Positions 1-64,000 are shown, numbered from the stretch's first letter. The stretch: DNA of 64,000 nt from Elusimicrobiota bacterium (GCA_040757695.1 JBFLWK010000004.1:11574-75573), one strand, 5' to 3'. Translations and numbers: made by a program. The notes: generated from the letters alone by a model not told the origin.

Positions 1-194
1 TAGACGGCAGATATGATACCATTTATCCAGTTGATTTCATAAAAAACCATTTCAGGCTTTTGAACACTGCCGAAGGGAACTTACCAGAAAATACAGACGC
101 AGTATTGATATATTCTCACAGGGCTGGTTTTGAGAAATTTGGTTGGCAGAGAATATATTCTGATAAAACCACTACACTTTACAAAGTTAGATAA
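1..194 (+). CDS. C-terminal fragment of an unidentified protein entering from the left edge
   Basis: Frame open from position 3 to TAA at 192-194 (...LIYSHRAGFEKFGWQRIYSDKTTTLYKVR*). No family recognised. Confidence 0.35.
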   Translation, partial: DGRYDTIYPVDFIKNHFRLLNTAEGNLPENTDAVLIYSHRAGFEKFGWQRIYSDKTTTLYKVR

Positions 195-221
195 TTGTGA
201 TATAATAAAAATAGGGGGCGT

Positions 222-575
222 ATGGTTTCAATAGGTGTAGATATGATTGAAATAAAAAGAATAAAAGAAATAATCACGAAAAATAAAAAATTTGTTAAAA
301 AGGTTTATACACCGACAGAAATTTCATATTGTAATTCAAAAAAAAACAAATGGCAGCATTTTGCAGTTCGTTTTGCTGCAAAAGAAGCAGTTTGGAAAGC
401 GCTTGGCAAAAAGGACATTTGGCACCGGGATATTTCTATAAAAAATACCGAAGATGGGAAACCGGAAGTTATCTTGGCAAAAAAATATAAACATTTGCAG
501 AAACAAATTTCGCTTTCGCTTTCACATACTGACGATTATGCCGTAGCATTTGCAGTTTTCCAGAAAACTGCATAA
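222..575 (+). CDS. acpS: holo-[acyl-carrier-protein] synthase
   Basis: 117 aa. IGVDMIEIKRI start, FAAKEAVWKALG and SLSHT motifs typical of AcpS. Confidence 0.9.
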   Translation: MVSIGVDMIEIKRIKEIITKNKKFVKKVYTPTEISYCNSKKNKWQHFAVRFAAKEAVWKALGKKDIWHRDISIKNTEDGKPEVILAKKYKHLQKQISLSLSHTDDYAVAFAVFQKTA

Positions 576-605
576 CCACGAATTAACACGAATAAACACT
601 AATTT
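562..605 (+). repeat. 44-nt perfect copy of the tmk 3' end/terminal repeat (partner at 17326-17369)
   Basis: AGAAAACTGCATAACCACGAATTAACACGAATAAACACTAATTT is identical at both sites. It includes the last 3 codons and the TAA stop of acpS. Confidence 0.9.
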
Positions 606-612
606 AGAAATT

Positions 613-1491
613 ATGAAAAATTTGACTACTGCGTTAATTAAAAAACTAATACAGGCAAGACCGGCTAATTCACACAAGGGTAATTTTGGGCATACGCTGA
701 TAGTTGCCAGCTCCACACAATATACTGGTGCTGCTATTTTATGTTCTTTAGGCTGTATTCGGTCAGGCAGCGGACTTACAACACTTGCATTCCCGGAATC
801 ACTTTATGAATCAATAACAAAACGGTTACCGCCAGAAATAATGACACTGCCTATTCCAGATAAAGAAGGTTCAATTTCACTGAAAGCAACGGAAGTTCTT
901 GTAGATTTTATTGCAGATAGAAAAATTAGTTCTGTTGCTTTTGGTTGCGGTATTTCAACTGATAAAAAAACACGGATTTTTACAGCAAACTTTTTATTAA
1001 AAAATAAGAGCCCGATTGTAATAGATGCAGATGGCTTAAATAATATACAAAAAAATTTAAAGGTTCTTAAAAAAACAAAATCTTACAAAATAGTAACACC
1101 ACATCCGGGTGAATTGAGTCGTTTAACAGACATACCGATAAACAAAATCCAAAATAACCGTGAAAAAATTGCTAAAAAGTTTGCCCAAGAGTATAATCTT
1201 ATTTGTGTGCTTAAAGGTTACGAGACGGTGATTACCGATGGCGAAGAAATTTTCATAAATACAACTGGCAATCCTGGAATGGCAGTTGGCGGTAGTGGTG
1301 ATGTTTTAACAGGAATGATTGCTGCATTTATTGGACAAACAAGAAGTTTAATAGATGCTGCCTGCCTTGGTGTTTATCTACATGGACTTGCCGGTGATTT
1401 AGCCGCAAAAGAGAAAACACAAATATCAATGTTACCGTCGGATTTAGTAGAAAAAATTCCAGAAGCAGTTAGAACAGTTCTAAAGTTCTGA
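613..1491 (+). CDS. nnrD: ADP-dependent NAD(P)H-hydrate dehydratase (YjeF C-terminal, carbohydrate kinase fold)
   Basis: HKGNFGHTLIVASS and GGSGDVLTGMIAAF motifs. ATG at 613 chosen because the 550-612 extension reads through the acpS terminal repeat. Confidence 0.85.
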   Translation: MKNLTTALIKKLIQARPANSHKGNFGHTLIVASSTQYTGAAILCSLGCIRSGSGLTTLAFPESLYESITKRLPPEIMTLPIPDKEGSISLKATEVLVDFIADRKISSVAFGCGISTDKKTRIFTANFLLKNKSPIVIDADGLNNIQKNLKVLKKTKSYKIVTPHPGELSRLTDIPINKIQNNREKIAKKFAQEYNLICVLKGYETVITDGEEIFINTTGNPGMAVGGSGDVLTGMIAAFIGQTRSLIDAACLGVYLHGLAGDLAAKEKTQISMLPSDLVEKIPEAVRTVLKF

Positions 1492-1571
1492 AGTTCTATG
1501 GTTCTTAAGTAAAATATCAACAACATAAGATACTGTAGAACTCAAGAACGTCAGAACATATGAACTTGTAG
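1471..1571. repeat. long imperfect palindrome built of AGTTCT/AGAAC units
   Basis: Left arm AGAACAGTTCTAAAGTTCTGAAGTTCTATGGTTCTTAAG faces right arm GTAGAACTCAAGAACGTCAGAACATATGAACTTGTAG. It starts inside the last codons of nnr (VRTVLKF*). Confidence 0.75.
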
Positions 1572-1577
1572 TTATAT

Positions 1578-1672
1578 GGAGAGGTCGCATAGTTTGGTTT
1601 AGTGCGCACGCCTGGAGAGCGTGTATCCCGATAAAATCGGGATCGTGGGTTCAAATCCCACCCTCTCCGCCA
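1578..1672 (+). tRNA. tRNA-Ser(GGA), CCA encoded
   Basis: Acceptor GGAGAGG/CCTCTCC, anticodon loop CTGGAGA, long variable arm, T-loop GGTTCAAATCC. Confidence 0.9.
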
Positions 1673-1797
1673 AGACCTACAAAGTGAGTTATTCTGAAGG
1701 AGCCAAAAAATACAAAATCTAATTGACTAAACAAAAAAAGTTTTGTATAATAAAAAATTATAGAACAGCAGATATACAAAAAAGGAAGGTAAAAATT

Positions 1798-2226
1798 ATG
1801 GTTGACCGAAAATGGTATTTAATAGATGCATCAGATGTGGTTTTAGGACGATTGTCAAGTGTGGTATCTAACATTTTACAAGGCAAAAGTAAACTGGATT
1901 ATTCGCCTAACAAAGATATTGGCGATTTTGTGGTTATTGAAAACGCAGCCAAACTGAAATTGACAGGTAAAAAACTTATACAAAAGATTTCATTCAGGCA
2001 TTCAGGGTATCCCGGCGGCGAAAAAGTACTACCTTATAAGGACTTAATAAAAACAAACCCTGAAAAAATTGTAAAAGATGCTGTTAATGGGATGCTTCCT
2101 AAGAATCGGTTAAAAGCAAAAAGGTTCAAACGCTTAAAAGTTTTTACAGACAAAGCCCAAATTAGTGGATGGATAGAAGGGAAGGGAGGGAAGGGGGAGC
2201 GATGGCTCAGGATACAGGTAAAATAA
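1798..2226 (+). CDS. rplM: 50S ribosomal protein L13
   Basis: MVDRKWYLIDASDVVLGRLSS N-terminus with AGGAAGG SD upstream. The unusual C-terminal tail is encoded by a G-rich repeat. Confidence 0.9.
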   Translation: MVDRKWYLIDASDVVLGRLSSVVSNILQGKSKLDYSPNKDIGDFVVIENAAKLKLTGKKLIQKISFRHSGYPGGEKVLPYKDLIKTNPEKIVKDAVNGMLPKNRLKAKRFKRLKVFTDKAQISGWIEGKGGKGERWLRIQVK

Positions 2227-2606
2227 TCAATACGGTTGGCAGAAGAAAAACAGCAGTTGCGCAGGTTAAACTCTATTCTGGTAACGGGAAGGTTATCGTC
2301 AATAACAAGCCAGTCAATAATTATTTTTCCGGGCTTTTAAGATTACAGGAAATCGCAACAGCACCATTTAATGCCACTAAGAGTTTCTCGCAGTATGATG
2401 CCAGCATAACCGTTTTAGGTGGTGGTGTGATGGCACAGGCAGAAGCAATACGGCATGGAGTTGCTCGGGCACTTGCGTTAGTGGATAGCGGGTTCAAAGG
2501 TATTCTGAAAAAAGAAGGGTATCTTACGCGTGATGACCGCATGGTAGAACGAAAAAAAGCAGGCAGACCTAAAGCGCGAAAGAGTTTTCAGTGGACAAAA
2601 CGGTAA
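2202..2606 (+). CDS. rpsI: 30S ribosomal protein S9
   Basis: TVGRRKTAVAQV ... RMVERKKAGRPKARKSFQWTKR. ATG at 2202 follows GGGGGAG. Overlaps the L13 tail. Confidence 0.92.
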   Translation: MAQDTGKIINTVGRRKTAVAQVKLYSGNGKVIVNNKPVNNYFSGLLRLQEIATAPFNATKSFSQYDASITVLGGGVMAQAEAIRHGVARALALVDSGFKGILKKEGYLTRDDRMVERKKAGRPKARKSFQWTKR

Positions 2607-2822
2607 ATCACGAATAAGGGCACACGAATAGAATCTTTGAAATAAATAGAAATACAGTAGAAATACATAGAAATTAGTTGTTTAGAAGTTACGATGAATT
2701 GTCCGCCAGAGGCGGATCTGCCTGTGGCACGACAATGAATTTCTATGAGTTTCAATTTGTTTCAGTTGTTTTTTCGTGAACATTCGTGATGTAATTCGTG
2801 ATTAGGTATTCGTGATTTTATT
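2607..2822. repeat. layered intergenic palindrome (CACGAAT arms, TAGAAATA arms, GC-rich twin-hairpin core)
   Basis: ATCACGAATAAGGGCACACGAATAG at the left faces TTCGTGAACATTCGTGATGTAATTCGTGATTAGGTATTCGTGAT at the right. Core is GTCCGCCAGAGGCGGATCTGCCTGTGGCACGAC (2701-2733). Confidence 0.8.
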
Positions 2823-4589
2823 ATGAAGCAAAGAACAATCGGTTATCTTATTGGTGGATTAGCAGTATTGGTGGTTCTGGTATTCAATTTTTTAGGATTA
2901 TTCCAGCCGCTTGAATATAAATCTTACGATTTTCGTCTTAAACTTCGCGGACATAAAAATCCAACTGGTGAAATAGTAGTTGCCGCAATTGATGAAGCCA
3001 GTTTAGAACATCTTGGTAGATGGCCTTGGGATAGAAGCGTTCATGCGAAACTGATTGACAAACTTATAAACGCAGGTGTTAAAACAATCGGGTTTGATGT
3101 ACTTTTTATAGAAAAAAGCAATCTACAAAGTGATAAATTACTGGCAGATGCAATCACAAAATCCAAAAGATGCGTCAATGAAATACTATTTGAGGTTGTC
3201 AGAGGTATCCCTGTCAAAGCGAAGCCACCACTTGAAGAAATGGCGAAAGGTTCTGCACTGCTTGGCTCACCTAATATCTTTCCTGAAACCGATGGTGTTG
3301 TTAGAAAAATCAAACCGGTTATAGAATATCAGGGAACACTTTATCCGCATATTTCAGTAGCGATTACTGCTGCATATTTAGATAAGCCATGGAAGAATCT
3401 GGTTAAGAATCTGTCACTTGATTTTAACAATGAGATGCTTGTGAATTACTGTGGCGAGTTTGAAACATTTAAGTATATTCCATACTACAAAATTCTTGAA
3501 AATGAAAATGAGGTAAACGAAAAAGAACTAAAAGACAAAATTGTGCTTGTTGGTTATGCAGCTGCGGGGCTTGGCGACCGGCATGTTACACCATTTTCAC
3601 CGACAATGCCAGGAATAGAAACAATTGCGAACAATATCAACGCTTTAATAAATTCCAACTTTATCGCATACTCACCTGACTGGGTTGGGTTCCTGTCCAT
3701 AATTATTGTTGGAATTGTTTTTACATTTTTTCTGCCTAAACTGTCACCATGGAAATCAACTGCGTTTACAATTTTAGTTTTTACAGGCTGGTCTTTGTTC
3801 TGCTGGTATTATTTTATCCAGAAACAGGTTTGGCTGGAATATAGCCCGTCTACTTCTTTAATACTGCTTTCATATTTATCAATCACATCCTGGCGGTTTA
3901 TCACGGAAGAGAAAGAGAAAAGATGGCTGAAGAAGGCGTTCGGTTCATATCTTTCGCCGATAGTTATAAACGAACTGATGAAAAACCCGGATACACTTTC
4001 GCTGGGCGGCAAACGACAGAAAATGACGGTTTTATTCTCGGATATTCGTGGTTTCACGACACTCTCAGAGGCGTCAACACCGGAACAGGTTGTTACTCTG
4101 TTAAACGAGTATCTTACAAAAATGACTGAAATTGTTTTTAAGTATGAGGGGACACTTGACAAGTTTATTGGTGATGCTATAATGGCTTTTTGGAATGCGC
4201 CACTTCCGCAGAATGACCACCCAAAACGAGCAGTTTTTTGCGCAGTTGAAATGATGGATGAACTGGCAAAACTTCAAGAAAAATGGCGTGCTGAAAACCG
4301 ACCGATTATAGATATAGGTATTGGTGTAAATACAGGCGAAATGGTTGTTGGCAATATGGGCTCTATTGAACGAATGGACTACACTATTATCGGCGACAAT
4401 GTAAATCTCGGTGCACGGCTTGAATCACTCAATAAAGAATTCAAAACACATATAATTATCTCTGAATCAACATATCAGTATGTAAAGGACTTTATAAAAA
4501 CCAAACCGCTTGGGACAACTAAAGTCAAAGGCAAAGAGAAACCAGTTGAAATTTATGAAGTGATAGAAAGGCAGGTTAAAGGCAGGTAA
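2823..4589 (+). CDS. CHASE2 sensor domain / class III adenylate-guanylate cyclase
   Basis: N-terminal TM plus periplasmic CHASE2-like region, 3 TM helices, then LFSDIRGFTTLSE...FIGDAIMAFWNAP...GDNVNLGARLES. Confidence 0.85.
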   Translation: MKQRTIGYLIGGLAVLVVLVFNFLGLFQPLEYKSYDFRLKLRGHKNPTGEIVVAAIDEASLEHLGRWPWDRSVHAKLIDKLINAGVKTIGFDVLFIEKSNLQSDKLLADAITKSKRCVNEILFEVVRGIPVKAKPPLEEMAKGSALLGSPNIFPETDGVVRKIKPVIEYQGTLYPHISVAITAAYLDKPWKNLVKNLSLDFNNEMLVNYCGEFETFKYIPYYKILENENEVNEKELKDKIVLVGYAAAGLGDRHVTPFSPTMPGIETIANNINALINSNFIAYSPDWVGFLSIIIVGIVFTFFLPKLSPWKSTAFTILVFTGWSLFCWYYFIQKQVWLEYSPSTSLILLSYLSITSWRFITEEKEKRWLKKAFGSYLSPIVINELMKNPDTLSLGGKRQKMTVLFSDIRGFTTLSEASTPEQVVTLLNEYLTKMTEIVFKYEGTLDKFIGDAIMAFWNAPLPQNDHPKRAVFCAVEMMDELAKLQEKWRAENRPIIDIGIGVNTGEMVVGNMGSIERMDYTIIGDNVNLGARLESLNKEFKTHIIISESTYQYVKDFIKTKPLGTTKVKGKEKPVEIYEVIERQVKGR

Positions 4590-4645
4590 AAGGTAAAAGG
4601 TTAAAGGTTAAAATTTTTATTTTAATTTATACCTTTAACCTCCGA
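4572..4645. repeat. hairpin of AAAGGT(T)AA units at the 3' end of the cyclase gene
   Basis: GGCAGGTAAAAGGTAAAAGGTTAAAGGTTAAAA ... TATACCTTTAACCTCC. The C-terminus VKGR* is encoded by the repeat. Confidence 0.75.
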
Positions 4646-4659
4646 GTGAAACGAGGTTT

Positions 4660-5343
4660 ATGTATTTTTTCTGGCGATTGTTGTTAGCGCATCTTCTGGC
4701 TGATTTTACATTTCAGACGGATAGAATTGCGAAATGGAAACGCGAAGATATTTCAGGTGTATTTTTTCATGTTCTTATTTTTCTGTTTTTTGCAGTTGCT
4801 ATAAATTACCAGTATCTGCCTTTAAGAGATTTTGCGGTCGCACTTTTGATTCTCGGAATAACGCATATTATTGAAGACCAGTGGCGTGTCTATAGTATTA
4901 CAAAATATAATTCACCTGATAGTATTGGTTTTTTTCTGTGGGACCAGTTTGTGCATATTCTGTTGATATTTGTTTTAGCACCGCGAGACCCAATAGGCGT
5001 TAGAACAGAAAAATGGGTTTTGTTATTTATTATATTTATTATTGTATCGCATTTTTCTACTATTTTTATATATTTTCTTAAAAAGTTGTTCTATAGCGAT
5101 GCAAGAATTATCACTGCTGAAAAATATCACGGAATTATAGAACGGCTTATGCTCGTAGGTTGTTTTATAATACCGGGTAAATGGTACTGGTTTATCTTGC
5201 CAGTTGCAGTTGTGCTTGTTATTGGTCAACGGCTATCAATCAAAAAACTAAACTCACAATTAGATTTTTCAGCATTTAATATACTTGCCTCAAACATCAT
5301 AGGTGTAGTATTTAGTATCTTGGCAAGAGGTATATGGTATTGA
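4660..5343 (+). CDS. DUF3307-like polytopic membrane protein
   Basis: LLAHLLADFTFQT N-terminal motif and multiple hydrophobic helices. Confidence 0.55.
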   Translation: MYFFWRLLLAHLLADFTFQTDRIAKWKREDISGVFFHVLIFLFFAVAINYQYLPLRDFAVALLILGITHIIEDQWRVYSITKYNSPDSIGFFLWDQFVHILLIFVLAPRDPIGVRTEKWVLLFIIFIIVSHFSTIFIYFLKKLFYSDARIITAEKYHGIIERLMLVGCFIIPGKWYWFILPVAVVLVIGQRLSIKKLNSQLDFSAFNILASNIIGVVFSILARGIWY

Positions 5344-5357
5344 TTTTATTAAGATAT

Positions 5358-5431
5358 GCGTCGTTAGCTCAACCGGATAGAGCATTCGGCTACGAACCGA
5401 AAGGTTGTAGGTTCAACTCCTGCACGACGCG
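5358..5431 (+). tRNA. tRNA-Arg(ACG)
   Basis: Acceptor GCGTCGT/ACGACGC, anticodon loop CTACGAA, T-loop GGTTCAACTCC. No encoded CCA. Confidence 0.9.
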
Positions 5432-5432
5432 T

Positions 5433-5686
5433 GCAAGCGGGAAACCGTTAGGTAATAGGTAAGTTTTGCTGAAATTTGTAGGCGTGTTCCGATAAATCGG
5501 AACACGATTTTACGATGATTATCATGCCAAAGGCAGATCCGCCTATGGCGGAAAAATCACCGACTACATATTCTACGAAACTTTAGTTTCGGTTAAAACC
5601 AAGCAACCCGCCACTGAAGTGGCGTAGAATTTTGAATATCTTTTCAGCAAAACTGAACTGTCACGAACCCTTTCCTATTTGCTTGC
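5433..5686. repeat. composite nested palindrome containing four small independent hairpins
   Basis: Outer GCAAGC (5433) / GCTTGC (5681) and inner GTTTTGCTGAAA (5463) / TTTTCAGCAAAAC (5641). Internal hairpins include GTGTTCCGATAAATCGGAACAC, CCGCCTATGGCGG, CGAAACTTTAGTTTCG and CGCCACTGAAGTGGCG. Confidence 0.75.
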
Positions 5687-5732
5687 AGTTTCGGAATTTC
5701 AATCTGACAGGATTTACAGGATTAAAAGACAG

Positions 5733-5823
5733 CCACAGATGAACACAGATAACCACAGAATAGATTCCCGACAGAGGCATTCGGGAATGACATTTTTCAG
5801 TGTTTCTGTGTTTCCGTGGTTAA
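5733..5823. repeat. 10-nt-periodic hairpin (CACAGAT units) around a conserved core
   Basis: CCACAGATGAACACAGATAACCACAGAA ... TTCAGTGTTTCTGTGTTTCCGTGGTTAA. Confidence 0.8.
5758..5802 (-). repeat. 45-nt conserved core, inverted copy of 10715-10759
   Basis: Its reverse complement CACTGAAAAATGTCATTCCCGAATGCCTCTGTCGGGAATCTATTC matches 10715-10759 with one mismatch. Confidence 0.9.
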
Positions 5824-5880
5824 ATTAAAATCTTGTTCCTGTCAAAAACGGGTTTCAGGGCGAAGCCCCGAATTTTCTTG

Positions 5881-6303
5881 ATGGACGATATAGATTTTAT
5901 AAAGGAAGCACTGAAAGAAGCAAAAAAAGCATATAAAAAAAATGAAGTACCAATTGGAGCAGTAGTAGTAAAAAACGGCAAAATTATTGCTAAAGCCCAT
6001 AACTTAATAGAATATCTTATTGACCCGTCTGCTCATGCAGAAGTGATAGCAATAAGAAGAGCAGCTAAAAAACTTAAAAACTGGCGACTTAATAATTGTA
6101 TAGTATACTCAACCTGCGAACCCTGTCCTATTTGTGAAGCAGTGCTGCTTCAAGCAAGAATAAATAAAGTAGTTTTTGGCTGTAATACATTAAAAAATGT
6201 TGTAAAAGCAAAATTCAAAAAATCGAAGTTTATAAGAAAAGGACCGATATTAGAAAACGAATGCAAAACGATACTCAAAAAATTTTTTGCAAAATACCGA
6301 TGA
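5881..6303 (+). CDS. tadA: tRNA adenosine(34) deaminase
   Basis: HAEVIAIRRA and CEPCPICEAVL zinc motifs. ATG at 5881 chosen because the upstream extension reads through a hairpin repeat. Confidence 0.88.
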   Translation: MDDIDFIKEALKEAKKAYKKNEVPIGAVVVKNGKIIAKAHNLIEYLIDPSAHAEVIAIRRAAKKLKNWRLNNCIVYSTCEPCPICEAVLLQARINKVVFGCNTLKNVVKAKFKKSKFIRKGPILENECKTILKKFFAKYR

Positions 6304-6821
6304 CAAGAATCTTTTTAATTTTAATTTTTACCTTTTACCTTTTACCTGCCGTTACTACCTGCCTTTATTCTGTTGCGCCTGGCATAGATGTTGGTAATAA
6401 ATCAATAGATTTTTCACTAAAGGTTCTTTCATCAACTGAAACATTTGAATTGTCCAATTATAAAGGCAAAAAATCTGTACTTGTCGTTTTTTTTGCTACT
6501 TGGTGTTCGTATTGTACACAAGAGATTCCGACATTAAACAGGATTTATAATGAATACGGGCATAAAAGGTTGCAAATCGTTGCGATAAATATTCGGGAAA
6601 ACGAAAAAAAGATTGCCAGTTTTGTAAAAAGGAAAAAAATACTCTATCCGATTGCGGTTGATACAAAAGCCGAAGTCGCTGAAAAGTTTAAGGTTTACGG
6701 CATCCCGACCAATATCTTAATCAATACCAGCGGAATAATTGTTTTTCGCGGGAGTGATTTACCAGCCGATAAGGTGATAGAGAAAACTTTGCCAAAACCA
6801 GAGAAAAAGAATAGACGCTGA
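6300..6821 (+). CDS. TlpA/redoxin-family thiol:disulfide oxidoreductase, secreted
   Basis: WCSYC active site and YGIPTNILI. ATGA overlap with the tadA stop. Signal peptide present. Confidence 0.8.
   Translation: MTRIFLILIFTFYLLPAVTTCLYSVAPGIDVGNKSIDFSLKVLSSTETFELSNYKGKKSVLVVFFATWCSYCTQEIPTLNRIYNEYGHKRLQIVAINIRENEKKIASFVKRKKILYPIAVDTKAEVAEKFKVYGIPTNILINTSGIIVFRGSDLPADKVIEKTLPKPEKKNRR
6325..6362 (+). repeat. TTTTACC heptamer tandem inside the signal peptide
   Basis: TTTTTACCTTTTACCTTTTACCTGCCGTTACTACCTGCC encodes FTFYLLPAVTTC. A 20-nt inverted match lies at 4581-4601. Confidence 0.8.
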
Positions 6822-6904
6822 TTGTTAGGAAAGAAAAAATAAACAAAACAAAAGTTTTAGGTATATCTGCAGCCTCAACGCTAGAAAGCCGTAGCGAATT
6901 ATTA

Positions 6905-7396
6905 TTGGATTCGCTATTAGACGAATTTTTGCAACATGATAGTTACATAAAAAAAATAGCAGTCAGAGATTTAAACATCTTGTTCTGTGATGGTTTGCGA
7001 AGTTGCGAGAAAACCGGTATCTGCAAATGGGAAGACGATATGCAGATTTTAGGAAACGAACTTTTGTTAGCGGATATTGTAATTATTGCGACACCTGTAT
7101 ATTTCGCTTCTGTGCCTGCAAGGTTGAAAGCAATTATTGATAGATGTCAGGTTTTTTGGGCACGAAAAAATATCCTAAAAAATTTTAAGCCATCTCTAAA
7201 AAAAGGAATTTTTATAGCGGTCGCTGGAAGAAATCCTGAGTTTTCTCATATAGAAACAGTTATAAAAGCGTTTTTCAGTGTATTCAATATAAAACTCTGC
7301 GGAAGGTTTTATCTGCCGAATACAGATAAACTTGACAGCACACAATTTACAAAAACTCAAGAGAACATAAAAAAATTAATAAAGGAGGTTTTTTAG
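6905..7396 (+). CDS. iron-sulfur flavoprotein / NADPH-dependent FMN reductase-like protein
   Basis: Flavodoxin-like fold and a CDGLRSCEKTGICKW cysteine cluster. Homology (KVLGISAAS...) continues upstream to about 6851, where there is no ATG/GTG/TTG. Confidence 0.6.
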   Translation: MDSLLDEFLQHDSYIKKIAVRDLNILFCDGLRSCEKTGICKWEDDMQILGNELLLADIVIIATPVYFASVPARLKAIIDRCQVFWARKNILKNFKPSLKKGIFIAVAGRNPEFSHIETVIKAFFSVFNIKLCGRFYLPNTDKLDSTQFTKTQENIKKLIKEVF

Positions 7397-7582
7397 ATGA
7401 AAGCGGTTATTGATAAGGATTTGTGTACAGGTTGTGGGTTATGTTGTGATACCTGCTCGGATGTTTTTGAGATGCAGGATACTGTGGCAGTTGTCAAGGT
7501 TACAGAAATCCCTGCAACTGCCGAAGAGTCTACAAAACAAGCAGCAGCTGATTGTCCTGTGGAGGCGATCAAAATTGAGTAA
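7397..7582 (+). CDS. fdx: small [4Fe-4S] ferredoxin
   Basis: 61 aa with CTGCGLCCDTC ... CPVEAI. Confidence 0.8.
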   Translation: MKAVIDKDLCTGCGLCCDTCSDVFEMQDTVAVVKVTEIPATAEESTKQAAADCPVEAIKIE

Positions 7583-7583
7583 A

Positions 7584-7679
7584 CAACGCTGATAAAAGCC
7601 GATAGCAACGCAGATTGCCGCTGAAAAATCAGCGTTAATCAGCGTTCAGTTGGTGTCAAATCAGCGTTAATCAGCGATT
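7584..7679. repeat. hairpin/tandem of ATCAGCG units directly upstream of porG
   Basis: AACGCTGATAAAAGCCGATAGCAACGCAGATTGCCGCTGA faces TCAGCGTTAATCAGCGTT. AATCAGCGTTAATCAGCG occurs twice. Confidence 0.75.
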
Positions 7680-8252
7680 ATGAGCGATATTATTGAGATA
7701 AGGTGGCATGGTAGAGGAGGTCAGGGTGCAAAGACCGCGGCGCTTCTTTTTGCCGAGGCAGCACTTGCAACTGGCAAATATGTACAAGGGTTTCCTGAAT
7801 ACGGTCCTGAGCGAATGGGTGCGCCTGTTCAGTCATTTAATCGTTTATCAAACAAGCCCATTACACTTCACTGCGGGATTACAGAGCCGGATTTTGTTGT
7901 TGTGCTTGACCCAACACTTATTAAAACAGTTGATATTACCAGTGGGCTTTCTGAAGATGGTGCGATTATCATCAATACTGAAAAATCAGTTGACGAAATA
8001 AAAAAAGAGTTCAATTTCAGTGGTAAAGTTTTTGTTGTCAATGCGTCAAAAATTGCAAAAGAATGTTTTGGCAAAGAAATCCCCAATACGCCAATGATGG
8101 GTGCGTTAGTTAAGGTTACTGAATTTCTTGATATTGAAAATGTTTTAGAAGATACACGAAAAAAACTTGAAAAAAAATTTTTGCATAAGCCGGAAGTAAT
8201 TGAAGGAAATATAAAATCAATAAGAAGAGCATATGAAGAGGTTAAAGGTTAA
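7680..8252 (+). CDS. porG: pyruvate/2-oxoacid:ferredoxin oxidoreductase gamma subunit
   Basis: IRWHGRGGQGAKTAA motif and operon context. Confidence 0.9.
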   Translation: MSDIIEIRWHGRGGQGAKTAALLFAEAALATGKYVQGFPEYGPERMGAPVQSFNRLSNKPITLHCGITEPDFVVVLDPTLIKTVDITSGLSEDGAIIINTEKSVDEIKKEFNFSGKVFVVNASKIAKECFGKEIPNTPMMGALVKVTEFLDIENVLEDTRKKLEKKFLHKPEVIEGNIKSIRRAYEEVKG

Positions 8253-8274
8253 AGGTTAAAATTAAAAAAATAAA

Positions 8275-8562
8275 ATGGACAAAAAACTGGGCTGGAAAGA
8301 ATTACCAGAAGGCGATATTTTAGAAGCAGGCACAGCAAAAAATTTTAAAACAGGTGACTGGCGTAGTTCAAGACCAGTATACAATCCTGAAAAATGTATT
8401 CAGTGTTTTATCTGCTGGATAAACTGTCCTGATTCGTCAATAATTGTGAAAGATGGCAAAGTCGTTGGGATTGATTACGAGCACTGCAAGGGCTGTGGTA
8501 TCTGTGCAAAAGAATGTCCGCCGAAAGCATCCGCGATAACGATGGAAGCGGAAAAAAAATGA
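8275..8562 (+). CDS. porD: pyruvate:ferredoxin oxidoreductase delta subunit (2x[4Fe-4S])
   Basis: CIQCFICWINCP and CKGCGICAKECP. Confidence 0.9.
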   Translation: MDKKLGWKELPEGDILEAGTAKNFKTGDWRSSRPVYNPEKCIQCFICWINCPDSSIIVKDGKVVGIDYEHCKGCGICAKECPPKASAITMEAEKK

Positions 8563-8582
8563 AAAAATTAAAGAGGTAATTT

Positions 8583-9755
8583 ATGAAAACAATAAAAACT
8601 GGCAACGAGGCGATGGCGGAAGCAATGCGGCAGATAAATCCTGATGTTGTAGCAGCATACCCGATTACACCTGCAACTGAAATTGTTATGATTTTTTCGC
8701 AGTTTGTTGCAGACGGGCTTGTGGATACCGAATACATAGCGGTTGAATCGGAACATTCTGCGATGTCTGCATGTATCGGCGCTTCTGCGGCAGGCGCCCG
8801 GGTTATGACATCTACTTCTTCACAGGGACTTGCCTTGATGTATGAAATGCTCTATATTGCTGCTGGGTTGCGATTGCCAATTGTTATTGCAGAAGTTAAC
8901 CGTGCGTTATCTTCACCTATAAATATACACGGTGACCACTCGGATACAATGGGTGCGCGGGATAGTGGCTGGATACAACTTTTTTCAGAAAATTCGCAGG
9001 AAGCATACGACAACATAATACAAGCAGTAAAAATTGCAGAAACAGCCAAACTACCTGTTATGGTCACTACCGACGGATTTATAATCAGTCATTGCACAGA
9101 AGTTATTGAAATGGTTTCAGACGACGAAGTTAAAAAATTTGTCGGTGCCTACAAGCCAGCAAGATTTTTGCTTGATATAAAAAATCCGTATACACTTGGT
9201 GCGATTGACTTACAGGATTATTATTTTGAACATAAGCGTCAGGAAGCAGAAGCAATGAGAAATGCGGGCAAAATAATTCTGGATGTTGCCGCGGATTTTG
9301 ATAAAAAATTCGGACGCAAGTACGAATTTTTTGAGAAATATAAACTTGACGATGCTGAGATTGCCGTTGTATGTATGGGTTCTGCTTCCGGCACAACAAA
9401 GGTTGTTGTTGATGAATTACGGTCTAAAGGAATAAAAGCGGGCTTGTTAAAACTGCGGGTATTCAGACCGTTCCCGTATAACGAAATTATAAAAGAACTT
9501 TCAAGTGTGAATGCTCTGGCTGTGCTTGACCGTTCGGATACCTTTTCCGCTTACAGCGGTCCGCTTTTTACCGAAATCACCTCTTCGCTCTATACATCTC
9601 TCAACTCTAAACTCCTAACTCTAAACTATATTTACGGTTTAGGCGGAAGAGATATAAGTACCGAACAAATAAAATCGGTTTTTGACGATTTGGCAAAAAT
9701 TTCACAGACAAAAAAAGTTGAAAATCTCATAAATTACATTGGAGTAAGAGAATAA
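8583..9755 (+). CDS. porA: pyruvate:ferredoxin oxidoreductase alpha subunit
   Basis: GNEAMAEA...AAYPITPATEI N-terminus, 390 aa. Confidence 0.9.
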   Translation: MKTIKTGNEAMAEAMRQINPDVVAAYPITPATEIVMIFSQFVADGLVDTEYIAVESEHSAMSACIGASAAGARVMTSTSSQGLALMYEMLYIAAGLRLPIVIAEVNRALSSPINIHGDHSDTMGARDSGWIQLFSENSQEAYDNIIQAVKIAETAKLPVMVTTDGFIISHCTEVIEMVSDDEVKKFVGAYKPARFLLDIKNPYTLGAIDLQDYYFEHKRQEAEAMRNAGKIILDVAADFDKKFGRKYEFFEKYKLDDAEIAVVCMGSASGTTKVVVDELRSKGIKAGLLKLRVFRPFPYNEIIKELSSVNALAVLDRSDTFSAYSGPLFTEITSSLYTSLNSKLLTLNYIYGLGGRDISTEQIKSVFDDLAKISQTKKVENLINYIGVRE

Positions 9756-9761
9756 AAATCT

Positions 9762-10682
9762 ATGGCTAACTTAAAGGAACTGTCAAAAAAAGAGGAACTG
9801 TTTACCGGTGGGCATCGGCTGTGTTCAGGTTGTGGCGCTGGAATTGTTGCCAGACAGGTTTTAATTGCCTGTGAGAAACCTGTTGTTATTGCTAATGCTA
9901 CTGGCTGTCTTGAAGTTGCAACAACTATTTTTCCATATACGGCGTGGAAAGTACCATGGTTTCATTCTGCATTTGAAAATGCTGCCGCTACAATTGCCGG
10001 GATAGAAGCCGCATATAATGCATTAAAAAAGAAAGGAAAAATTACCGAAGAGATAAACTTTATTGCATTCGGCGGTGATGGTGGAACTTACGATATCGGA
10101 CTTCAAGCACTTTCAGGTGCGATGGAACGCGGACATCGGATTCTTTATATCTGCTACAATAACGAAGCATATATGAATACTGGAATTCAGCGGTCTTCTG
10201 CAACGCCGAAAGGTGCAAATACGACAACTGCGCCATCTGGTAAGAGATCAACTGGTAAAATTCAGGCAAGAAAGGACTTAACTGCGATTATGGTAGCACA
10301 TAATATTCCATATGTCGCACAGACAACCTTGAGTTTCCATAATGATTTGATTCCCAAAGTTCAGAAAGCACTTGCTGTTGATGGACCTTCGTTTATGAAT
10401 ATACTTCAGCCCTGCCGACTTGGTTGGGGCTATCCGCCAGAAGATACGATTCGCATGGGACGGCTTGCAGCCGATACTTGTATCTGGCCAATTTACGAAG
10501 TTGAAAACGGGCTCTACAAACTTAATTACAAGCCAAAAGAGAAAAATCCGGTTACCGAATGGCTGAAACCACAGAACAGATTCAAACATCTTTTTTCACC
10601 CGGAAACGAAGAAATTATAAAACAACTACAGGAAGATGTAGACAAAAACTGGGAAAAAATTCTTTCCAATTGTAACACGTAG
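9762..10682 (+). CDS. porB: pyruvate:ferredoxin oxidoreductase beta subunit (TPP-binding)
   Basis: CSGCGAGI and GGDGGTYDIGLQALSGA motifs. Confidence 0.9.
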   Translation: MANLKELSKKEELFTGGHRLCSGCGAGIVARQVLIACEKPVVIANATGCLEVATTIFPYTAWKVPWFHSAFENAAATIAGIEAAYNALKKKGKITEEINFIAFGGDGGTYDIGLQALSGAMERGHRILYICYNNEAYMNTGIQRSSATPKGANTTTAPSGKRSTGKIQARKDLTAIMVAHNIPYVAQTTLSFHNDLIPKVQKALAVDGPSFMNILQPCRLGWGYPPEDTIRMGRLAADTCIWPIYEVENGLYKLNYKPKEKNPVTEWLKPQNRFKHLFSPGNEEIIKQLQEDVDKNWEKILSNCNT

Positions 10683-10855
10683 AGAACCAGATAAACCACT
10701 GAGGCCACAGAATTCACTGAAAAATGTCATTCCCGAATGCCTCTGTCAGGAATCTATTCCGTTTTGCCGACTGTCGTGCCACAGGTCATGCCTGAGGCAG
10801 ATTCGCCGTGGCGAACAGATCCGTCTCTGGCGGGAAGTCGGGTATAAATCTTTTT
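10683..10855. repeat. mosaic of repeat modules between convergent porB and hypE
   Basis: CCACAGAA-type units, the 45-nt core, and an expanded twin-hairpin module (10771-10833). Confidence 0.75.
10715..10759 (+). repeat. 45-nt conserved core, partner of 5758-5802
   Basis: CACTGAAAAATGTCATTCCCGAATGCCTCTGTCAGGAATCTATTC. Contains hairpin ATTCCCGA...TC(A/G)GGAAT. Confidence 0.9.
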
Positions 10856-11881
10856 CTAACAAATGCGTGGAAGTTGGTCGCTTTCTAACATTTGTAAAAT
10901 TCGGGTTCCACCGATTTTTGTTTTTAAGAATACACCTTTTGGATAGGGTACAACTTTGCCGATGATTTTTGCGTGTTTGCCAAGCGGATGTTTTTTCATT
11001 ACTGATAGGATTTGTTCTGCATCTTTTTTGCTGACAATTGCGACAAGTTTGCCTTCGTTTGCAATATAAAGCGGGTCTAATCCAAGCAATGCACAGGCAG
11101 ATTCTACCGGTTTTTTTAATGGAATTGTTGATTCCTCAATTTCTATTCCAACATTTGATTGTTCTGCAATCTCGTTAAGTGCTGTTGCCAGCCCGCCTCG
11201 TGTTGGGTCACGCATCGCATGAATCCCAGACCCGCATACTTTAATCATTTTTTCTACAAGGTTGTTCAGTGGTGCTATGTCGCTTTTTAATTCGCATCTG
11301 CCACATCTCAATCCAAGTTTCTGCCGAGCATTCAGCACTGCAATCCCGTGGTCGCCGATAGTGCCTGAAAGTATCACAATATCATTCAATTTAGCATTAT
11401 GTCCTGAAATATCTATTTTTTTGTCAGCGATACCAATCCCGGAAGTATTTATAAAAATCTCATCACAGGCACCTTTCTCTACTACCTTTGTATCACCACA
11501 TACGATTTTTACACCGGATTTCTTGGCTGTTTCTGCAATAGATACGACAATTTGTTCAAGTTTGTCAACCTGTAGACCATCCTCTAATATAAACGAAAGC
11601 GAAATATAAAGTGGTCTTGCACCCAGCATAGATAAATCGTTTATTGTTCCACATATTGAAAGTTTCCCAATATCGCCACCTGGAAAAAAAATCGGTTTTA
11701 TAACATATGAGTCAGTAGTAAAAACGAGATTGTAGATTGCAGATTGCAGATTGCAGATTGCCGAATCGTCAAGCCGGTTTAATATTGGGTTACCCAAATT
11801 TTGTAGAAAAATATTTTTGATTAAACGATGTGTTAATTTTCCGCCGGAACCATCTGCTAAACTAATTTTTTTAGTTTCCAT
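10856..11881 (-). CDS. hypE: hydrogenase maturation protein HypE
   Basis: AIR-synthase-like fold and C-terminal PRIC motif. Confidence 0.9.
   Translation of the reverse strand: METKKISLADGSGGKLTHRLIKNIFLQNLGNPILNRLDDSAICNLQSAIYNLVFTTDSYVIKPIFFPGGDIGKLSICGTINDLSMLGARPLYISLSFILEDGLQVDKLEQIVVSIAETAKKSGVKIVCGDTKVVEKGACDEIFINTSGIGIADKKIDISGHNAKLNDIVILSGTIGDHGIAVLNARQKLGLRCGRCELKSDIAPLNNLVEKMIKVCGSGIHAMRDPTRGGLATALNEIAEQSNVGIEIEESTIPLKKPVESACALLGLDPLYIANEGKLVAIVSKKDAEQILSVMKKHPLGKHAKIIGKVVPYPKGVFLKTKIGGTRILQMLESDQLPRIC
11727..11761. repeat. AGATTGC heptamer x5 inside hypE
   Basis: AGATTGT AGATTGC x4. Translated on the minus strand as ...AICNLQSAIYNL... Confidence 0.9.
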
Positions 11882-12947
11882 ATTTGTAATATGCTGCGCA
11901 GGTGCCTTCAGACGAGATCATACAAGGGCCGATTGGGTTTGATGGTGTACATTTTTTCCCGAAATAGCCACACTGGTTAGGTTTTGCAATACCGGTTAGT
12001 ATTTTTCCACACAAACATCCAGCGGGCTCTTTAGTATTTCTAACTTTTAGCCCGAATTTTTTAAATGTATCAAATCTCTGATATTTTTTTCTGAATTTTA
12101 AGCCGGAATTTTTTATGAGCCCGATTCCACGCCATTGAGAATCTGATGACTCAAATACACTATAAAGCAGTTTTACTGCATATAAATTCCCTTGCTCTTT
12201 TACACAGCGTTGATACTGAATCTCAATCTCAGGTTTAGCTCGTTTTATCTGATTGGCTATTAACATTATTCCTTCTAAAATGTCAGAAGGCTCAAAGCCG
12301 GTAATTACAGCAGGGATTCTGAATTTTTCAGCGATAAATCTGTATGGTTTTGAGCCGATAATTGTTGAAACATGACCGGGCAGAATAAAACCGTCTATCC
12401 TGGATACATTCTGTTCAAGGATTGCTGCTATAGCCGGCGGTATCAACTTAAAAGCAGATATTATTGAAAAGTTTTTGATATTTTGGTTTTCGGCAGTTTT
12501 CACAATAGCCGCAATCGTCGGTGATGTTGTCTCAAATCCAACACCGATAAAAACGATTTCTTTTTTCGGGTTTAGTAATGCAATTTGAATAGCATCTGTA
12601 CAAGAATAAACTATTCGTATATCACAGCCGGTTGATTTTTCTTTTTCAAGTGCTGATTTGCTACCAGGCACTCGCATCATATCGCCAAAAGTTGTAATAA
12701 TACAGCCAGTTTTGGCAAGTTCAATAGCAGCGTCAAGAATACCTGTTGGCGTTACGCAGACAGGGCAGCCAGGGCCGGAAAGCATATTTATATTTTGGGG
12801 TAGTAGTGCTTTTATACCGGAAGAAGCAATTGCCATTGTATGCGTTCCGCAGACCTCCATAATGTTTATTGCTTTTGAAAACGACTTGATTTCGGTGATA
12901 ATATTGTTCACTATGTAACAAATTCTATCGTCTGAAAAGTATAACAT
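11871..12947 (-). CDS. hypD: hydrogenase maturation protein HypD
   Basis: MEVCGTHT, GPGCPVCVTP and PCMISSEGTCAAYY motifs. Confidence 0.92.
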   Translation of the reverse strand: MLYFSDDRICYIVNNIITEIKSFSKAINIMEVCGTHTMAIASSGIKALLPQNINMLSGPGCPVCVTPTGILDAAIELAKTGCIITTFGDMMRVPGSKSALEKEKSTGCDIRIVYSCTDAIQIALLNPKKEIVFIGVGFETTSPTIAAIVKTAENQNIKNFSIISAFKLIPPAIAAILEQNVSRIDGFILPGHVSTIIGSKPYRFIAEKFRIPAVITGFEPSDILEGIMLIANQIKRAKPEIEIQYQRCVKEQGNLYAVKLLYSVFESSDSQWRGIGLIKNSGLKFRKKYQRFDTFKKFGLKVRNTKEPAGCLCGKILTGIAKPNQCGYFGKKCTPSNPIGPCMISSEGTCAAYYKYGN

Positions 12948-13000
12948 TTGCTATAGTTTGTCGTCTGTCAATTATTTTGTGATATAAACTTTGTCGTCTC

Positions 13001-13026
13001 AAAATGTAAGCATTTGCTTACATTTT
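13001..13026. repeat. perfect 12-bp-arm palindrome between hypC and hypD
   Basis: AAAATGTAAGCA TT TGCTTACATTTT, preceded by a direct repeat of TTTGTCGTCT. Confidence 0.85.
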
Positions 13027-13029
13027 GTA

Positions 13030-13239
13030 TCATAAAATTGTTTTGAATAATTCTATACGTTCTCGCGCATCTTTTATATCAAGCACCTGGATAGCAAAAC
13101 CAGCGTGGACGATTACATAATCGCCTGCTTTCGCTTCTGGTAAAAGGTCAATACTGACTTTTTTGTTTATACCGCCAAAATCTATATCAGCGATTTTATC
13201 TTCTATAGAAATAATTTTGCCAGGTATCGCTAAACACAT
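13030..13239 (-). CDS. hypC: hydrogenase assembly chaperone HypC
   Basis: MCLAIPGKI N-terminus, 69 aa. Confidence 0.9.
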   Translation of the reverse strand: MCLAIPGKIISIEDKIADIDFGGINKKVSIDLLPEAKAGDYVIVHAGFAIQVLDIKDARERIELFKTIL

Positions 13240-13301
13240 ATAAAAATTATATTAAATTATTGACAAAAAGTCAAAAAAATTGTTTAATAGTAAATCATAA
13301 A

Positions 13302-14036
13302 ATGCGAATTTTAATTTCAAACGATGACGGGTTATACGGAAAAGGGCTTAAGCCACTTGTTTCGGCAATGACAAAAGTTGGCGAGGTTTTTATTGTCGTC
13401 CCTAATTCGCAAATGAGCGCTGCAAGTCATTCAATAACACTCCACAAACCAATACGGCTTATCCTACACAAAAAAAATGTCTATACTGTGACAGGTACAC
13501 CTTCTGATTGTGTTAGGTTCGGTATTATCGGGATTTTAAAAGGCAATGTGGACATAGTTATTTCCGGCATAAACGACGGACCTAATCTTGGCGAGGATTG
13601 TATTTATTCCGGCACTGTCGCGGCTGCCCGAGAAGGTGCGATGCTCGGCTTTTTATCTGTTGCTGTTTCGCTTGTGCCTGACGGCAAAAACAATTTTGTT
13701 TCTGCCGCTAACTATATCTATAAAATAGTAAAAAAATCGCTAAAATTAAAAATACCAAGATACACTTTTTTAAACATAAATATTCCGGATACTGATAAAA
13801 TAAAAGGCATAAAGATAACAAAAATGGGAAAACGGATTTATAATGATGATATTGAAGAAAGAATTGACCCGCGTGGGTTCAAGTACTACTGGATTGCCGG
13901 GAAACGGCTTTCCGGTTATCCGATAAAAGATACTGATATCTCGGCTATAAACGAGAAGTATATATCTATAACCCCGCTTAAAGTTGACCAGACCGATTTG
14001 GCATACCTTGAAAGATTAAAAAAAATCAGTTTTTAG
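13302..14036 (+). CDS. surE: 5'/3'-nucleotidase SurE
   Basis: MRILISNDDG start and GINDGPNLGEDCIYSGTVAAAREG. Confidence 0.9.
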   Translation: MRILISNDDGLYGKGLKPLVSAMTKVGEVFIVVPNSQMSAASHSITLHKPIRLILHKKNVYTVTGTPSDCVRFGIIGILKGNVDIVISGINDGPNLGEDCIYSGTVAAAREGAMLGFLSVAVSLVPDGKNNFVSAANYIYKIVKKSLKLKIPRYTFLNINIPDTDKIKGIKITKMGKRIYNDDIEERIDPRGFKYYWIAGKRLSGYPIKDTDISAINEKYISITPLKVDQTDLAYLERLKKISF

Positions 14037-14077
14037 TTTTAGCCAAATAGTCTTTTTCAAGGAAATTATAAAACATT

Positions 14078-14181
14078 ACCACGAAAACACGAAAGTTAGA
14101 AAGCACGAAATTTAATCCCCACTTTAGTGGGCTGACTGAGGTCAGGTATAATAACTTTTTTTGTGATTTCGTGGTTTTACG
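14078..14181. repeat. 10-nt-periodic hairpin (CACGAAA units) with small hairpin core
   Basis: ACCACGAAAACACGAAAGTTAGAAAGCACGAAAT ... core CCCCACTTTAGTGGG / CTGACTGAGGTCAG ... TTGTGATTTCGTGGTTTTACG. Confidence 0.75.
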
Positions 14182-14189
14182 AAGTTTGC

Positions 14190-14218
14190 TTGACTTTTTT
14201 TATTTTTTTTGATATTAT
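14190..14218 (+). promoter_or_regulatory. sigma70-like promoter of the pilin-like operon
   Basis: TTGACT, 17-nt spacer, TATTAT. Confidence 0.55.
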
Positions 14219-14255
14219 TAAACAGCGAATTTAACGTATAGAAATTTTCTTTTTT

Positions 14256-14334
14256 GGACGCAGATGTTCACAGATTACGAAGATTATAAAAGTATAAATT
14301 TTAAATCTGTTTTTTTCTGCGAAAATCTGCGTCC
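14256..14334. repeat. CGCAGAT-type hairpin in the pilin operon leader
   Basis: GGACGCAGATGTTCACAGATTACG ... AAATCTGTTTTTTTCTGCGAAAATCTGCGTCC. Confidence 0.8.
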
Positions 14335-14347
14335 TATTAACTTGATT

Positions 14348-15049
14348 ATGCCTAAATCAGATAAAAAACAAGCCGATTATTGTAAAAAAAATAGTGGTTT
14401 TACCTATCTTGAGATTGTCTTGTTTCTTGCGCTGGTTTCTTATATTGTGATTACCTTTGCCCAGCTTATTATGAAGGTCAATGTAAGCGAAAAAACATCT
14501 CAGGATATGTCAGTTGCTTCAAATTTTGCACGCAGTCAATTAGAACAACTCCGTGCTACACCGTTCTATTTTATTGGTGAATCAAGCGGGACGTTTTTTG
14601 ATAATAATAAAAAATATGACTGGCTGGTTGAAGTATGGTTTATGACGGAAGAATTCGGGAAACTGGCAGTAGCACCTGATACCACCGATTTGAAAATGGC
14701 AAATGTCGTTCTGAAATGGTTTGATTCTGCAGGCGAAAAAACATATTCTATGTCATCGTTGTTTGCGAATTACAGTGGACTTAAATTCGGTAGCTGTTCA
14801 GTTTCCGGGCGTGTGACAACAACCGCTTCCGGTGGTATAGAGAATGGGTTTGTGGAGATACCCGGTACGATATTCAATACCTATACCGGATGTAATGGTG
14901 CGTACAAACTGAATTTTTTGCCTTCCGGCTCATTCAGGGTAGTCGCTTCCGGAGCGGGCTATCAGACAAAAGAAATCGTTGTTGAGAATCTCGGTTTTTC
15001 GGAAGCCAGAAACGATGTCAATTTTTTGCTTGCTAAAATTGAAAAATAA
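14348..15049 (+). CDS. type IV pilin-like protein with C-terminal carboxypeptidase-regulatory-like (CarboxypepD_reg) beta-sandwich
   Basis: Prepilin motif G/FTYLEIVLFLALV. VSGRVTT...GFVEIPGT...GAYKLNFLPSGSFRVVASGAGYQTKE. Confidence 0.7.
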   Translation: MPKSDKKQADYCKKNSGFTYLEIVLFLALVSYIVITFAQLIMKVNVSEKTSQDMSVASNFARSQLEQLRATPFYFIGESSGTFFDNNKKYDWLVEVWFMTEEFGKLAVAPDTTDLKMANVVLKWFDSAGEKTYSMSSLFANYSGLKFGSCSVSGRVTTTASGGIENGFVEIPGTIFNTYTGCNGAYKLNFLPSGSFRVVASGAGYQTKEIVVENLGFSEARNDVNFLLAKIEK

Positions 15050-15503
15050 AGGTTTTACATTGATAGAGGCGCTTCTGGCAGTTGTGTTTTTATCAATTAT
15101 TGGGACAGGTGTAATTTATTTTTTCAAAAATAGTTTTTATACTCTCTCTAAAACACAGGCGAATATCAATCTAAGAGACGAATCTGTAGCAGCATTTGAA
15201 AATTTGGTTAACGATTTGCGTCGGGCAGAAAGTTCTACAATTGTGATTGATAGATTTTCACAAAATTGTCCGCAGAACTCAATGGTTTTGTTTTCACTTT
15301 ATACATCAACTGAAAAAATTTCATACTACCAGAAAGGCTCAGCACTGTATATTAACCGACGAAATATAACCCAAAAACTTTGCGATAATCTCGTATCTGT
15401 TAAGTTTTCTTCTGCAAGTTATAAAACATATTCAATAGCAGCATACTTAAGCGATTCCAAAAATAATTTCAATTTTTCAACTGATGTATTTGTAAGAAAT
15501 TAG
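15015..15503 (+). CDS. type IV pilin/pseudopilin-like protein
   Basis: KNKG/FTLIEALLAVVFLSIIG prepilin cleavage-methylation motif. Confidence 0.75.
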   Translation: MSIFCLLKLKNKGFTLIEALLAVVFLSIIGTGVIYFFKNSFYTLSKTQANINLRDESVAAFENLVNDLRRAESSTIVIDRFSQNCPQNSMVLFSLYTSTEKISYYQKGSALYINRRNITQKLCDNLVSVKFSSASYKTYSIAAYLSDSKNNFNFSTDVFVRN

Positions 15504-15508
15504 GTAAT

Positions 15509-16642
15509 ATGAATAATCGCGGGTATTCAACATTTTTTTTGATTTTAGTTATGCTGGTGCTTTTAACTCTTAGTTCTTCAACAGTTTTTCTGACAGCAAA
15601 CAAAACTAAAAAAGATGTAAAAGTACGAATCGTATCACAAGCATTGGCGTTAGCGGAAGCAGGTATTGACCGCACAATCTGGAAACTGAAAGGCAATTTT
15701 GCGTTTTTGCCAACCCAAAAAATTGTCTATAATGATTTTGCATCGGGTGAAATAAAGGTAGAAGTAGAAAATATCGGCGCTAAGATCAAAATAGTTTCTG
15801 AAAGTAATTACCGTGGCGAAAAAGAAAAAATTGAAGCAATTATCGTCAGTTTATTCCCGACTGAAATGCAAAATGCACTGACCTCGTTTTCTAAACTGAA
15901 ACTGCTGACCGATAAAATAAAATGGGGAATCATATGTTCAGGCGGTGATATTTTTTTTGTAGACGAGTATATACCGACCGATATTCAAATATATTCTACT
16001 GGCTGTGGCTATATCGTGCCGTATACGAAATTAAATTCAAACGATTACAGATATTTTACAAATTTGCATTTTTACGGCGACCCCGAAGACAGTTTTGAAC
16101 CTGCTACATTCAAAAATATTAGCGGATTTTATAATGATTTTAACTGGAATATTCTTAAAGAAAAAGCCAAAGAAGCCGGCACATATTTCAACGGCAGTAT
16201 TCCACAACAAAAACTTTTAACAATGGATGCCACTGAAAAAGTGATTTTTGTAGATACTGTTGATGGTAAGGAGTTCAGTTTAAACAATTCGTCTAACTGG
16301 GCAGAGGTGGTTGTTGACTGCCCCGTTTTTCAAACGGGCTGTTTGATAATTATGGGAAATTTGACATTTATCGGTTCAGGCGGTGGCGCAGTTTCTATAA
16401 CAAATACTCAGACATCTGTCTACAAGTTTTTGGATAATGTTTTTTTCTCAGGTTTTATATTCTGCGCTGGCAAATTTTCAGTTGATGGTAATGGCAAGTT
16501 CTTTGGGTCTATTTCTGCCAATTCATTTGACGATAATAAAATACCGGAAATCTGGTATAATACAAACTTCAAATATCAGCCGATTCCTTGTTTTTCAGAT
16601 GCTGTAGCAATTGACTCCTGGCAAGAAATAAAACCCGAATAA
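15509..16642 (+). CDS. PilX-like/pseudopilin-associated protein
   Basis: N-terminal hydrophobic helix MNNRGYSTFFLILVMLVLLTL, as in minor pilins. No other family recognised. Confidence 0.5.
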   Translation: MNNRGYSTFFLILVMLVLLTLSSSTVFLTANKTKKDVKVRIVSQALALAEAGIDRTIWKLKGNFAFLPTQKIVYNDFASGEIKVEVENIGAKIKIVSESNYRGEKEKIEAIIVSLFPTEMQNALTSFSKLKLLTDKIKWGIICSGGDIFFVDEYIPTDIQIYSTGCGYIVPYTKLNSNDYRYFTNLHFYGDPEDSFEPATFKNISGFYNDFNWNILKEKAKEAGTYFNGSIPQQKLLTMDATEKVIFVDTVDGKEFSLNNSSNWAEVVVDCPVFQTGCLIIMGNLTFIGSGGGAVSITNTQTSVYKFLDNVFFSGFIFCAGKFSVDGNGKFFGSISANSFDDNKIPEIWYNTNFKYQPIPCFSDAVAIDSWQEIKPE

Positions 16643-16644
16643 AG

Positions 16645-16719
16645 ACACCGAACAGAGATACCGAATAACAACCGAATAATTCGCGTGTATTCGGTTAAAA
16701 TTCGTGTTGCATTCGTGAT
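16645..16719. repeat. 10-nt-periodic hairpin (ACCGAAT/ATTCGGT units)
   Basis: CACCGAACAGAGATACCGAATAACAACCGAATAATTCG CGTGTATTCGGTTAAAATTCGTGTTGCATTCGTG. Confidence 0.8.
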
Positions 16720-16721
16720 TT

Positions 16722-17339
16722 ATGAGAAAAGGATTTTTTATAACATTAGAAGGACCTGACGGCTGTGGGAAGACCACGCAATCCAAATTACTGATAAAAA
16801 AACTTGAAAAACTGGGGTTTGATATAGTGCATACACGCGAACCAGGCGGCACACTTTTTTCAGAAACAATCAGAAAAATTTTGCTGAACCCCAAAAACAG
16901 AATTTGCCCGCTTGCCGAACTTCTGTTTTACGAAGCCTGTCGGGCTCAACATACAAAAGAACTAATTCTGCCGGCTATTAAATCCGGCAAAATTGTAATC
17001 TGCGAACGCTATGCAGATGCATCGGTTGCATATCAGGGATTTGGCAGAGGGCTTGATATAGAAACAATTATGCAGTTGAACAAAATTGCAACAGATGGCT
17101 GTGAACCCGATTTAACTATCTATTTTGATGCAGATATAAAAAAAGGTCTTGCCCGTGCGCAGAAAAGAGGAAAAGACCGGCTTGAAAATGAGAATTATTT
17201 ATTCCATAAAAAAGTAAGAAACGGTTATAGGTGGCTTGCCAAAAAGTTCACGAACAGAATAAAAGAGATAAATGCTAGTGATACAATAGAAAATATAGCA
17301 ACAAAAGTTTTTGATATCGTTATCAAGAAAACTGCATAA
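16722..17339 (+). CDS. tmk: thymidylate kinase
   Basis: FITLEGPDGCGKTTQ P-loop and RYADASVAYQG. Confidence 0.92.
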   Translation: MRKGFFITLEGPDGCGKTTQSKLLIKKLEKLGFDIVHTREPGGTLFSETIRKILLNPKNRICPLAELLFYEACRAQHTKELILPAIKSGKIVICERYADASVAYQGFGRGLDIETIMQLNKIATDGCEPDLTIYFDADIKKGLARAQKRGKDRLENENYLFHKKVRNGYRWLAKKFTNRIKEINASDTIENIATKVFDIVIKKTA

Positions 17340-17369
17340 CCACGAATTAACACGAATAAACACTAATTT
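17326..17369 (+). repeat. 44-nt perfect copy of the acpS 3' end/terminal repeat (partner at 562-605)
   Basis: Identical 44-mer including KTA* of tmk. Confidence 0.9.
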
Positions 17370-17416
17370 TAATTTTTTGTTAAAATCTTTTCGTGTAAAT
17401 TTGTGTTCATTCGTGG
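17338..17416. repeat. 10-nt-periodic hairpin (CACGAAT units) starting in the tmk stop codon
   Basis: AACCACGAATTAACACGAATAAACAC ... TTCGTGTAAATTTGTGTTCATTCGTGG. Confidence 0.85.
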
Positions 17417-17437
17417 CTATAATTTATAATTTCCTAT

Positions 17438-18295
17438 ATGCAAATTATAGGTCATAAAAAACAGGTAGAAATGCTTTTTTCAGCAGTAAATAATAAAAAG
17501 GTTCATTCTGCCTATTTGTTTGTAGGGCAGGTTGGGATTGGTAAGAAACTGGTTGCTTTAGAGTTTGCCAAAATGTTAAACTGCCAGAATAAAACCAGCA
17601 GTTCTCAAAAAAAAGCATGTGGAGAATGTATCTCATGCCGAAAAATAGAGTCCGCTACACACCCTGATGTGATAACGATTCCCATTTTAGAAGATAAATC
17701 ATGGATTTCAATTGACCAGATAAGAGATATGATTAAGGGCTTACAATTCCGTGCTGTGATGGGTGGTTATAATGTCCGAATAATTGATGATGCACATTTA
17801 ATAAAAGAAGAATCCGCCAGTGCACTATTAAAGATACTTGAAGAACCACCAACTCAAACTGTCATAATTCTTATCACATCAATACCTGGCTCGCTGCCAC
17901 GCACAATAATTTCACGATGTGTCACAGTTCATTTTAGTACGCTTTCTGACGCCGAAATAAAGAATGAGATTAGAAAATATAACCTAACTGATGAAGAACT
18001 GAATTTCATAACCTCTGTTGCTATAGGTTCACTTGGTAAAGCACTGGAATTTGTAAATGATAAGGATTTAATATCAGAATATAGGAATGTTTTTGCTGAT
18101 TTTATAAATGGACATTATACGACCAAAAAATTTAACAGAAAAGAAGTTATCAAATTCCTGGATATACTTGCAAGTCAGACAAGAATAAATAACATTCAGA
18201 AACTGGAAAATGTGTTAAGAATAAAAAACTATATCAGACGGAATGCGAATATATCGTTAGCATTAGAAGTATTAAGGATGAGTTTGTCGGGGTGA
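17438..18295 (+). CDS. holB: DNA polymerase III delta' subunit
   Basis: HAYLFVGQVGIGK, CGECISCRKI zinc module and LLKILEEPP. Confidence 0.85.
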   Translation: MQIIGHKKQVEMLFSAVNNKKVHSAYLFVGQVGIGKKLVALEFAKMLNCQNKTSSSQKKACGECISCRKIESATHPDVITIPILEDKSWISIDQIRDMIKGLQFRAVMGGYNVRIIDDAHLIKEESASALLKILEEPPTQTVIILITSIPGSLPRTIISRCVTVHFSTLSDAEIKNEIRKYNLTDEELNFITSVAIGSLGKALEFVNDKDLISEYRNVFADFINGHYTTKKFNRKEVIKFLDILASQTRINNIQKLENVLRIKNYIRRNANISLALEVLRMSLSG

Positions 18296-18316
18296 GCGAA
18301 GCGAAAGGAAAAAATT

Positions 18317-19105
18317 ATGCCGCTTGCTGTTGGTGTGCAGGTAAGAAGGACAAAAGATATAGTTTATTGTGATGCTGGTTCTATTGATGTATCAATGAAT
18401 AGTATTCTTGTGGTTGAGACGGAAAACGGATTAGAAGTTGGCACTGTAGTAATCCCGGAACAGATGTTAGAGATAAAAACAAAAGAACCACTGAAAAAAG
18501 TTGTTCGGCTTTTTACAGACGAGGATGCCAAGCAGATTGAAGAGAACAAATTAGCTGCCAAAAAGGCGCTTCCGATTGTGATAGAAAAAATAGAAAAACT
18601 AGGGCTTAAAATGAACCTTTCAATGATAGAGTATACCTTTGAACGATTCAAACTTTTTATCTATTACACAGCGGAAGAACGGGTTGATTTCCGTGAACTG
18701 CTGAAAGAATTAGGTGCGGTGCTTAAAACAAGAATCCAAATGGTTCAGATTGGTGTTCGGGATGAGGTAAAAATTTTAGGCTCACTTGGTCATTGTGGTG
18801 AAATTTGCTGCTGTCAGCGGTTTTTGAAAGATTTTACATCAGTAACCGCCGATATGGCAAAAGAACAGAACCTTGCTGTTAACCCCGCCAAAATTTCCGG
18901 GGTTTGCGGAAGGCTTATGTGTTGCCTGGCGTTTGAACATAGTTTTTATATTTCTGCTGGTAAAAACTATCCATCAGTAGGCGATGAAATTACGCTTCCA
19001 GAAGGCAAAGGGAAGATATCAGGTATTAATATCTTCAAGTCAGAAGTTACCGTGCAGTTTGAAGATGGGCGTGCTAAAAAATTTCATCCTGCACAGCTAA
19101 AATAG
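18317..19105 (+). CDS. ricT: PSP1-domain protein (RicT/YaaT family)
   Basis: PSP1 C-terminal domain with CGRLMCCLAFE. Conserved tmk-holB-ricT-metG order. Confidence 0.85.
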   Translation: MPLAVGVQVRRTKDIVYCDAGSIDVSMNSILVVETENGLEVGTVVIPEQMLEIKTKEPLKKVVRLFTDEDAKQIEENKLAAKKALPIVIEKIEKLGLKMNLSMIEYTFERFKLFIYYTAEERVDFRELLKELGAVLKTRIQMVQIGVRDEVKILGSLGHCGEICCCQRFLKDFTSVTADMAKEQNLAVNPAKISGVCGRLMCCLAFEHSFYISAGKNYPSVGDEITLPEGKGKISGINIFKSEVTVQFEDGRAKKFHPAQLK

Positions 19106-19109
19106 AAAA

Positions 19110-20537
19110 ATGGGAAAAATATTTTATATTACAACGCCACTGTATTATGTAAATGACAAACCACATCTAGGACATTCCTATACAACGATTGCGGCTGATG
19201 TGCTTGCCAGATATTACCGTTCAAAAAAGATTGATATATTTTTTTTGACAGGCACTGACGAGCATGGCGCAAAAATTGAAGAATCAGCCCAACAGAATAA
19301 TTATGAAACACAGCAATGGGCAGATAAAATTGTTGACGAGTTCAAACTACTCTGGCAGCGGTTGAATATTTCATATAACGATTTTATCAGAACAACTGAA
19401 TATAGACATATAAAAAAGGTTCAATCTGTTTTTGAGCAGTTGCTTAAAAACGGTAATATCTACAAAGGTAAATATATTGGCTGGTATTGTGTTGCGTGTG
19501 AATCATACTATACAGATACCCAACTTATAGACGCGAAATGCCCTGATTGTGGAAAAGATGTAAAACGGTTAGAGGAAGATTCGTATTTTTTTCAGTTAGC
19601 AAAATATCAAAATATACTGCTTGAACATTACGAACAGAATCCGAATTTTATGCAGCCGTCCTGGCGTGCTTCTGAAATCGTAAACTTTGTCAAATCAGGG
19701 CTGAAAGATTTAGCCATTTCAAGAAAAAATGTGAGATGGGGAATCCCTGTACCTGACGATGAAACTTATACAATTTATGTCTGGTTTGATGCATTGCTTA
19801 ATTATATTTCTGCTGCTGAAGAAAAAAACATCTGGCCTTGTGATGTACATTTCGTGGGTAAAGAAATTTTTAAGTTCCACACAGTTGTCTGGCCTGCAAT
19901 GCTTTTAGCATTAGGGATACCACTGCCGAAAACAGTTTTTGCGCATGGTTGGTGGACGGTCAATGGCGAAAAGATGTCAAAATCAAAAGGTAATTTTGTT
20001 GACCCGCATAATTTTATTGATAAATACGGCTGTGATGCTTATAGATATTTTGTTATACGGCAGATACCATTCGGGCAGGATGGCGATTTTTCAGAACGAA
20101 GTTTTCAGGAAAGATATAACACCGACCTCGCTAATAATTTAGGTAACCTTATATCCCGCATATTTTCAATGGTAGAAAAGTATTCCTTACAAAATGTTGT
20201 TCCGAAAGCATGTAGTGAATTTTCTATCGGCAGATTACTGAATAGTTTTGATGACAGATTTACAAAAAGCATGGAAAATATTGAATTAACAGCATCACTT
20301 GAATTGATATGGGAAATTATTGATGAAGCGAACAGAGTGATTGATTCTGAAAAACCGTGGCTTCTTTTTAAGACAGACCCAAAACGGCTACAATTTGTTT
20401 TTGAGAACCTTTTTTCAGTAGTTGAAACAATCGCAAAAGCAATAGGTCCATTTATGCCTGATACAGCAGAGAAACTGAAAAAAATAATCGCTGAAAAACA
20501 GGTTCAAAAACCGCTTTTTCCGAGAATAAATGATTGA
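19110..20537 (+). CDS. metG: methionine--tRNA ligase (short form)
   Basis: PHLGHSYT (HIGH), KMSKSKGN (KMSKS) and a zinc knuckle CVACESYY...CPDCG. Confidence 0.93.
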   Translation: MGKIFYITTPLYYVNDKPHLGHSYTTIAADVLARYYRSKKIDIFFLTGTDEHGAKIEESAQQNNYETQQWADKIVDEFKLLWQRLNISYNDFIRTTEYRHIKKVQSVFEQLLKNGNIYKGKYIGWYCVACESYYTDTQLIDAKCPDCGKDVKRLEEDSYFFQLAKYQNILLEHYEQNPNFMQPSWRASEIVNFVKSGLKDLAISRKNVRWGIPVPDDETYTIYVWFDALLNYISAAEEKNIWPCDVHFVGKEIFKFHTVVWPAMLLALGIPLPKTVFAHGWWTVNGEKMSKSKGNFVDPHNFIDKYGCDAYRYFVIRQIPFGQDGDFSERSFQERYNTDLANNLGNLISRIFSMVEKYSLQNVVPKACSEFSIGRLLNSFDDRFTKSMENIELTASLELIWEIIDEANRVIDSEKPWLLFKTDPKRLQFVFENLFSVVETIAKAIGPFMPDTAEKLKKIIAEKQVQKPLFPRIND

Positions 20538-20557
20538 TGGGGGCGGGAGGAGGTGCA

Positions 20558-21133
20558 ATGTTTAACGACATAATCAAATTCGGGCGTGAGATGATGTTTC
20601 AGGGGCTTAATAATTCGCATAGCGGGAATGTCTCGTGCCGCCGAGCAAATACGATTTATATCACCCGACACGGTGCACGGCTTGGCGATTTATCATATCA
20701 AGATTTTGTAGCAGTAAATCTCAAAGACGAAAAAAGAGATAAAGATGCATCAGTTGAAATTAAAGCACACCGTGCAATTTATCTCGCAAACTCTGAAGTT
20801 CAAGCGATAATACACGCGCATCCGCCCAACGCAATTGCGCTTTCATTAAACTGCGAAAAAATAATACCGATTGATATGGAAGGGAATTACTATCTACCTG
20901 AAATACCTGTTTTAACAGAATGTAAAGAGACAATCTCATCAGAATGTGTTGCCGAGAATCTACCGCAAATGTTAGGTAAATACAAGGTTGTTGTCGTAAA
21001 AGGGCATGGTAGTTTTGCAGTTGGCAAAAATTTTGAAGAAGCATATCTGTATACTTCTGTCTGTGAAAGTGCATCTAAGATAATTATCTTCAATAGAATA
21101 ACGCAGATGAAATCAGCGGTAATCAGCGATTAA
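20558..21133 (+). CDS. class II aldolase/adducin-family protein
   Basis: NSHSGNVS, HAHPPNA and VKGHGSFAVG motifs. GGGAGGAGG SD before ATG 20558. The C-terminus is encoded by a repeat. Confidence 0.8.
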   Translation: MFNDIIKFGREMMFQGLNNSHSGNVSCRRANTIYITRHGARLGDLSYQDFVAVNLKDEKRDKDASVEIKAHRAIYLANSEVQAIIHAHPPNAIALSLNCEKIIPIDMEGNYYLPEIPVLTECKETISSECVAENLPQMLGKYKVVVVKGHGSFAVGKNFEEAYLYTSVCESASKIIIFNRITQMKSAVISD

Positions 21134-21153
21134 AATCAGCGGCAATCTGCGTT
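21100..21153. repeat. CGCAGAT/ATCAGCG hairpin overlapping the aldolase 3' end
   Basis: AACGCAGATGAAATCAGCGGTAATCAGCGATTAAAATCAGCGGCAATCTGCGTT. Encodes ...TQMKSAVISD*. Confidence 0.85.
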
Positions 21154-21168
21154 AAAAAAGGAGTTGAA

Positions 21169-21618
21169 ATGACGAAAAAAATTCTGTTATGGGCTGGGTT
21201 TATTATCGGTATCGTGATTGTTGCATTCCCATCGTTGATGCTTGTAGAACGGATTCGGAAAGTGGCAGTAAAAAAAGGAAAACCTAAAGAACCGATAAAA
21301 CAGGAAATAACACAAAAACCAGAACCTGTAAAAGAAAAAAGCAACTATCCAAAAATAACAGAAAACGGTGTTGTTTTCCAGTATAAAGATGATACTGCAC
21401 AGAAAGTTTTTGTTGCTGGAACTTTTAATAACTGGGATGGCAGACAAGGTATAATGACGAAAAATGCTGATGGTGTGTGGGAATCAATATTAAAAGTTAA
21501 ACCAGGCAGATATAATTATAAATTCAAAGCAGATGGTAATTGGGTGATAGACCCACAGAATCCTGTCTCGGCTGACGATGGTAAAGGTGGTCGGGTGTCA
21601 GTACTGATTGTAGAATGA
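21169..21618 (+). CDS. membrane-anchored CBM48/E-set (glycogen-binding-like) domain protein
   Basis: VFVAGTFNNWD...MTKNADGVWE...PGRYNYKFKADGNWVIDPQNP. Confidence 0.75.
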   Translation: MTKKILLWAGFIIGIVIVAFPSLMLVERIRKVAVKKGKPKEPIKQEITQKPEPVKEKSNYPKITENGVVFQYKDDTAQKVFVAGTFNNWDGRQGIMTKNADGVWESILKVKPGRYNYKFKADGNWVIDPQNPVSADDGKGGRVSVLIVE

Positions 21619-22973
21619 AACAGTATTTATTTCTTATCGCTTATTTCTTATCGCTTATCTCTTATACATATTGTTCCGTTATTTACATAAATACTGAAGA
21701 AGATATTAAAAATTTTAGTATTGCGCTCTCAACAACTGCCAAAAATATTTTTGTAATTCCATCAGACCTATTAAAAAATCTTTCTGACGAGAATAAGTTA
21801 ACTATAAAAAAAATGAAAACGGATAATCTTGCCGAATTTGCTGGGACCACCTATACAGAAGTGCTACTGCCACTGCTTTACAAAGCCCAACTTGTAGCCG
21901 ATGTTCAACAGCAGATTAATAAAGGCAGACAGGTTTATTCTGAAGTTTTTGACGAAGAGCCAGTTGTTTTTTGTCCATATATGGGAATTGTTGCCCAAGA
22001 AGTTTTAGAATTAGTAAACCAAACTGGTTACACTGTTTTTATTTCTTCTTCAGGTGAACCTGTAGAACTAAAAAATATACCAGTATTATCAGCGCCGGAT
22101 TTGTCTCGCTGGCTTGATGCTCCTATTCAGAAACTTGCGTGGAATTACATACAACAGACACGGACAAAATTAGACGAATATGCCGATTCTGAATCATATA
22201 CTACTGAAAAATATGATGCGGTATTAGAAGAACTCTATCTTTTAGAAAAACCGATATGGTATGAAAATTATGTATCAGTTGATACTGATAGAAAAAAAGA
22301 GAATGATATGTGGTTTCGTGCGGGGCTGTCAAATATATATCGTGTAGTTGGTTTGCAACCACCGTCAGAAATATCAGTACCATTTTTTGGTTTGGTAGCA
22401 GATTTCTCAGGAACTAATATACCAGCCGGGAACCATGGCGATTACCTTGTTTACTTTGAAGACAGCGAAATTTTGAGTTCTTCTTCCTCCATCTGTAATA
22501 TAACGGCGTTTGGTGTCCAGAAATCATCGGATATTCTTATTTTTGATATTTTTGTATCTTCTCAAGAAACAGAAACTATAGATGTCTATATTGATATGAA
22601 CAAAAAAAATAATGTTGGTAGTACTGCCTTCCTTGCAGGGCATAGCGGTTTTACTGATTCTGTTTCTGCTTGGGAGTATGCGATTTCTGTTTCTACTATT
22701 GCTGCCGAACTTTTCAGATATAACAGAAACGATTTACCAACCCGATTGCGAGTATTTGGCGTTGAACTAACAGGGGGGGTAGGGGGGGGAGGGGGAGTAG
22801 AGAGTAAAAAAGTTAGAATAGGAATCCCACAAAATTATATACGAGGAAATCCTAAAAACTGGGGCTATGTTGTCTGCGGGTTTCTGCCATCAGGCGAGGT
22901 TTTTGATGCTGTGGGGTATAATGTGTCTTCACCAGAAACAGTTATACAAATTCCAGCATTAAGAACAAAATAA
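21615..22973 (+). CDS. secreted hypothetical protein, C-terminal part resembles the glucodextranase-like C domain
   Basis: Signal peptide. IDVYIDMNKKNNVGSTAFLAGHSG...AWEYAISVS recalled from memory as Glucodextran_C-like. Contains a poly-G insert. Confidence 0.4.
   Translation: MKQYLFLIAYFLSLISYTYCSVIYINTEEDIKNFSIALSTTAKNIFVIPSDLLKNLSDENKLTIKKMKTDNLAEFAGTTYTEVLLPLLYKAQLVADVQQQINKGRQVYSEVFDEEPVVFCPYMGIVAQEVLELVNQTGYTVFISSSGEPVELKNIPVLSAPDLSRWLDAPIQKLAWNYIQQTRTKLDEYADSESYTTEKYDAVLEELYLLEKPIWYENYVSVDTDRKKENDMWFRAGLSNIYRVVGLQPPSEISVPFFGLVADFSGTNIPAGNHGDYLVYFEDSEILSSSSSICNITAFGVQKSSDILIFDIFVSSQETETIDVYIDMNKKNNVGSTAFLAGHSGFTDSVSAWEYAISVSTIAAELFRYNRNDLPTRLRVFGVELTGGVGGGGGVESKKVRIGIPQNYIRGNPKNWGYVVCGFLPSGEVFDAVGYNVSSPETVIQIPALRTK
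21633..21667 (+). repeat. 14-nt tandem (CTTATCGCTTATNT) in the signal peptide
   Basis: CTTATCGCTTATTT CTTATCGCTTATCT CTTATAC encodes LIAYFLSLISYT. Confidence 0.8.
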
Positions 22974-23002
22974 GTTTTGCTCGTCGGTAATTTTTGGTTT
23001 TT

Positions 23003-23026
23003 CAATTAGGACAAATGTACTAATTG
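23003..23026. repeat. TTAG-AC AAWT GTACTAA palindrome family, imperfect member
   Basis: CAATTAGGACAAATGTACTAATTG followed by GAAATTTTAGGATTTAGAG. Confidence 0.7.
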
Positions 23027-23155
23027 AAATTTTAGGATTTAGAGTTTGGAATTTGTCTTGCTTCGCCAATGCTCCGTAGGACTATTCTCCGAAGCTTTAG
23101 CGAATGAGAATGTTTGTAATTTGTAATTTGTAATTTGTAGTTATTGGGGGTGTTT

Positions 23156-24666
23156 ATGACCAATACGAATTCTGCACGAAAAAATTTTTTCTGGACGGTT
23201 GTTATTTTAGGTTTAGTTATTTTAGCATTTGCTATTGGTAAATCGCAAAAAAAACAGAACACATCGCTTGGGATTAAAACATCTGTCTCACAGGAGGTCT
23301 TGAATCTGCAGGAAGCATTTGTTAATGTAGCAGAAGAGGTGAAGCCAGCGGTTGTATCAATTTATACCGAGCAGATTATAAAAGAAATAGTGCCGTTTGA
23401 TTTTTTCTTCTCAGACCCGTTTGACGATTTTTTTGACGATTTTTTTGGTCAGCCGTTGCCTCGTCGGCAAAAACCTCAAAAAAAGTACTATAACCAGCGA
23501 AGGATTGAAGGTGCGGGAAGCGGTGTTGTGATAGACCAGGATGGCTATATTCTTACAAATTATCACGTTGTGAAAGAGGCAGAAAAAATTACTGTAAAAC
23601 TTGCAGATGACAGAGAATATACTGGAAAGGTTATTGGCAAAGATGCCAAAACGGATTTAGCAGTAGTAAAGATAAAAGCACCTAAAAAACTTGCGGTCGC
23701 TAAATTAGGCGATTCAGATAAGATTCGTGTTGGCGATTGGGCGATTGCGATTGGTTCGCCTTTCGGGTTAGAACAAACGGTTACCGTCGGCATCATTTCA
23801 GCAAAAAGACAGAATATAAAAGCGCAAGGGAATGTGTATCGCGATGTTATTCAGACGGACGCGTCTATAAACCGCGGTAATTCCGGTGGCCCGCTTGTTA
23901 ATATACATGGCGAGGTTGTTGGTATCAATACACTTATTTACAGTCAATCCGGTGGGTCTGTTGGTGTTGGTTTTGCAATACCGATAAATCGTGCGAAAGA
24001 GATTTTGGAGCCGCTCATTTCCAAAGGGAAAGTAGACAGAGGGTTTCTTGGCGTCAATATAAAGAAGGTTGATGAGGTGATTGCCCGACAGTCGCAACTT
24101 AAAGCGCCTGCGGGTGTTCTTGTAGAAAATGTGTTAGAAAATACCGCAGCTGATAAAGCAGGTATCAAACGTGGCGATATCATTTTAGAATTTGATGGCA
24201 AAAAAATTGATACACCAGAAAAACTGCAGGATACCGTAGCGGCTGCTCCACCAAATAAAAAAGTGGATGTTGTTATTTGGCGGGATGGTTCCCAAAAGAC
24301 GATTTCGGTTATTCTTGGTGAATGGCCTGAAAGTATTACTCAAGCTCCATCAAGACCAGAATCAGAAAAGGAAAAAACTGCCCAATGGCTTGGTATGAAA
24401 GTAAAACAATTCTCAAAAGAACTGGCAGAAGAATTGAATATTTCGCCAGACGAACAGGGTGTTGTGGTTGTTGAGATAGAAAACAACTCAAAAGCAGCCG
24501 AGATGGGACTTTATACAGGCGATATCATAAGAGCAATCAATCGGACAAAAACAACTACACTCGCCGAATTTGAGTCAGTAACAAAGAAGATATCTTTTTC
24601 TGAAGGTATACTGTTTGATATCAACCGAGGCGGGAACTTAATATACAGAACATATATAGAAAAATA

Positions 24667-24667
<1 letters not shown>
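23156..24667 (+). CDS. htrA: HtrA/DegP-family serine protease with two PDZ domains
   Basis: TNYHVV (His), DLAVVKI (Asp), GNSGGPL (Ser) and two PDZ regions. Confidence 0.9.
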
Positions 24668-24739
<72 letters not shown>

Positions 24740-24761
24740 TTTTGATTTTGTAATTTTTTTC

Positions 24762-24789
24762 TTGACTTTTTCATAATTTTTGCTATAAT
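24762..24789 (+). promoter_or_regulatory. sigma70-like promoter
   Basis: TTGACT, 16-nt spacer, TATAAT, then AAGGAG SD and ATG 24809. Confidence 0.55.
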
Positions 24790-24808
24790 CTTTATAAAGG
24801 AGAATTTT

Positions 24809-25291
24809 ATGCTGAAGATTGTACTGTTGTTAATAATAAGTTTCAGATTTCAGTGTGGTATGCTTTTTTCTCAGGAAATCAGTATGGAAGACAAAATGAT
24901 TGGCTATACATTAAAGACATTAGCAAAATCATATCTTGCTGCAACTGATATCAATAAGTTGAAAAAAAACAGTATTGATAAACTCATCAAAATAGATAAT
25001 GTAAAATTCCAGAAGCAGTATGCAAAGGTCTATGAAGACCTCAAAAACTTACCTGAGCCGATTAAAGCCAAATATGAAATTACTGCAAAAATGACCCGAA
25101 AACAAGCAATGAGACTTATAGCCCGCATGAATAAGAAAAAACTTTACGAAATAATAGATGCTATTCCACATAAAGTCATTGCTGATAGAGTTAAGCAATC
25201 TATTACCGGTAAAAAAGAAGAAAAAGGCAGTACAACTAAACAACTGAAAGATGTTTGGAATAAAGCAGTAAAAGAGTTAGAAGAAAAATGA
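24809..25291 (+). CDS. secreted hypothetical protein
   Basis: Signal peptide followed by a lysine-rich helical protein. No family recognised. Confidence 0.5.
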   Translation: MLKIVLLLIISFRFQCGMLFSQEISMEDKMIGYTLKTLAKSYLAATDINKLKKNSIDKLIKIDNVKFQKQYAKVYEDLKNLPEPIKAKYEITAKMTRKQAMRLIARMNKKKLYEIIDAIPHKVIADRVKQSITGKKEEKGSTTKQLKDVWNKAVKELEEK

Positions 25292-25312
25292 ATTAGTCCA
25301 ATTGGACTAATT
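25291..25312. repeat. perfect 22-nt palindrome of the TTAGTNC AATT GNACTAA family
   Basis: AATTAGTCCAATTGGACTAATT, starting in the stop codon of the upstream gene. Confidence 0.85.
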
Positions 25313-25374
25313 GAAAATTCAGGATTTAGAATTTGGAGTTTGGGATTTGGAATTTGCCGTTAAAAGGGGGCTAT

Positions 25375-26418
25375 ATGTCAAAAGTAGAAAAATCAGACAA
25401 AGAAAAAGCATTAGAGTTGGCGCTTTCACAGATAGAAAAAGAATACGGGAAAGGTGCAGTGATGCGACTTGGCGAAAGCCCACACCAGAAAGTAGAAGCA
25501 ATACCGACGGGCATCATCGGGCTTGATGTTGCAATTGGTGTTGGCGGTATCCCTAAAGGCAGAATCATAGAACTTTTCGGGCCTGAGTCATCAGGCAAAT
25601 CAACACTCTGTCTTCAACTTATTTCCAGTTGCCAGAAATTAGGCGGCACCTGTGCATATGTAGATGCTGAACATGCGATGGATCCTGTTTATGCGACAAG
25701 GTTAGGTGTTGATATTGATAAACTTATTATTTCTCAGCCGGATAGTGGTGAGCAGGCACTTGAAATTACTGAAAAACTCGTCCGAAGTAACGCAGTTGAT
25801 ATAATCATCATTGATTCCGTTGCTGCGCTTACGCCGAGAGCAGAAATAGAAGGTGAAATGGGCGAAGCGCATATGGGGCTTCAGGCACGGCTGATGTCTC
25901 AAGCGTTGAGAAAACTTACTGCAATTGTCTCAAAATCCAAAACATCCATTATTTTTATCAACCAAATCAGACAGAAAATAGGTGTAATGTTCGGTAACCC
26001 CGAAACCACAACGGGTGGTCTCGCATTAAAATTCTATGCATCAATTAGAATGGATATACGAAGAGTCACAACACTCAAAGAGGGTGATGAAGCGGTTGGG
26101 ACTCGTGTTCGTGTGAAAGTTGTAAAGAACAAAATTGCACCACCATTCAAGCAAACAGAGTTTGAAATGAAATTCGGTGAAGGGATTTCACCTGAAGGAA
26201 GTATTATTGATACTGGTATTGAGTATAGTATTGTTGAAAAAAGTGGCAGTTGGTTTGTGTATAAAAATGAACGATTAGGGCAGGGGATGGATAATGCAAA
26301 AACATTTTTGAGAGAAAATCCGAAAATTGCTGATGAAATAAAAAAAGCAATTTTTGAAAAAACACTTGGCACACCTGCTGTAGAAAAAGACGAAAAGAAA
26401 GAAAAGAAAATAACATAA
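25375..26418 (+). CDS. recA: recombinase RecA
   Basis: [24 protein letters not shown] and [12 protein letters not shown] 25375 follows AAAGGGGG. Confidence 0.95.
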
Positions 26419-26832
26419 ATGGGAAGATTATTCAGATTTGGCGTCTCGCTGGACAGCGAACTGCTTAAGAAGTTTGACGAACTAATCAATAGCCGCAATT
26501 ATACCAATCGTTCAAAGGCGATTGCCGATTTAATTCGTAAAGAATTTGTGACGGAACAGTGGAGAAAAGGTGGCGAAATCGCGGGTGCGATTACTCTCGT
26601 GTATGACCATCATAAGAGAGAACTGGTAAATAAACTTACCGATATCCAGCACGATTTTCAGGAAATTGTAATTTCAACCCAGCACATACATTTAGACCAT
26701 GATAACTGTCTGGAAATAATCGCAGTGAAAGGCAGGGCAGCCGAAGTCGAAAAACTGGCGAATACCTTAAAATCAATAAAAGGTGTAAAACATGGAACAT
26801 TAAGCGTATCTACGACAGGGAAAGAGTTTTAA
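26419..26832 (+). CDS. nikR: nickel-responsive regulator NikR (ribbon-helix-helix + ACT-like)
   Basis: RFGVSLDSELLKKFDELI RHH N-terminus and HxHxDHDNCLE metal-site region. Confidence 0.85.
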   Translation: MGRLFRFGVSLDSELLKKFDELINSRNYTNRSKAIADLIRKEFVTEQWRKGGEIAGAITLVYDHHKRELVNKLTDIQHDFQEIVISTQHIHLDHDNCLEIIAVKGRAAEVEKLANTLKSIKGVKHGTLSVSTTGKEF

Positions 26833-26885
26833 TTTTTTTTCTTTGTGAGTAGCACGAATTTTATTTTTGTAGCAATTATAAAAAA

Positions 26886-26967
26886 GGAATTTGCGGAATG
26901 GCGGGTTTTAACCTGCCGTCAATGGAGCAAATTCACACAATAATGTAGCACCCAATTTTAATCGGGT
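26886..26967 (+). ncRNA. candidate structured element: outer stem + variable hairpin + 32-nt conserved core + variable hairpin (partner at 32881-32961)
   Basis: GGAATTTGC...GCAAATTC outer stem, core GTCAATGGAGCAAATTCACACAATAATGTAGC, flanking hairpins GGCGGGTTTTAACCTGCC and ACCCAATTTTAATCGGGT. Confidence 0.45.
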
Positions 26968-27120
26968 TAATAGGAGGTAGTGTGTATGAATGTAAAAAAG
27001 GCGGAAGTACAGTTCTGCTCATAACCCACGGTTTTAACCGTGGGTGAACGATGTGAATAGAACTGCGTTCCGCCAGAAACATTATAGTAAATTTGTGGCT
27101 TGGTTGCAAGTGGAAAAATC

Positions 27121-27144
27121 CAATTAGTACAATTGTACTAATTG
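27121..27144. repeat. perfect 24-nt palindrome of the TTAGTAC AATT GTACTAA family
   Basis: CAATTAGTACAATTGTACTAATTG, 17 nt upstream of the TonB-receptor ATG. Confidence 0.85.
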
Positions 27145-27160
27145 AAAAACGGAGGTTGAG

Positions 27161-29128
27161 ATGGGGAAAATTTTTTTAATAATGATTTTTTGTTTTTTTT
27201 CACCGGTTGGTTTGTGTAAAGCAACAGATATTGTTATTTCAATAACAAAGGCAGCAACACCACTAAAAAATTATCCGGGCAATGTTTCCATAATTGGAAA
27301 AGAAGATATGGAAAAAGTAAAAGCTGAAAATCTTGACGAGCTTATTACTAAAACAGTTCCTGATATAAATATGCAAGAGTCACAGTACTGCCAAACAAGA
27401 ACCAGACAGGTAACTCTGCGTGGAGTTAATGAACAGGGCAAAACACTTGTTCTTGTTGATGATATTCCAGTACAAAGTCCCTGTCACGGTTGGCTTGATT
27501 GGGATCTTATTTCTCCAGAAAATGTGGAAAGAATAGAAGTTGTAAGAGGTCCGGTATCAAGTTTATATGGTTCCGGCGCAATGGGTGGAGTAATTAACAT
27601 CATTACGAAGATGCCTGTTAGAAAAAGGGAGACGCTTATTAAAACTTCATTTGGAAAGATGAATACAAAAATTTTGGATTTATCTCAAGCAGGCGATTTT
27701 AAAAAATTTGCGTATACTGTCAACGGACGTCTTTTTAATACAGATGGCTATATTGCTGAAAAGAATCCACAAACTTATAATATCAAACGCGATAGAGATC
27801 AGCAGAATATTAACTCTAAATTCATTTTCAGACCGACAAACAATTCATCTTTTACCCTTGGGCTATTTCGTAATAATGACAGGTTTGGTAGAGGAAGAAA
27901 ATATTCTAATTCAGATATGACTACCACTTTTGGATATTTAAGTTTCAATAAGGAATTAAAGTTTACACAGTGGCATTTGAATTTGTATTCAGATTATCAT
28001 AAATGGTTAATAGATTTTGACCGGCCTCCAAATTACAATAATTTATATAGTGTTGAAGATTTTGACATGAAAGATATTGGCAGCGGTTTACAACTGAACC
28101 ACATTACAAATCAATTCGGTAAATTTACATTCGGTATTGATAATAAATATAGCGAAATAACGCAATCAGCCGATTACAAAACTGTTACAAGAGAGTCACA
28201 AACAAAAGGAAAACAAATTTATCTTGCGCCATTTTTTCAAGACGAATATACCATATTTGATGAAAAATTAATGCTAACATTGGGTAGCCGGCTGGACTGG
28301 TACAAAAATTACGATGGTTCTTTCTATGATACAAATCCCGCTCCTTTACAACCAATTGATATGAGTTATTCTGAAAAAGAGTGGTATGGATTCTGTCCAA
28401 AATTTGCCCTATTGTATCGTTTGGATAAAAGAACCACTTTCAAAACATCTGTGGGAAAAGGTTTCCAATCTCCTTCTCTTCCACTCCTTTACACAATAAT
28501 GACTCGGGGGGTAAAAACTGTGAAAGGCAATCCAGAACTTGTCCCGGAATATCTTTGGTCATATGAAATAACAGCCGATCGGATGATAAATAATCGGTTG
28601 TTTGCTAAATTCACACTCTATCAGAGTGAAGGAAATGATTTTATTGCCAGCCGCACCATAGCACCTAATACATTGCAATTTGATAACATCTCCAAAGTCC
28701 GAATGCGCGGGATAGAAACGGAACTTAAATATGATATGACATTAGACCTTTCCGGTTCTTTGGGTTATTCATATAGTTATACGGAAGTTATTAAAGATGA
28801 AGCAAATCCTCAAACAGAAGGTAATACGCTCGCATTTATACCGTATAATAAACTGATTTTTGGTATTAATTACGACGTTCCAAATCTGTTTGCAATAAAT
28901 TCTAAGATGAAATACACAGATAAAATGTATTCTGATATAGAGAATACCAAACCATTGGTTGATTATTGGACATTTGATATTGGTGTTTCAAAAAAGATAT
29001 ATAAAAATATAAAAGTAAAAATTGATTGTGAAAACGTGTTTGACGAAAAATATGATATTCCTGACATGTCGGAAGATTTAGTCGCTCCCGGGCGGGTTAT
29101 TAACGGTTCAGTAAATGTAAAATTTTAG
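27161..29128 (+). CDS. TonB-dependent outer-membrane receptor
   Basis: Signal peptide, plug domain (RIEVVRGPVSSLYGSGAMGGVINIIT) and a beta-barrel with terminal aromatic residue (VNVKF). Confidence 0.88.
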   Translation: MGKIFLIMIFCFFSPVGLCKATDIVISITKAATPLKNYPGNVSIIGKEDMEKVKAENLDELITKTVPDINMQESQYCQTRTRQVTLRGVNEQGKTLVLVDDIPVQSPCHGWLDWDLISPENVERIEVVRGPVSSLYGSGAMGGVINIITKMPVRKRETLIKTSFGKMNTKILDLSQAGDFKKFAYTVNGRLFNTDGYIAEKNPQTYNIKRDRDQQNINSKFIFRPTNNSSFTLGLFRNNDRFGRGRKYSNSDMTTTFGYLSFNKELKFTQWHLNLYSDYHKWLIDFDRPPNYNNLYSVEDFDMKDIGSGLQLNHITNQFGKFTFGIDNKYSEITQSADYKTVTRESQTKGKQIYLAPFFQDEYTIFDEKLMLTLGSRLDWYKNYDGSFYDTNPAPLQPIDMSYSEKEWYGFCPKFALLYRLDKRTTFKTSVGKGFQSPSLPLLYTIMTRGVKTVKGNPELVPEYLWSYEITADRMINNRLFAKFTLYQSEGNDFIASRTIAPNTLQFDNISKVRMRGIETELKYDMTLDLSGSLGYSYSYTEVIKDEANPQTEGNTLAFIPYNKLIFGINYDVPNLFAINSKMKYTDKMYSDIENTKPLVDYWTFDIGVSKKIYKNIKVKIDCENVFDEKYDIPDMSEDLVAPGRVINGSVNVKF

Positions 29129-29159
29129 AAGTACAAATATAAGGAACTGAAACAGATTC

Positions 29160-29387
29160 TTGAAAAAGAGAAAAAAACTAGCTGAGGTTATAAATGAATC
29201 CAAACTTGAATTTCATAGTGTATTGATGGTGGGACTCGGTGAATCATATCAGGATAGAGTGGAACATATGTTTTACTTGAAGGAATTCCATAATTTTAGA
29301 TATTTTCCAATTACATGGTTACACAGTCCCAAAGGTTTACTGTTAGAAAACTATCCACAAACTTACAAATGGGAAGTTAGAAGTTGA
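29160..29387 (+). pseudogene. remnant of a BioB/HydE-type radical-SAM gene (C-terminal fragment only)
   Basis: LMVGLGESYQDRVEHMFYLKEF...FPITWLHSPKGLLLEN resembles GMGES..DR...LREL...PINFLNPIKGTPLEN. There is no CxxxCxxC N-terminal part. Confidence 0.45.
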
Positions 29388-29429
29388 GTCGCAGATATTG
29401 AAGCGTCTAACAAATTCAGGAAGTGGACC

Positions 29430-29657
29430 GTGTCCAATTTTGTCATAACGATTGTAATTTTAGTGGTTGTATTATGCTTGTATGGTTATATTTTATTTAG
29501 CATGCCTATATATGCAATGCCTGCCTTAAAAATTGGGATAGCAAGTTTTATCACTGCCTTACCGCTTATTCTTCTTGCATTTGCACTTGTAGGTGCTTTA
29601 CAGATTATTTTGCCAAAAACAATTTTTATTAAATATTTAAGCGAGCAAGATTCGTAG
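29430..29657 (+). pseudogene. truncated permease-like membrane protein fragment
   Basis: 75 aa with two hydrophobic helices (LPLILLAFALVGALQIILPK), ending abruptly. Confidence 0.3.
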
Positions 29658-29757
29658 TAATTAAGATAATCTCTACAATAATTTTTCCACCAATAGCAGG
29701 ACTTATTACTCACATATTTTCACGTGGGATTTCAATATGAATTAAAAAAGTTTTCTA

Positions 29758-29786
29758 TTGACAAGAATAGAGAAAAAAGTTAAAAT
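29758..29786 (+). promoter_or_regulatory. consensus sigma70 promoter of the rpmH operon
   Basis: TTGACA, 17-nt spacer, TAAAAT, 9 nt before ATG 29796. Confidence 0.65.
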
Positions 29787-29795
29787 AATCCTATT

Positions 29796-29933
29796 ATGAA
29801 ACCAACTTTTAGACCGAATGTTAGAAAACGGAAAAAGAAAATCGGATTCAGGGCAAGAATGAGAACAGCAAGTGGTAGAAAAATATTGAGCAATCGACGA
29901 TATAAAGGCAGAAAAAAACTAATACAGGTGTAA
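29796..29933 (+). CDS. rpmH: 50S ribosomal protein L34
   Basis: Own translation: [45 protein letters not shown]. Too short for the supplied ORF track. Confidence 0.92.
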
Positions 29934-30281
29934 ATGGGTCTTGCTCGGCAGTATCGGTTAACTAAATCAGACAATTTTTTGGAAATCAAGAAAAATGCCA
30001 GAAAAATTTTATCAGGTGGGTATAGTTTCTATATCTGTCTGAATAACCGGGATATTTCCCGGCTGGCAGTAATAGTTTCTGAAAAATTAGGGAACGCCTG
30101 TTTGAGACACCGTTTGAAACGAATAGTGCAGGAAGTTTTTCGTCTTAATAATAGAAGTTTTACAAAAAATGTGGATATTATAATAATTGCCCGAAATGAG
30201 ATTTCACCAACTGTTTGTTATTCTGATTTTGAGTGCTGTTTCTTATCTGCATTCCAAAAAGCAAATTTATTAAAAGTATAG
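29934..30281 (+). CDS. rnpA: ribonuclease P protein component
   Basis: Basic 115-aa protein immediately after rpmH, with RLKRIVQEVFR. Confidence 0.85.
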   Translation: MGLARQYRLTKSDNFLEIKKNARKILSGGYSFYICLNNRDISRLAVIVSEKLGNACLRHRLKRIVQEVFRLNNRSFTKNVDIIIIARNEISPTVCYSDFECCFLSAFQKANLLKV

Positions 30282-30285
30282 AAAT

Positions 30286-30492
30286 ATGAGATTACTGTCA
30301 ATTTGGTTCATCAGAATATATCAATTTTTTGCAAGACCATTCCCACAACAGTGTAGATTCTATCCGAGTTGTTCACAGTATGCTGTGGAATCGTTGGAAA
30401 AATTCGGGTTTATAAAAGGCTGGTTTTTAACTTTAAAACGGCTGTTGAAATGTGGCCCCTGGCACCCAGGTGGCTATGATGCTGTACCATAG
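30286..30492 (+). CDS. yidD: membrane protein insertion efficiency factor YidD
   Basis: CRFYPSCSQYAVESLEKFG...CGPWHPGGYD. Confidence 0.92.
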   Translation: MRLLSIWFIRIYQFFARPFPQQCRFYPSCSQYAVESLEKFGFIKGWFLTLKRLLKCGPWHPGGYDAVP

Positions 30493-30515
30493 ATGTTTCT
30501 GAAAAAAAATAAGAA

Positions 30516-32045
30516 ATGGAAAAAAGAACTTTTTTAGCAATCGTTTTGTCAATAGCAATCCTTATAGGTTGGCAGTGGTTGTTCGGACCTAAAAAGCGTA
30601 TCACATCTACAAACACACCAGTATCAGCAGTTGACGATACCAGAAAAACAGCTAAATCAGCATTGCAGAGTCCATCTATTCCTTCTGCTTCCATTGACCT
30701 ATCTACAAAACAGGCAAAAACTTTTCAGATTAAAACGGATAAGGCGATTTATGTTTTAAGTGAAAACGAAGCATCAATTGTAAATTGTTTTATCAAAGAA
30801 GAACGTTTAAATGAAAAAACTTCAGTTGAACTTGTGTTAGATGGGAAGTTACTTAACGACAGAGATAGCGGTATCTGGTCAAATATACCCGTAAAAAATC
30901 AGCCATATCAGACAAAATTTGGTCGGTTCACTAGCGATTTTTACATAGAAAAAACATTTTGTTTCAGTAACGATTCTTATTTGATAGATATAAAATACAC
31001 CATCTTGAACAAAACCAAGTTCCCAAAAGTTTTTGATGGTTTATCATTGGCTATCGGGCCGGGATTAGGCACAGATGCGAAAGAAATGAAGGAAAACAAA
31101 CGACTTTTAAGAACGATTTCGTATTCACATAAAAAGGTTGAGAAACTGAAATTCGGCGGATATCAATTTTCATCAAAATGGGTAGGTATTGATAACAGAT
31201 ATTTTCTTTCCGTTTTCTGCCAGACAACAGATGGTTTCAAAATAGTAATATCTTCAGATGTTGAAAAAATGCCGTTGGTATTCACTTCTACCAGCAAAAT
31301 TGAGTTCAGTCCATCCGAAAAAAAATCGTTTTCAATAACTTCATATACCGGTCCAAAAGGTTTTAGCCGTCTTAAAGGAATTAAAATAGGTAATACCAAA
31401 CTACAACTTGAAAAAGCGGTTGATTTCGGATTTTTCGGTGACCTTGGCGAAATTGCACTTGCTGCCTTGAACTTCCTTTATAAAATTACTCATAATTACG
31501 GTTGGGCAATCGTGATAATATCCATTTTTCTTAATATTGTTTTTTTTCCGCTTTCTAAAAAACAATTTGCTTCTGCACAGGCAATGAAATCAATCCAGAA
31601 TGAAGTAAAAGCGCTCCAGATAAAATACAAATCCGACCCTAAAAAAATGAATGCTGAAGTATGGAGCTTGTATAAATCAAAAGGCGTGAATCCATTCAGC
31701 GGATGTCTACCAATGCTGATTCAGTTGCCAATTTTCTGGGCGCTGTTTACAATGTTAAGAAACGCCTACGAACTCCGCGGTGCGCAATGGGTTCTATGGA
31801 TTGCTGATTTATCTACAAAAGACCCGTATTATGTTCTGCCTGTTTTGATGGGTGCCGGGATGTTTTTGCAACAATGGATGTCCACAAGCACGGCAGACCC
31901 AACACAAAAACAAATGATGATTATGATGCCTATAATTTTTACAGTGATGTTTTTAGGTTTCCCATCCGGCTTGGTGATATACTGGCTTACCAATAGTGTT
32001 GTAACGATTATAGAACAATGGCTGATTTTCGAGAAAACTTCATAA
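30516..32045 (+). CDS. yidC: membrane protein insertase YidC
   Basis: N-terminal TM, periplasmic domain and the 60-kDa IMP core (GCLPMLIQLPIFWALF...PSGLVIYWLTNS). Confidence 0.92.
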   Translation: MEKRTFLAIVLSIAILIGWQWLFGPKKRITSTNTPVSAVDDTRKTAKSALQSPSIPSASIDLSTKQAKTFQIKTDKAIYVLSENEASIVNCFIKEERLNEKTSVELVLDGKLLNDRDSGIWSNIPVKNQPYQTKFGRFTSDFYIEKTFCFSNDSYLIDIKYTILNKTKFPKVFDGLSLAIGPGLGTDAKEMKENKRLLRTISYSHKKVEKLKFGGYQFSSKWVGIDNRYFLSVFCQTTDGFKIVISSDVEKMPLVFTSTSKIEFSPSEKKSFSITSYTGPKGFSRLKGIKIGNTKLQLEKAVDFGFFGDLGEIALAALNFLYKITHNYGWAIVIISIFLNIVFFPLSKKQFASAQAMKSIQNEVKALQIKYKSDPKKMNAEVWSLYKSKGVNPFSGCLPMLIQLPIFWALFTMLRNAYELRGAQWVLWIADLSTKDPYYVLPVLMGAGMFLQQWMSTSTADPTQKQMMIMMPIIFTVMFLGFPSGLVIYWLTNSVVTIIEQWLIFEKTS

Positions 32046-32164
32046 CCACAGATTAACACAGATGTCATGCTGAATGAAATGAAGCATCTCGGTTTTGAGA
32101 TTCTTCGGGCTTTTCCATCAGAATAACATTTTTTCAGTGTTCACCTGTGTTTACCTGTGGTTAA
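32044..32164. repeat. 10-nt-periodic hairpin (CACAGAT units) starting in the yidC stop codon
   Basis: AACCACAGATTAACACAGATG ... core ... CAGTGTTCACCTGTGTTTACCTGTGGTTA. Confidence 0.85.
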
Positions 32165-32202
32165 ATTTGACAATACCGTAGTTAAAACGGAGGCAATAGT
32201 GT

Positions 32203-32883
32203 ATGAAAAAGGAGATTGAATCAACAGGCAGGAATGTAGATGAGGCAATAGAGAACGGACTGAAACAACTCGGGCTGACAAGAGAAGAGGTAGAGATTAA
32301 AATTTTAGATGAAGGCAAATCAGGACTCTTCGGGTTGATGGGTTCGGCACCTTCAAGAGTAAAAATATCCACTAAAATACATCCTGCTGCCGAAAATTCA
32401 AAAGAGAAAGAAAAAACATCAGCAAAAACCGAACCAAAAATATCCACATTGGCAGTTGAGATTCTATCAAAAATGCTTGAATTAGCAGGTTTTGTAGCCA
32501 AAATGTCAACAGAAAACACAGAAGCTGGGCTGGTTTTGAATGTCTCATCTGAAGATAGTGCAATTCTTATTGGCAGGCAGGGGCAAACAATGAAGGCAGT
32601 AGAATATTTGCTGAAACTTATCTTGAGCAAACAAGAAGGCCGGAGTGTAAATATAATGCTCAATATAAATGGTTATCTTGAAAAACGAAATGAAAGAATT
32701 GTTAAGAAAGCGAAAGAACTTGAAGAACAAGTTAAGATGAAATGCGAGCCGATAGAAATCAAACTGCCTGCCAGTGAACGAAAAATAATCCATATAACCT
32801 TAAAAAACAGTGAATTTGTTGAAACAGTATCTGAAGGTGAAGGCGAAGATAGGAAACTTATTATTAGACCAAAAAATAAATGA
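32203..32883 (+). CDS. jag: Jag/KhpB RNA-binding protein (Jag_N, KH, R3H)
   Basis: Jag_N start (GRNVDEAIENGLKQLGL), KH (GRQGQTMKAVEYLL) and R3H region. Conserved position after yidC. Confidence 0.85.
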   Translation: MKKEIESTGRNVDEAIENGLKQLGLTREEVEIKILDEGKSGLFGLMGSAPSRVKISTKIHPAAENSKEKEKTSAKTEPKISTLAVEILSKMLELAGFVAKMSTENTEAGLVLNVSSEDSAILIGRQGQTMKAVEYLLKLILSKQEGRSVNIMLNINGYLEKRNERIVKKAKELEEQVKMKCEPIEIKLPASERKIIHITLKNSEFVETVSEGEGEDRKLIIRPKNK

Positions 32884-32961
32884 ATTTGTGAAATGAGGAA
32901 TTTCAATTCCTTGTCAATGGAGCAAATTCAAACCATAATGTAGCCGAGAATTTATTCTCGG
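32881..32961 (+). ncRNA. candidate structured element filling the jag-mnmE spacer (partner at 26886-26967)
   Basis: TGAATTTG...CAAATTCA outer stem, hairpin AGGAATTTCAATTCCT, core GTCAATGGAGCAAATTCAAACCATAATGTAGC, hairpin CCGAGAATTTATTCTCGG whose last G is the G of the mnmE GTG. Confidence 0.45.
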
Positions 32962-34382
32962 TGAGCAAAGCGAAGGTGAAGATATATTCTGATGATACAA
33001 TCGTTGCTATTTCAACACTTGTTGGTGAAGCCGGTATAGGAATTGTTCGCTTAAGCGGTCCGTCTGCTATTGATATTTCCTCAAAAATTTTCAAGCCAAA
33101 ATCAAAAAAAAACATATCTGAACTCCCTTCCTTTACTACTCATCTTGGCAAAATTGTAGAAAATGAACAATTGGTAGATGAAGTGCTTCTGACAATAATG
33201 AGGTCGCCCAAGTCGTATACTCGTGAGGATGTTGTAGAAATATCCTGTCACGGTGGCTTTCTCACGCTTAAAAAAACACTTGAACTCTGTATAAAATATG
33301 GTGCACGGCTCGCAGAACCAGGCGAGTTCACAAAAAGGGCGTTCCTGAATGGTAGAATTGACCTGTCTCAGGCAGAAGCGGTGTGTGATATAATAAAAGC
33401 CAAAACAGATATTGCCCTGTCCTGTGCATTACAGCAGCTGAATGGCGCCTTATCGCAGAAAATAAATGAACAAAAAAGCAAAGTTGTAGACACATTGGCT
33501 ACACTGGAGGTGGCGATAGATTGTGCGGAGGATGAAATTCCTGTCTTGGAAGGTTCTGAATTAACAAAAAAAATAGTAGAAATAGAAGATGGATTAGAAA
33601 AAATGCTTTCTACATTTTTAACAGGTAAAATTTTTAGAGAAGGTGTAAGATGTGCGATTGTAGGCAAGCCCAATGTAGGAAAATCATCATTATTAAATCT
33701 TTTAGCAGGTCAAGACAGAGCGATAGTAACGGAAATACCGGGCACCACACGGGATATAATTGAAGAAACAGTTAGCATTTATGGTATCCCGCTTATTTTG
33801 ATAGATACCGCAGGTATAAGACGTCACAGCCAGGATATTGTAGAACAGATAGGGATAGAAAAGGCACAGGAAAGATTGAAAACTGCCGATTTGGTACTGT
33901 TTGTTTTGGACTCATCACAAGGGTTATCTTCAGAAGATTTTCATATTGCAGAACTGGTTATTTCTAAAAAAGCGATTCTTGTTTTGAACAAATCTGACCT
34001 CGCCACATCACCATTCTCCCCCCTCCCTACCCAAAAAATTGGTGATATCTCGCAACTTGGAATTGTTGCACCTGCTGTATCAATTTCAGCGCTCAAAAAT
34101 GAAGGTATAGACGAACTAAAAAGGGTTATTTACGAGTCATTTATATCAAACGGTATCAGCACAAGTGAGTTTTTTTTATCAAACACAAGGCATAAAATAC
34201 TGGTTGAAAATGCGATTAATTCACTTGAAAAGGCAAGAGATTCAATTACCGCAGGTCTTTCAGAAGAGTTTATTGCACTGGATTTAAGGGCTGCTTTGAA
34301 TTATCTCGGCCAGATTACTGGTGAAGTGCCAACCGAACAAATACTTGACAGAATTTTTTCAAACTTTTGTGTTGGAAAATAA
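32961..34382 (+). CDS. mnmE: tRNA modification GTPase MnmE
   Basis: DTIVAIST...GIGIVRLSG, GKPNVGKSSLLN, DTAGIR and C-terminal FCVGK. GTG start (an alternative GTG lies at 32976). Confidence 0.92.
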   Translation: MSKAKVKIYSDDTIVAISTLVGEAGIGIVRLSGPSAIDISSKIFKPKSKKNISELPSFTTHLGKIVENEQLVDEVLLTIMRSPKSYTREDVVEISCHGGFLTLKKTLELCIKYGARLAEPGEFTKRAFLNGRIDLSQAEAVCDIIKAKTDIALSCALQQLNGALSQKINEQKSKVVDTLATLEVAIDCAEDEIPVLEGSELTKKIVEIEDGLEKMLSTFLTGKIFREGVRCAIVGKPNVGKSSLLNLLAGQDRAIVTEIPGTTRDIIEETVSIYGIPLILIDTAGIRRHSQDIVEQIGIEKAQERLKTADLVLFVLDSSQGLSSEDFHIAELVISKKAILVLNKSDLATSPFSPLPTQKIGDISQLGIVAPAVSISALKNEGIDELKRVIYESFISNGISTSEFFLSNTRHKILVENAINSLEKARDSITAGLSEEFIALDLRAALNYLGQITGEVPTEQILDRIFSNFCVGK

Positions 34383-34404
34383 TTTTTCAGAGGAGGGCAG
34401 GAAA

Positions 34405-34764
34405 ATGCTAAACATTGCGTATCTTTTTGCTGGATTAGTTGCTGGTATTTTTGGCGGATTATTCGGGCTTGGTGGCGGGTCTGTTTTAATACCGTTACTT
34501 GTTTATCTTTTCAAAATGACACAACATCAAGCGCAAGGGACAACACTTGCTGCGATGATTCCACCTATCGGACTACTCGCAGCACTCAAGTATTATCAAG
34601 CAGGACATATCAATATCAGAATCGCAGTACTTATTGCGGTTGGATTTTTTATTGGTGGATTTTTGGGCGGTACTTTTGCTCAACCGATAAACGACACGGT
34701 TCTTAAAAAAATTTTTGGTTTGTTTTTTGCAGTTATTGGACTCCAAATGTTTTTAGGAAAATAG
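34405..34764 (+). CDS. TauE/SafE-family small membrane transporter
   Basis: GIFGGLFGLGGGSVLIPLL motif, 4 TM helices. GAGGAGG SD before ATG 34405. Confidence 0.7.
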   Translation: MLNIAYLFAGLVAGIFGGLFGLGGGSVLIPLLVYLFKMTQHQAQGTTLAAMIPPIGLLAALKYYQAGHINIRIAVLIAVGFFIGGFLGGTFAQPINDTVLKKIFGLFFAVIGLQMFLGK

Positions 34765-34767
34765 GAT

Positions 34768-35958
34768 ATGAAATTTTCTGTTTTGCCAATTTTGATATTT
34801 TTGTTTGTCAGTTTGGTTTTTGCCGAATTTCCTAAGAGTGATGACCTTGATAACGAATATGAAATAGATATATTTATGGACTATTTTTTGCCCGAGCGGA
34901 ATTTTGCATACCTCGCTTCTTCATCAGGGATAAGAGTCACTGCCGGTAGTTTAGATATAAAACGGCTTTATCTTCAGGAAGAATTAAAAATAAAATTACC
35001 GCTTGTCAATGACAAATTATGGACAAGATTTTTTCATATAAGAAATAAAACAATTGACTACGAAAGAACATTTGATGAGATAGAGTTTGAGTATTCACCA
35101 TTAAGCAAAATCTATCTTTCAGTATTAGGCACACCGGAATTTTATAAACATAATGCAGATTTAGGTTGGGCGATAAGGTATGCAAAGGATGAAGGGAATG
35201 GATTTAAACTTGCATATATCCTGGCTGATTTTGATAACAACTACGCATTTCAGCATCGCACAACAAATCTTGGTTTTGAAAAATTTTATCAGAAAACACC
35301 TAAAAAATGGCGTATAGAAATAAAAAAAATTGGGCATAACATAAAAAGTTACATTTTCTTTGAGTGTAATACAAAATCAGTTTTCAGTTATGATGACTTA
35401 ATGGATACCACAAAAAATTACAGTGAATCACACGAGAGTTATTTTATTGACTCAAACTTCAGTTTAAGCATTTGCTCAAACTGGAAATTTTGCACAGATT
35501 TTTATATTAGAGAAACGAAAAACAAAAAGGAGTTTACGATTCCACAGCAAGCACAAGATTTTAACGATGCTGAAAAGAAATATCTTGTCAGACCGTTTGT
35601 TGAACAGTATCTCTTAAATAGTGTCAGATTGTTCTATGGATTTTCATTCGTGAAACATTATTTATCACTACAAAATTATGATTATACGAGAACAAATATC
35701 GGCGGATTTCTTTCTGTGGTTTTGAACATTTGTTCAAATACGGAATTAGAAGTCGGATATATTCACGATGATGTAGATTGGACGAAAAATTCTCAATCCG
35801 AATACAACCGAGAAAACCGATTAAAACTCGCAATTGAATATAAATTTACCGAAAAATCACAAATAAAACTTATCACCGGCTGGGATTTAGATAAAGAGGA
35901 CTGGGGCACCTTTGCATTTTTTGACGGCGGACATATTCAGTTGCAGATATTGTTTTAA
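34768..35958 (+). CDS. hypothetical outer-membrane beta-barrel protein
   Basis: Signal peptide, alternating beta-strand pattern and C-terminal ...IQLQILF. Confidence 0.5.
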   Translation: MKFSVLPILIFLFVSLVFAEFPKSDDLDNEYEIDIFMDYFLPERNFAYLASSSGIRVTAGSLDIKRLYLQEELKIKLPLVNDKLWTRFFHIRNKTIDYERTFDEIEFEYSPLSKIYLSVLGTPEFYKHNADLGWAIRYAKDEGNGFKLAYILADFDNNYAFQHRTTNLGFEKFYQKTPKKWRIEIKKIGHNIKSYIFFECNTKSVFSYDDLMDTTKNYSESHESYFIDSNFSLSICSNWKFCTDFYIRETKNKKEFTIPQQAQDFNDAEKKYLVRPFVEQYLLNSVRLFYGFSFVKHYLSLQNYDYTRTNIGGFLSVVLNICSNTELEVGYIHDDVDWTKNSQSEYNRENRLKLAIEYKFTEKSQIKLITGWDLDKEDWGTFAFFDGGHIQLQILF

Positions 35959-35959
35959 G

Positions 35960-36805
35960 ATGAACAAAAACTTTTACCTGTTACTTTATACTTTATACTT
36001 TATACTTTACACTGCTTTTACCGGTTGTTCTATATATCCACGCAGACAAAAATTTTGTAAAGTTATATTTTCAGAAAAACAGATTCCTGTATTAAAAAGT
36101 ATCGCTGTCTGTCCTGTCGCTATCGGGTTCCCTACTGGTGTAGCGACAGAGTTTATACCGCTTGTGAAATCACCATTCGTTATAGAAGATAAATCAAAAA
36201 AATGGTTTAACAATCGTGAAGAGCGAATGATTGTTGACCGCGAAACCGCTGAGAAAACAAGCCGTATAACATCTGAACATCTGTATAACATTTTGCTAAA
36301 AAGGAAAAAATTCGACCGTATTGTTCATCCTGATAGTGTTAAAAATGTTATTATGAGTAAAAAAGTAAATCTTGGCGAGATTAAACAAGCTAAAGAACTA
36401 AACACTACACGGATACTTGAAAAATTGTTTGTTGTTGCTGATAAACTGAAAGTTGATGGTTTAATATTCGGTATAATAAAAAAATGTGAGACAGCCATCA
36501 GTTACAAAACTTTTCGCTCGGATGATAAGAGTGATTTCGGTGAATATAAAAAGAGTATAAATTATTCATACAAATTTCAACTTGAAATTGGTGTTTACAG
36601 CACTTCCGAAAAAAAAATCGTCTGGATTGGAGAAAGCAGAACAACAAAATCTAAAGCTACACCGGAATTAGAACAAAACCTGCTTATCGCTGTCGCAACT
36701 AATAAACTTGACCAATTTTTACAGAGGTATCTTATGGAAAAAATTCTAAAAGAGGAGCCGGAATACCAATGCGTGTTACAAATAGTAAATACATTGCCGT
36801 TTTGA
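35960..36805 (+). CDS. hypothetical lipoprotein
   Basis: Lipobox FTGC at the end of a signal peptide that is encoded by a heptamer tandem. Confidence 0.55.
   Translation: MNKNFYLLLYTLYFILYTAFTGCSIYPRRQKFCKVIFSEKQIPVLKSIAVCPVAIGFPTGVATEFIPLVKSPFVIEDKSKKWFNNREERMIVDRETAEKTSRITSEHLYNILLKRKKFDRIVHPDSVKNVIMSKKVNLGEIKQAKELNTTRILEKLFVVADKLKVDGLIFGIIKKCETAISYKTFRSDDKSDFGEYKKSINYSYKFQLEIGVYSTSEKKIVWIGESRTTKSKATPELEQNLLIAVATNKLDQFLQRYLMEKILKEEPEYQCVLQIVNTLPF
35983..36010 (+). repeat. ACTTTAT heptamer x4 in the lipoprotein signal peptide
   Basis: ACTTTAT x3 + ACTTTAC encodes LYTLYFILYT. Confidence 0.9.
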
Positions 36806-37416
36806 TAATTTGTTTAGTTACAAAAATTTATTGCTGGACTGAAACAATAACCAGTAAAATAATTGTTGTTGACCCCGGACACGGGACAAAAAATTATGAT
36901 GGAAAGATTGTAAATTACGGTTGTAAAAGCCCGTCAGGTTTAAAAGAGATGGATGTGGTTATAGATATCGCAGAGATATTAGGCGAGTTGCTTTTACAAA
37001 GTGGTGCAACAGTATATTTTACAAGAGACAGACAAAACTTCTGGCGAACTGCTGAAACACAGGATGAAGATAATCAAGCTCGTGCAGAATTCGCTAATTC
37101 AAAAAATGCCGATTTGTTTCTGCGTATCCACTGTAACTGGTCACCTGACAAAAAAAAACGCGGCGTCTCTGTTTTGTGGTATAAAGATGACTCAAAAAAA
37201 ATCGCTGAAACCGTCTATCAAGAAATTAAAAAAACAGGTGTAAAAGTTGACGGTATCAAAAAACAGCATCTTGTCGGTTTTGAATTCGCAAAAGTCCCGT
37301 CAATCTTAATAGAATACGGCTATCTATCAAACAAGGAAGACGAAAAACTCTTAAAAGACAAAAAATATCTGCAAAAAGTTTCACAAGCAGTTATCAATGC
37401 TCTAAAAATAAAATAA
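36769..37416 (+). CDS. N-acetylmuramoyl-L-alanine amidase (Amidase_3)
   Basis: VVDPGHG, LFLRIHCN and LIEYGYLSNKEDE motifs. Confidence 0.85.
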   Translation: MRVTNSKYIAVLIICLVTKIYCWTETITSKIIVVDPGHGTKNYDGKIVNYGCKSPSGLKEMDVVIDIAEILGELLLQSGATVYFTRDRQNFWRTAETQDEDNQARAEFANSKNADLFLRIHCNWSPDKKKRGVSVLWYKDDSKKIAETVYQEIKKTGVKVDGIKKQHLVGFEFAKVPSILIEYGYLSNKEDEKLLKDKKYLQKVSQAVINALKIK

Positions 37417-37533
37417 CCGCCACTAAAGTGGCTATGAAAGTTATCAAAAATTATGCGTAGTCATATAGCTTAGATTGGGTTCGTTACATAGTGAGAGAAA
37501 AATGAAATAAAAATAGAAGTTGCTGCTGTGCCT

Positions 37534-37612
37534 CAGATGAACACAGACAGAGTCAACCGCAAAAATCATTTATAATTTTTTATTCTGTGTCTATTTGTGA
37601 AAATCTGCGGTT
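37534..37612. repeat. 10-nt-periodic hairpin (CACAGA units)
   Basis: CAGATGAACACAGACAGAGTCAACCGCA ... TTCTGTGTCTATTTGTGAAAATCTGCGGTT. Confidence 0.75.
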
Positions 37613-37659
37613 ACAAGGTTTTCTTGGATATAATGAAATCAGATTTAAAATAAAAATTT

Positions 37660-37697
37660 ATGTTCACATATCCGGAAAAATTTGATGTGATTGTTGT
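37660..37697 (+). repeat. left 38-bp direct repeat: orphan copy of the mnmG 5' end
   Basis: ATGTTCACATATCCGGAAAAATTTGATGTGATTGTTGT is identical to 41131-41168. The reading frame stops after 16 codons. Confidence 0.95.
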
Positions 37698-37714
37698 TAG
37701 AACTAAATGAAAAA

Positions 37715-39589
37715 ATGAGAAAGATAATTTTAGTTTTTGTAGGGTTAGTATTCATAGTATTATCAGTGCTTTATTCTGTAGACGAAGATTCTACTGTTAA
37801 CCAAAAATCAAGCATAATATATGATAATTTCTGTCTTATATATGAGTTCCATACTGATTATATAAAACTTACTTCCATTGGAGAATTTACATCCAATTAT
37901 TATGATGCATTTCCAGTTATTCCTTGTGGTGGTGGGACTTTTTATTCTACAAAAGATGTTTATGATATTATGATAAGTGAGAACATTAAAGATTGTAATA
38001 TTCGGGAAGGGAAGATAAATTGGCGTGGTGCATCTTATGAAACATTAGATTTTGATTTGATATTTAAGGATACAATTGAACCCGACAAGCGATATTATTA
38101 CATTATTTCAAGGAAGGTAAATAGATTACCACATTTACATAAAAACAGGCCGATAAAAAAAGATGACCCGCTTTGTATGACTTTTAATATTTCTCCTCAA
38201 CTATTTATAAAAAATAACTATAGAATAGTAGCAATTCCTAATGATTCAGAATATAAAGGTGATACAGCATATAGACCAACAGAAATTGTAGATTTGGTAG
38301 GTTGGCGGTTACTTATTTATGATGTTTCACAAATTACAACAAATATCGCTGCTCATCCAACTTTTACAATTCACACCGACTCGCCAGAATTGGATATTTA
38401 TGAAGTTTTCGAAAAGATAACAAATAAAAAAATGGATAGATTAAAAATGGTGGCTGTTACAAATATACCCACATATAATGAATTTATGGAAAATTTTTTT
38501 GGTAATAAGGAAAAAGAAGATAATAAGCAGGAAACAACAGATTATAGTTTTGGAGTAAGCAAGAGTAAAATATTACCAACGAGCGATAAGTTCTTTTTTC
38601 CGCTTGGTATGCTATGGAAAAAAACACTTGTAGACTCTATAGTTGATAGACCTGTGATAAAAGATGGAATAGTTTATTTTGCTTGTAGAGATGAACTTTA
38701 CAAATATGATTTGTATACAGGGGTATGTCATTGGACTTGTTTACTGTCGGATTCTATCTGTACCAGACCTGTAGTTACTAATGAGAAAATATATATTGGC
38801 TGTGCTGATTATAATCTCTATGTAGTTGATAAGCAAAGTGGTACGGTATCTTGGAATTTTACTACAAAGGGTTATGTAAATTCAACACCTGTTGTTTCTA
38901 GAAATAAAATATATTTTTGTTCTTTTGATGGATATTTATACTCAATTGATTCAAGCAGTGGGAATCTACTGTGGAACAAAAAAATTGGTGGATGGCATCT
39001 TGATGATAAAATACTACCATCAGTAGTAATTGATAAAGACATTCTATATTCTTGTAGTGATAATTTTGTTTATGCTGTTGATTGTTATTCAGGAGAAATA
39101 AAGTGGAGATTTAATACAGGAGCAAGAGTTAATTCCTCACCCGCTGTTGGTAAAAATTTGTTATTTGTTGGAAATGACAAAGGACTCTTGTGTGGAATAA
39201 ACAAGAAAACTGGTAAACAAATTTGGCTAGTGCAGTATACAAGTGGAATAATATCAGATATAGTAATCTACGAGAATTTTTTATATTTTATAACCCTAGA
39301 TGGCTACCTCTATTGTATTAAATTGAGCCCTAATGAAAATTTGTGTTATGAATGGTGGAAGTATGAAATAGGTTATGAAATTAACAGAAACATCTCTCCT
39401 GTAGTAAAGTCCAATTGTGTAATAACAGATTCAGAAAAGGGTTTATTATTTATTCATCCTACCCTTGGTAGTCTTCTTTGGCAATATCCCCAAACATCAT
39501 CTTGTTTTTGCACACTTGCAGCTGATGCTCCGTATGTTGTATACGAAAACAATAACAGTATTTGGGTTTTATATTCTGAAAGAGAGTAA
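37715..39589 (+). CDS. membrane-anchored protein: unknown ~300-aa domain + PQQ/BamB-like beta-propeller
   Basis: N-terminal TM MRKIILVFVGLVFIVLSVL. At least five repeats of the type PVV..NKIY....DG.LY.ID..SG...W. Confidence 0.7.
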   Translation: MRKIILVFVGLVFIVLSVLYSVDEDSTVNQKSSIIYDNFCLIYEFHTDYIKLTSIGEFTSNYYDAFPVIPCGGGTFYSTKDVYDIMISENIKDCNIREGKINWRGASYETLDFDLIFKDTIEPDKRYYYIISRKVNRLPHLHKNRPIKKDDPLCMTFNISPQLFIKNNYRIVAIPNDSEYKGDTAYRPTEIVDLVGWRLLIYDVSQITTNIAAHPTFTIHTDSPELDIYEVFEKITNKKMDRLKMVAVTNIPTYNEFMENFFGNKEKEDNKQETTDYSFGVSKSKILPTSDKFFFPLGMLWKKTLVDSIVDRPVIKDGIVYFACRDELYKYDLYTGVCHWTCLLSDSICTRPVVTNEKIYIGCADYNLYVVDKQSGTVSWNFTTKGYVNSTPVVSRNKIYFCSFDGYLYSIDSSSGNLLWNKKIGGWHLDDKILPSVVIDKDILYSCSDNFVYAVDCYSGEIKWRFNTGARVNSSPAVGKNLLFVGNDKGLLCGINKKTGKQIWLVQYTSGIISDIVIYENFLYFITLDGYLYCIKLSPNENLCYEWWKYEIGYEINRNISPVVKSNCVITDSEKGLLFIHPTLGSLLWQYPQTSSCFCTLAADAPYVVYENNNSIWVLYSERE

Positions 39590-39594
39590 TAAAC

Positions 39595-40602
39595 ATGAAC
39601 TGTCCAAAATGTAATTACGAAAATAAAGATGATGCGTTATATTGTGGGTTATGTTATGAAGTTTTGAAGAGAGAAGTTTCTCCTGAAAAAGATAATGCCA
39701 CATTTCGCCAGTCAAAAAAATCATATATATGGGTAATATGGCTATTTTTTATTATTATGACAGCAGGCTATTTACTATTGACACAATGGGCAAGTATAAT
39801 TGAAACCATTACAAAAACACGAATACAAAAAAATATTGCAAGACGAGAAAAAGAACTTATCAGGGAGTTGGAAAAGAGACGACAAGAATTTAATCCATAT
39901 ACAGGTGAAGCCAATATAAATGTTAATCCAGTAACTGTTCTGAATAGTTTCACAAGAGATGAATTTATAAATTTCAGAAAAAACAGAGTTGCAGAGTATT
40001 CATTTCTTAATATATTCCCTAAAGATTATTCTCCACATGATAGCATATTTGGGTCAATAACTTTCGGTGTTGACTGGGTAGAAGGTATTCCATTTTATGT
40101 GTGTAATCCATACTTATTGATTATACTAACCTGCGCAGATCATGCGACACCGATTGCTTATTACTGTAAGAACACTACAAATATCAAAGTTAACTACTCC
40201 AACGGAAAAATTGAAGAAATTTATGAAGGAGAAGAAGCATTAAATTGGTTTAATATATTATATTCATATGATGATAATCCTGGTATTATAGCAATAAGAA
40301 TGGTGAATGCTCGCGATGCACATTTATTATATGCCTGTATTGATAAAGAAAAAACTGTAAATGTTGATTTTAGCTGGAGTGCTTCTCCAAATAATATTAC
40401 CAATTCAATACGCAATACATATGGTTTTTTTCATGTTGGTAAATATGGAAAAAATAATTTTTCACCTGAAGATAATTGCTCGTGGTTAAAATTATCGGCG
40501 AGAAACAAATATACCTGTATATATATCAAATTATACTTAATGAAACTGGTAGATATAAATCAAAAAGAAGATTTTGCATACATTATAAAAATAATTCCCT
40601 GA
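39595..40602 (+). CDS. zinc-ribbon / single-TM protein with unknown ~250-aa C-terminal domain
   Basis: CPKCNYEN...YCGLC zinc ribbon and TM helix YIWVIWLFFIIMTAGYLLL. No family recognised for the rest. Confidence 0.6.
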   Translation: MNCPKCNYENKDDALYCGLCYEVLKREVSPEKDNATFRQSKKSYIWVIWLFFIIMTAGYLLLTQWASIIETITKTRIQKNIARREKELIRELEKRRQEFNPYTGEANINVNPVTVLNSFTRDEFINFRKNRVAEYSFLNIFPKDYSPHDSIFGSITFGVDWVEGIPFYVCNPYLLIILTCADHATPIAYYCKNTTNIKVNYSNGKIEEIYEGEEALNWFNILYSYDDNPGIIAIRMVNARDAHLLYACIDKEKTVNVDFSWSASPNNITNSIRNTYGFFHVGKYGKNNFSPEDNCSWLKLSARNKYTCIYIKLYLMKLVDINQKEDFAYIIKIIP

Positions 40603-40731
40603 AAAACTAAATCTATGAAATACTTGAGATACTTTGGAGATTTATCGTCTGAAAATATTTGATGAAATCATTTTCAGAATCAGTTAAATCTTCATATGAA
40701 TACGAAAACGGTTTAAGTATCAGTTGATATT

Positions 40732-40833
40732 CTACCATAATTTCTTTTCCTCCTTTTTTGGCTGGGGGTGTTCAATAATTCACCCCTGTGCTGTTCAATA
40801 ATTATTGTAGCCAAAAAGGGAAAGAAATGGTAG
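40732..40833. promoter_or_regulatory. inverted repeat carrying divergent SD+ATG pairs and duplicated TGTTCAATAATT boxes
   Basis: CTACCATAATTTCTTTTCCTCCTTTTTTGGCT ... AGCCAAAAAGGGAAAGAAATGGTAG. Boxes at 40769-40780 and 40792-40803. Confidence 0.45.
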
Positions 40834-41130
40834 AAAAAATATCAAGTAACCCAACGGAAATATGTTTTATTCACATATATTTGTTTCTTTGCCTTGTAAC
40901 CAGAAAAGCGTGGGTTAAGTTTGGGAAAGGTTGGGGGTTAAGTTTGTCAAAGAGCTAAAAATAATGATAAAACTTGGTAAAATATGGCAAATCAAATGCT
41001 GATTTCAGGGGTTAAGTCTGCATTTCCGTGTAACATTCTCCGACACTAAAATCAGTATTGAACAGGATTAATTAGATATATTCAGCAATGGTTCTGGGAA
41101 AAAGACGAACTTAGACCATAAAAGAAATAA

Positions 41131-41168
41131 ATGTTCACATATCCGGAAAAATTTGATGTGATTGTTGT
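41131..41168 (+). repeat. right 38-bp direct repeat (functional 5' end of mnmG)
   Basis: Identical to 37660-37697. Confidence 0.95.
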
Positions 41169-42912
41169 AGGTGCAGGGCATGCGGGTTGTGAGGCCGCGT
41201 TGGCTTCTGCACGGGTTGGTAAAAAAACTTTGCTTCTTACAATCAACGCCGATACCGTGGCCCAGATGTCCTGCAATACCGCAATCGGCGGTGTCGCAAA
41301 AGGACAGATTGTCAGAGAGATAGATGCACTCGGCGGTGAAATGGCAAAAAATACTGATAAAACGGGGCTACAATTCCGTATTCTTAATCGTTCAAAAGGT
41401 CCCGCGGTTCAATCACCGCGTGCCCAGTGCGATAAAAAACTGTATCAATTTACAATGAAACATACTGTTGAAAAACAAGAAAATCTTAAACTCATTCAAG
41501 CAGAAGTTGTAGAAATTTTAACTGATGATAACAAGGTAATTGGCATTCTCGCAAAGCCTGGTATAAAATTTTTAGGAAAAATAGTAATCGTTACAACAGG
41601 CACTTTCTTGAAAGGGCTTATACATATAGGCGAGACAACATTTAACGCAGGCAGAAGTGGTGAGTTTGCCGCAATGCAGCTTTCTGATTCCCTGAGAAAA
41701 CTTGGGTTTGAAATAGGGCGTCTTAAAACAGGCACACCACCGAGAGTAAATGGTAAAACAATTGACTATTCAAAATGTATACAGCAACCTGGTGACATTT
41801 CCCCAATACCTTTTTCACATTTCACATCACACATTACACAGAAACAACTACCCTGCTGGCTGACTTATACGAATACCAAAACACACGAAATTATATCAGC
41901 AAATTTTCATCGGGCACCACTTTTCTCAGGACAGATTAAAGGCATAGGACCAAGATACTGTCCGTCTATTGAAGATAAAGTAAAAAAATTTCCAGAAAAA
42001 GAACGACACCAAATTTTCCTTGAGCCGGAGGGGTATAATACTGAAGAGGTATATTGTAACGGACTTGCAACTTCATTGCCATATGATGTTCAATATGAAA
42101 TGCTGAAAACAATCCCCGGACTTGAAAATTGCCAGATGATACGACCGGGTTATGCGATAGAATACGATTTCTGCCCACCTACGCAATTGAAACCGACACT
42201 TGAGACGAAACTTATTGAGAATCTCTTTTTTGCAGGGCAAATAAATGGAACTTCCGGTTACGAGGAAGCAGCAGGACAGGGGGTAGTTGCGGGTATAAAT
42301 GCGGTTGCAAAAATTAAAGGTCTTGAACCACTGATTCTGTGTCGGGATGAAGCGTATATCGGTGTTCTGATAGATGATTTGGTTACAAAAGGTGTGCTTG
42401 ATCCATATAGAATGTTCACTGCTCGTGCAGAGTACCGTCTGCTTTTACGCGCGGATAATGCCGATTTGCGCCTGATAGATTATGGATACAAGTATGGTTT
42501 GGTTAGTGAGGACATTTACAAAAAATTTCAGAAGTATAGGACACTTGTCCTACAAAATTTGTCGTCAGAAATTAGGACATTTGTCCTACAAAATTTGGAA
42601 GATATTTTTCCATGGACAAAAGAAAAAATTGAAGTTGAAATTGAAATCGCCCAAAAATATCAAGGTTACATAAAAAGACAACTCACAGAAGTTGAAAAGT
42701 TCAAAAAAATAGAGACAAAAAAAATTCCACCAAATATCAATTACAACGACATCCCTGGGCTTCTTACAGAAAGCAGACATAAATTAAACCAGATTAGACC
42801 ACTGTCTGTCGGGCAGGCATCAAGAATTTCCGGTGTTACACCGGCTGATATAGGAATTGTTATGGTCTGGCTTGAAAAACAGAAATATGAAAAACCAGCA
42901 AATTATGAATGA
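41131..42912 (+). CDS. mnmG: tRNA uridine 5-carboxymethylaminomethyl modification enzyme MnmG (GidA)
   Basis: [32 protein letters not shown] and [16 protein letters not shown]. Confidence 0.95.
42537..42597 (+). repeat. 25-nt palindrome-containing unit duplicated in frame inside mnmG
   Basis: TAGGACA(C/T)TTGTCCTACAAAATTTG at 42537 and 42573 (36-nt period). Encodes RTLVLQNL...RTFVLQNL. Confidence 0.9.
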
Positions 42913-43225
42913 TTCTGATACGGATACTACGCCGTTAAATGATTTAGATACTGAAGCAGTTCTGACTTTTGTTTCCAAAAACATTTTTGGTTTTAAGAAA
43001 GTGTTCAATTTTTTCAATGTGCATTTTGAATACAAAAACTTATTTTCGCCATCCTCTATTTTCGGCACAAAAAAGAAAGTTCCTTACAGTTCTATCAAGC
43101 AAATAATCTGTTCCAAAAACAATATAAAGATACAACTCTATGATAAAAAACGACCGATTAGAATCTATAATGTTGAAAACATAACTGAAAAAACTCAGAA
43201 CTTAAAAAACCTTACAGGATTTTAA
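42905..43225 (+). CDS. hypothetical protein
   Basis: ATG overlaps the mnmG stop (ATGAATGA). No family recognised. Confidence 0.45.
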
Positions 43226-43227
43226 GT

Positions 43228-45072
43228 ATGCCATTTTTGATTTTTAATTTTACATTTTTGATTTACCTCTATACGATGTATCCGACAATCTCACCGTATC
43301 GGGATAGTGGTGATATGATTGTTTCTGCATTTACTCTCGGGATTGCCCATCCACCCGCCTATCCGTTGTATGTTCTATTAGGTAAAATTTTTACAGTAGT
43401 CATTCCATTTGCGAATATCGCATATCGTGTCAATTTAATGAGTGCATTTTGGGGTGCGTTGACCTGTTCAGTTTTGTATGTAGTAATAAAAAAAATTGGT
43501 GAGCGAATTCTCAATAATAAAAAACAAATCTTAATATCAGGTTCTGTAGTTATTGTATTACTTTTTTGTTTAAGTTCGTCTATGCATTCGTTAAGTATCG
43601 TTTCTGAAATGTATTCGCTGAACGCTTTTTTTGCCGTTTTGATAATTTATTTGATTTCGTTTCTACCTTCTACCTTCTACCTTCTACCTGCCTTTTTGTT
43701 CGGGCTTGCGCTCGGCAACCATCACACGCTTGTGCTTTTGCTTCCCGGAATTATTTATTTGCTGATTATTCGGTTAGGCAAAACCTTTTTACCTTTCACC
43801 TTTTACCTTCTACCTGCCTTTTTGCTGGGTTTTTCTGTATATCTTTTTCTGCCAGTTCGGTCTGCACAGAAACCGACTGCGAACTGGGGTTCGCCTTCTG
43901 GCTCATTAAGAAATTTATACAGGGTTTTAACACGCGCTGATTACGGAAGTATTCGGCTTCATCCTGAGAAAAGTCCAACAGAACAGAATGTTGCTACCAC
44001 AGTTAAAAGTTTCTTTAATTTTTTGAATGTGTTAATACAGCAGTTTGATTACTGGATTATTCCATTTCTGGGATTAGGGATTTATTATTCTGTAAAACAA
44101 AAAGTCTTCTGGCAGTTGGTCCTGCTCTGGTTTTTTTCAGGACCTGTGTTTTTTATAGTTTCCAATTTACCGCTAGAAGAAAAAACATCACTCCCTATAT
44201 TAGAACCGTATCTTATGCTACCGCTACTGATTTTTGGTCTCTGGGTTTGTATTGGATTTTTTTATGCAGTTCGTTATTTTAGTCAATATAAAAATGAAAA
44301 AAAAATATCTTTTTTGATAATTACTGGACTCTTTTTTTTGATACATATAAAATTGCCAAAGTTAAACAAACGGTTTGAATTTATCGGAAACGATTATTCA
44401 ATGGATTTACTCAAAACCTTACCGCCATATTCCGTTTTGTTTAATCCCGACGATACAACAACATTTACGCTGAGATATCAGCAGGAATGTCTTGGGAAAC
44501 GAAAAGATATTTCGCTTGCTGTTTTTTACAAAACCTTTTGGGGCTATCAACAACTTAAAGAAAAAAAACCGGAGATTTTACCTGACTACGAAATAAAATC
44601 CGGGATAGAACTTGAAAACATTCTTGTCTCGTATAATTATTATCGGCTACCATTCTTTTCTGATAATATCTCAAAAATTCCAACGGCTTACAAAACCATA
44701 CCCACAGGATTGCTTTACGGGAATAAAGAGATTTTTGAAGAGATGTTTGACTTTTATATTTTACCGCCGAGAACTTCCGGTAAAAGAAGATTTTTTACCA
44801 ACCAGATAATAAACTACTATTCTGCTGGTTTCAACAATTTAGGGCTTGTATTTAACGAAAAAAAGTTATATAATAAAAGTATTCGGCTCTTTGAAAATGC
44901 TGTTACAATAGACCCGACACTTTCACAAGGCTGGAATAATTTGGGTGTCGCATACTGGCAGAAAGGTGATTATCAGAAAGCTGCCGAGTATTTTGAGATT
45001 GCGTTAAAATATGCGCCTGATGATGAAGAGTTAAAAAAGAATTTTTTGCTCGCTAAAGAAAAAATAAAATGA
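43228..45072 (+). CDS. DUF2723-family polytopic membrane protein (putative glycosyltransferase) with C-terminal TPR repeats
   Basis: TISPYRDSGDMIVSAFTLGIAHPPAYPLYVLLGKIF N-terminus, more than 10 TM helices and TPR (GWNNLGVAYWQKGDYQKAAEYFEIALKYAPDD). Confidence 0.75.
   Translation: MPFLIFNFTFLIYLYTMYPTISPYRDSGDMIVSAFTLGIAHPPAYPLYVLLGKIFTVVIPFANIAYRVNLMSAFWGALTCSVLYVVIKKIGERILNNKKQILISGSVVIVLLFCLSSSMHSLSIVSEMYSLNAFFAVLIIYLISFLPSTFYLLPAFLFGLALGNHHTLVLLLPGIIYLLIIRLGKTFLPFTFYLLPAFLLGFSVYLFLPVRSAQKPTANWGSPSGSLRNLYRVLTRADYGSIRLHPEKSPTEQNVATTVKSFFNFLNVLIQQFDYWIIPFLGLGIYYSVKQKVFWQLVLLWFFSGPVFFIVSNLPLEEKTSLPILEPYLMLPLLIFGLWVCIGFFYAVRYFSQYKNEKKISFLIITGLFFLIHIKLPKLNKRFEFIGNDYSMDLLKTLPPYSVLFNPDDTTTFTLRYQQECLGKRKDISLAVFYKTFWGYQQLKEKKPEILPDYEIKSGIELENILVSYNYYRLPFFSDNISKIPTAYKTIPTGLLYGNKEIFEEMFDFYILPPRTSGKRRFFTNQIINYYSAGFNNLGLVFNEKKLYNKSIRLFENAVTIDPTLSQGWNNLGVAYWQKGDYQKAAEYFEIALKYAPDDEELKKNFLLAKEKIK
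43663..43824 (+). repeat. two blocks of CTACCTT heptamer tandems ending in a shared 19-mer
   Basis: CCTTCTACCTGCCTTTTTG at 43680-43698 and 43806-43824. Both are translated as (S/F)TFYLLPAFL.G. Confidence 0.9.
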
Positions 45073-46124
45073 AAACTGAAACATTGAACTTTTTTTTATC
45101 CGGGCTGAAAATACTTAATCTAAAACTTGCTCCACAACAAACTGAACAGTTTTCAATTTATTTAGACGAACTTAAAAAATGGAATGAACAATTCAACTTA
45201 ATAGGCCCTGCAACTGATGAAGAAATTGTCCAAAAACATTTTTTGGATTCGTTAAGTGTTCTTTTAGCATTCCCAACTGTCAACTGTCAACAGCCAACCG
45301 CTGTTCTTGATATTGGCACAGGTGCAGGTTTTCCAGGAATACCAGTCAAAATTGCAAGACCTGAAATTTTTTTAACACTGCTGGATTCATCAAAGAAAAA
45401 AACAGAGTTTTTAAGACATCTCTGTAAAAAACTGAATATCACTGCAGATATTATATGGGATAGAGCCGAAAGTATAGCCACCAAAACGACAAAGCGATAT
45501 GATATAATCATAACAAGGGCAGTCGCAAAATTGGCAAAAACAGAAAAATTGTGTCAGCCATTGTTAAATAAAGACGGGATTGTGCTGCTACTAATAAGCC
45601 AGAGAACAGATATAAAAAATATAAAAGGAGAGATTATGAAAAAATTTACGCCACCTGCTGAACTTCTACCAGGCAGAACGATTTTAGCAATCAGAAAACA
45701 AAAAAATGGGTTCACATTGATTGAAGTAATAATAGCAGTAGCGATTATCGCAATACTTGTGTCTGTTATATTTCCCAAATTTGCTGAAATGATGAGAAAA
45801 ACAAAAGAAGGATATACAAAAGGTGGACTGGGTAATCTAAGAAGTGCTATCGGGATTTATTATGGTGCAATGGAAGGTGTCTATCCATTAGAAGCAGATG
45901 CTTTTATGGGTAGAAAAGGTCCAATTCAAACAAAGTATCTGGAAAGCATGCCTACTGTTAAAATAGGGCTTTCCGCATATGAAGACACAGATGATATGGA
46001 CGATTTTGATGAAGGCGATAGTTTAACAGATTTAGGCAATTGGGGATATATTTCAACTATTGGGAGTGTTTTTGTTAACGCTAACAAAAAAGATACCAGA
46101 GGTGAATACATAAGCAGTTGGTAA
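45069..46124 (+). CDS. rsmG: 16S rRNA (guanine527-N7)-methyltransferase RsmG fused in frame to a type IV pilin-like domain
   Basis: RsmG part: DIGTGAGFPGIPVKI...ITRAVA. From about 45705: KNG/FTLIEVIIAVAIIAILVSVIFPKF, a prepilin motif with no intervening stop. Confidence 0.8.
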   Translation: MKTETLNFFLSGLKILNLKLAPQQTEQFSIYLDELKKWNEQFNLIGPATDEEIVQKHFLDSLSVLLAFPTVNCQQPTAVLDIGTGAGFPGIPVKIARPEIFLTLLDSSKKKTEFLRHLCKKLNITADIIWDRAESIATKTTKRYDIIITRAVAKLAKTEKLCQPLLNKDGIVLLLISQRTDIKNIKGEIMKKFTPPAELLPGRTILAIRKQKNGFTLIEVIIAVAIIAILVSVIFPKFAEMMRKTKEGYTKGGLGNLRSAIGIYYGAMEGVYPLEADAFMGRKGPIQTKYLESMPTVKIGLSAYEDTDDMDDFDEGDSLTDLGNWGYISTIGSVFVNANKKDTRGEYISSW

Positions 46125-46149
46125 AAAAGAAGTAAAAGTGGAATAGAAA

Positions 46150-46223
46150 GCGCCTATAGCTCAACTGGATAGAGCGTTTGGCTTCGAACCAAAATGTTGA
46201 GGGTTCAACTCCCCCTAGGCGCT
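46150..46223 (+). tRNA. tRNA-Arg(TCG)
   Basis: Acceptor GCGCCTA/TAGGCGC, anticodon loop CTTCGAA, T-loop GGTTCAACTCC. One T-stem mismatch. Confidence 0.85.
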
Positions 46224-46231
46224 AATTTCTA

Positions 46232-46567
46232 ATGGACATAAAGAGACGAAAATATCCAAGAATTGTTTATACAGCCGGTGTAGATATTTCTGATGTAACA
46301 AACCGTAAAATTTCATACAAAGGTATCATAAAAAATATAAGTTTAGGCGGACTTGCGATTGAAACAGAAAACGATTTACCAATAGGTGGTGAGTTACGAT
46401 TCGCATTTTTGCTGCCTAACAAAAAAAATATAACAACAATTGGAAAAGTACTCTGGGAATATAAAGATAAGGTCTCAAATTATTACGGTGTCCAATTCGT
46501 TTTGGTTGGTTTTTTTAGCAGACTGAAATTGAAACGGTTCATAAATAGTAATCTTCCAAAAACATGA
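46232..46567 (+). CDS. PilZ-domain protein
   Basis: RRKYPRI ... NISLGGLAIE (RxxxR / DxSxxG-type c-di-GMP motifs). Confidence 0.75.
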   Translation: MDIKRRKYPRIVYTAGVDISDVTNRKISYKGIIKNISLGGLAIETENDLPIGGELRFAFLLPNKKNITTIGKVLWEYKDKVSNYYGVQFVLVGFFSRLKLKRFINSNLPKT

Positions 46568-47445
46568 AAGTTAAACTGCTCTTTGTTATACTTTGGACAT
46601 CGCGCTTGTTTTCAGTTTATACTGCTGAACTTTCTACAAATAAATATACATTCATTGATTGGTCAGTCCCGTATATTATTGAAGAACTTAAATGTGACTA
46701 TGTTGTAGACGGCGATACACTAAAAACAGCAGACGGGCAGACGATTCGGATGCTTGGCGTGAACACGCCGGAAATAACACACCCATCATATCAAAAATAT
46801 GAAAATGAGCCCGGCGGCATTGAAGCTAAAGAGTTCGCAATAAAACAGTTAAAAGGCAAAGATATAATTTTGGTGATTGATAAAGAAAATACAAAATGTA
46901 TCTATGGCAGGATTTTAGGGCTTGTATTTTATACTGATGAAAACGGAAAACAGCGATGTTTCAACTGGGAACTGATAAAAACTGGTTTAGGCAGGGTTCT
47001 TATATATCCGGATAATCGGCTCTGTATAGAAGATGACTGGGATACAATGTCAGCCGCAACTTATAAAAAAATTCCGGATAATTTTTATACACTTGCCGAA
47101 CAATACTGCGCAGAAGGATTAGAAGAAGAGGCGGTTAAAATTTATCAGGCGGGTATAAAAAAATTTCCTTCCGAGATAGGATTTTACGAAGAACTTGCTA
47201 ATCTATATGATGTTTTGAACCTACCAGGACTGGAACTTGATGTATATCTTGCCTGTTTGGAAAAATATCCAGAGTTATTAGAGTTTCGCAGAAAACTTGC
47301 AATCGCATATGAAAAAATGATAAAAGCAGGCGGCTGGGTTTCTAAAAGTAACTATAAAGCCAAAGCGATTGACGAATGGAACAAACTTATAAATACAAAA
47401 TATGAAAAAGAAGCAAAATCGCATTTATCTATACTTGAAAAATAG
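46564..47445 (+). CDS. secreted thermonuclease (SNase)-like domain + TPR-like C-terminal region
   Basis: VVDGDTLKTADGQTIRMLGVNTPE and GRILGLVF motifs. Confidence 0.75.
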   Translation: MKVKLLFVILWTSRLFSVYTAELSTNKYTFIDWSVPYIIEELKCDYVVDGDTLKTADGQTIRMLGVNTPEITHPSYQKYENEPGGIEAKEFAIKQLKGKDIILVIDKENTKCIYGRILGLVFYTDENGKQRCFNWELIKTGLGRVLIYPDNRLCIEDDWDTMSAATYKKIPDNFYTLAEQYCAEGLEEEAVKIYQAGIKKFPSEIGFYEELANLYDVLNLPGLELDVYLACLEKYPELLEFRRKLAIAYEKMIKAGGWVSKSNYKAKAIDEWNKLINTKYEKEAKSHLSILEK

Positions 47446-47465
47446 AAAAACGGAGGGTCAAGACC

Positions 47466-47885
47466 ATGGCGGATGTAAAATACAAAAGAAGACAGGTGCT
47501 TATTGATAAACGGATGCAGTTAAAATATGCTTTTATGATTGGTGGTGTATTAGTGGTTATGCTTCTTCTTGTAGAATATCATACCTATCTTACAATTCAA
47601 TCCATTCTGCCGAACATTCTGTCTTCCACAATTGGCAAACAAATAAAACAGATTCATTTATGGCTTGCAATCAACAGTTTGATTTACATTGTTTTTGTGG
47701 CTGTTGTCTCTATTTATATTTCTCATAAGATTGCCGGTCCTGTTTTTAAGTTAAAAAAACAGATAAGAGAAATCATAAATTCAGGTGATACAAGCAGAAA
47801 AATTTTTGTAAGAAAAGGTGACGAATTGCAGGATCTTGTTGCAGTAATAAACGAACTGCTTGAGAAAGCGAGTATGAAAAAATGA
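47466..47885 (+). CDS. small two-TM protein with HAMP-like linker
   Basis: KRRQVLIDKRMQLKY, two TM helices, then HKIAGPVFKLKKQIREI. Confidence 0.5.
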   Translation: MADVKYKRRQVLIDKRMQLKYAFMIGGVLVVMLLLVEYHTYLTIQSILPNILSSTIGKQIKQIHLWLAINSLIYIVFVAVVSIYISHKIAGPVFKLKKQIREIINSGDTSRKIFVRKGDELQDLVAVINELLEKASMKK

Positions 47886-48883
47886 AAGCACTTGTGACGG
47901 GCGCAACCGGTTTTTTGGGTAGTACTCTTGTTAAAACACTACTTAAAAAAAATTGTTCAATAAAATGTCTCGTCAGAAATCCGAAAAAACTTAAATGGCT
48001 TGAAACACTACCTGTTGAGATTGCCGAGTTGCCAGTTGAGATTGTAGTTGGTGATTGTTTGGATAGTTCGTCGCTTGATTTTGCAGTTACTGATGTTGAT
48101 TATGTTTTTCACTGTGCAGGACTTGTAAGAGCAATAAAGCCCGACGACCTCTATCTAACAAATGTTAGAGGAACAAAAAATCTTATTGAGAAAGTTTTAG
48201 ACAAAAATCCAAACCTGAAAAGATTCGTTTATGTCTCTTCACAGGCGGCTGCCGGTCCGTCAGAAGAAGGAAGACGAAAAACGGAAGACGAGCCGGCAAA
48301 TCCAGTTTCGCATTATGGATATTCTAAACTTTTGGGTGAACTGGAAGTTAAAAAATATAATGAAAAATTACCGGTGACCATTTTAAGACCTTCGGTGATT
48401 TATGGACCGCAAGACAAAGATGTTTTTGTTTTTTTTAAGTTCGCCCAAAAAGGAATCCTGCCAATCCCTGAAGAAGAAAAATATATCAGTATAAGTTTTG
48501 TATCCGATATTGTAGACGGGCTGATTTCATCTGCGTTAAGTGATATAGCAAAAAATAAAACATATTTTATAGGTGATGATACTGTTTTTTCATTAACCGA
48601 GTTTTGTCTTCTTCTAAAAAGAATAATAAATCCAGAGACAAAAATAATACAAACCCCGTATTTTTTGTATTGGCTGTCCGCATTTTTTTCAGAACTTTCA
48701 GCAAAACTTACAAATAAACCCGCTGTTCTATCTTTTGATAAACTAAAAGAAATAAAACAAAAAAACTGGCTGTTCTCAGCAGCAAAAGCAGAATCTGATT
48801 TTGGTTATTTACCAAAAATTTCACTTGACGAAGGTATAAAAATTACATATAACTGGTATAAAAAAGAAGGCTGGCTAAAATGA
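47882..48883 (+). CDS. NAD-dependent epimerase/dehydratase (extended SDR)
   Basis: VTGATGFLGS Rossmann motif and YGYSK catalytic motif. Confidence 0.85.
   Translation: MKALVTGATGFLGSTLVKTLLKKNCSIKCLVRNPKKLKWLETLPVEIAELPVEIVVGDCLDSSSLDFAVTDVDYVFHCAGLVRAIKPDDLYLTNVRGTKNLIEKVLDKNPNLKRFVYVSSQAAAGPSEEGRRKTEDEPANPVSHYGYSKLLGELEVKKYNEKLPVTILRPSVIYGPQDKDVFVFFKFAQKGILPIPEEEKYISISFVSDIVDGLISSALSDIAKNKTYFIGDDTVFSLTEFCLLLKRIINPETKIIQTPYFLYWLSAFFSELSAKLTNKPAVLSFDKLKEIKQKNWLFSAAKAESDFGYLPKISLDEGIKITYNWYKKEGWLK
48011..48044 (+). repeat. 21-nt in-frame tandem duplication in the SDR gene
   Basis: GTTGAGATTG at 48014 and 48035. Encodes LPVEIAELPVEIV. Confidence 0.8.
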
Positions 48884-49929
48884 AACAATACAATGTTGCG
48901 GTTGTCGGCGCGACAGGTGCTGTCGGGATTGAGATGGTTAAGATGCTAGAGAAAAGGGATTTTCCCGTCGGGAATCTTTATCTTTTCGCATCTTCAAGAA
49001 CCGCCGGCCAGAAATTAAAATTCAAAAATAAAGAGATTATCGTTGAGGATATCAACAAAATCAATGACTACTCGCTACTCGCTACTCGCTACTCGCTTAA
49101 CCTTGCACTCTTCTCTGCAGGTGCTTTCGTCTCAAAAGAATGGGCACCGCGGTTTGCCGAGCAGAATATCTTTGTGATTGATAATTCGTCTTGTTTCCGT
49201 ATGGAAAAGGATGTCCCGCTGGTTGTTCCGGAAGTCAACCCACACACGCTCTCAAAATCTCAAAAAATTATCGCAAATCCGAATTGCTCAACAATCCAGA
49301 TGGTCGTCGTGTTAAAACCACTACACGATGCTGCTAAAATCAGAAGAATAATCGTGGCAACATATCAGGCAGTTTCAGGTGCCGGTGGCAGAGCATTAGA
49401 TGAATTTCAGCGGCAAATAATGGCTTGGTCAAAAAACGAACCAATCCCGCCAGCAGAAAAACTGCCATACCGGATTGCGTTTAATGTGATTCCGCAGATT
49501 GATATTTTTTTAGAGAATGGTGGAGGATACACTAAAGAAGAGATGAAAATGGTTAACGAGACAAAAAAAATACTTGAAGACAATACTAGTACTATAAAAA
49601 TTTCTGCTACTTGTGTTCGTGTCCCGGTTATGCGGGGGCATTCAGAAGCGGTCTGGATAGAGACATCTGAAAAACTTACACCACAGGATGTACGGGATAT
49701 TCTGAAAAATGCGGAAGGTGTCGTTGTTGTAGACGACCCGGCACAGAAAAAATATCCGATGCCGATTGATGCCGATGGAAGACAGATGACTTTTGTCGGG
49801 CGTATTCGGAAAGATATTTCATCAGAGTATGGGCTTGCTTTCTGGATAGTGTCGGATAATTTACTAAAAGGCGCTGCACTTAATGCTGTCCAGATTGCCG
49901 AAACGCTTGTATCTAAAAAGTTTTTATGA
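48880..49929 (+). CDS. asd: aspartate-semialdehyde dehydrogenase
   Basis: VAVVGATGAVG, IANPNCSTIQ and SGAG motifs. Confidence 0.93.
   Translation: MKQYNVAVVGATGAVGIEMVKMLEKRDFPVGNLYLFASSRTAGQKLKFKNKEIIVEDINKINDYSLLATRYSLNLALFSAGAFVSKEWAPRFAEQNIFVIDNSSCFRMEKDVPLVVPEVNPHTLSKSQKIIANPNCSTIQMVVVLKPLHDAAKIRRIIVATYQAVSGAGGRALDEFQRQIMAWSKNEPIPPAEKLPYRIAFNVIPQIDIFLENGGGYTKEEMKMVNETKKILEDNTSTIKISATCVRVPVMRGHSEAVWIETSEKLTPQDVRDILKNAEGVVVVDDPAQKKYPMPIDADGRQMTFVGRIRKDISSEYGLAFWIVSDNLLKGAALNAVQIAETLVSKKFL
49068..49095 (+). repeat. CTACTCG heptamer x4 inside asd
   Basis: CTACTCG x4 encodes ...DYSLLATRYSL... Confidence 0.9.
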
Positions 49930-51926
49930 AAAAAATTGGCGTGTTTGTCTGTCATTGTGGAATAAATATCGCTCAAACGGTGGATATTGAAAAAGTTGTC
50001 CAATCTCTAAAGTCACAAGTCCAGTTTATCACCGACTATAAATATCTCTGCTCGGACCCCGGTCAGGATATTGTAAAAAATGCAGTTAAAGAATATCAAC
50101 TTGAATGCGTTGTGATTGCTGCATGCTCGCCAACACTTCACGAAAACACTTTCCGTCGGGCAGTTTCATCAGTTGGGCTTAATCCATATCTCTGTGAAAT
50201 TGCAAATATCAGAGAACAATGCTCGTGGGTGCATAAAGAAAAAAATGTTGCGACTGAAAAAGCAATCAAAATTATAAAATCAATAACTGCAAAAACAAAA
50301 CTTAATCTATCACTTTCTGAAATAAAAGTGCCTGTTACAAAACGGGCATTAGTTATCGGCGGTGGGATTGCAGGAATACAGTCGGCAATAGATATTGCAA
50401 ACAGTGGCTACGAGGTAATTCTTGTAGAAAAATCAGCATCTATCGGTGGCAGAATGGCGCAACTTTCTGAAACATTCCCAACACTAGATTGCTCTCAATG
50501 TATCCTTACACCAAAAATGGTAGAATGTGAACAGCATCCAAAAATTAAACTTTATACCTACTCTGAAATAGAAGAAGTCAAAGGATATGTTGGCAATTTT
50601 GAAGTAAAAATCAAACAAAAGGCGGCATGTCTTGACAGGAAAAAATGTACAGGCTGCGGACTCTGTATAGAAAAATGTCCTGTAAAAATTCTGTCTGAGT
50701 TTGATGCTGGGCTCGGTAAAAGGAAGGCAATCTATACACTATTTCCACAAGCGGTTCCTAATAAACCGGTAATTGATAAGGAGCATTGTTTGTATTTGAA
50801 AACGCGAATGAACACGAATGAAAAAAACGCGAACGAACGCGAATCAAAAGGGAAGTGTAGAGTTTGTGAGAGAATTTGTCCTGCAGGTGCGATTGATTTT
50901 ACCCAGCAGGATATTTTTAGTACTGAAAAAGTCGGTGCAATTGTCGTTGCTACCGGTTTTGATTTATTCCCGAAAGAAAACATTGGCGAGTACGGCTATG
51001 GAAAATATCCGGATGTTATAGATGGTTTGCAATTTGAACGACTACTTTCTGCTTCAGGTCCGACAAAAGGCGAAGTTTTACGCCCGTCTGACAGTAAAAT
51101 TCCACAAAAAATCGTCTTTATACAATGCGCTGGTTCACGTGATACCGAAAATGGCGTGCCTTATTGCTCAAAAATATGCTGTATGTATACTGCGAAACAT
51201 GCAACACTTTACAAACATAGAGTCCATAACGGGCAGGCGTACATTTTTTATATTGATATTCGGTCAGGCGGTAAGGGCTATGAAGAATTTGTCCAGCGAG
51301 TTCAGGAACAAGATAGAGTAACATATTACAGAGGAAAGGTCTCAAAAGTTTTTCAGGATGACGGCGAAATGGTTGTCAAAGGTGTTGATACTTTATCAGG
51401 TCTGCCAATAGAAATTTCAGCAGATATGGTTGTTCTTGCAACTGCGATTGTTTCTAACCAAAACGCAAAAGAATTAGCTAAAAAACTAAAAACTAATATT
51501 GATCAAAATGGGTTTTTAACAGAAGCACATCCAAAATTAAGACCTGTAGAATCGTTAACAGCAGGTGTTTTTCTTGCTGGCTGTGCTCAAGCACCCAAAG
51601 ATATTCCTGAGACAGTTGCGCAAGCATCCGCGAGTGCTGGTAAGGTTGCTTCATTATTTTCTGCTGATAAACTTTCACACGAGCCTACAGTTGCCAAGGT
51701 TGATGAAGAAAAATGTAGTGGATGTAGGATTTGTATATCGGTCTGTCCCTACGATGCCCGTGAATATGAGGAAGAGGGGGGGAAGAAAATTGTCAAAGTG
51801 AATGAAGTGCTCTGTGAAGGTTGTGGTAGTTGCGTATCTGCCTGTCCATCTGGTGCAACTACACAATGTAACTTAACTGATGAGCAAATATTTGCAATGA
51901 CGGAAGCGGTCTTAATGAGAACTTGA
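49926..51926 (+). CDS. hdrA: heterodisulfide reductase subunit A-like FAD/FeS protein
   Basis: GVFVCHCGINIA, VIGGGIAGIQSA and several CxxCxxCxxxCP motifs. Confidence 0.88.
   Translation: MKKIGVFVCHCGINIAQTVDIEKVVQSLKSQVQFITDYKYLCSDPGQDIVKNAVKEYQLECVVIAACSPTLHENTFRRAVSSVGLNPYLCEIANIREQCSWVHKEKNVATEKAIKIIKSITAKTKLNLSLSEIKVPVTKRALVIGGGIAGIQSAIDIANSGYEVILVEKSASIGGRMAQLSETFPTLDCSQCILTPKMVECEQHPKIKLYTYSEIEEVKGYVGNFEVKIKQKAACLDRKKCTGCGLCIEKCPVKILSEFDAGLGKRKAIYTLFPQAVPNKPVIDKEHCLYLKTRMNTNEKNANERESKGKCRVCERICPAGAIDFTQQDIFSTEKVGAIVVATGFDLFPKENIGEYGYGKYPDVIDGLQFERLLSASGPTKGEVLRPSDSKIPQKIVFIQCAGSRDTENGVPYCSKICCMYTAKHATLYKHRVHNGQAYIFYIDIRSGGKGYEEFVQRVQEQDRVTYYRGKVSKVFQDDGEMVVKGVDTLSGLPIEISADMVVLATAIVSNQNAKELAKKLKTNIDQNGFLTEAHPKLRPVESLTAGVFLAGCAQAPKDIPETVAQASASAGKVASLFSADKLSHEPTVAKVDEEKCSGCRICISVCPYDAREYEEEGGKKIVKVNEVLCEGCGSCVSACPSGATTQCNLTDEQIFAMTEAVLMRT
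50801..50845 (+). repeat. ACGCGAAT/ACACGAAT unit block inserted in frame in hdrA
   Basis: AACGCGAATGAACACGAATGAAAAAAACGCGAACGAACGCGAATC encodes RMNTNEKNANERES. Same unit type as the intergenic hairpin arms. Confidence 0.85.
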
Positions 51927-51951
51927 CAAATAGCATTACTTTTTGTATATT
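51923..51951 (+). promoter_or_regulatory. consensus promoter placed for a leaderless transcript of the AAA ATPase gene
   Basis: TTGACA (overlaps the hdrA stop), 17-nt spacer, TATATT. ATG 51958 lies 6 nt after the -10. Confidence 0.5.
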
Positions 51952-51957
51952 AATAAT

Positions 51958-53139
51958 ATGCTTTTAGAAAGAAAACTTTACAGACCGATACAAGCTTATA
52001 TAGATTCAAAAGAAGCAATAATTATCACTGGTATGCGGAGAACCGGGAAAACCTCATTACTCCGTTTTATTTACGAACGGATATCTTCATCAAATAAAAT
52101 TTTTTTGGATTTAGAAAATCCGCTGAATCAGAAATATTTTGAAGAGACAAATTACGAGAGGATAAAATCAACCCTTGAATTTTTGGGTTTGAATTTTACG
52201 CAAAAAGCGTATCTCTTTTTAGATGAAATTCAGCTGGTGAAGAATCTCCCCCGAGTGGTGAAATATCTGATTGACCATTATAAAATAAAATGTTTTCTGA
52301 CTGGTTCGGCAAGTTTTTATTTAAAAAATTTATTTACCGAATCGCTTGTGGGAAGAAAATATATCTTTGAACTTTTCCCGTTAGATTTTGAAGAATTCTT
52401 ATTGTTTAAAAATAGCAAAATCAAACTTCCCGACAGAAAAAGTAGAATTACTCGCCCCATTTTTGATACAATCTCAAATTTGTATGATGAATATATTTAT
52501 TATGGTGGTTTCCCAGAAGTTGTCTTAAAAACAAATTTTGAGGAAAAGAAAAAATCATTAGAAGACATTTTTACTTCTTACTTCCAATTAGAAGTCCTCA
52601 GATTGGGAGATTTCAGAAAGAATGAAGTTATTCGTGATTTAATCCTCCTTTTGATGGAAAGAGTTGGTTGGAAACTGGACATTAATAAAATTTCGTCCGA
52701 GTTAGGTATTTCAAGGATTACAGTTATGCAGTATATTTCATTTTTAGAAGGGACTTATTTTATTAAACTGGTGAAACCATTTTCCAGAAACCGAGATACA
52801 GAAATTAGAAAGATGCCTAAAGTATATTCTTGTGACTCTGGATTAGTTAACCATTTTTCTAAAATAAGCGAAGGGAATTTATTTGAAAGCAGTATATTTC
52901 AGAATTTGCGGATGCGTGGAGAGATAAATTATTATCAGAAAAAAAGTGGAGTTGAGATAGATTTTATCTTAAATAAAGAAATAGGTATTGAAGTTAAAAT
53001 AAAGCCGACCGAAAATGATGTCAGAAGATTAGAGAAAATAAGTAAAAAAATAAGGTTAAAGAAGTTTAAAATTTTTACCAGGAATTATCCTTCAAATTTA
53101 GATAAAATGAAAAATGTAGAATTCGGTTTCTTCATTTAG
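51958..53139 (+). CDS. AAA-family ATPase with DUF4143-type C-terminal domain
   Basis: ITGMRRTGKTS Walker A and LFLDEIQ Walker B. This architecture is typical of the AAA_14/DUF4143 family. Confidence 0.8.
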   Translation: MLLERKLYRPIQAYIDSKEAIIITGMRRTGKTSLLRFIYERISSSNKIFLDLENPLNQKYFEETNYERIKSTLEFLGLNFTQKAYLFLDEIQLVKNLPRVVKYLIDHYKIKCFLTGSASFYLKNLFTESLVGRKYIFELFPLDFEEFLLFKNSKIKLPDRKSRITRPIFDTISNLYDEYIYYGGFPEVVLKTNFEEKKKSLEDIFTSYFQLEVLRLGDFRKNEVIRDLILLLMERVGWKLDINKISSELGISRITVMQYISFLEGTYFIKLVKPFSRNRDTEIRKMPKVYSCDSGLVNHFSKISEGNLFESSIFQNLRMRGEINYYQKKSGVEIDFILNKEIGIEVKIKPTENDVRRLEKISKKIRLKKFKIFTRNYPSNLDKMKNVEFGFFI

Positions 53140-53156
53140 AGGAAAATTCAAAATTT

Positions 53157-53546
53157 ATGAACTGCGAACCAAGAATAATTTGTTTCTTATGTAAATGGTG
53201 TACATATGCGGGTGCGGATTTGGCAGGAACTACCCGTATGGAGTATTTACCAAATGGTATAATTATCCGAGTGAACTGCTCAAGCCGGATTGACCCTGAA
53301 CATATTTTATGGGCTTTTAAGAATGGTGCAGATGGCGTGTTTGTCGGCGGATGTCATCCAGGTGATTGCCACTACCAAAATGGGAATTATAAAACATTAC
53401 GCCGAATTATACTATTGAAAAAACTGCTAAAACAAACTGGAATTGACGAAAGAAAATTGCGTTTGGAGTGGATTTCAGCATCCGAATCCCAAAAATTTGT
53501 AAATACAATCAACGAGTTCACAACAGAGATAAAAAAGTTGAAATAA
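53157..53546 (+). CDS. mvhD: methyl-viologen-reducing hydrogenase delta subunit (MvhD)-like protein
   Basis: FLCKWCTYAGADLAG and GCHPGDCHY motifs. Confidence 0.88.
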   Translation: MNCEPRIICFLCKWCTYAGADLAGTTRMEYLPNGIIIRVNCSSRIDPEHILWAFKNGADGVFVGGCHPGDCHYQNGNYKTLRRIILLKKLLKQTGIDERKLRLEWISASESQKFVNTINEFTTEIKKLK

Positions 53547-53591
53547 ACTTTTCGCGTTAGCGACAACATGAAAACATTATGGAGGAAAATC

Positions 53592-54317
53592 ATGCCAAAA
53601 ACAAAACTGACTAAACGAACTCAACCAACTCAACCGACGCAACTGTCAACCATTTACATTATGGGAAAAAAATATGAAGTGCCGAAGGACTTAACAATTA
53701 TGAAAGCGATTGAATACGCTGGCTACCAACTCATTCGTGGCTGTGGCTGCCGTGGTGGTTTTTGTGGTGCCTGTGGCACAATTTATCGGACTAAAAATGA
53801 TTACAAAATTAAAGTAGGGCTTGCCTGTCAAACAGTTGTTGAAGATGGAATGTATTTAGCACAGATTCCATTTTTTCCTGTTAAAAAACCGGAATACAAT
53901 ATTGACAAATTACAGCCAACCGCAGAGACAATTTTCCAAATTTTTCCTGAGATTATGCGATGCCTTTCCTGTAATACCTGCACAAAAGCATGTCCGCAGG
54001 ATATCAATGTGATGGACTATATTCAATCAATAATTCAGGGTGATATTCCAAAAGCGGCAGATTTGTCTTTTGACTGCCTTATGTGTGGATTGTGTGCGTT
54101 GCGTTGCCCAGGTGAAATCAGTCAGTTTCAGTCGGCAATTTTAGCCCGTCGGCTTTTTGCAAAATATCTGCAACCGAAAGCAAAACATCTTTCTGTGCGG
54201 CTTAAAGAAATGTCAGACGGTAAATTTGACGATGAAATAAAAAAAATTATGCAACTGAACATAGAAGAATTGAAAAAAATGTATAACCAACGAGAAATAG
54301 AACCCGAAGAACTGTAA
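53592..54317 (+). CDS. SdhB/FrdB-like iron-sulfur protein ([2Fe-2S] + 2 cubane motifs)
   Basis: CRGGFCGAC (Cx4Cx2C), CLSCNTCTKACP and CLMCGLCALRCP. GGAGG SD before ATG 53592. Confidence 0.75.
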   Translation: MPKTKLTKRTQPTQPTQLSTIYIMGKKYEVPKDLTIMKAIEYAGYQLIRGCGCRGGFCGACGTIYRTKNDYKIKVGLACQTVVEDGMYLAQIPFFPVKKPEYNIDKLQPTAETIFQIFPEIMRCLSCNTCTKACPQDINVMDYIQSIIQGDIPKAADLSFDCLMCGLCALRCPGEISQFQSAILARRLFAKYLQPKAKHLSVRLKEMSDGKFDDEIKKIMQLNIEELKKMYNQREIEPEEL

Positions 54318-54356
54318 TAACAAAATAATTGCACTGAATACAAAGTTCTTGAAAGT

Positions 54357-54674
54357 TTGTATACCTCATTACAAGAATATGGTTATATCCTGATCTTTAA
54401 ACCAACTTTATTCCTGCCAAATGGCAAAGTGAAAGGTAATATAGATGCGGAGTTAGTACTTCATACAATGATAGAGTATCCCAATTATGATAAAGCAGTT
54501 ATCGTAACCGGAGATGGAGATTTTCACTGTTTAATTGAATATCTCAAAAGACATAATAAATTGGGAAAAATTATCGTTCCAAATCGGTATAGATTTTCTT
54601 CACTTCTTAGGAAATTTGCTCCTCAAGATATGGTTTTTATGAATGGATTGAAAGCCAAGTTGGAATATAAATAA
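54357..54674 (+). pseudogene. N-terminally truncated NYN/LabA-like (DUF88) gene remnant
   Basis: KGNIDAELVLHTM...DKAVIVTGDGDFHCLIEYLK matches the C-terminal two thirds of NYN/LabA. The first catalytic-Asp region is absent and only a TTG start is available. Confidence 0.55.
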
Positions 54675-54816
54675 AAATGAGGGATATTGCCGCGGGACGA
54701 GCCCTTTGGATAATCCCTCATCGTGATTCAATAATAGTATAACAAAATATTTTAATTTTGTCAAGTGTTTTTTAAGATTTCAAATTTTTAAATACAGAGA
54801 TTTAAAGGAGTAAGTT

Positions 54817-56442
54817 ATGGGTTATCCTAAAGAATTCCAAAAATCAGTTGAGAAACTTGTAGCGACAAGAACAGAGCGGCTAAAACAAAAAATTACTGCA
54901 CTCAACCCGGAAGAGAAAGAAAAACTCTTAAAGGATTTTCATCCGGACTATAAATCAGGCACTCAAAGAAAATTACAACTCGGGTCCAACAAGGGCGACT
55001 CAACACCACATGAAATTGCAGATATACTTGAAAGTTACAGCAAGATAAATCCTGATGAAATTGACCCCCGAAAGAAACAATCGGGGGTTGACTTATCAAA
55101 TCCGGATTTTACAACGGATATTTTAATCATCGGTGGTGGCGGTGCGGGTTGTGCTGCGGCACTTGTTGCACAAGAAAATGGCTGTAATGTCTTGCTTGCT
55201 ACAAAACTGCGGCTCGGTGACGCGAATACAATGATGGCACAAGGCGGGATTCAAGCTGCAGATAAAGAAAATGATTCGCCTGGTTTACATTATCTTGATG
55301 TTATAGGTGGTGGTGGCTACAAAAATATCCCTGAGTTAGTTAAATCGCTTGTGATGGATGCACCTTATATAATGAACTGGCTTGAAGAACTTGGTTGTAT
55401 GTTTGACAAAAAACCAGATGGCGAATTTGTTACAATTCATGGTGGCGGCACCTGTAGACGAAGAATGCACGCAGCACGGGATTACACAGGTGCCGAGATA
55501 ATGCGTGTTTTAAGAGATGAAATAAAAAATAGAAAAATCCAGACGATAGAATTCTCACCAGCAATTGAAATTTTAACTGATAATGGGAAATGCACAGGTG
55601 CAGTTCTTTATAATCTGGAAACAGAAAAATATCTTGTTGTTGCTGCAAAAACGGTAATTTTAGCAACAGGTGGCAGCGGACGGCTGCATATCCAGAATTT
55701 TCCGACGACAAACCATTATGGTGCGACAGGTGATGGGCTTGTGATTGCGTATCGTGCAGGCGCAAAATTGGCATTTATGGATACGATTCAGTATCATCCG
55801 ACGGGTGTTGCATATCCGGAACAAATCGTTGGATTGCTGATTACCGAAAAAGTGAGAGGACTCGGTGCAAACCTTGTAAATTGTGATGGTGAACGATTTA
55901 TTTATGAACTTGAAACAAGAGATACCGTTGCATCAGCAATCATCAGAGAATGTTCAGATAGAAAAAAAGGTGTTGTAACACCAACAGGGATGCAAGGTGT
56001 TTGGCTGGATACACCGATGATAGACATTTTGCGTGGTGCCGGGACAATAAAATCACGATTGCCTGCAATGCATCGCCAGTTTATCAGATTCGGGATTGAT
56101 ATGTCAGAAGAGCCGGTTCTGACTTATCCGACTCAGCACTATCAAAACGGAGGTGTGTTAATCAATGATAGATGCGAAACGAATGTTGAAAATCTTTATG
56201 TGGCAGGTGAGGTTTCAGGCGGTGTTCACGGCAGGAATCGTCTTATGGGCAACTCGCTTTTAGATATTCTGGTTTTCGGTCGTCGTGCCGGTAAAAACGC
56301 AGCAGAAAAATCTAAAAAAATAAAACAAGGAAAACTATCGCTTGAACATATAAAAAAGTTTAATCAGTCACTCAGAAAACTTAAAATTCCGCCTGATAAA
56401 ATATCACCAATAGTTTTGCCAGATTACAGTGGAAAAACATAA
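54817..56442 (+). CDS. succinate dehydrogenase/fumarate reductase-type FAD flavoprotein with ~100-aa N-terminal extension
   Basis: DILIIGGGGAGCAAA, MAQGGI, ATGGSG, HYQNGG and GEVSGGVHGRNRLMGNSLLD. Confidence 0.8.
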   Translation: MGYPKEFQKSVEKLVATRTERLKQKITALNPEEKEKLLKDFHPDYKSGTQRKLQLGSNKGDSTPHEIADILESYSKINPDEIDPRKKQSGVDLSNPDFTTDILIIGGGGAGCAAALVAQENGCNVLLATKLRLGDANTMMAQGGIQAADKENDSPGLHYLDVIGGGGYKNIPELVKSLVMDAPYIMNWLEELGCMFDKKPDGEFVTIHGGGTCRRRMHAARDYTGAEIMRVLRDEIKNRKIQTIEFSPAIEILTDNGKCTGAVLYNLETEKYLVVAAKTVILATGGSGRLHIQNFPTTNHYGATGDGLVIAYRAGAKLAFMDTIQYHPTGVAYPEQIVGLLITEKVRGLGANLVNCDGERFIYELETRDTVASAIIRECSDRKKGVVTPTGMQGVWLDTPMIDILRGAGTIKSRLPAMHRQFIRFGIDMSEEPVLTYPTQHYQNGGVLINDRCETNVENLYVAGEVSGGVHGRNRLMGNSLLDILVFGRRAGKNAAEKSKKIKQGKLSLEHIKKFNQSLRKLKIPPDKISPIVLPDYSGKT

Positions 56443-56443
56443 A

Positions 56444-56472
56444 TTGACATTGTTGGTTAAATTTTGTAAAAT
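56444..56472 (+). promoter_or_regulatory. consensus sigma70 promoter upstream of the aor operon
   Basis: TTGACA, 17-nt spacer, TAAAAT. Confidence 0.6.
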
Positions 56473-56583
56473 GATGCTGTTGAAAAAGTCCTACAAGCCG
56501 TCATTGTAAGACTTAATAGAGTTTGCTGTTTCGGATTTGGAATTTGGAATTTGAAATTTGCCGTTAAAAGGGGGTGAGAAACA

Positions 56584-56841
56584 ATGAACGAGATAGAGAT
56601 AGGTGTTGTTGACCATTTTTACGGACACATTCCGGCTGCAACATTTACAGTTAAGTGCGAAAAAGTATCAGTGGGTGACACGATAAAGATTATAGGACAC
56701 GGACACGAGTTCACACAGCAGATTGAAGAGATGCAGATAGACAGACAAAATATCCAGGAAGCAAAACAAGGCGATGCAGTTGGAATAAAGGTGCTGCAGA
56801 AAGTAAAACCTGGCGATAAAATCTACAAAATCGTAGAATAA
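56584..56841 (+). CDS. small EF-Tu domain-2-like beta-barrel protein
   Basis: 85 aa. VGDTIKIIGHG...AKQGDAVGIKV...PGDKIYK resembles the translation-factor domain II fold. Confidence 0.55.
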   Translation: MNEIEIGVVDHFYGHIPAATFTVKCEKVSVGDTIKIIGHGHEFTQQIEEMQIDRQNIQEAKQGDAVGIKVLQKVKPGDKIYKIVE

Positions 56842-56864
56842 ACCCGAAAGTGTCATTGGAAATT

Positions 56865-58703
56865 ATGCCGAACGGATTTCATGGTAAATTGTTGGTTGTG
56901 AATTTAACCACACAAAAGATAGTAGAACGAAAAATTGACGATGCGGATGTCAAAAAATATTTTTTAGGTAGTGGCTTGGCTGCAAAAATTTTGTATGAAG
57001 CATATAAGCCACAAATCAATCCGCTATCTCCTGACAACCCGTTAATTTTTATGACAGGAATTTTTACTGGAACAATTATTCCAACCGCTTGCAAGCTTTC
57101 GGTCTGTGCAAAATCGCCATTAACAGGTATCTGGAATGAAGCAACCGTTGGTGGACATTTCCCGGCAACTTTTCGTGCTACCGGTTATGATGGAATGATA
57201 ATTACCGGCAGGTCTGAAAAACCCGTCTATCTTTTTATAGAAGATATAAGATATAAGATACGAGATGCGAGCAATCTCTGGGGCAAGGATACATATCAGA
57301 CAGCCGAAATTTTGGTTAATGAACATGGAACAGATGTAAAAGTTGCATGTATCGGTCCTGCGGGTGAAAAATTGAATTGTATCGCATCAATTGCCTGCGA
57401 TGGTATGATTTCCCGTCAGGCTGCAAGAGGTGGTGTCGGCGCAAATATTGGCTCAAAAAATCTGAAAGCGATCGTCTGCCGAGGAAAAAAACGGGTTGAT
57501 ATTGCAGACCGTGACGGGCTTCGTGAATTATTAAAAAAACAGATTCCTGAATTGGTAGAGAACACAAAAGGCTTACATGAGTTTGGTACATCAGGTGGTG
57601 CACCAGCAGTTGAGGCATTTGGGGATTTATCAATCAAGAACTGGCAACTTGGTGCGTGGAAAGATGAGATAGCAAAAATTTCAGGCACGAAGGTGCGTGA
57701 AACAGTTTTTGAGAAACATTACAACTGCTATTCCTGCCCAATCGGCTGCGGAAAAATTGTGAAGGGTGAATTAAAAGGGTTCGGTAGTTTTCACGGCAGA
57801 TATTCGGAATACGAATCTACCGGGATGCTCGGCTCAAATTGTCTGAATTCCGACTTAAATTTGCTGTGTTATACTGTTGAATTATGTAACCGTTACGGGC
57901 TGGATACAATCCATGTCGGTAATGCGATTGCGTTTGCGATGGAATGTTTTGAAAAAGGCATAATAACCACGAATGACACGAATGGGCTTGAAATAAAATG
58001 GGGCGATGCGAAGACAATGGTCTCTCTTATTCACCAGATTGGCAACCGAGAAGGTTTCGGTGGTGAATACCTTGCTGATGGCGTCGCAAAAGCAGCAGAG
58101 AAAATTGGCAAGGGTTCCGACGATTTTGCAGTGCATACAAAAGGGTTTGATTATCCCGCACACGACCCAAGAGGTCATGTCGGAATGGCATTGAATTATG
58201 CAACTGCATCTCGTGGCGCCTGTCATCTTGAAGGACTGACATATTTTTTTGATAGAGGAATTCCAGCACCTGATTTAGGAATCATATCTCCGCCGAATCA
58301 ATTTGATGAAACCGGAAAACCAAAAATCGTTTTTGATTCACAAAATTATCTCTCGGTGTTTAACCCATTAGGTATCTGTAAATTTCTTTTTGTTGGACGA
58401 GTAGGACCTAAAATGGTTGCCAGTTGGTTAGAAAAGGTCTGTGGCTGGGATGGATATTCAATGGATGACTTGATGACAACAGGCGAGCGGCTGTTTAATC
58501 TGAAACGGATGTATAATGTAAAACTTGGAATATCTTCCAAAGACGACAAATTACCGAAGCGTCTGCTTGAAGCCAAGCCCGATGGAAAAGCGAAAGGTGT
58601 GGTGCCTAAACTTGACAAGATGTTACCGGAGTATTATCAACTTCGTGGCTGGTCTGATGACGGTATTCCAATAGAAAAAAAATTAAAGGAACTAGGATTA
58701 TAA
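56865..58703 (+). CDS. aor: aldehyde:ferredoxin oxidoreductase (tungstopterin family)
   Basis: GKLLVVNLT start and CYSCPIGC cluster motif. About 610 aa, typical AOR length. Confidence 0.9.
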   Translation: MPNGFHGKLLVVNLTTQKIVERKIDDADVKKYFLGSGLAAKILYEAYKPQINPLSPDNPLIFMTGIFTGTIIPTACKLSVCAKSPLTGIWNEATVGGHFPATFRATGYDGMIITGRSEKPVYLFIEDIRYKIRDASNLWGKDTYQTAEILVNEHGTDVKVACIGPAGEKLNCIASIACDGMISRQAARGGVGANIGSKNLKAIVCRGKKRVDIADRDGLRELLKKQIPELVENTKGLHEFGTSGGAPAVEAFGDLSIKNWQLGAWKDEIAKISGTKVRETVFEKHYNCYSCPIGCGKIVKGELKGFGSFHGRYSEYESTGMLGSNCLNSDLNLLCYTVELCNRYGLDTIHVGNAIAFAMECFEKGIITTNDTNGLEIKWGDAKTMVSLIHQIGNREGFGGEYLADGVAKAAEKIGKGSDDFAVHTKGFDYPAHDPRGHVGMALNYATASRGACHLEGLTYFFDRGIPAPDLGIISPPNQFDETGKPKIVFDSQNYLSVFNPLGICKFLFVGRVGPKMVASWLEKVCGWDGYSMDDLMTTGERLFNLKRMYNVKLGISSKDDKLPKRLLEAKPDGKAKGVVPKLDKMLPEYYQLRGWSDDGIPIEKKLKELGL

Positions 58704-58712
58704 CAACTTTTT

Positions 58713-58913
58713 ATGAAACTTTCAGAAATTGAAAAAAAAGAAATGCTTGAAGACAGCAAAAGTAAAAAACGGATGCTTGACTTCAGAAAAATACAACATA
58801 TCCAAAAGAAAATGGCTTTTGAGGAATATATTGAGTGGCTAATGGAAATACAGAAAATTCACCCGGTAAAACCAAATAAAAATTCTGTTATCTATAAAAA
58901 TATAAAAATTTAA
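58713..58913 (+). CDS. hypothetical small protein
   Basis: 66-aa ORF between aor and gdhA. No family recognised. Confidence 0.35.
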   Translation: MKLSEIEKKEMLEDSKSKKRMLDFRKIQHIQKKMAFEEYIEWLMEIQKIHPVKPNKNSVIYKNIKI

Positions 58914-58931
58914 TGGAAATAGGGGGGGGGT

Positions 58932-60182
58932 ATGGTTGAAAAGATTAATCCGTGGCAGGTGGCACTGGAGCAGTTGGATGAAGTGGCAGGGAAGATGAAT
59001 CTGGATCCGGGTATTCACAAGAAACTCAGAAATTGCAAAAGAATACTCACCGTTTCTGTGCCGGTAAAAATGGATGATGGCTCTGTAGAAGTTTTTGAGG
59101 GCTACCGCGTTCAGCACAACATAGACAGAGGTCCCGGCAAGGGCGGAATAAGATTCCATCCTGATGTCTCACTTGACGAAGTAAAAGCGCTTGCGATGTG
59201 GATGACCTGGAAATGTGCGGTGGTGAACATCCCTTACGGTGGTGCCAAAGGTGGTGTGATATGCAACCCAAAGAAAATGTCTTTAGGCGAACTTGAACGG
59301 CTCACCAGAAGATACGCATCTGAAATTTTTATCATAATAGGTCCTGAGAAAGATATTCCAGCACCAGATGTCTACACTACACCACAGGTGATGGGCTGGA
59401 TAATGGACACATACTCAATGAATGTAGGTCACTGCGTACCCGGGGTTGTGACAGGGAAACCGCTATCAGTTGGTGGTTCAGAAGGCAGAAACGAAGCAAC
59501 AGCCCGTGGCTGTGTATTCACAATTTTGGAAGCCTGTAAACATTTAGGTATAAACATTAAAGATGCAACCGTCGCTATTCAGGGCTATGGGAATGCCGGC
59601 TTGATTGCCCATCGGTTAATCGTTAATGAAGGTGCAAAAGTAATAGCAGTTAGCGATTCAAAAGGTGGAGTGATAGATGAAAAAGGGCTTGACTTCAAAG
59701 CGATGGAAGAACATAAAAAGAAAACCGGTTCAATTGTAGATTTTTCAGGTGCTAAAAATATTACCAACGCGGAACTTCTGGAATTGGAATGTGATATTCT
59801 GATACCAGCTGCTCTTGAAAACCAAATTACAAAAGAAAATGCTCCACGACTAAAAGCCAAAATCGTCGCTGAAGCAGCAAACGGTCCTACAACACCCGAA
59901 GCGGATAAAATCTTGTATGACAAAAAAATTTTTCTTATACCGGATATACTCTGTAATGCAGGTGGTGTAACCGTTTCATATTTTGAATGGGTTCAGGACC
60001 TGCAGGCACATTTCTGGAAAGAGACGGATGTTAATGAAAAACTTCGTGAAATAATGACACGCAGCTTTGGTGAAGTTCTGTCAATTTCGCAGAATGAAAA
60101 AGTAAATATGCGACTGGCTGCTTATATTCTTGGTGTAGGTAGAGTGGCTGAAGCAATAAAAGTCAGAGGAATATATCCGTAG
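58932..60182 (+). CDS. gdhA: glutamate dehydrogenase
   Basis: GPGKGGIRFHP, KCAVVNIPYGGAKGG and GYGNAG motifs. Confidence 0.93.
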   Translation: MVEKINPWQVALEQLDEVAGKMNLDPGIHKKLRNCKRILTVSVPVKMDDGSVEVFEGYRVQHNIDRGPGKGGIRFHPDVSLDEVKALAMWMTWKCAVVNIPYGGAKGGVICNPKKMSLGELERLTRRYASEIFIIIGPEKDIPAPDVYTTPQVMGWIMDTYSMNVGHCVPGVVTGKPLSVGGSEGRNEATARGCVFTILEACKHLGINIKDATVAIQGYGNAGLIAHRLIVNEGAKVIAVSDSKGGVIDEKGLDFKAMEEHKKKTGSIVDFSGAKNITNAELLELECDILIPAALENQITKENAPRLKAKIVAEAANGPTTPEADKILYDKKIFLIPDILCNAGGVTVSYFEWVQDLQAHFWKETDVNEKLREIMTRSFGEVLSISQNEKVNMRLAAYILGVGRVAEAIKVRGIYP

Positions 60183-60244
60183 ACGCAGATGACCGCAGAT
60201 TTATCAGCGGCAATCAGCGTTAAAAATCAGTGGTAATCTGCGTC
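60182..60244. repeat. CGCAGAT/ATCAGCG hairpin starting in the gdhA stop codon
   Basis: GACGCAGATGACCGCAGATTTATCAGCGGCAATCAGCGTTAAAAATCAGTGGTAATCTGCGTC. Confidence 0.85.
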
Positions 60245-60266
60245 CTTAGATACAGGGAGGAACAAT

Positions 60267-61175
60267 ATGGCAAGAATGATTAGGGGTGGGTTAATTCAGG
60301 CATCTAATGTTATCTCACCAACGAAAGATACATCAAAGATGTCAAAGAATGAGATTAAGATTGAGATTGAGAAGATTAAAAAAGTGATGATGGAAAAACA
60401 TGCGAAACTGACGGAGGAAGCAGGTAAAAAAGGCGTTCAGGTTCTATGCTATCAGGAACTATTTAATCTTCCGTACTTCCCGGCAGAACACCATCAGAGA
60501 TGGTATGACTCCGCCGAACCGATACCGGGTCCGACAACGGAAGAGGTCTCAAAATGGGCAAAAAAGTATTCTATGGCAATAGTTGTTCCAATTTATGAAT
60601 ACGCTATGGATGGTGTGTATTACAATTCCTGTGCGGTTATTGATGCCGGAGGCAAACTTTTAGGCACTACACGAAAAATGCATATTCCATATGTTCATCC
60701 CGGATTTTATGAAAAGTATTATTTCAAGCCAGGAAATACAAACTATCCGGTATTCCAAACCGCATATTGTAAAGTAGCACCTTATATCTGTTATGATAGA
60801 CATTTTCCCGACGGTGCCAGAATTTTAGGGCTTCATGGTGCAGAGATTTTGTTCAATCCATCTGCCACGACTGCCGGCGTATCAAAATATCTGTGGGAGT
60901 TAGAACAGCCCGCACACGCGGTTGCAAATGGTTATTTCGTCGGTGCTATCAATCGTGTTGGCGAAGAAGAGCCCTGGAAAACAGGCAGGTTTTACGGCTC
61001 TTCGTATTTCTGTGACCCGAGAGGAAAAATACTTGTGAAAGGTTCCGAAGATAAAGACGAAATTATTGTTGCTGATTTGGATATGGAATTGATTTACGAA
61101 GTCCGAAACGCATGGGCGTTTTATCGCGACCGCCGTCCTGAAACATATGGGGATTTAACAAAGCTGTTGCCATAA
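60267..61175 (+). CDS. carbon-nitrogen hydrolase (beta-ureidopropionase / N-carbamoyl-amino-acid amidohydrolase-like)
   Basis: Nitrilase superfamily with CYQELF (Glu), RKMHIP (Lys) and ICYDRHFPD (Cys). Confidence 0.8.
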   Translation: MARMIRGGLIQASNVISPTKDTSKMSKNEIKIEIEKIKKVMMEKHAKLTEEAGKKGVQVLCYQELFNLPYFPAEHHQRWYDSAEPIPGPTTEEVSKWAKKYSMAIVVPIYEYAMDGVYYNSCAVIDAGGKLLGTTRKMHIPYVHPGFYEKYYFKPGNTNYPVFQTAYCKVAPYICYDRHFPDGARILGLHGAEILFNPSATTAGVSKYLWELEQPAHAVANGYFVGAINRVGEEEPWKTGRFYGSSYFCDPRGKILVKGSEDKDEIIVADLDMELIYEVRNAWAFYRDRRPETYGDLTKLLP

Positions 61176-61187
61176 AAAGGAGGAAAA

Positions 61188-61400
61188 GTGAAAGAAAAAG
61201 GATTGAAATGGCTTTCAAAAAATGAGAAAAAAATTGAAAAATATTCTGGGAAATGGATTGCTTTTGTCACAAACAAGGGAATTCTTTCTAGCGGAGAAAC
61301 AGTAAAAGAAGTTATAGATATAGCGGAAAAAAAATATTGTATATCAAACCCTTTTGTTTTTAAAGTCCCACGAAAAGATGAAGAGATGTATATTTTATGA
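61188..61400 (+). CDS. DUF5678-like small protein
   Basis: KYSGKWIAFVTNKGILSSGETVKEVIDIAEKKY. GTG start after AAGGAGG. Confidence 0.55.
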   Translation: MKEKGLKWLSKNEKKIEKYSGKWIAFVTNKGILSSGETVKEVIDIAEKKYCISNPFVFKVPRKDEEMYIL

Positions 61401-61789
61401 AATATAAATATCCTTATTTAAAATTTAGAAATCAATTTTACCCGTTGGTTCCTTTAAAAATCTGTAGTGGAAAAAGATATGTTAATACTTTTGCTCTGGT
61501 TGATTCTGGTGCTTCAATTTGTCTGTTTAAACCTGAAATAGCAAATCATCTCGGGATTGAAGTAGAAGAAGGCGAGGAAATTTTATTAGAAGGGATAAGT
61601 GGAAAAATAAGCATCTATTTACATAAAGTTACAATTCAGATAGGGATAGACAAATTTGATGCAACTGTTGGATTTTCAGAGGAGTATACAGCAAGTTTCA
61701 ATCTAATTGGCAGAAAAGATTTTTTTGATAGGTTTATAATATCTTTTAATGAGAAAAATAAAAAACTTGAACTTTTAAATGTAAAATAA
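61397..61789 (+). CDS. retropepsin-like (clan AA) aspartic protease
   Basis: ALVDSGAS active-site motif, ~130 aa, 4-nt overlap with the upstream gene. Confidence 0.7.
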   Translation: MKYKYPYLKFRNQFYPLVPLKICSGKRYVNTFALVDSGASICLFKPEIANHLGIEVEEGEEILLEGISGKISIYLHKVTIQIGIDKFDATVGFSEEYTASFNLIGRKDFFDRFIISFNEKNKKLELLNVK

Positions 61790-62055
61790 TTCCGTTTTTT
61801 CTTGCTAAAAGTTCCAGTTTATAGTTTATAAATAATGGTGACGGAGAAAAGTCAAACATTAGAAACATAAGAAAGATTAAGAAAGATTGGGAAAGATTTT
61901 TAATTTTTAATTGCTATTAAGAAATGGAGTCGGGAGAAAACACATATAACCCTAAGATATTGCCGACATATCTCATCGCCAGTCACAGCGTTAGTTGCAG
62001 TTGCTACGGGGTCGCTTTCAAGAATTTTATATAACTCGCTAATTAACTTATAGGT

Positions 62056-62379
62056 ATGACTATGAAAAACCTATGGAATAATGTGAAAAGAGAACATGTT
62101 ATTAAGGCTATTCAGAAATTTGAAAAGCTTAATCCAGATTATCCTAAACCTCGAAATACCTTTTTAGTTTATAATGGCAAGATATACCCTGCTAAACATA
62201 TTCGTGGACTTGCATTTGAAATTGCAAATAACAAAGAAATTAAGAAAAGCGAATATAGTGGTGGCCAAGAAACAGTAAATTTTTTCAAAAAACTTGGATT
62301 TGAAGTTGAATATAAGAAGGCCCGAGGAAACATAATGGGCGGAGTTGAATGGTTAACTTATTTCTGTAACTTTAAATAA
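62056..62379 (+). CDS. stand-alone domain resembling the DNA-reader (SBD-like) module found N-terminal to HNH/McrA-type restriction enzymes
   Basis: VIKAIQKFEKL...FLVYNGKIYPAKHIRGLAFEIA...YSGGQETVNFFKKLGFEV, recalled from memory as that family pattern. Confidence 0.4.
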   Translation: MTMKNLWNNVKREHVIKAIQKFEKLNPDYPKPRNTFLVYNGKIYPAKHIRGLAFEIANNKEIKKSEYSGGQETVNFFKKLGFEVEYKKARGNIMGGVEWLTYFCNFK

Positions 62380-62395
62380 ATTTGGCAGAAAAAAA

Positions 62396-62788
62396 TTGAA
62401 GAAGAAAACAAATTTTAGTATGGAAATTGTTTTTTATCCTGATGAAAATAAAGTTCGCGAAACAATAAAAGAAAACGACCCGGTTTTTGTGCTTGTTTCG
62501 TTTGATAAAAACGAGGTTTTAGTTGCACCAGCCGATGATGTGGTTGAACATACTATAATGCTCAGAAAACTTGGTCGTTCGGAACTGGATATTGACAAAT
62601 ATTATCGTGTGGTGGTCAATGGAACAGGTGCGGACTGGACATTTGTCTGTCCCTCGGATTACAAAGGCATTTCTGATAAAACCCGCCGAATAGAGCAATT
62701 TTATAATGATGGTATAGGTGCAATTGATTTAGCACTTAAGAAAATCGGATACAATGTAGAAATTGGAATTCCAACAAGATATAGATGA
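62396..62788 (+). CDS. hypothetical protein
   Basis: TTG start at 62396 (an in-frame ATG lies at 62420, MEIVFYPDE). No family recognised. Confidence 0.4.
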   Translation: MKKKTNFSMEIVFYPDENKVRETIKENDPVFVLVSFDKNEVLVAPADDVVEHTIMLRKLGRSELDIDKYYRVVVNGTGADWTFVCPSDYKGISDKTRRIEQFYNDGIGAIDLALKKIGYNVEIGIPTRYR

Positions 62789-62807
62789 CATTTTAAGATG
62801 ATGAGCG

Positions 62808-64000
62808 ATGGATAATAACGAAGAAAAAATTGTTGATGGGATTCATGAATTAACCTGTGATTTATCAGCAAGCAAATTCTGGAATAAGGATATTGCACCA
62901 ACGAAAATTTCAGATAGAAAATGGAAAACATTGGATATTGCTGCGCTATGGGTCGGTATGAGTGTATGTATTCCGACATATATGCTCGCGTCATCATTAA
63001 TTGCACAGGGAATGGCCTGGTGGCAGGCGATTTTAACAATTCTTTTCGGCAATTCAATTGTTTTAATTCCGATGGTATTAAACGCTCATGCAGGAACAAA
63101 ATACGGGATTCCATTTCCTGTTTTTTGCCGTGCATCATTCGGAGTTCTTGGCTCAAATATTCCCGCACTGCTTCGGGCAATCGTTGCCTGTGGATGGTTT
63201 GGTATTCAGACATGGATTGGTGGATGGGCAATATATCAACTTGTTTGCGCTATCTATCCAGAGATTGCAACCTGGCGAAACATTTTTCCCGCCGGTTTTG
63301 ATCTGACCACCGGCACAGGACTCTGCTTTTTAATTTTTTGGTTAATAAATATGTTTGTTGTTTACAGAGGGATGGAGTCAATCAGGCATCTTGAGGATTG
63401 GGGAGCGCCGTTTCTTTTAACCGTTGGAATTTTACTTTTAATATGGGCATACATTAAAGCAGACGGATTTGGGCCAATGCTTTCTCAGGGTTCAAAGTTT
63501 GAGACGAGAGGAGAATTCTGGTTTTTCTTTTTTCCGGCACTAACCGGAATGGTTGCATACTGGGCAACTTTATCTTTGAACATTCCCGACTTCACAAGAT
63601 TTGCCAAGTCCCAGAAAGACCAGGTCCTCGGACAGTCACTCGGTCTTCCGACAACAATGGCACTTTTTTCATTCATAGGTGTAGCGGTTACATCAGCAAC
63701 AATAATTATTTTTGGTGAGGCAATCTGGGACCCAATTATTCTTTTATCAAAGTTTAAGAGTTTCTGGGTTGTAATAATATCAATGGCAGGACTTTCAATT
63801 GCAACACTCACGACAAACCTTGCCGCAAATGTTGTTTCCCCTGCAAATGATTTTTCAAATCTTTGGCCAAGAAAAATCTCTTTTAGAACAGGTGGATTTA
63901 TTACAGGAATTTTAGGGATTTTAATGATGCCATGGAAACTGATTGCTGACCCGAAGGGCTATATTTTTACCTGGCTGATTGGGTATTCTGCATTGTTGGG
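62808..64000 (+). CDS. NCS1-family nucleobase/hydantoin/allantoin permease (partial, runs off the right edge)
   Basis: Own translation from ATG 62808: MDNNEEKIVD...DIAPTKISDRKWKTLDIAALWVGMSVCIPTYMLASSL...NAHAGTKYGIPFPVFCRASFG...ACGWFGIQTWIGG. The frame is open to position 64000 and is absent from the ORF track because it is unterminated. Confidence 0.85.
   Translation, partial: MDNNEEKIVDGIHELTCDLSASKFWNKDIAPTKISDRKWKTLDIAALWVGMSVCIPTYMLASSLIAQGMAWWQAILTILFGNSIVLIPMVLNAHAGTKYGIPFPVFCRASFGVLGSNIPALLRAIVACGWFGIQTWIGGWAIYQLVCAIYPEIATWRNIFPAGFDLTTGTGLCFLIFWLINMFVVYRGMESIRHLEDWGAPFLLTVGILLLIWAYIKADGFGPMLSQGSKFETRGEFWFFFFPALTGMVAYWATLSLNIPDFTRFAKSQKDQVLGQSLGLPTTMALFSFIGVAVTSATIIIFGEAIWDPIILLSKFKSFWVVIISMAGLSIATLTTNLAANVVSPANDFSNLWPRKISFRTGGFITGILGILMMPWKLIADPKGYIFTWLIGYSALL

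Follow-up and report, generated by a model that had tools for sequence, protein, structure and literature searches.

How does a small island that carries no recognisable recombinase come to lie between two identical copies of the start of a housekeeping gene? The question arises from a 64-kb stretch of DNA from an Elusimicrobiota bacterium (the window in what follows), in which positions 37660–37697 and 41131–41168 are identical 38-mers, forming a perfect direct repeat around a 3.4-kb island that holds two genes and 528 bp of non-coding DNA.

A 3.4-kb island lies between two copies of the mnmG start

The initial annotation, made from the sequence alone, described this arrangement as an insertion bounded by a perfect 38-bp repeat that had regenerated the 5′ end of its target, mnmG. 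We refer to copies of the mnmG 5′ end, comprising the first ~34 bases of the gene, as R. The two 38-mers are the sole copies in the window: allowing ≤3 mismatches, no third copy was found (0 expected from 100 shuffles), and a profile built from all R copies returned the same two sites only. Upstream of the repeat, weak A/T-rich similarity continues for ~11 nt more (49 nt at 92%).

The right copy (attR-like; 41131–41168, + strand), located by repeat search and by Pfam analysis of the gene, is indeed the true start of mnmG (gidA), the target gene, which functions in tRNA modification, is intact (41131–42912, + strand) and encodes a full-length MnmG (Pfam GIDA, E 1e-173, plus the C-terminal domain) that is 80–83% identical to MnmG of related Elusimicrobiota MAGs. 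The left copy (attL-like; 37660–37697, + strand), recovered by both repeat search and R profile, duplicates the first 38 nt of mnmG as an orphan and contains the common core TATCCGGAAAAATTT at 37669–37683, as defined from 21 R copies compared. Direct reading of the sequence shows that it opens the 16-codon orphan frame first noted (37660–37710, + strand), ending in a TGA stop at 37708–37710, 5 nt ahead of the ATG of the first island gene, to which it may be translationally coupled.

On its left, the island is preceded by an N-acetylmuramoyl-L-alanine amidase gene (36769–37416, + strand; Pfam Amidase_3, E 7e-41), the conserved left flank of the hotspot, and by a 243-nt spacer between this gene and the left R (37417–37659, + strand), which is 100% identical in the Logan contig L001. 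The spacer includes a TATAAT at 37629–37634 and presumably represents the DNA that once lay ahead of mnmG; it has no homolog in the other fetched loci and is longer than the 3–84 nt spacers of relatives with an empty site.

Genes and non-coding tail of the island

Both island genes are AT-rich, as had been claimed, with GC of 0.30–0.31 and GC3 of 0.21, compared with window gene means of 0.362 (s.d. 0.039) and 0.300 (s.d. 0.046), respectively; they rank fourth and fifth lowest in composition among the 59 window genes, and the AT-richness is real but moderate. The first gene (37715–39589, + strand; GC 0.308, GC3 0.21) starts at ATG 37715, not at a TTG within the repeat, and encodes a 624-residue, membrane-anchored protein of PQQ/BamB-type beta-propeller fold (Pfam PQQ_2, E 9e-34; Beta-prop_ACSF4, E 3e-37), in which an N-terminal membrane anchor is followed by a homolog-free region of ~300 residues and then by the beta-propeller. 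No close homolog of this product was found among 5.8 billion proteins, the best match having 24–30% identity over the propeller half only.

The second gene (39595–40602, + strand) encodes a 335-residue zinc-ribbon (Zn-ribbon) membrane protein, identified through weak zinc-ribbon Pfam matches, with an N-terminal zinc ribbon, a long transmembrane helix and a conserved alpha/beta domain without assigned function. Its homologs share 52–57% identity, and in the two contexts that we read (P0004 and P0005) they reside in an ordinary queF/Zn-ribbon/acid-phosphatase locus; one of these contexts is in the L015 genome, which has an empty site at mnmG. An AlphaFold model of the Zn-ribbon protein (pLDDT 85.5) showed no fold match in the PDB at E ≤ 0.001, and PADLOC returned nothing for either island protein. 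We infer that the window cargo consists of two envelope-type membrane proteins without assigned function.

The genes are followed by a non-coding cassette tail of 528 bp (40603–41130, + strand) that has no long ORF, in line with the ~0.5 kb of non-coding DNA first described. It contains a 120-nt hairpin (40724–40845; ΔG −43.8 kcal/mol, z −6.0) and three copies of GGGTTAAGTYTG (at 40912, 40935 and 41009), a motif found nowhere else in the window; 4 of 100 shuffles reach three copies. The 3′ end of the tail is an A-rich leader now ahead of mnmG, and a consensus promoter scan, which constitutes weak evidence, listed no + strand site at 40279–41216. No homolog of the tail occurs in any fetched locus. 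No Rfam family matched it at the gathering score, and three weak matches (E 0.28–0.89), to eukaryotic snoRNA/miRNA families, were taken as chance. A candidate third, degenerate R past the Zn-ribbon gene (40649–40664) was rejected as not significant against the R profile (E 7.7), and the island is therefore taken as a single cassette.

Empty sites and cassette arrays in related genomes

We compared about 20 related Elusimicrobiota loci. In five outgroup species (L008, L009, L010, L015 and L098) the site is empty, with the amidase gene directly beside mnmG at a distance of 3–84 nt, while about nine species of the window's clade carry one to five cassettes there, with cargo differing by species; these filled and empty species are relatives, so their counts do not represent independent events. 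All filled genomes form one clade in an MnmG tree, empty sites are confined to the outgroup species, and members of the window's clade are all filled or rearranged. The empty sites, together with R-bounded cassettes in the relatives, support an insertion that regenerated the 5′ end of mnmG. An ancient shared rearrangement, raised at the outset as the opposing reading, is not borne out, because relatives within the window's clade carry different genes at the same spot. Neither an empty site within the same species nor a free or circular cassette form was seen, and the literature that we searched described neither integration at mnmG nor arrays of this kind in Elusimicrobia.

The cargo includes an AbiE toxin–antitoxin system, a DUF1016 nuclease, a methyltransferase, a UDG-like trio and Wzy/TPR envelope genes. 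Writing a slash for a cassette boundary, R for a full copy of the site and R′ for a degenerate copy, the array of L003 reads hyp402 / R / Wzy680 / R / DUF1016 / R′ / TPR657 / R / AbiE / R-mnmG, that of L016 reads YARHG / R / AbiE / R / DUF1016 / R′ / MT224 / R-mnmG, and those of L007, L006, L096 and L099 read X / R / AbiE / R-mnmG. Units measure 0.7–3.5 kb and are filled almost completely by their cargo, all genes of which lie on the mnmG strand, as do nearly all window genes anyway. Five metagenome loci with R were likewise all integrase-free arrays.

Identical cassette types recur in different species beside different neighbours, and the AbiE and DUF1016 cassettes occupy different array positions across L003, L016, L007, L096 and L099. 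The cassettes appear to be younger than their hosts: nucleotide identity between species is 0.88–0.94 for AbiE and 0.90 for DUF1016, against 0.84–0.91 for mnmG, 0.81–0.89 for the amidase gene and 0.78–0.86 for a TMEM260-like gene in the flanks. On this comparison, the window island is one cassette of a variable hotspot array and not a stand-alone element.

An R copy is present at internal cassette boundaries, and the boundary beside the amidase gene is usually without one. R is missing to the left of the first post-amidase gene in 8/9 filled species, where a simple model predicts a copy, and one shared deletion is documented at this boundary. A second fixed, attI-like junction at the amidase 3′ end was rejected, since amidase tails vary and have no common breakpoint.

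Anatomy of the repeat

Comparison of the R copies reveals a common site of ~34 nt with an invariant core of 16 nt. The centre, TATCCKGAAAAATTT, is intact even where the flanks have decayed, and follows the pattern W TATCC K GAAAAATTT (~16 nt), which corresponds to mnmG codons 3–8. In four degenerate copies, mismatches amount to 24/72 in the flanks and 1/64 in the centre (Fisher p 7e-7). The outer limits of the site are sharp: in four AbiE cassettes compared, the DNA to the left of the ATG in R is unrelated and becomes homologous from R on, and on the right, homology stops at R position ~34 when the next unit differs.

Within these limits R copies are hybrid: the left part tracks the cassette upstream of the site, the right part the one downstream. 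In two species, the R at the 3′ end of the DUF1016 cassette shares an aberrant left end (CCCGGTAC and TTCGGCAC versus ATGTTCAC) even though different cassettes follow it, and the right halves sort by downstream cassette (GCGRT-tgat for DUF1016, GTAGT-cgca for Wzy and TPR657, and -aaaa for AbiE). At the polymorphic positions 9 and 15, the bases track neither neighbour consistently, so that the crossover is confined to an interval rather than placed at an exact position. R variants lacking the ATG occur at internal array positions only and all copies attached directly to mnmG are intact, a pattern consistent with the restoration of mnmG.

Orphan R copies with cassette-specific variants are common to species, showing that R variants travel with their cassettes and are not copied from the recipient. 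For this reason, and because no transposase and no terminal inverted repeats beside R were found, we rejected a transposon with target-site duplication.

R also contains a short inverted repeat, TCACAT-N15-ATGTGA, in nearly all filled genomes. The pair is absent from four of the five empty sites (L008, L009, L010 and L015), and at the fifth (L098) the left arm alone is missing. The putative site arms are weakly symmetric (6/13). This inverted repeat, together with the 34-nt size of the site, suggests a tyrosine recombinase. Folding of R yields a 6-bp stem on both strands (ΔG −2.5 to −2.8 kcal/mol, z −0.3 to −0.5), and an attC-like folded site was rejected because R does not fold (ΔG −2.5 kcal/mol, z −0.3).

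A proposed mechanism and its alternatives

No integrase, transposase or relaxase was recognised by Pfam in the island, as the initial annotation had stated, and no recombinase was recognised in the rest of the window, where ORF translations were read by eye and selected ORFs were searched with Pfam. The same holds for the arrays (Pfam on the scanned arrays; precomputed Pfam for the genes of L094–L099), with neither an intact integrase nor a recognisable fragment in >10 cassette types from about nine species, and a search of viral contigs for R with two patterns gave 0 matches. A gene of ~100 codons located 3′ of mnmG in the filled clade only, which we considered as an accessory factor, had no Pfam match, and its single-sequence model (pLDDT 55) was unusable. 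Since no array carries a recombinase, the early description of the island as non-autonomous and mobilised by something not recognisable here is the best one.

We lean towards a model in which site-specific recombination at the common core, mnmG codons 3–8, moves cassettes that are themselves non-autonomous. A circular cassette bearing a single R would recombine either at the mnmG copy of R or at an orphan copy within an array. As in attP × attB reactions, the crossover would lie within the 16-nt common core. The left part of R contributed by the cassette (ATGTTCAC...) would rebuild the MnmG start codon and N-terminus, which would explain why similarity starts exactly at the ATG. The hypothetical recombinase would come from another genomic locus or from a different element. 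Inserted cassette genes would end up between the old mnmG upstream region and mnmG itself, and are probably co-transcribed with it. That the window island is itself mobile is suggested by the AbiE and DUF1016 cassettes, because its own cassette (PQQ and Zn-ribbon) was seen in no other genome. Repeated loss of the amidase-side R is not parsimonious, and counts against a site-specific cassette model.

Some of the same observations would fit homology-driven shuffling, in which the R copies, acting simply as short direct repeats, recombine through RecA or through RecA-independent slippage or annealing and need no dedicated site-specific enzyme, so that cassettes are looped out and re-inserted or whole arrays are swapped via amidase and mnmG homology. 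R, at 34–38 bp, is close to the minimal length for RecA-dependent exchange, no recombinase was found near the arrays, homologous crossovers within R would also produce hybrid copies, and the microcin H47 island of E. coli offers a precedent (PMC3191183, PMC5426353). However, shuffling of this kind leaves unexplained how an R with the same sharp limits, from the ATG to ~+34, came to be part of each unrelated cassette; at the DUF1016/TPR657 and DUF1016/MT224 junctions the partners have just the ~16-nt centre in common, too little for efficient homologous exchange, and the centre is kept while the flanks decay (mismatches 1/64 versus 24/72). We consider this explanation unlikely.

Less probable again is that the island is the relic of an integrative element that was once autonomous, for example a prophage or small genomic island, and has since lost both its integrase and its mobility. 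Elements of this type classically leave direct repeats that restore the target gene, the 528-bp tail, which contains a hairpin and a repeated motif, could derive from decayed element DNA, and tycheposon islands show successive integrations with degenerate remnants and partial target copies (10.1101/2020.12.28.424599). Nevertheless, the >10 cassette types from about nine species hold no integrase or recognisable fragment of one, units of 0.7–3.5 kb are almost completely cargo, and the tail has no similarity to anything fetched. We regard it as highly improbable that the island is an assembly artefact, a 3.47-kb circle sharing 38 bp with mnmG that the assembler threaded into the chromosome. Independent Logan contigs (run SRR29635779) are 100% identical to the window and break exactly at the repeat (L001 stops 30 nt into the left copy and L002 covers 37668–41160), because a k=31 graph does so at a 38-bp repeat; this graph therefore fits an integrated island and an empty site plus circle alike. 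Against an artefact, the same architecture appears in independent assemblies of about nine related species, whose long k-mers (MEGAHIT k141, k87, SPAdes NODE contigs) read through 38 bp, and ordinary 150-nt reads would span the repeat. A circular island would, moreover, still be the predicted excised form of the same system.

Implications of a proposed cassette site in mnmG

Extending the site-specific model, it is conceivable, if rather doubtful, that an undescribed cassette-capture platform in one Elusimicrobiota clade uses the first 34 nt of mnmG as its universal recombination site. Such a platform would resemble an integron in function, stacking and shuffling defence and envelope genes and expressing them together from a single housekeeping promoter, and would use a sequence-defined core in a coding region together with an unlinked, possibly new or host-encoded recombinase. 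The Zn-ribbon gene, which lies in the queF locus of the two relatives read, suggests that such a platform could also take up ordinary chromosomal genes.

Uncultured groundwater and sediment Elusimicrobiota would gain a compact, sequence-addressable gene-exchange site, at which defence systems (AbiE, the DUF1016/PDC-S02 candidate, the UDG-like trio and the methyltransferase) and envelope genes gather before a core gene. The 16-nt core, units of 0.7–3.5 kb and clear empty and filled states make the system tractable, which serves the search for the missing recombinase and for the origin and spread of recombinase-less cassettes. The site is also a marker of strain-level variation in these MAGs, and its 38-bp repeats will fragment short-k assemblies.

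Comparison with known systems

In E. coli, the microcin H47 island lies between short direct repeats, has no recombinase gene and undergoes RecA-independent excision (PMC3191183, PMC5426353). The island described here is likewise small, with short direct repeats and no recombinase gene, and the H47 island is mobile; in contrast to the mnmG arrays, microcin H47 is a single island in one species, with no multi-cassette array, cross-species cassette sharing or target rebuilding.

IMEX, elements without a recombinase of their own, integrate at dif using the host Xer, regenerate the site and stack in tandem. The mnmG cassettes resemble them in being recombinase-less units at one chromosomal site that is regenerated and accommodates tandem stacking. 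Unlike the sites of IMEX, R lies not at the terminus but among the rnpA-yidC-jag-mnmE...mnmG-rsmG genes, which are origin-proximal in many bacteria. Furthermore, the limits of R, from the ATG to +34, do not fit the 11-6-11 layout of dif. Location and limits argue against a dif mimic, which we consider unlikely, as the partial XerD-arm match TTATGTTCAC occurs at the left copy only, being missing from the right copy, and lies outside the R homology limits.

Integrative islands offer further parallels. SGI1 inserts at the 3′ end of trmE/thdF and forms tandem arrays (PMC2297512), and CIMEs are cis-mobilizable, non-autonomous derivatives of integrative islands (PMC5704250, PMC6323972). As in CIMEs, tycheposons and SGI1, direct repeats derive from one end of a conserved target gene, which is regenerated; each new insertion moves older units further from the target, and orphan or degenerate target copies are scattered through the island. 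As in CIMEs, the window island is att-flanked and without recombination or transfer genes, and defence cargo is found in the arrays; autonomous integrative elements differ in having their own integrase. Integrative islands target a tRNA gene or a gene's 3′ end, whereas the mnmG target is a protein-coding 5′ end including the start codon; the mnmG units are also very small (0.7–3.5 kb), belong to the phylum Elusimicrobiota, and no integrase-bearing partner element was seen in about nine species.

In layout, the arrays resemble integron arrays and especially CALINs, clusters of attC sites lacking integron-integrase (PMC4889954). Cassettes are tandem, co-oriented, mostly of one or two genes and each bounded by a recombination site; the same cassette appears in different orders across genomes, boundary sites are hybrids of their neighbours, and, as in CALINs, no integrase is adjacent, with toxin–antitoxin and accessory cargo as in integrons. 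AttC sites are imperfect palindromes of 57–141 nt, defined by single-strand structure rather than sequence. R, unlike these, is conserved in sequence, its fixed 34 nt matching the 5′ end of a housekeeping coding region exactly; no intI, attI or Pc was identified in the mnmG arrays, which invariably have the amidase gene on their left and terminate within a gene that they have to rebuild. The system is best read as integron-like in layout and att-site-like in mechanism.

A repeat-bounded island at the 5′ end of mnmG

Two identical 38-mers, at 37660–37697 and 41131–41168, bound the 3.4-kb island; they are the sole copies in the window, with a chance expectation of 0, and a profile derived from every related copy revealed no further copy there of R, the recombination-site-like module that repeats the first ~34 nt of mnmG. 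The right 38-mer opens the complete mnmG, and the left one begins an orphan frame of 16 codons that stops at 37708–37710. Between them lie a gene with its ATG at 37715, encoding a membrane-anchored PQQ/BamB-type beta-propeller of 624 aa, a second gene for a zinc-ribbon membrane protein of 335 aa, and a non-coding tail of 528 bp (40603–41130). Both genes are within the five most AT-rich of the 59 window genes (GC3 0.21, against a mean of 0.30). No recombinase was recognised in the window by Pfam searches of the island proteins and some other open reading frames, the remaining frames being read by eye. These results bear out the initial annotation, which had described a perfect direct repeat, the true mnmG start on the right, a 16-codon orphan on the left, two AT-rich genes with ~0.5 kb of non-coding DNA, and an island free of any recombinase.

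Nearly all genes of the window are on the + strand, and they include rnpA-yidC-jag-mnmE...mnmG-rsmG; in many bacteria this cluster lies near the replication origin. The MnmG of the window shares 80–83% identity with proteins from groundwater and sediment MAGs of uncultured Elusimicrobiota; a 36-nt tandem duplication within mnmG (42537–42597) brings the protein to 593 aa, compared with 584–586 aa in close relatives.

The orphan frame ends 5 nt upstream of the propeller-gene ATG, so that, judging by this spacing, the propeller gene may be coupled to the former initiation region of mnmG. A consensus scan found no + strand promoter in the final 850 nt before mnmG. The island tail contains the GGGTTAAGTYTG motif in triplicate as well as a very stable, imperfect 120-nt hairpin (40724–40845; ΔG −43.8 kcal/mol, z −6.0), of which no copy was found elsewhere; with no T run after it, this hairpin does not have the look of an intrinsic terminator.

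Empty and filled sites in related genomes

Using window proteins as probes, we compared the related loci of other Elusimicrobiota. An empty site in relatives had been named by the initial annotation as the mark of an insertion, and the same genes at the site in all relatives, with diverged repeats and empty sites nowhere, as that of an ancient rearrangement. The site is empty in five species (L008, L009, L010, L015 and L098), with the amidase gene 3–84 nt from mnmG, and filled in about nine, with 0.7–8.4 kb at the same place whose content is always different. In a MnmG tree, the filled genomes group as a single clade in which the window branches basally, and the empty genomes fall outside it as outgroups; L004 is a member of the filled clade, yet its mnmG has rearranged surroundings and no array.

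The filled sites are arrays of cassettes, units of cargo delimited by R or by a degenerate copy, R′. The longest reads hyp402, R, Wzy-TPR (680 aa), R, DUF1016 nuclease, R′, TPR (657 aa), R, AbiEi-AbiEii and R-mnmG (L003), and another reads YARHG, R, AbiE, R, DUF1016, R′, methyltransferase and R-mnmG (L016). An AbiE cassette directly before R-mnmG is preceded by Wzy and R in L007, by hyp426 and R in L096, by hyp546 and R′ in L099, and by R in L006, L084 and L086, whose contigs begin within the array. A single unit precedes R-mnmG in L094 and L095 (Wzy) and in L085, L097 and L083 (a UDG-like three-gene unit). None of these arrays contains a recombinase.

In 8 of the 9 filled species, the gene that immediately follows the amidase gene has no R on its left, and the 243-nt spacer and intact left R are kept only in the window. 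A deletion common to L007 and L094 took out the left R; repeated loss of this R across the filled species is not parsimonious.

The UDG-like unit (L085 1263–3388; L097 5041–7166; L083 256–2332, minus strand) runs from the amidase gene to mnmG without a left R and encodes a UDG-superfamily protein of 244 aa and two proteins without a family match, the middle gene being split in L083. It has no PADLOC match and may be an undescribed defence module. On the other side of mnmG, an open reading frame of ~100 aa (42905–43225), located before the TMEM260-like gene and without a Pfam match, occurs in every filled-clade locus reaching past mnmG, with 52–54% identity across conserved copies, and is missing from the empty-site relatives examined (L008, L010, L015 and L098).

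Anatomy of the R module

Alignment of four AbiE cassettes shows that the DNA upstream of the R ATG is unrelated and that homology holds from the ATG onward; on the right, homology to a differing downstream unit ends at about position 34, which makes R a discrete ~34-nt module starting at the mnmG start codon. Its common core is TATCCKGAAAAATTT. R copies are hybrid, with the left end tied to the upstream cassette and the right end to the downstream one. After the DUF1016 cassette, the left end is aberrant in both L003 and L016 (CCCGGTAC and TTCGGCAC replacing ATGTTCAC), despite unlike downstream cassettes. The right end and next four bases track the downstream cassette: DUF1016 is preceded by GCGRT-tgat, the two related Wzy/TPR cassettes by GTAGT-cgca, and AbiE by -aaaa. 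In four degenerate copies, mismatches number 24/72 in the flanks versus 1/64 in the 16-nt centre (p 7e-7). Hybrid ends around a preserved centre are, at the level of sequence, the pattern of an att site with a short common core, inside which exchange would occur. The ATG-less variant of R is confined to array interiors and every mnmG-attached R is intact, which would fit a need for the adjacent cassette to rebuild the gene start.

A TCACAT...ATGTGA inverted pair is present in nearly all filled genomes and missing in four of the five empty-site outgroups (L008, L009, L010 and L015); the fifth, L098, lacks only the left arm. Separately, the palindromic motif CAATTAGTACAATTGTACTAATTG occurs in intergenic DNA of the window (23003–23029, 25290–25316 and 27121–27147) and, in L016, separates the AbiE cassette from the R that follows (8000–8023); it has the appearance of a REP-like or terminator-like element shared across the lineage.

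Mobility and origin of the cargo

Nucleotide identity between species is higher for the AbiE and DUF1016 cassettes (0.88–0.94 and 0.90, respectively) than for the flanking genes (mnmG, 0.84–0.91; amidase gene, 0.81–0.89; TMEM260-like gene, 0.78–0.86), which suggests that the spread of both cassettes postdates the divergence of the species. The Wzy gene (0.79–0.80) looks vertically inherited.

No counterpart of the window's own cassette was found elsewhere, nor any close homolog of the propeller protein. The zinc-ribbon protein has homologs 52–57% identical, and in the two contexts read (P0004 and P0005) these lie in an ordinary queF locus, also in the genome of L015, where the mnmG site is empty; the zinc-ribbon cargo gene therefore appears to be a copy, now diverged, of a normal chromosomal gene. 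A more distant homolog (42% identical; L091–L093, about 1–3240) follows NHL/beta-propeller and PorV-like genes near TraG-like transfer genes, and the first gene of the L099 array also encodes a membrane protein with propeller-type repeats; the association of propeller and zinc-ribbon proteins may be recurrent.

Other repeats and AT-rich genes

A 48-nt inverted repeat (5755–5802 and 10715–10762; 96% complementary) flanks 4.9 kb running from a deaminase-like gene through pyruvate:ferredoxin oxidoreductase-like subunits, just after a tRNA-Arg (5357–5432) that is itself bracketed by a 45-nt inverted pair (2692–2736 and 5518–5562). Both pairs are hairpin-containing repeat elements. A 79-nt repeat (26880–26958 and 32875–32953; 73% identical) contains TTGTCA-N17-CATAAT, its second copy directly upstream of mnmE, and is probably a shared promoter module. 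Heptamer tandem repeats of GGAATTT and GGTAAAA types (4577–4612, 6318–6361, 8236–8263, 25325–25370 and 56515–56574) apparently lie mostly between genes. The TMEM260-like glycosyltransferase gene carries an internal duplication (43660–43829) of CTTCTAC-rich DNA that repeats a TFYLLPAF segment. Unusually AT-rich and accessory-looking are an AAA_14/DUF4143 ATPase gene (51943–53139), an NYN-domain fragment (54357–54674) and an aspartyl-protease-like open reading frame (61397–61789).

Mechanism

The island is real, and the reading of the initial annotation is supported and extended. We favour, at somewhat better than even confidence, a model in which a site-specific recombinase with its gene elsewhere would act on the common core in codons 3–8 of mnmG to insert and shuffle non-autonomous cassettes; the cassettes would pass through a circular intermediate, and crossover would take place at a point within the common core of R. 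Homology-driven exchange between short repeats, which has a precedent in the microcin H47 island (PMC3191183, PMC5426353), is unlikely, given the preserved centre of degenerate R copies. That the cassettes are decayed autonomous elements seems distinctly improbable.

Mis-assembly of a circle bears on the window itself. Logan contigs of run SRR29635779 agree with the window at 100% identity and end exactly at the 38-bp repeat, as is to be expected with k = 31, so this graph alone fits both an integrated island and an empty site plus a circle. The same architecture recurs in many independent long-k assemblies of relatives, and we regard such an artefact as highly improbable.

Comparison with known systems

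The array layout is similar to that of CALINs, integrase-less integron arrays (PMC4889954), but R, in contrast to CALIN sites, has a fixed coding sequence and does not fold. The logic of att-site accretion resembles that of CIMEs with their non-autonomous units (PMC5704250), of tycheposon islands (10.1101/2020.12.28.424599) and of SGI1 at the 3′ end of trmE (PMC2297512), and is also similar to that of Xer-dependent IMEX elements. No autonomous partner element was seen in the arrays and loci compared, and the target here, unlike that of SGI1, is a protein-coding gene at its 5′ end. The literature searched yielded no description of mnmG serving as an integration site.
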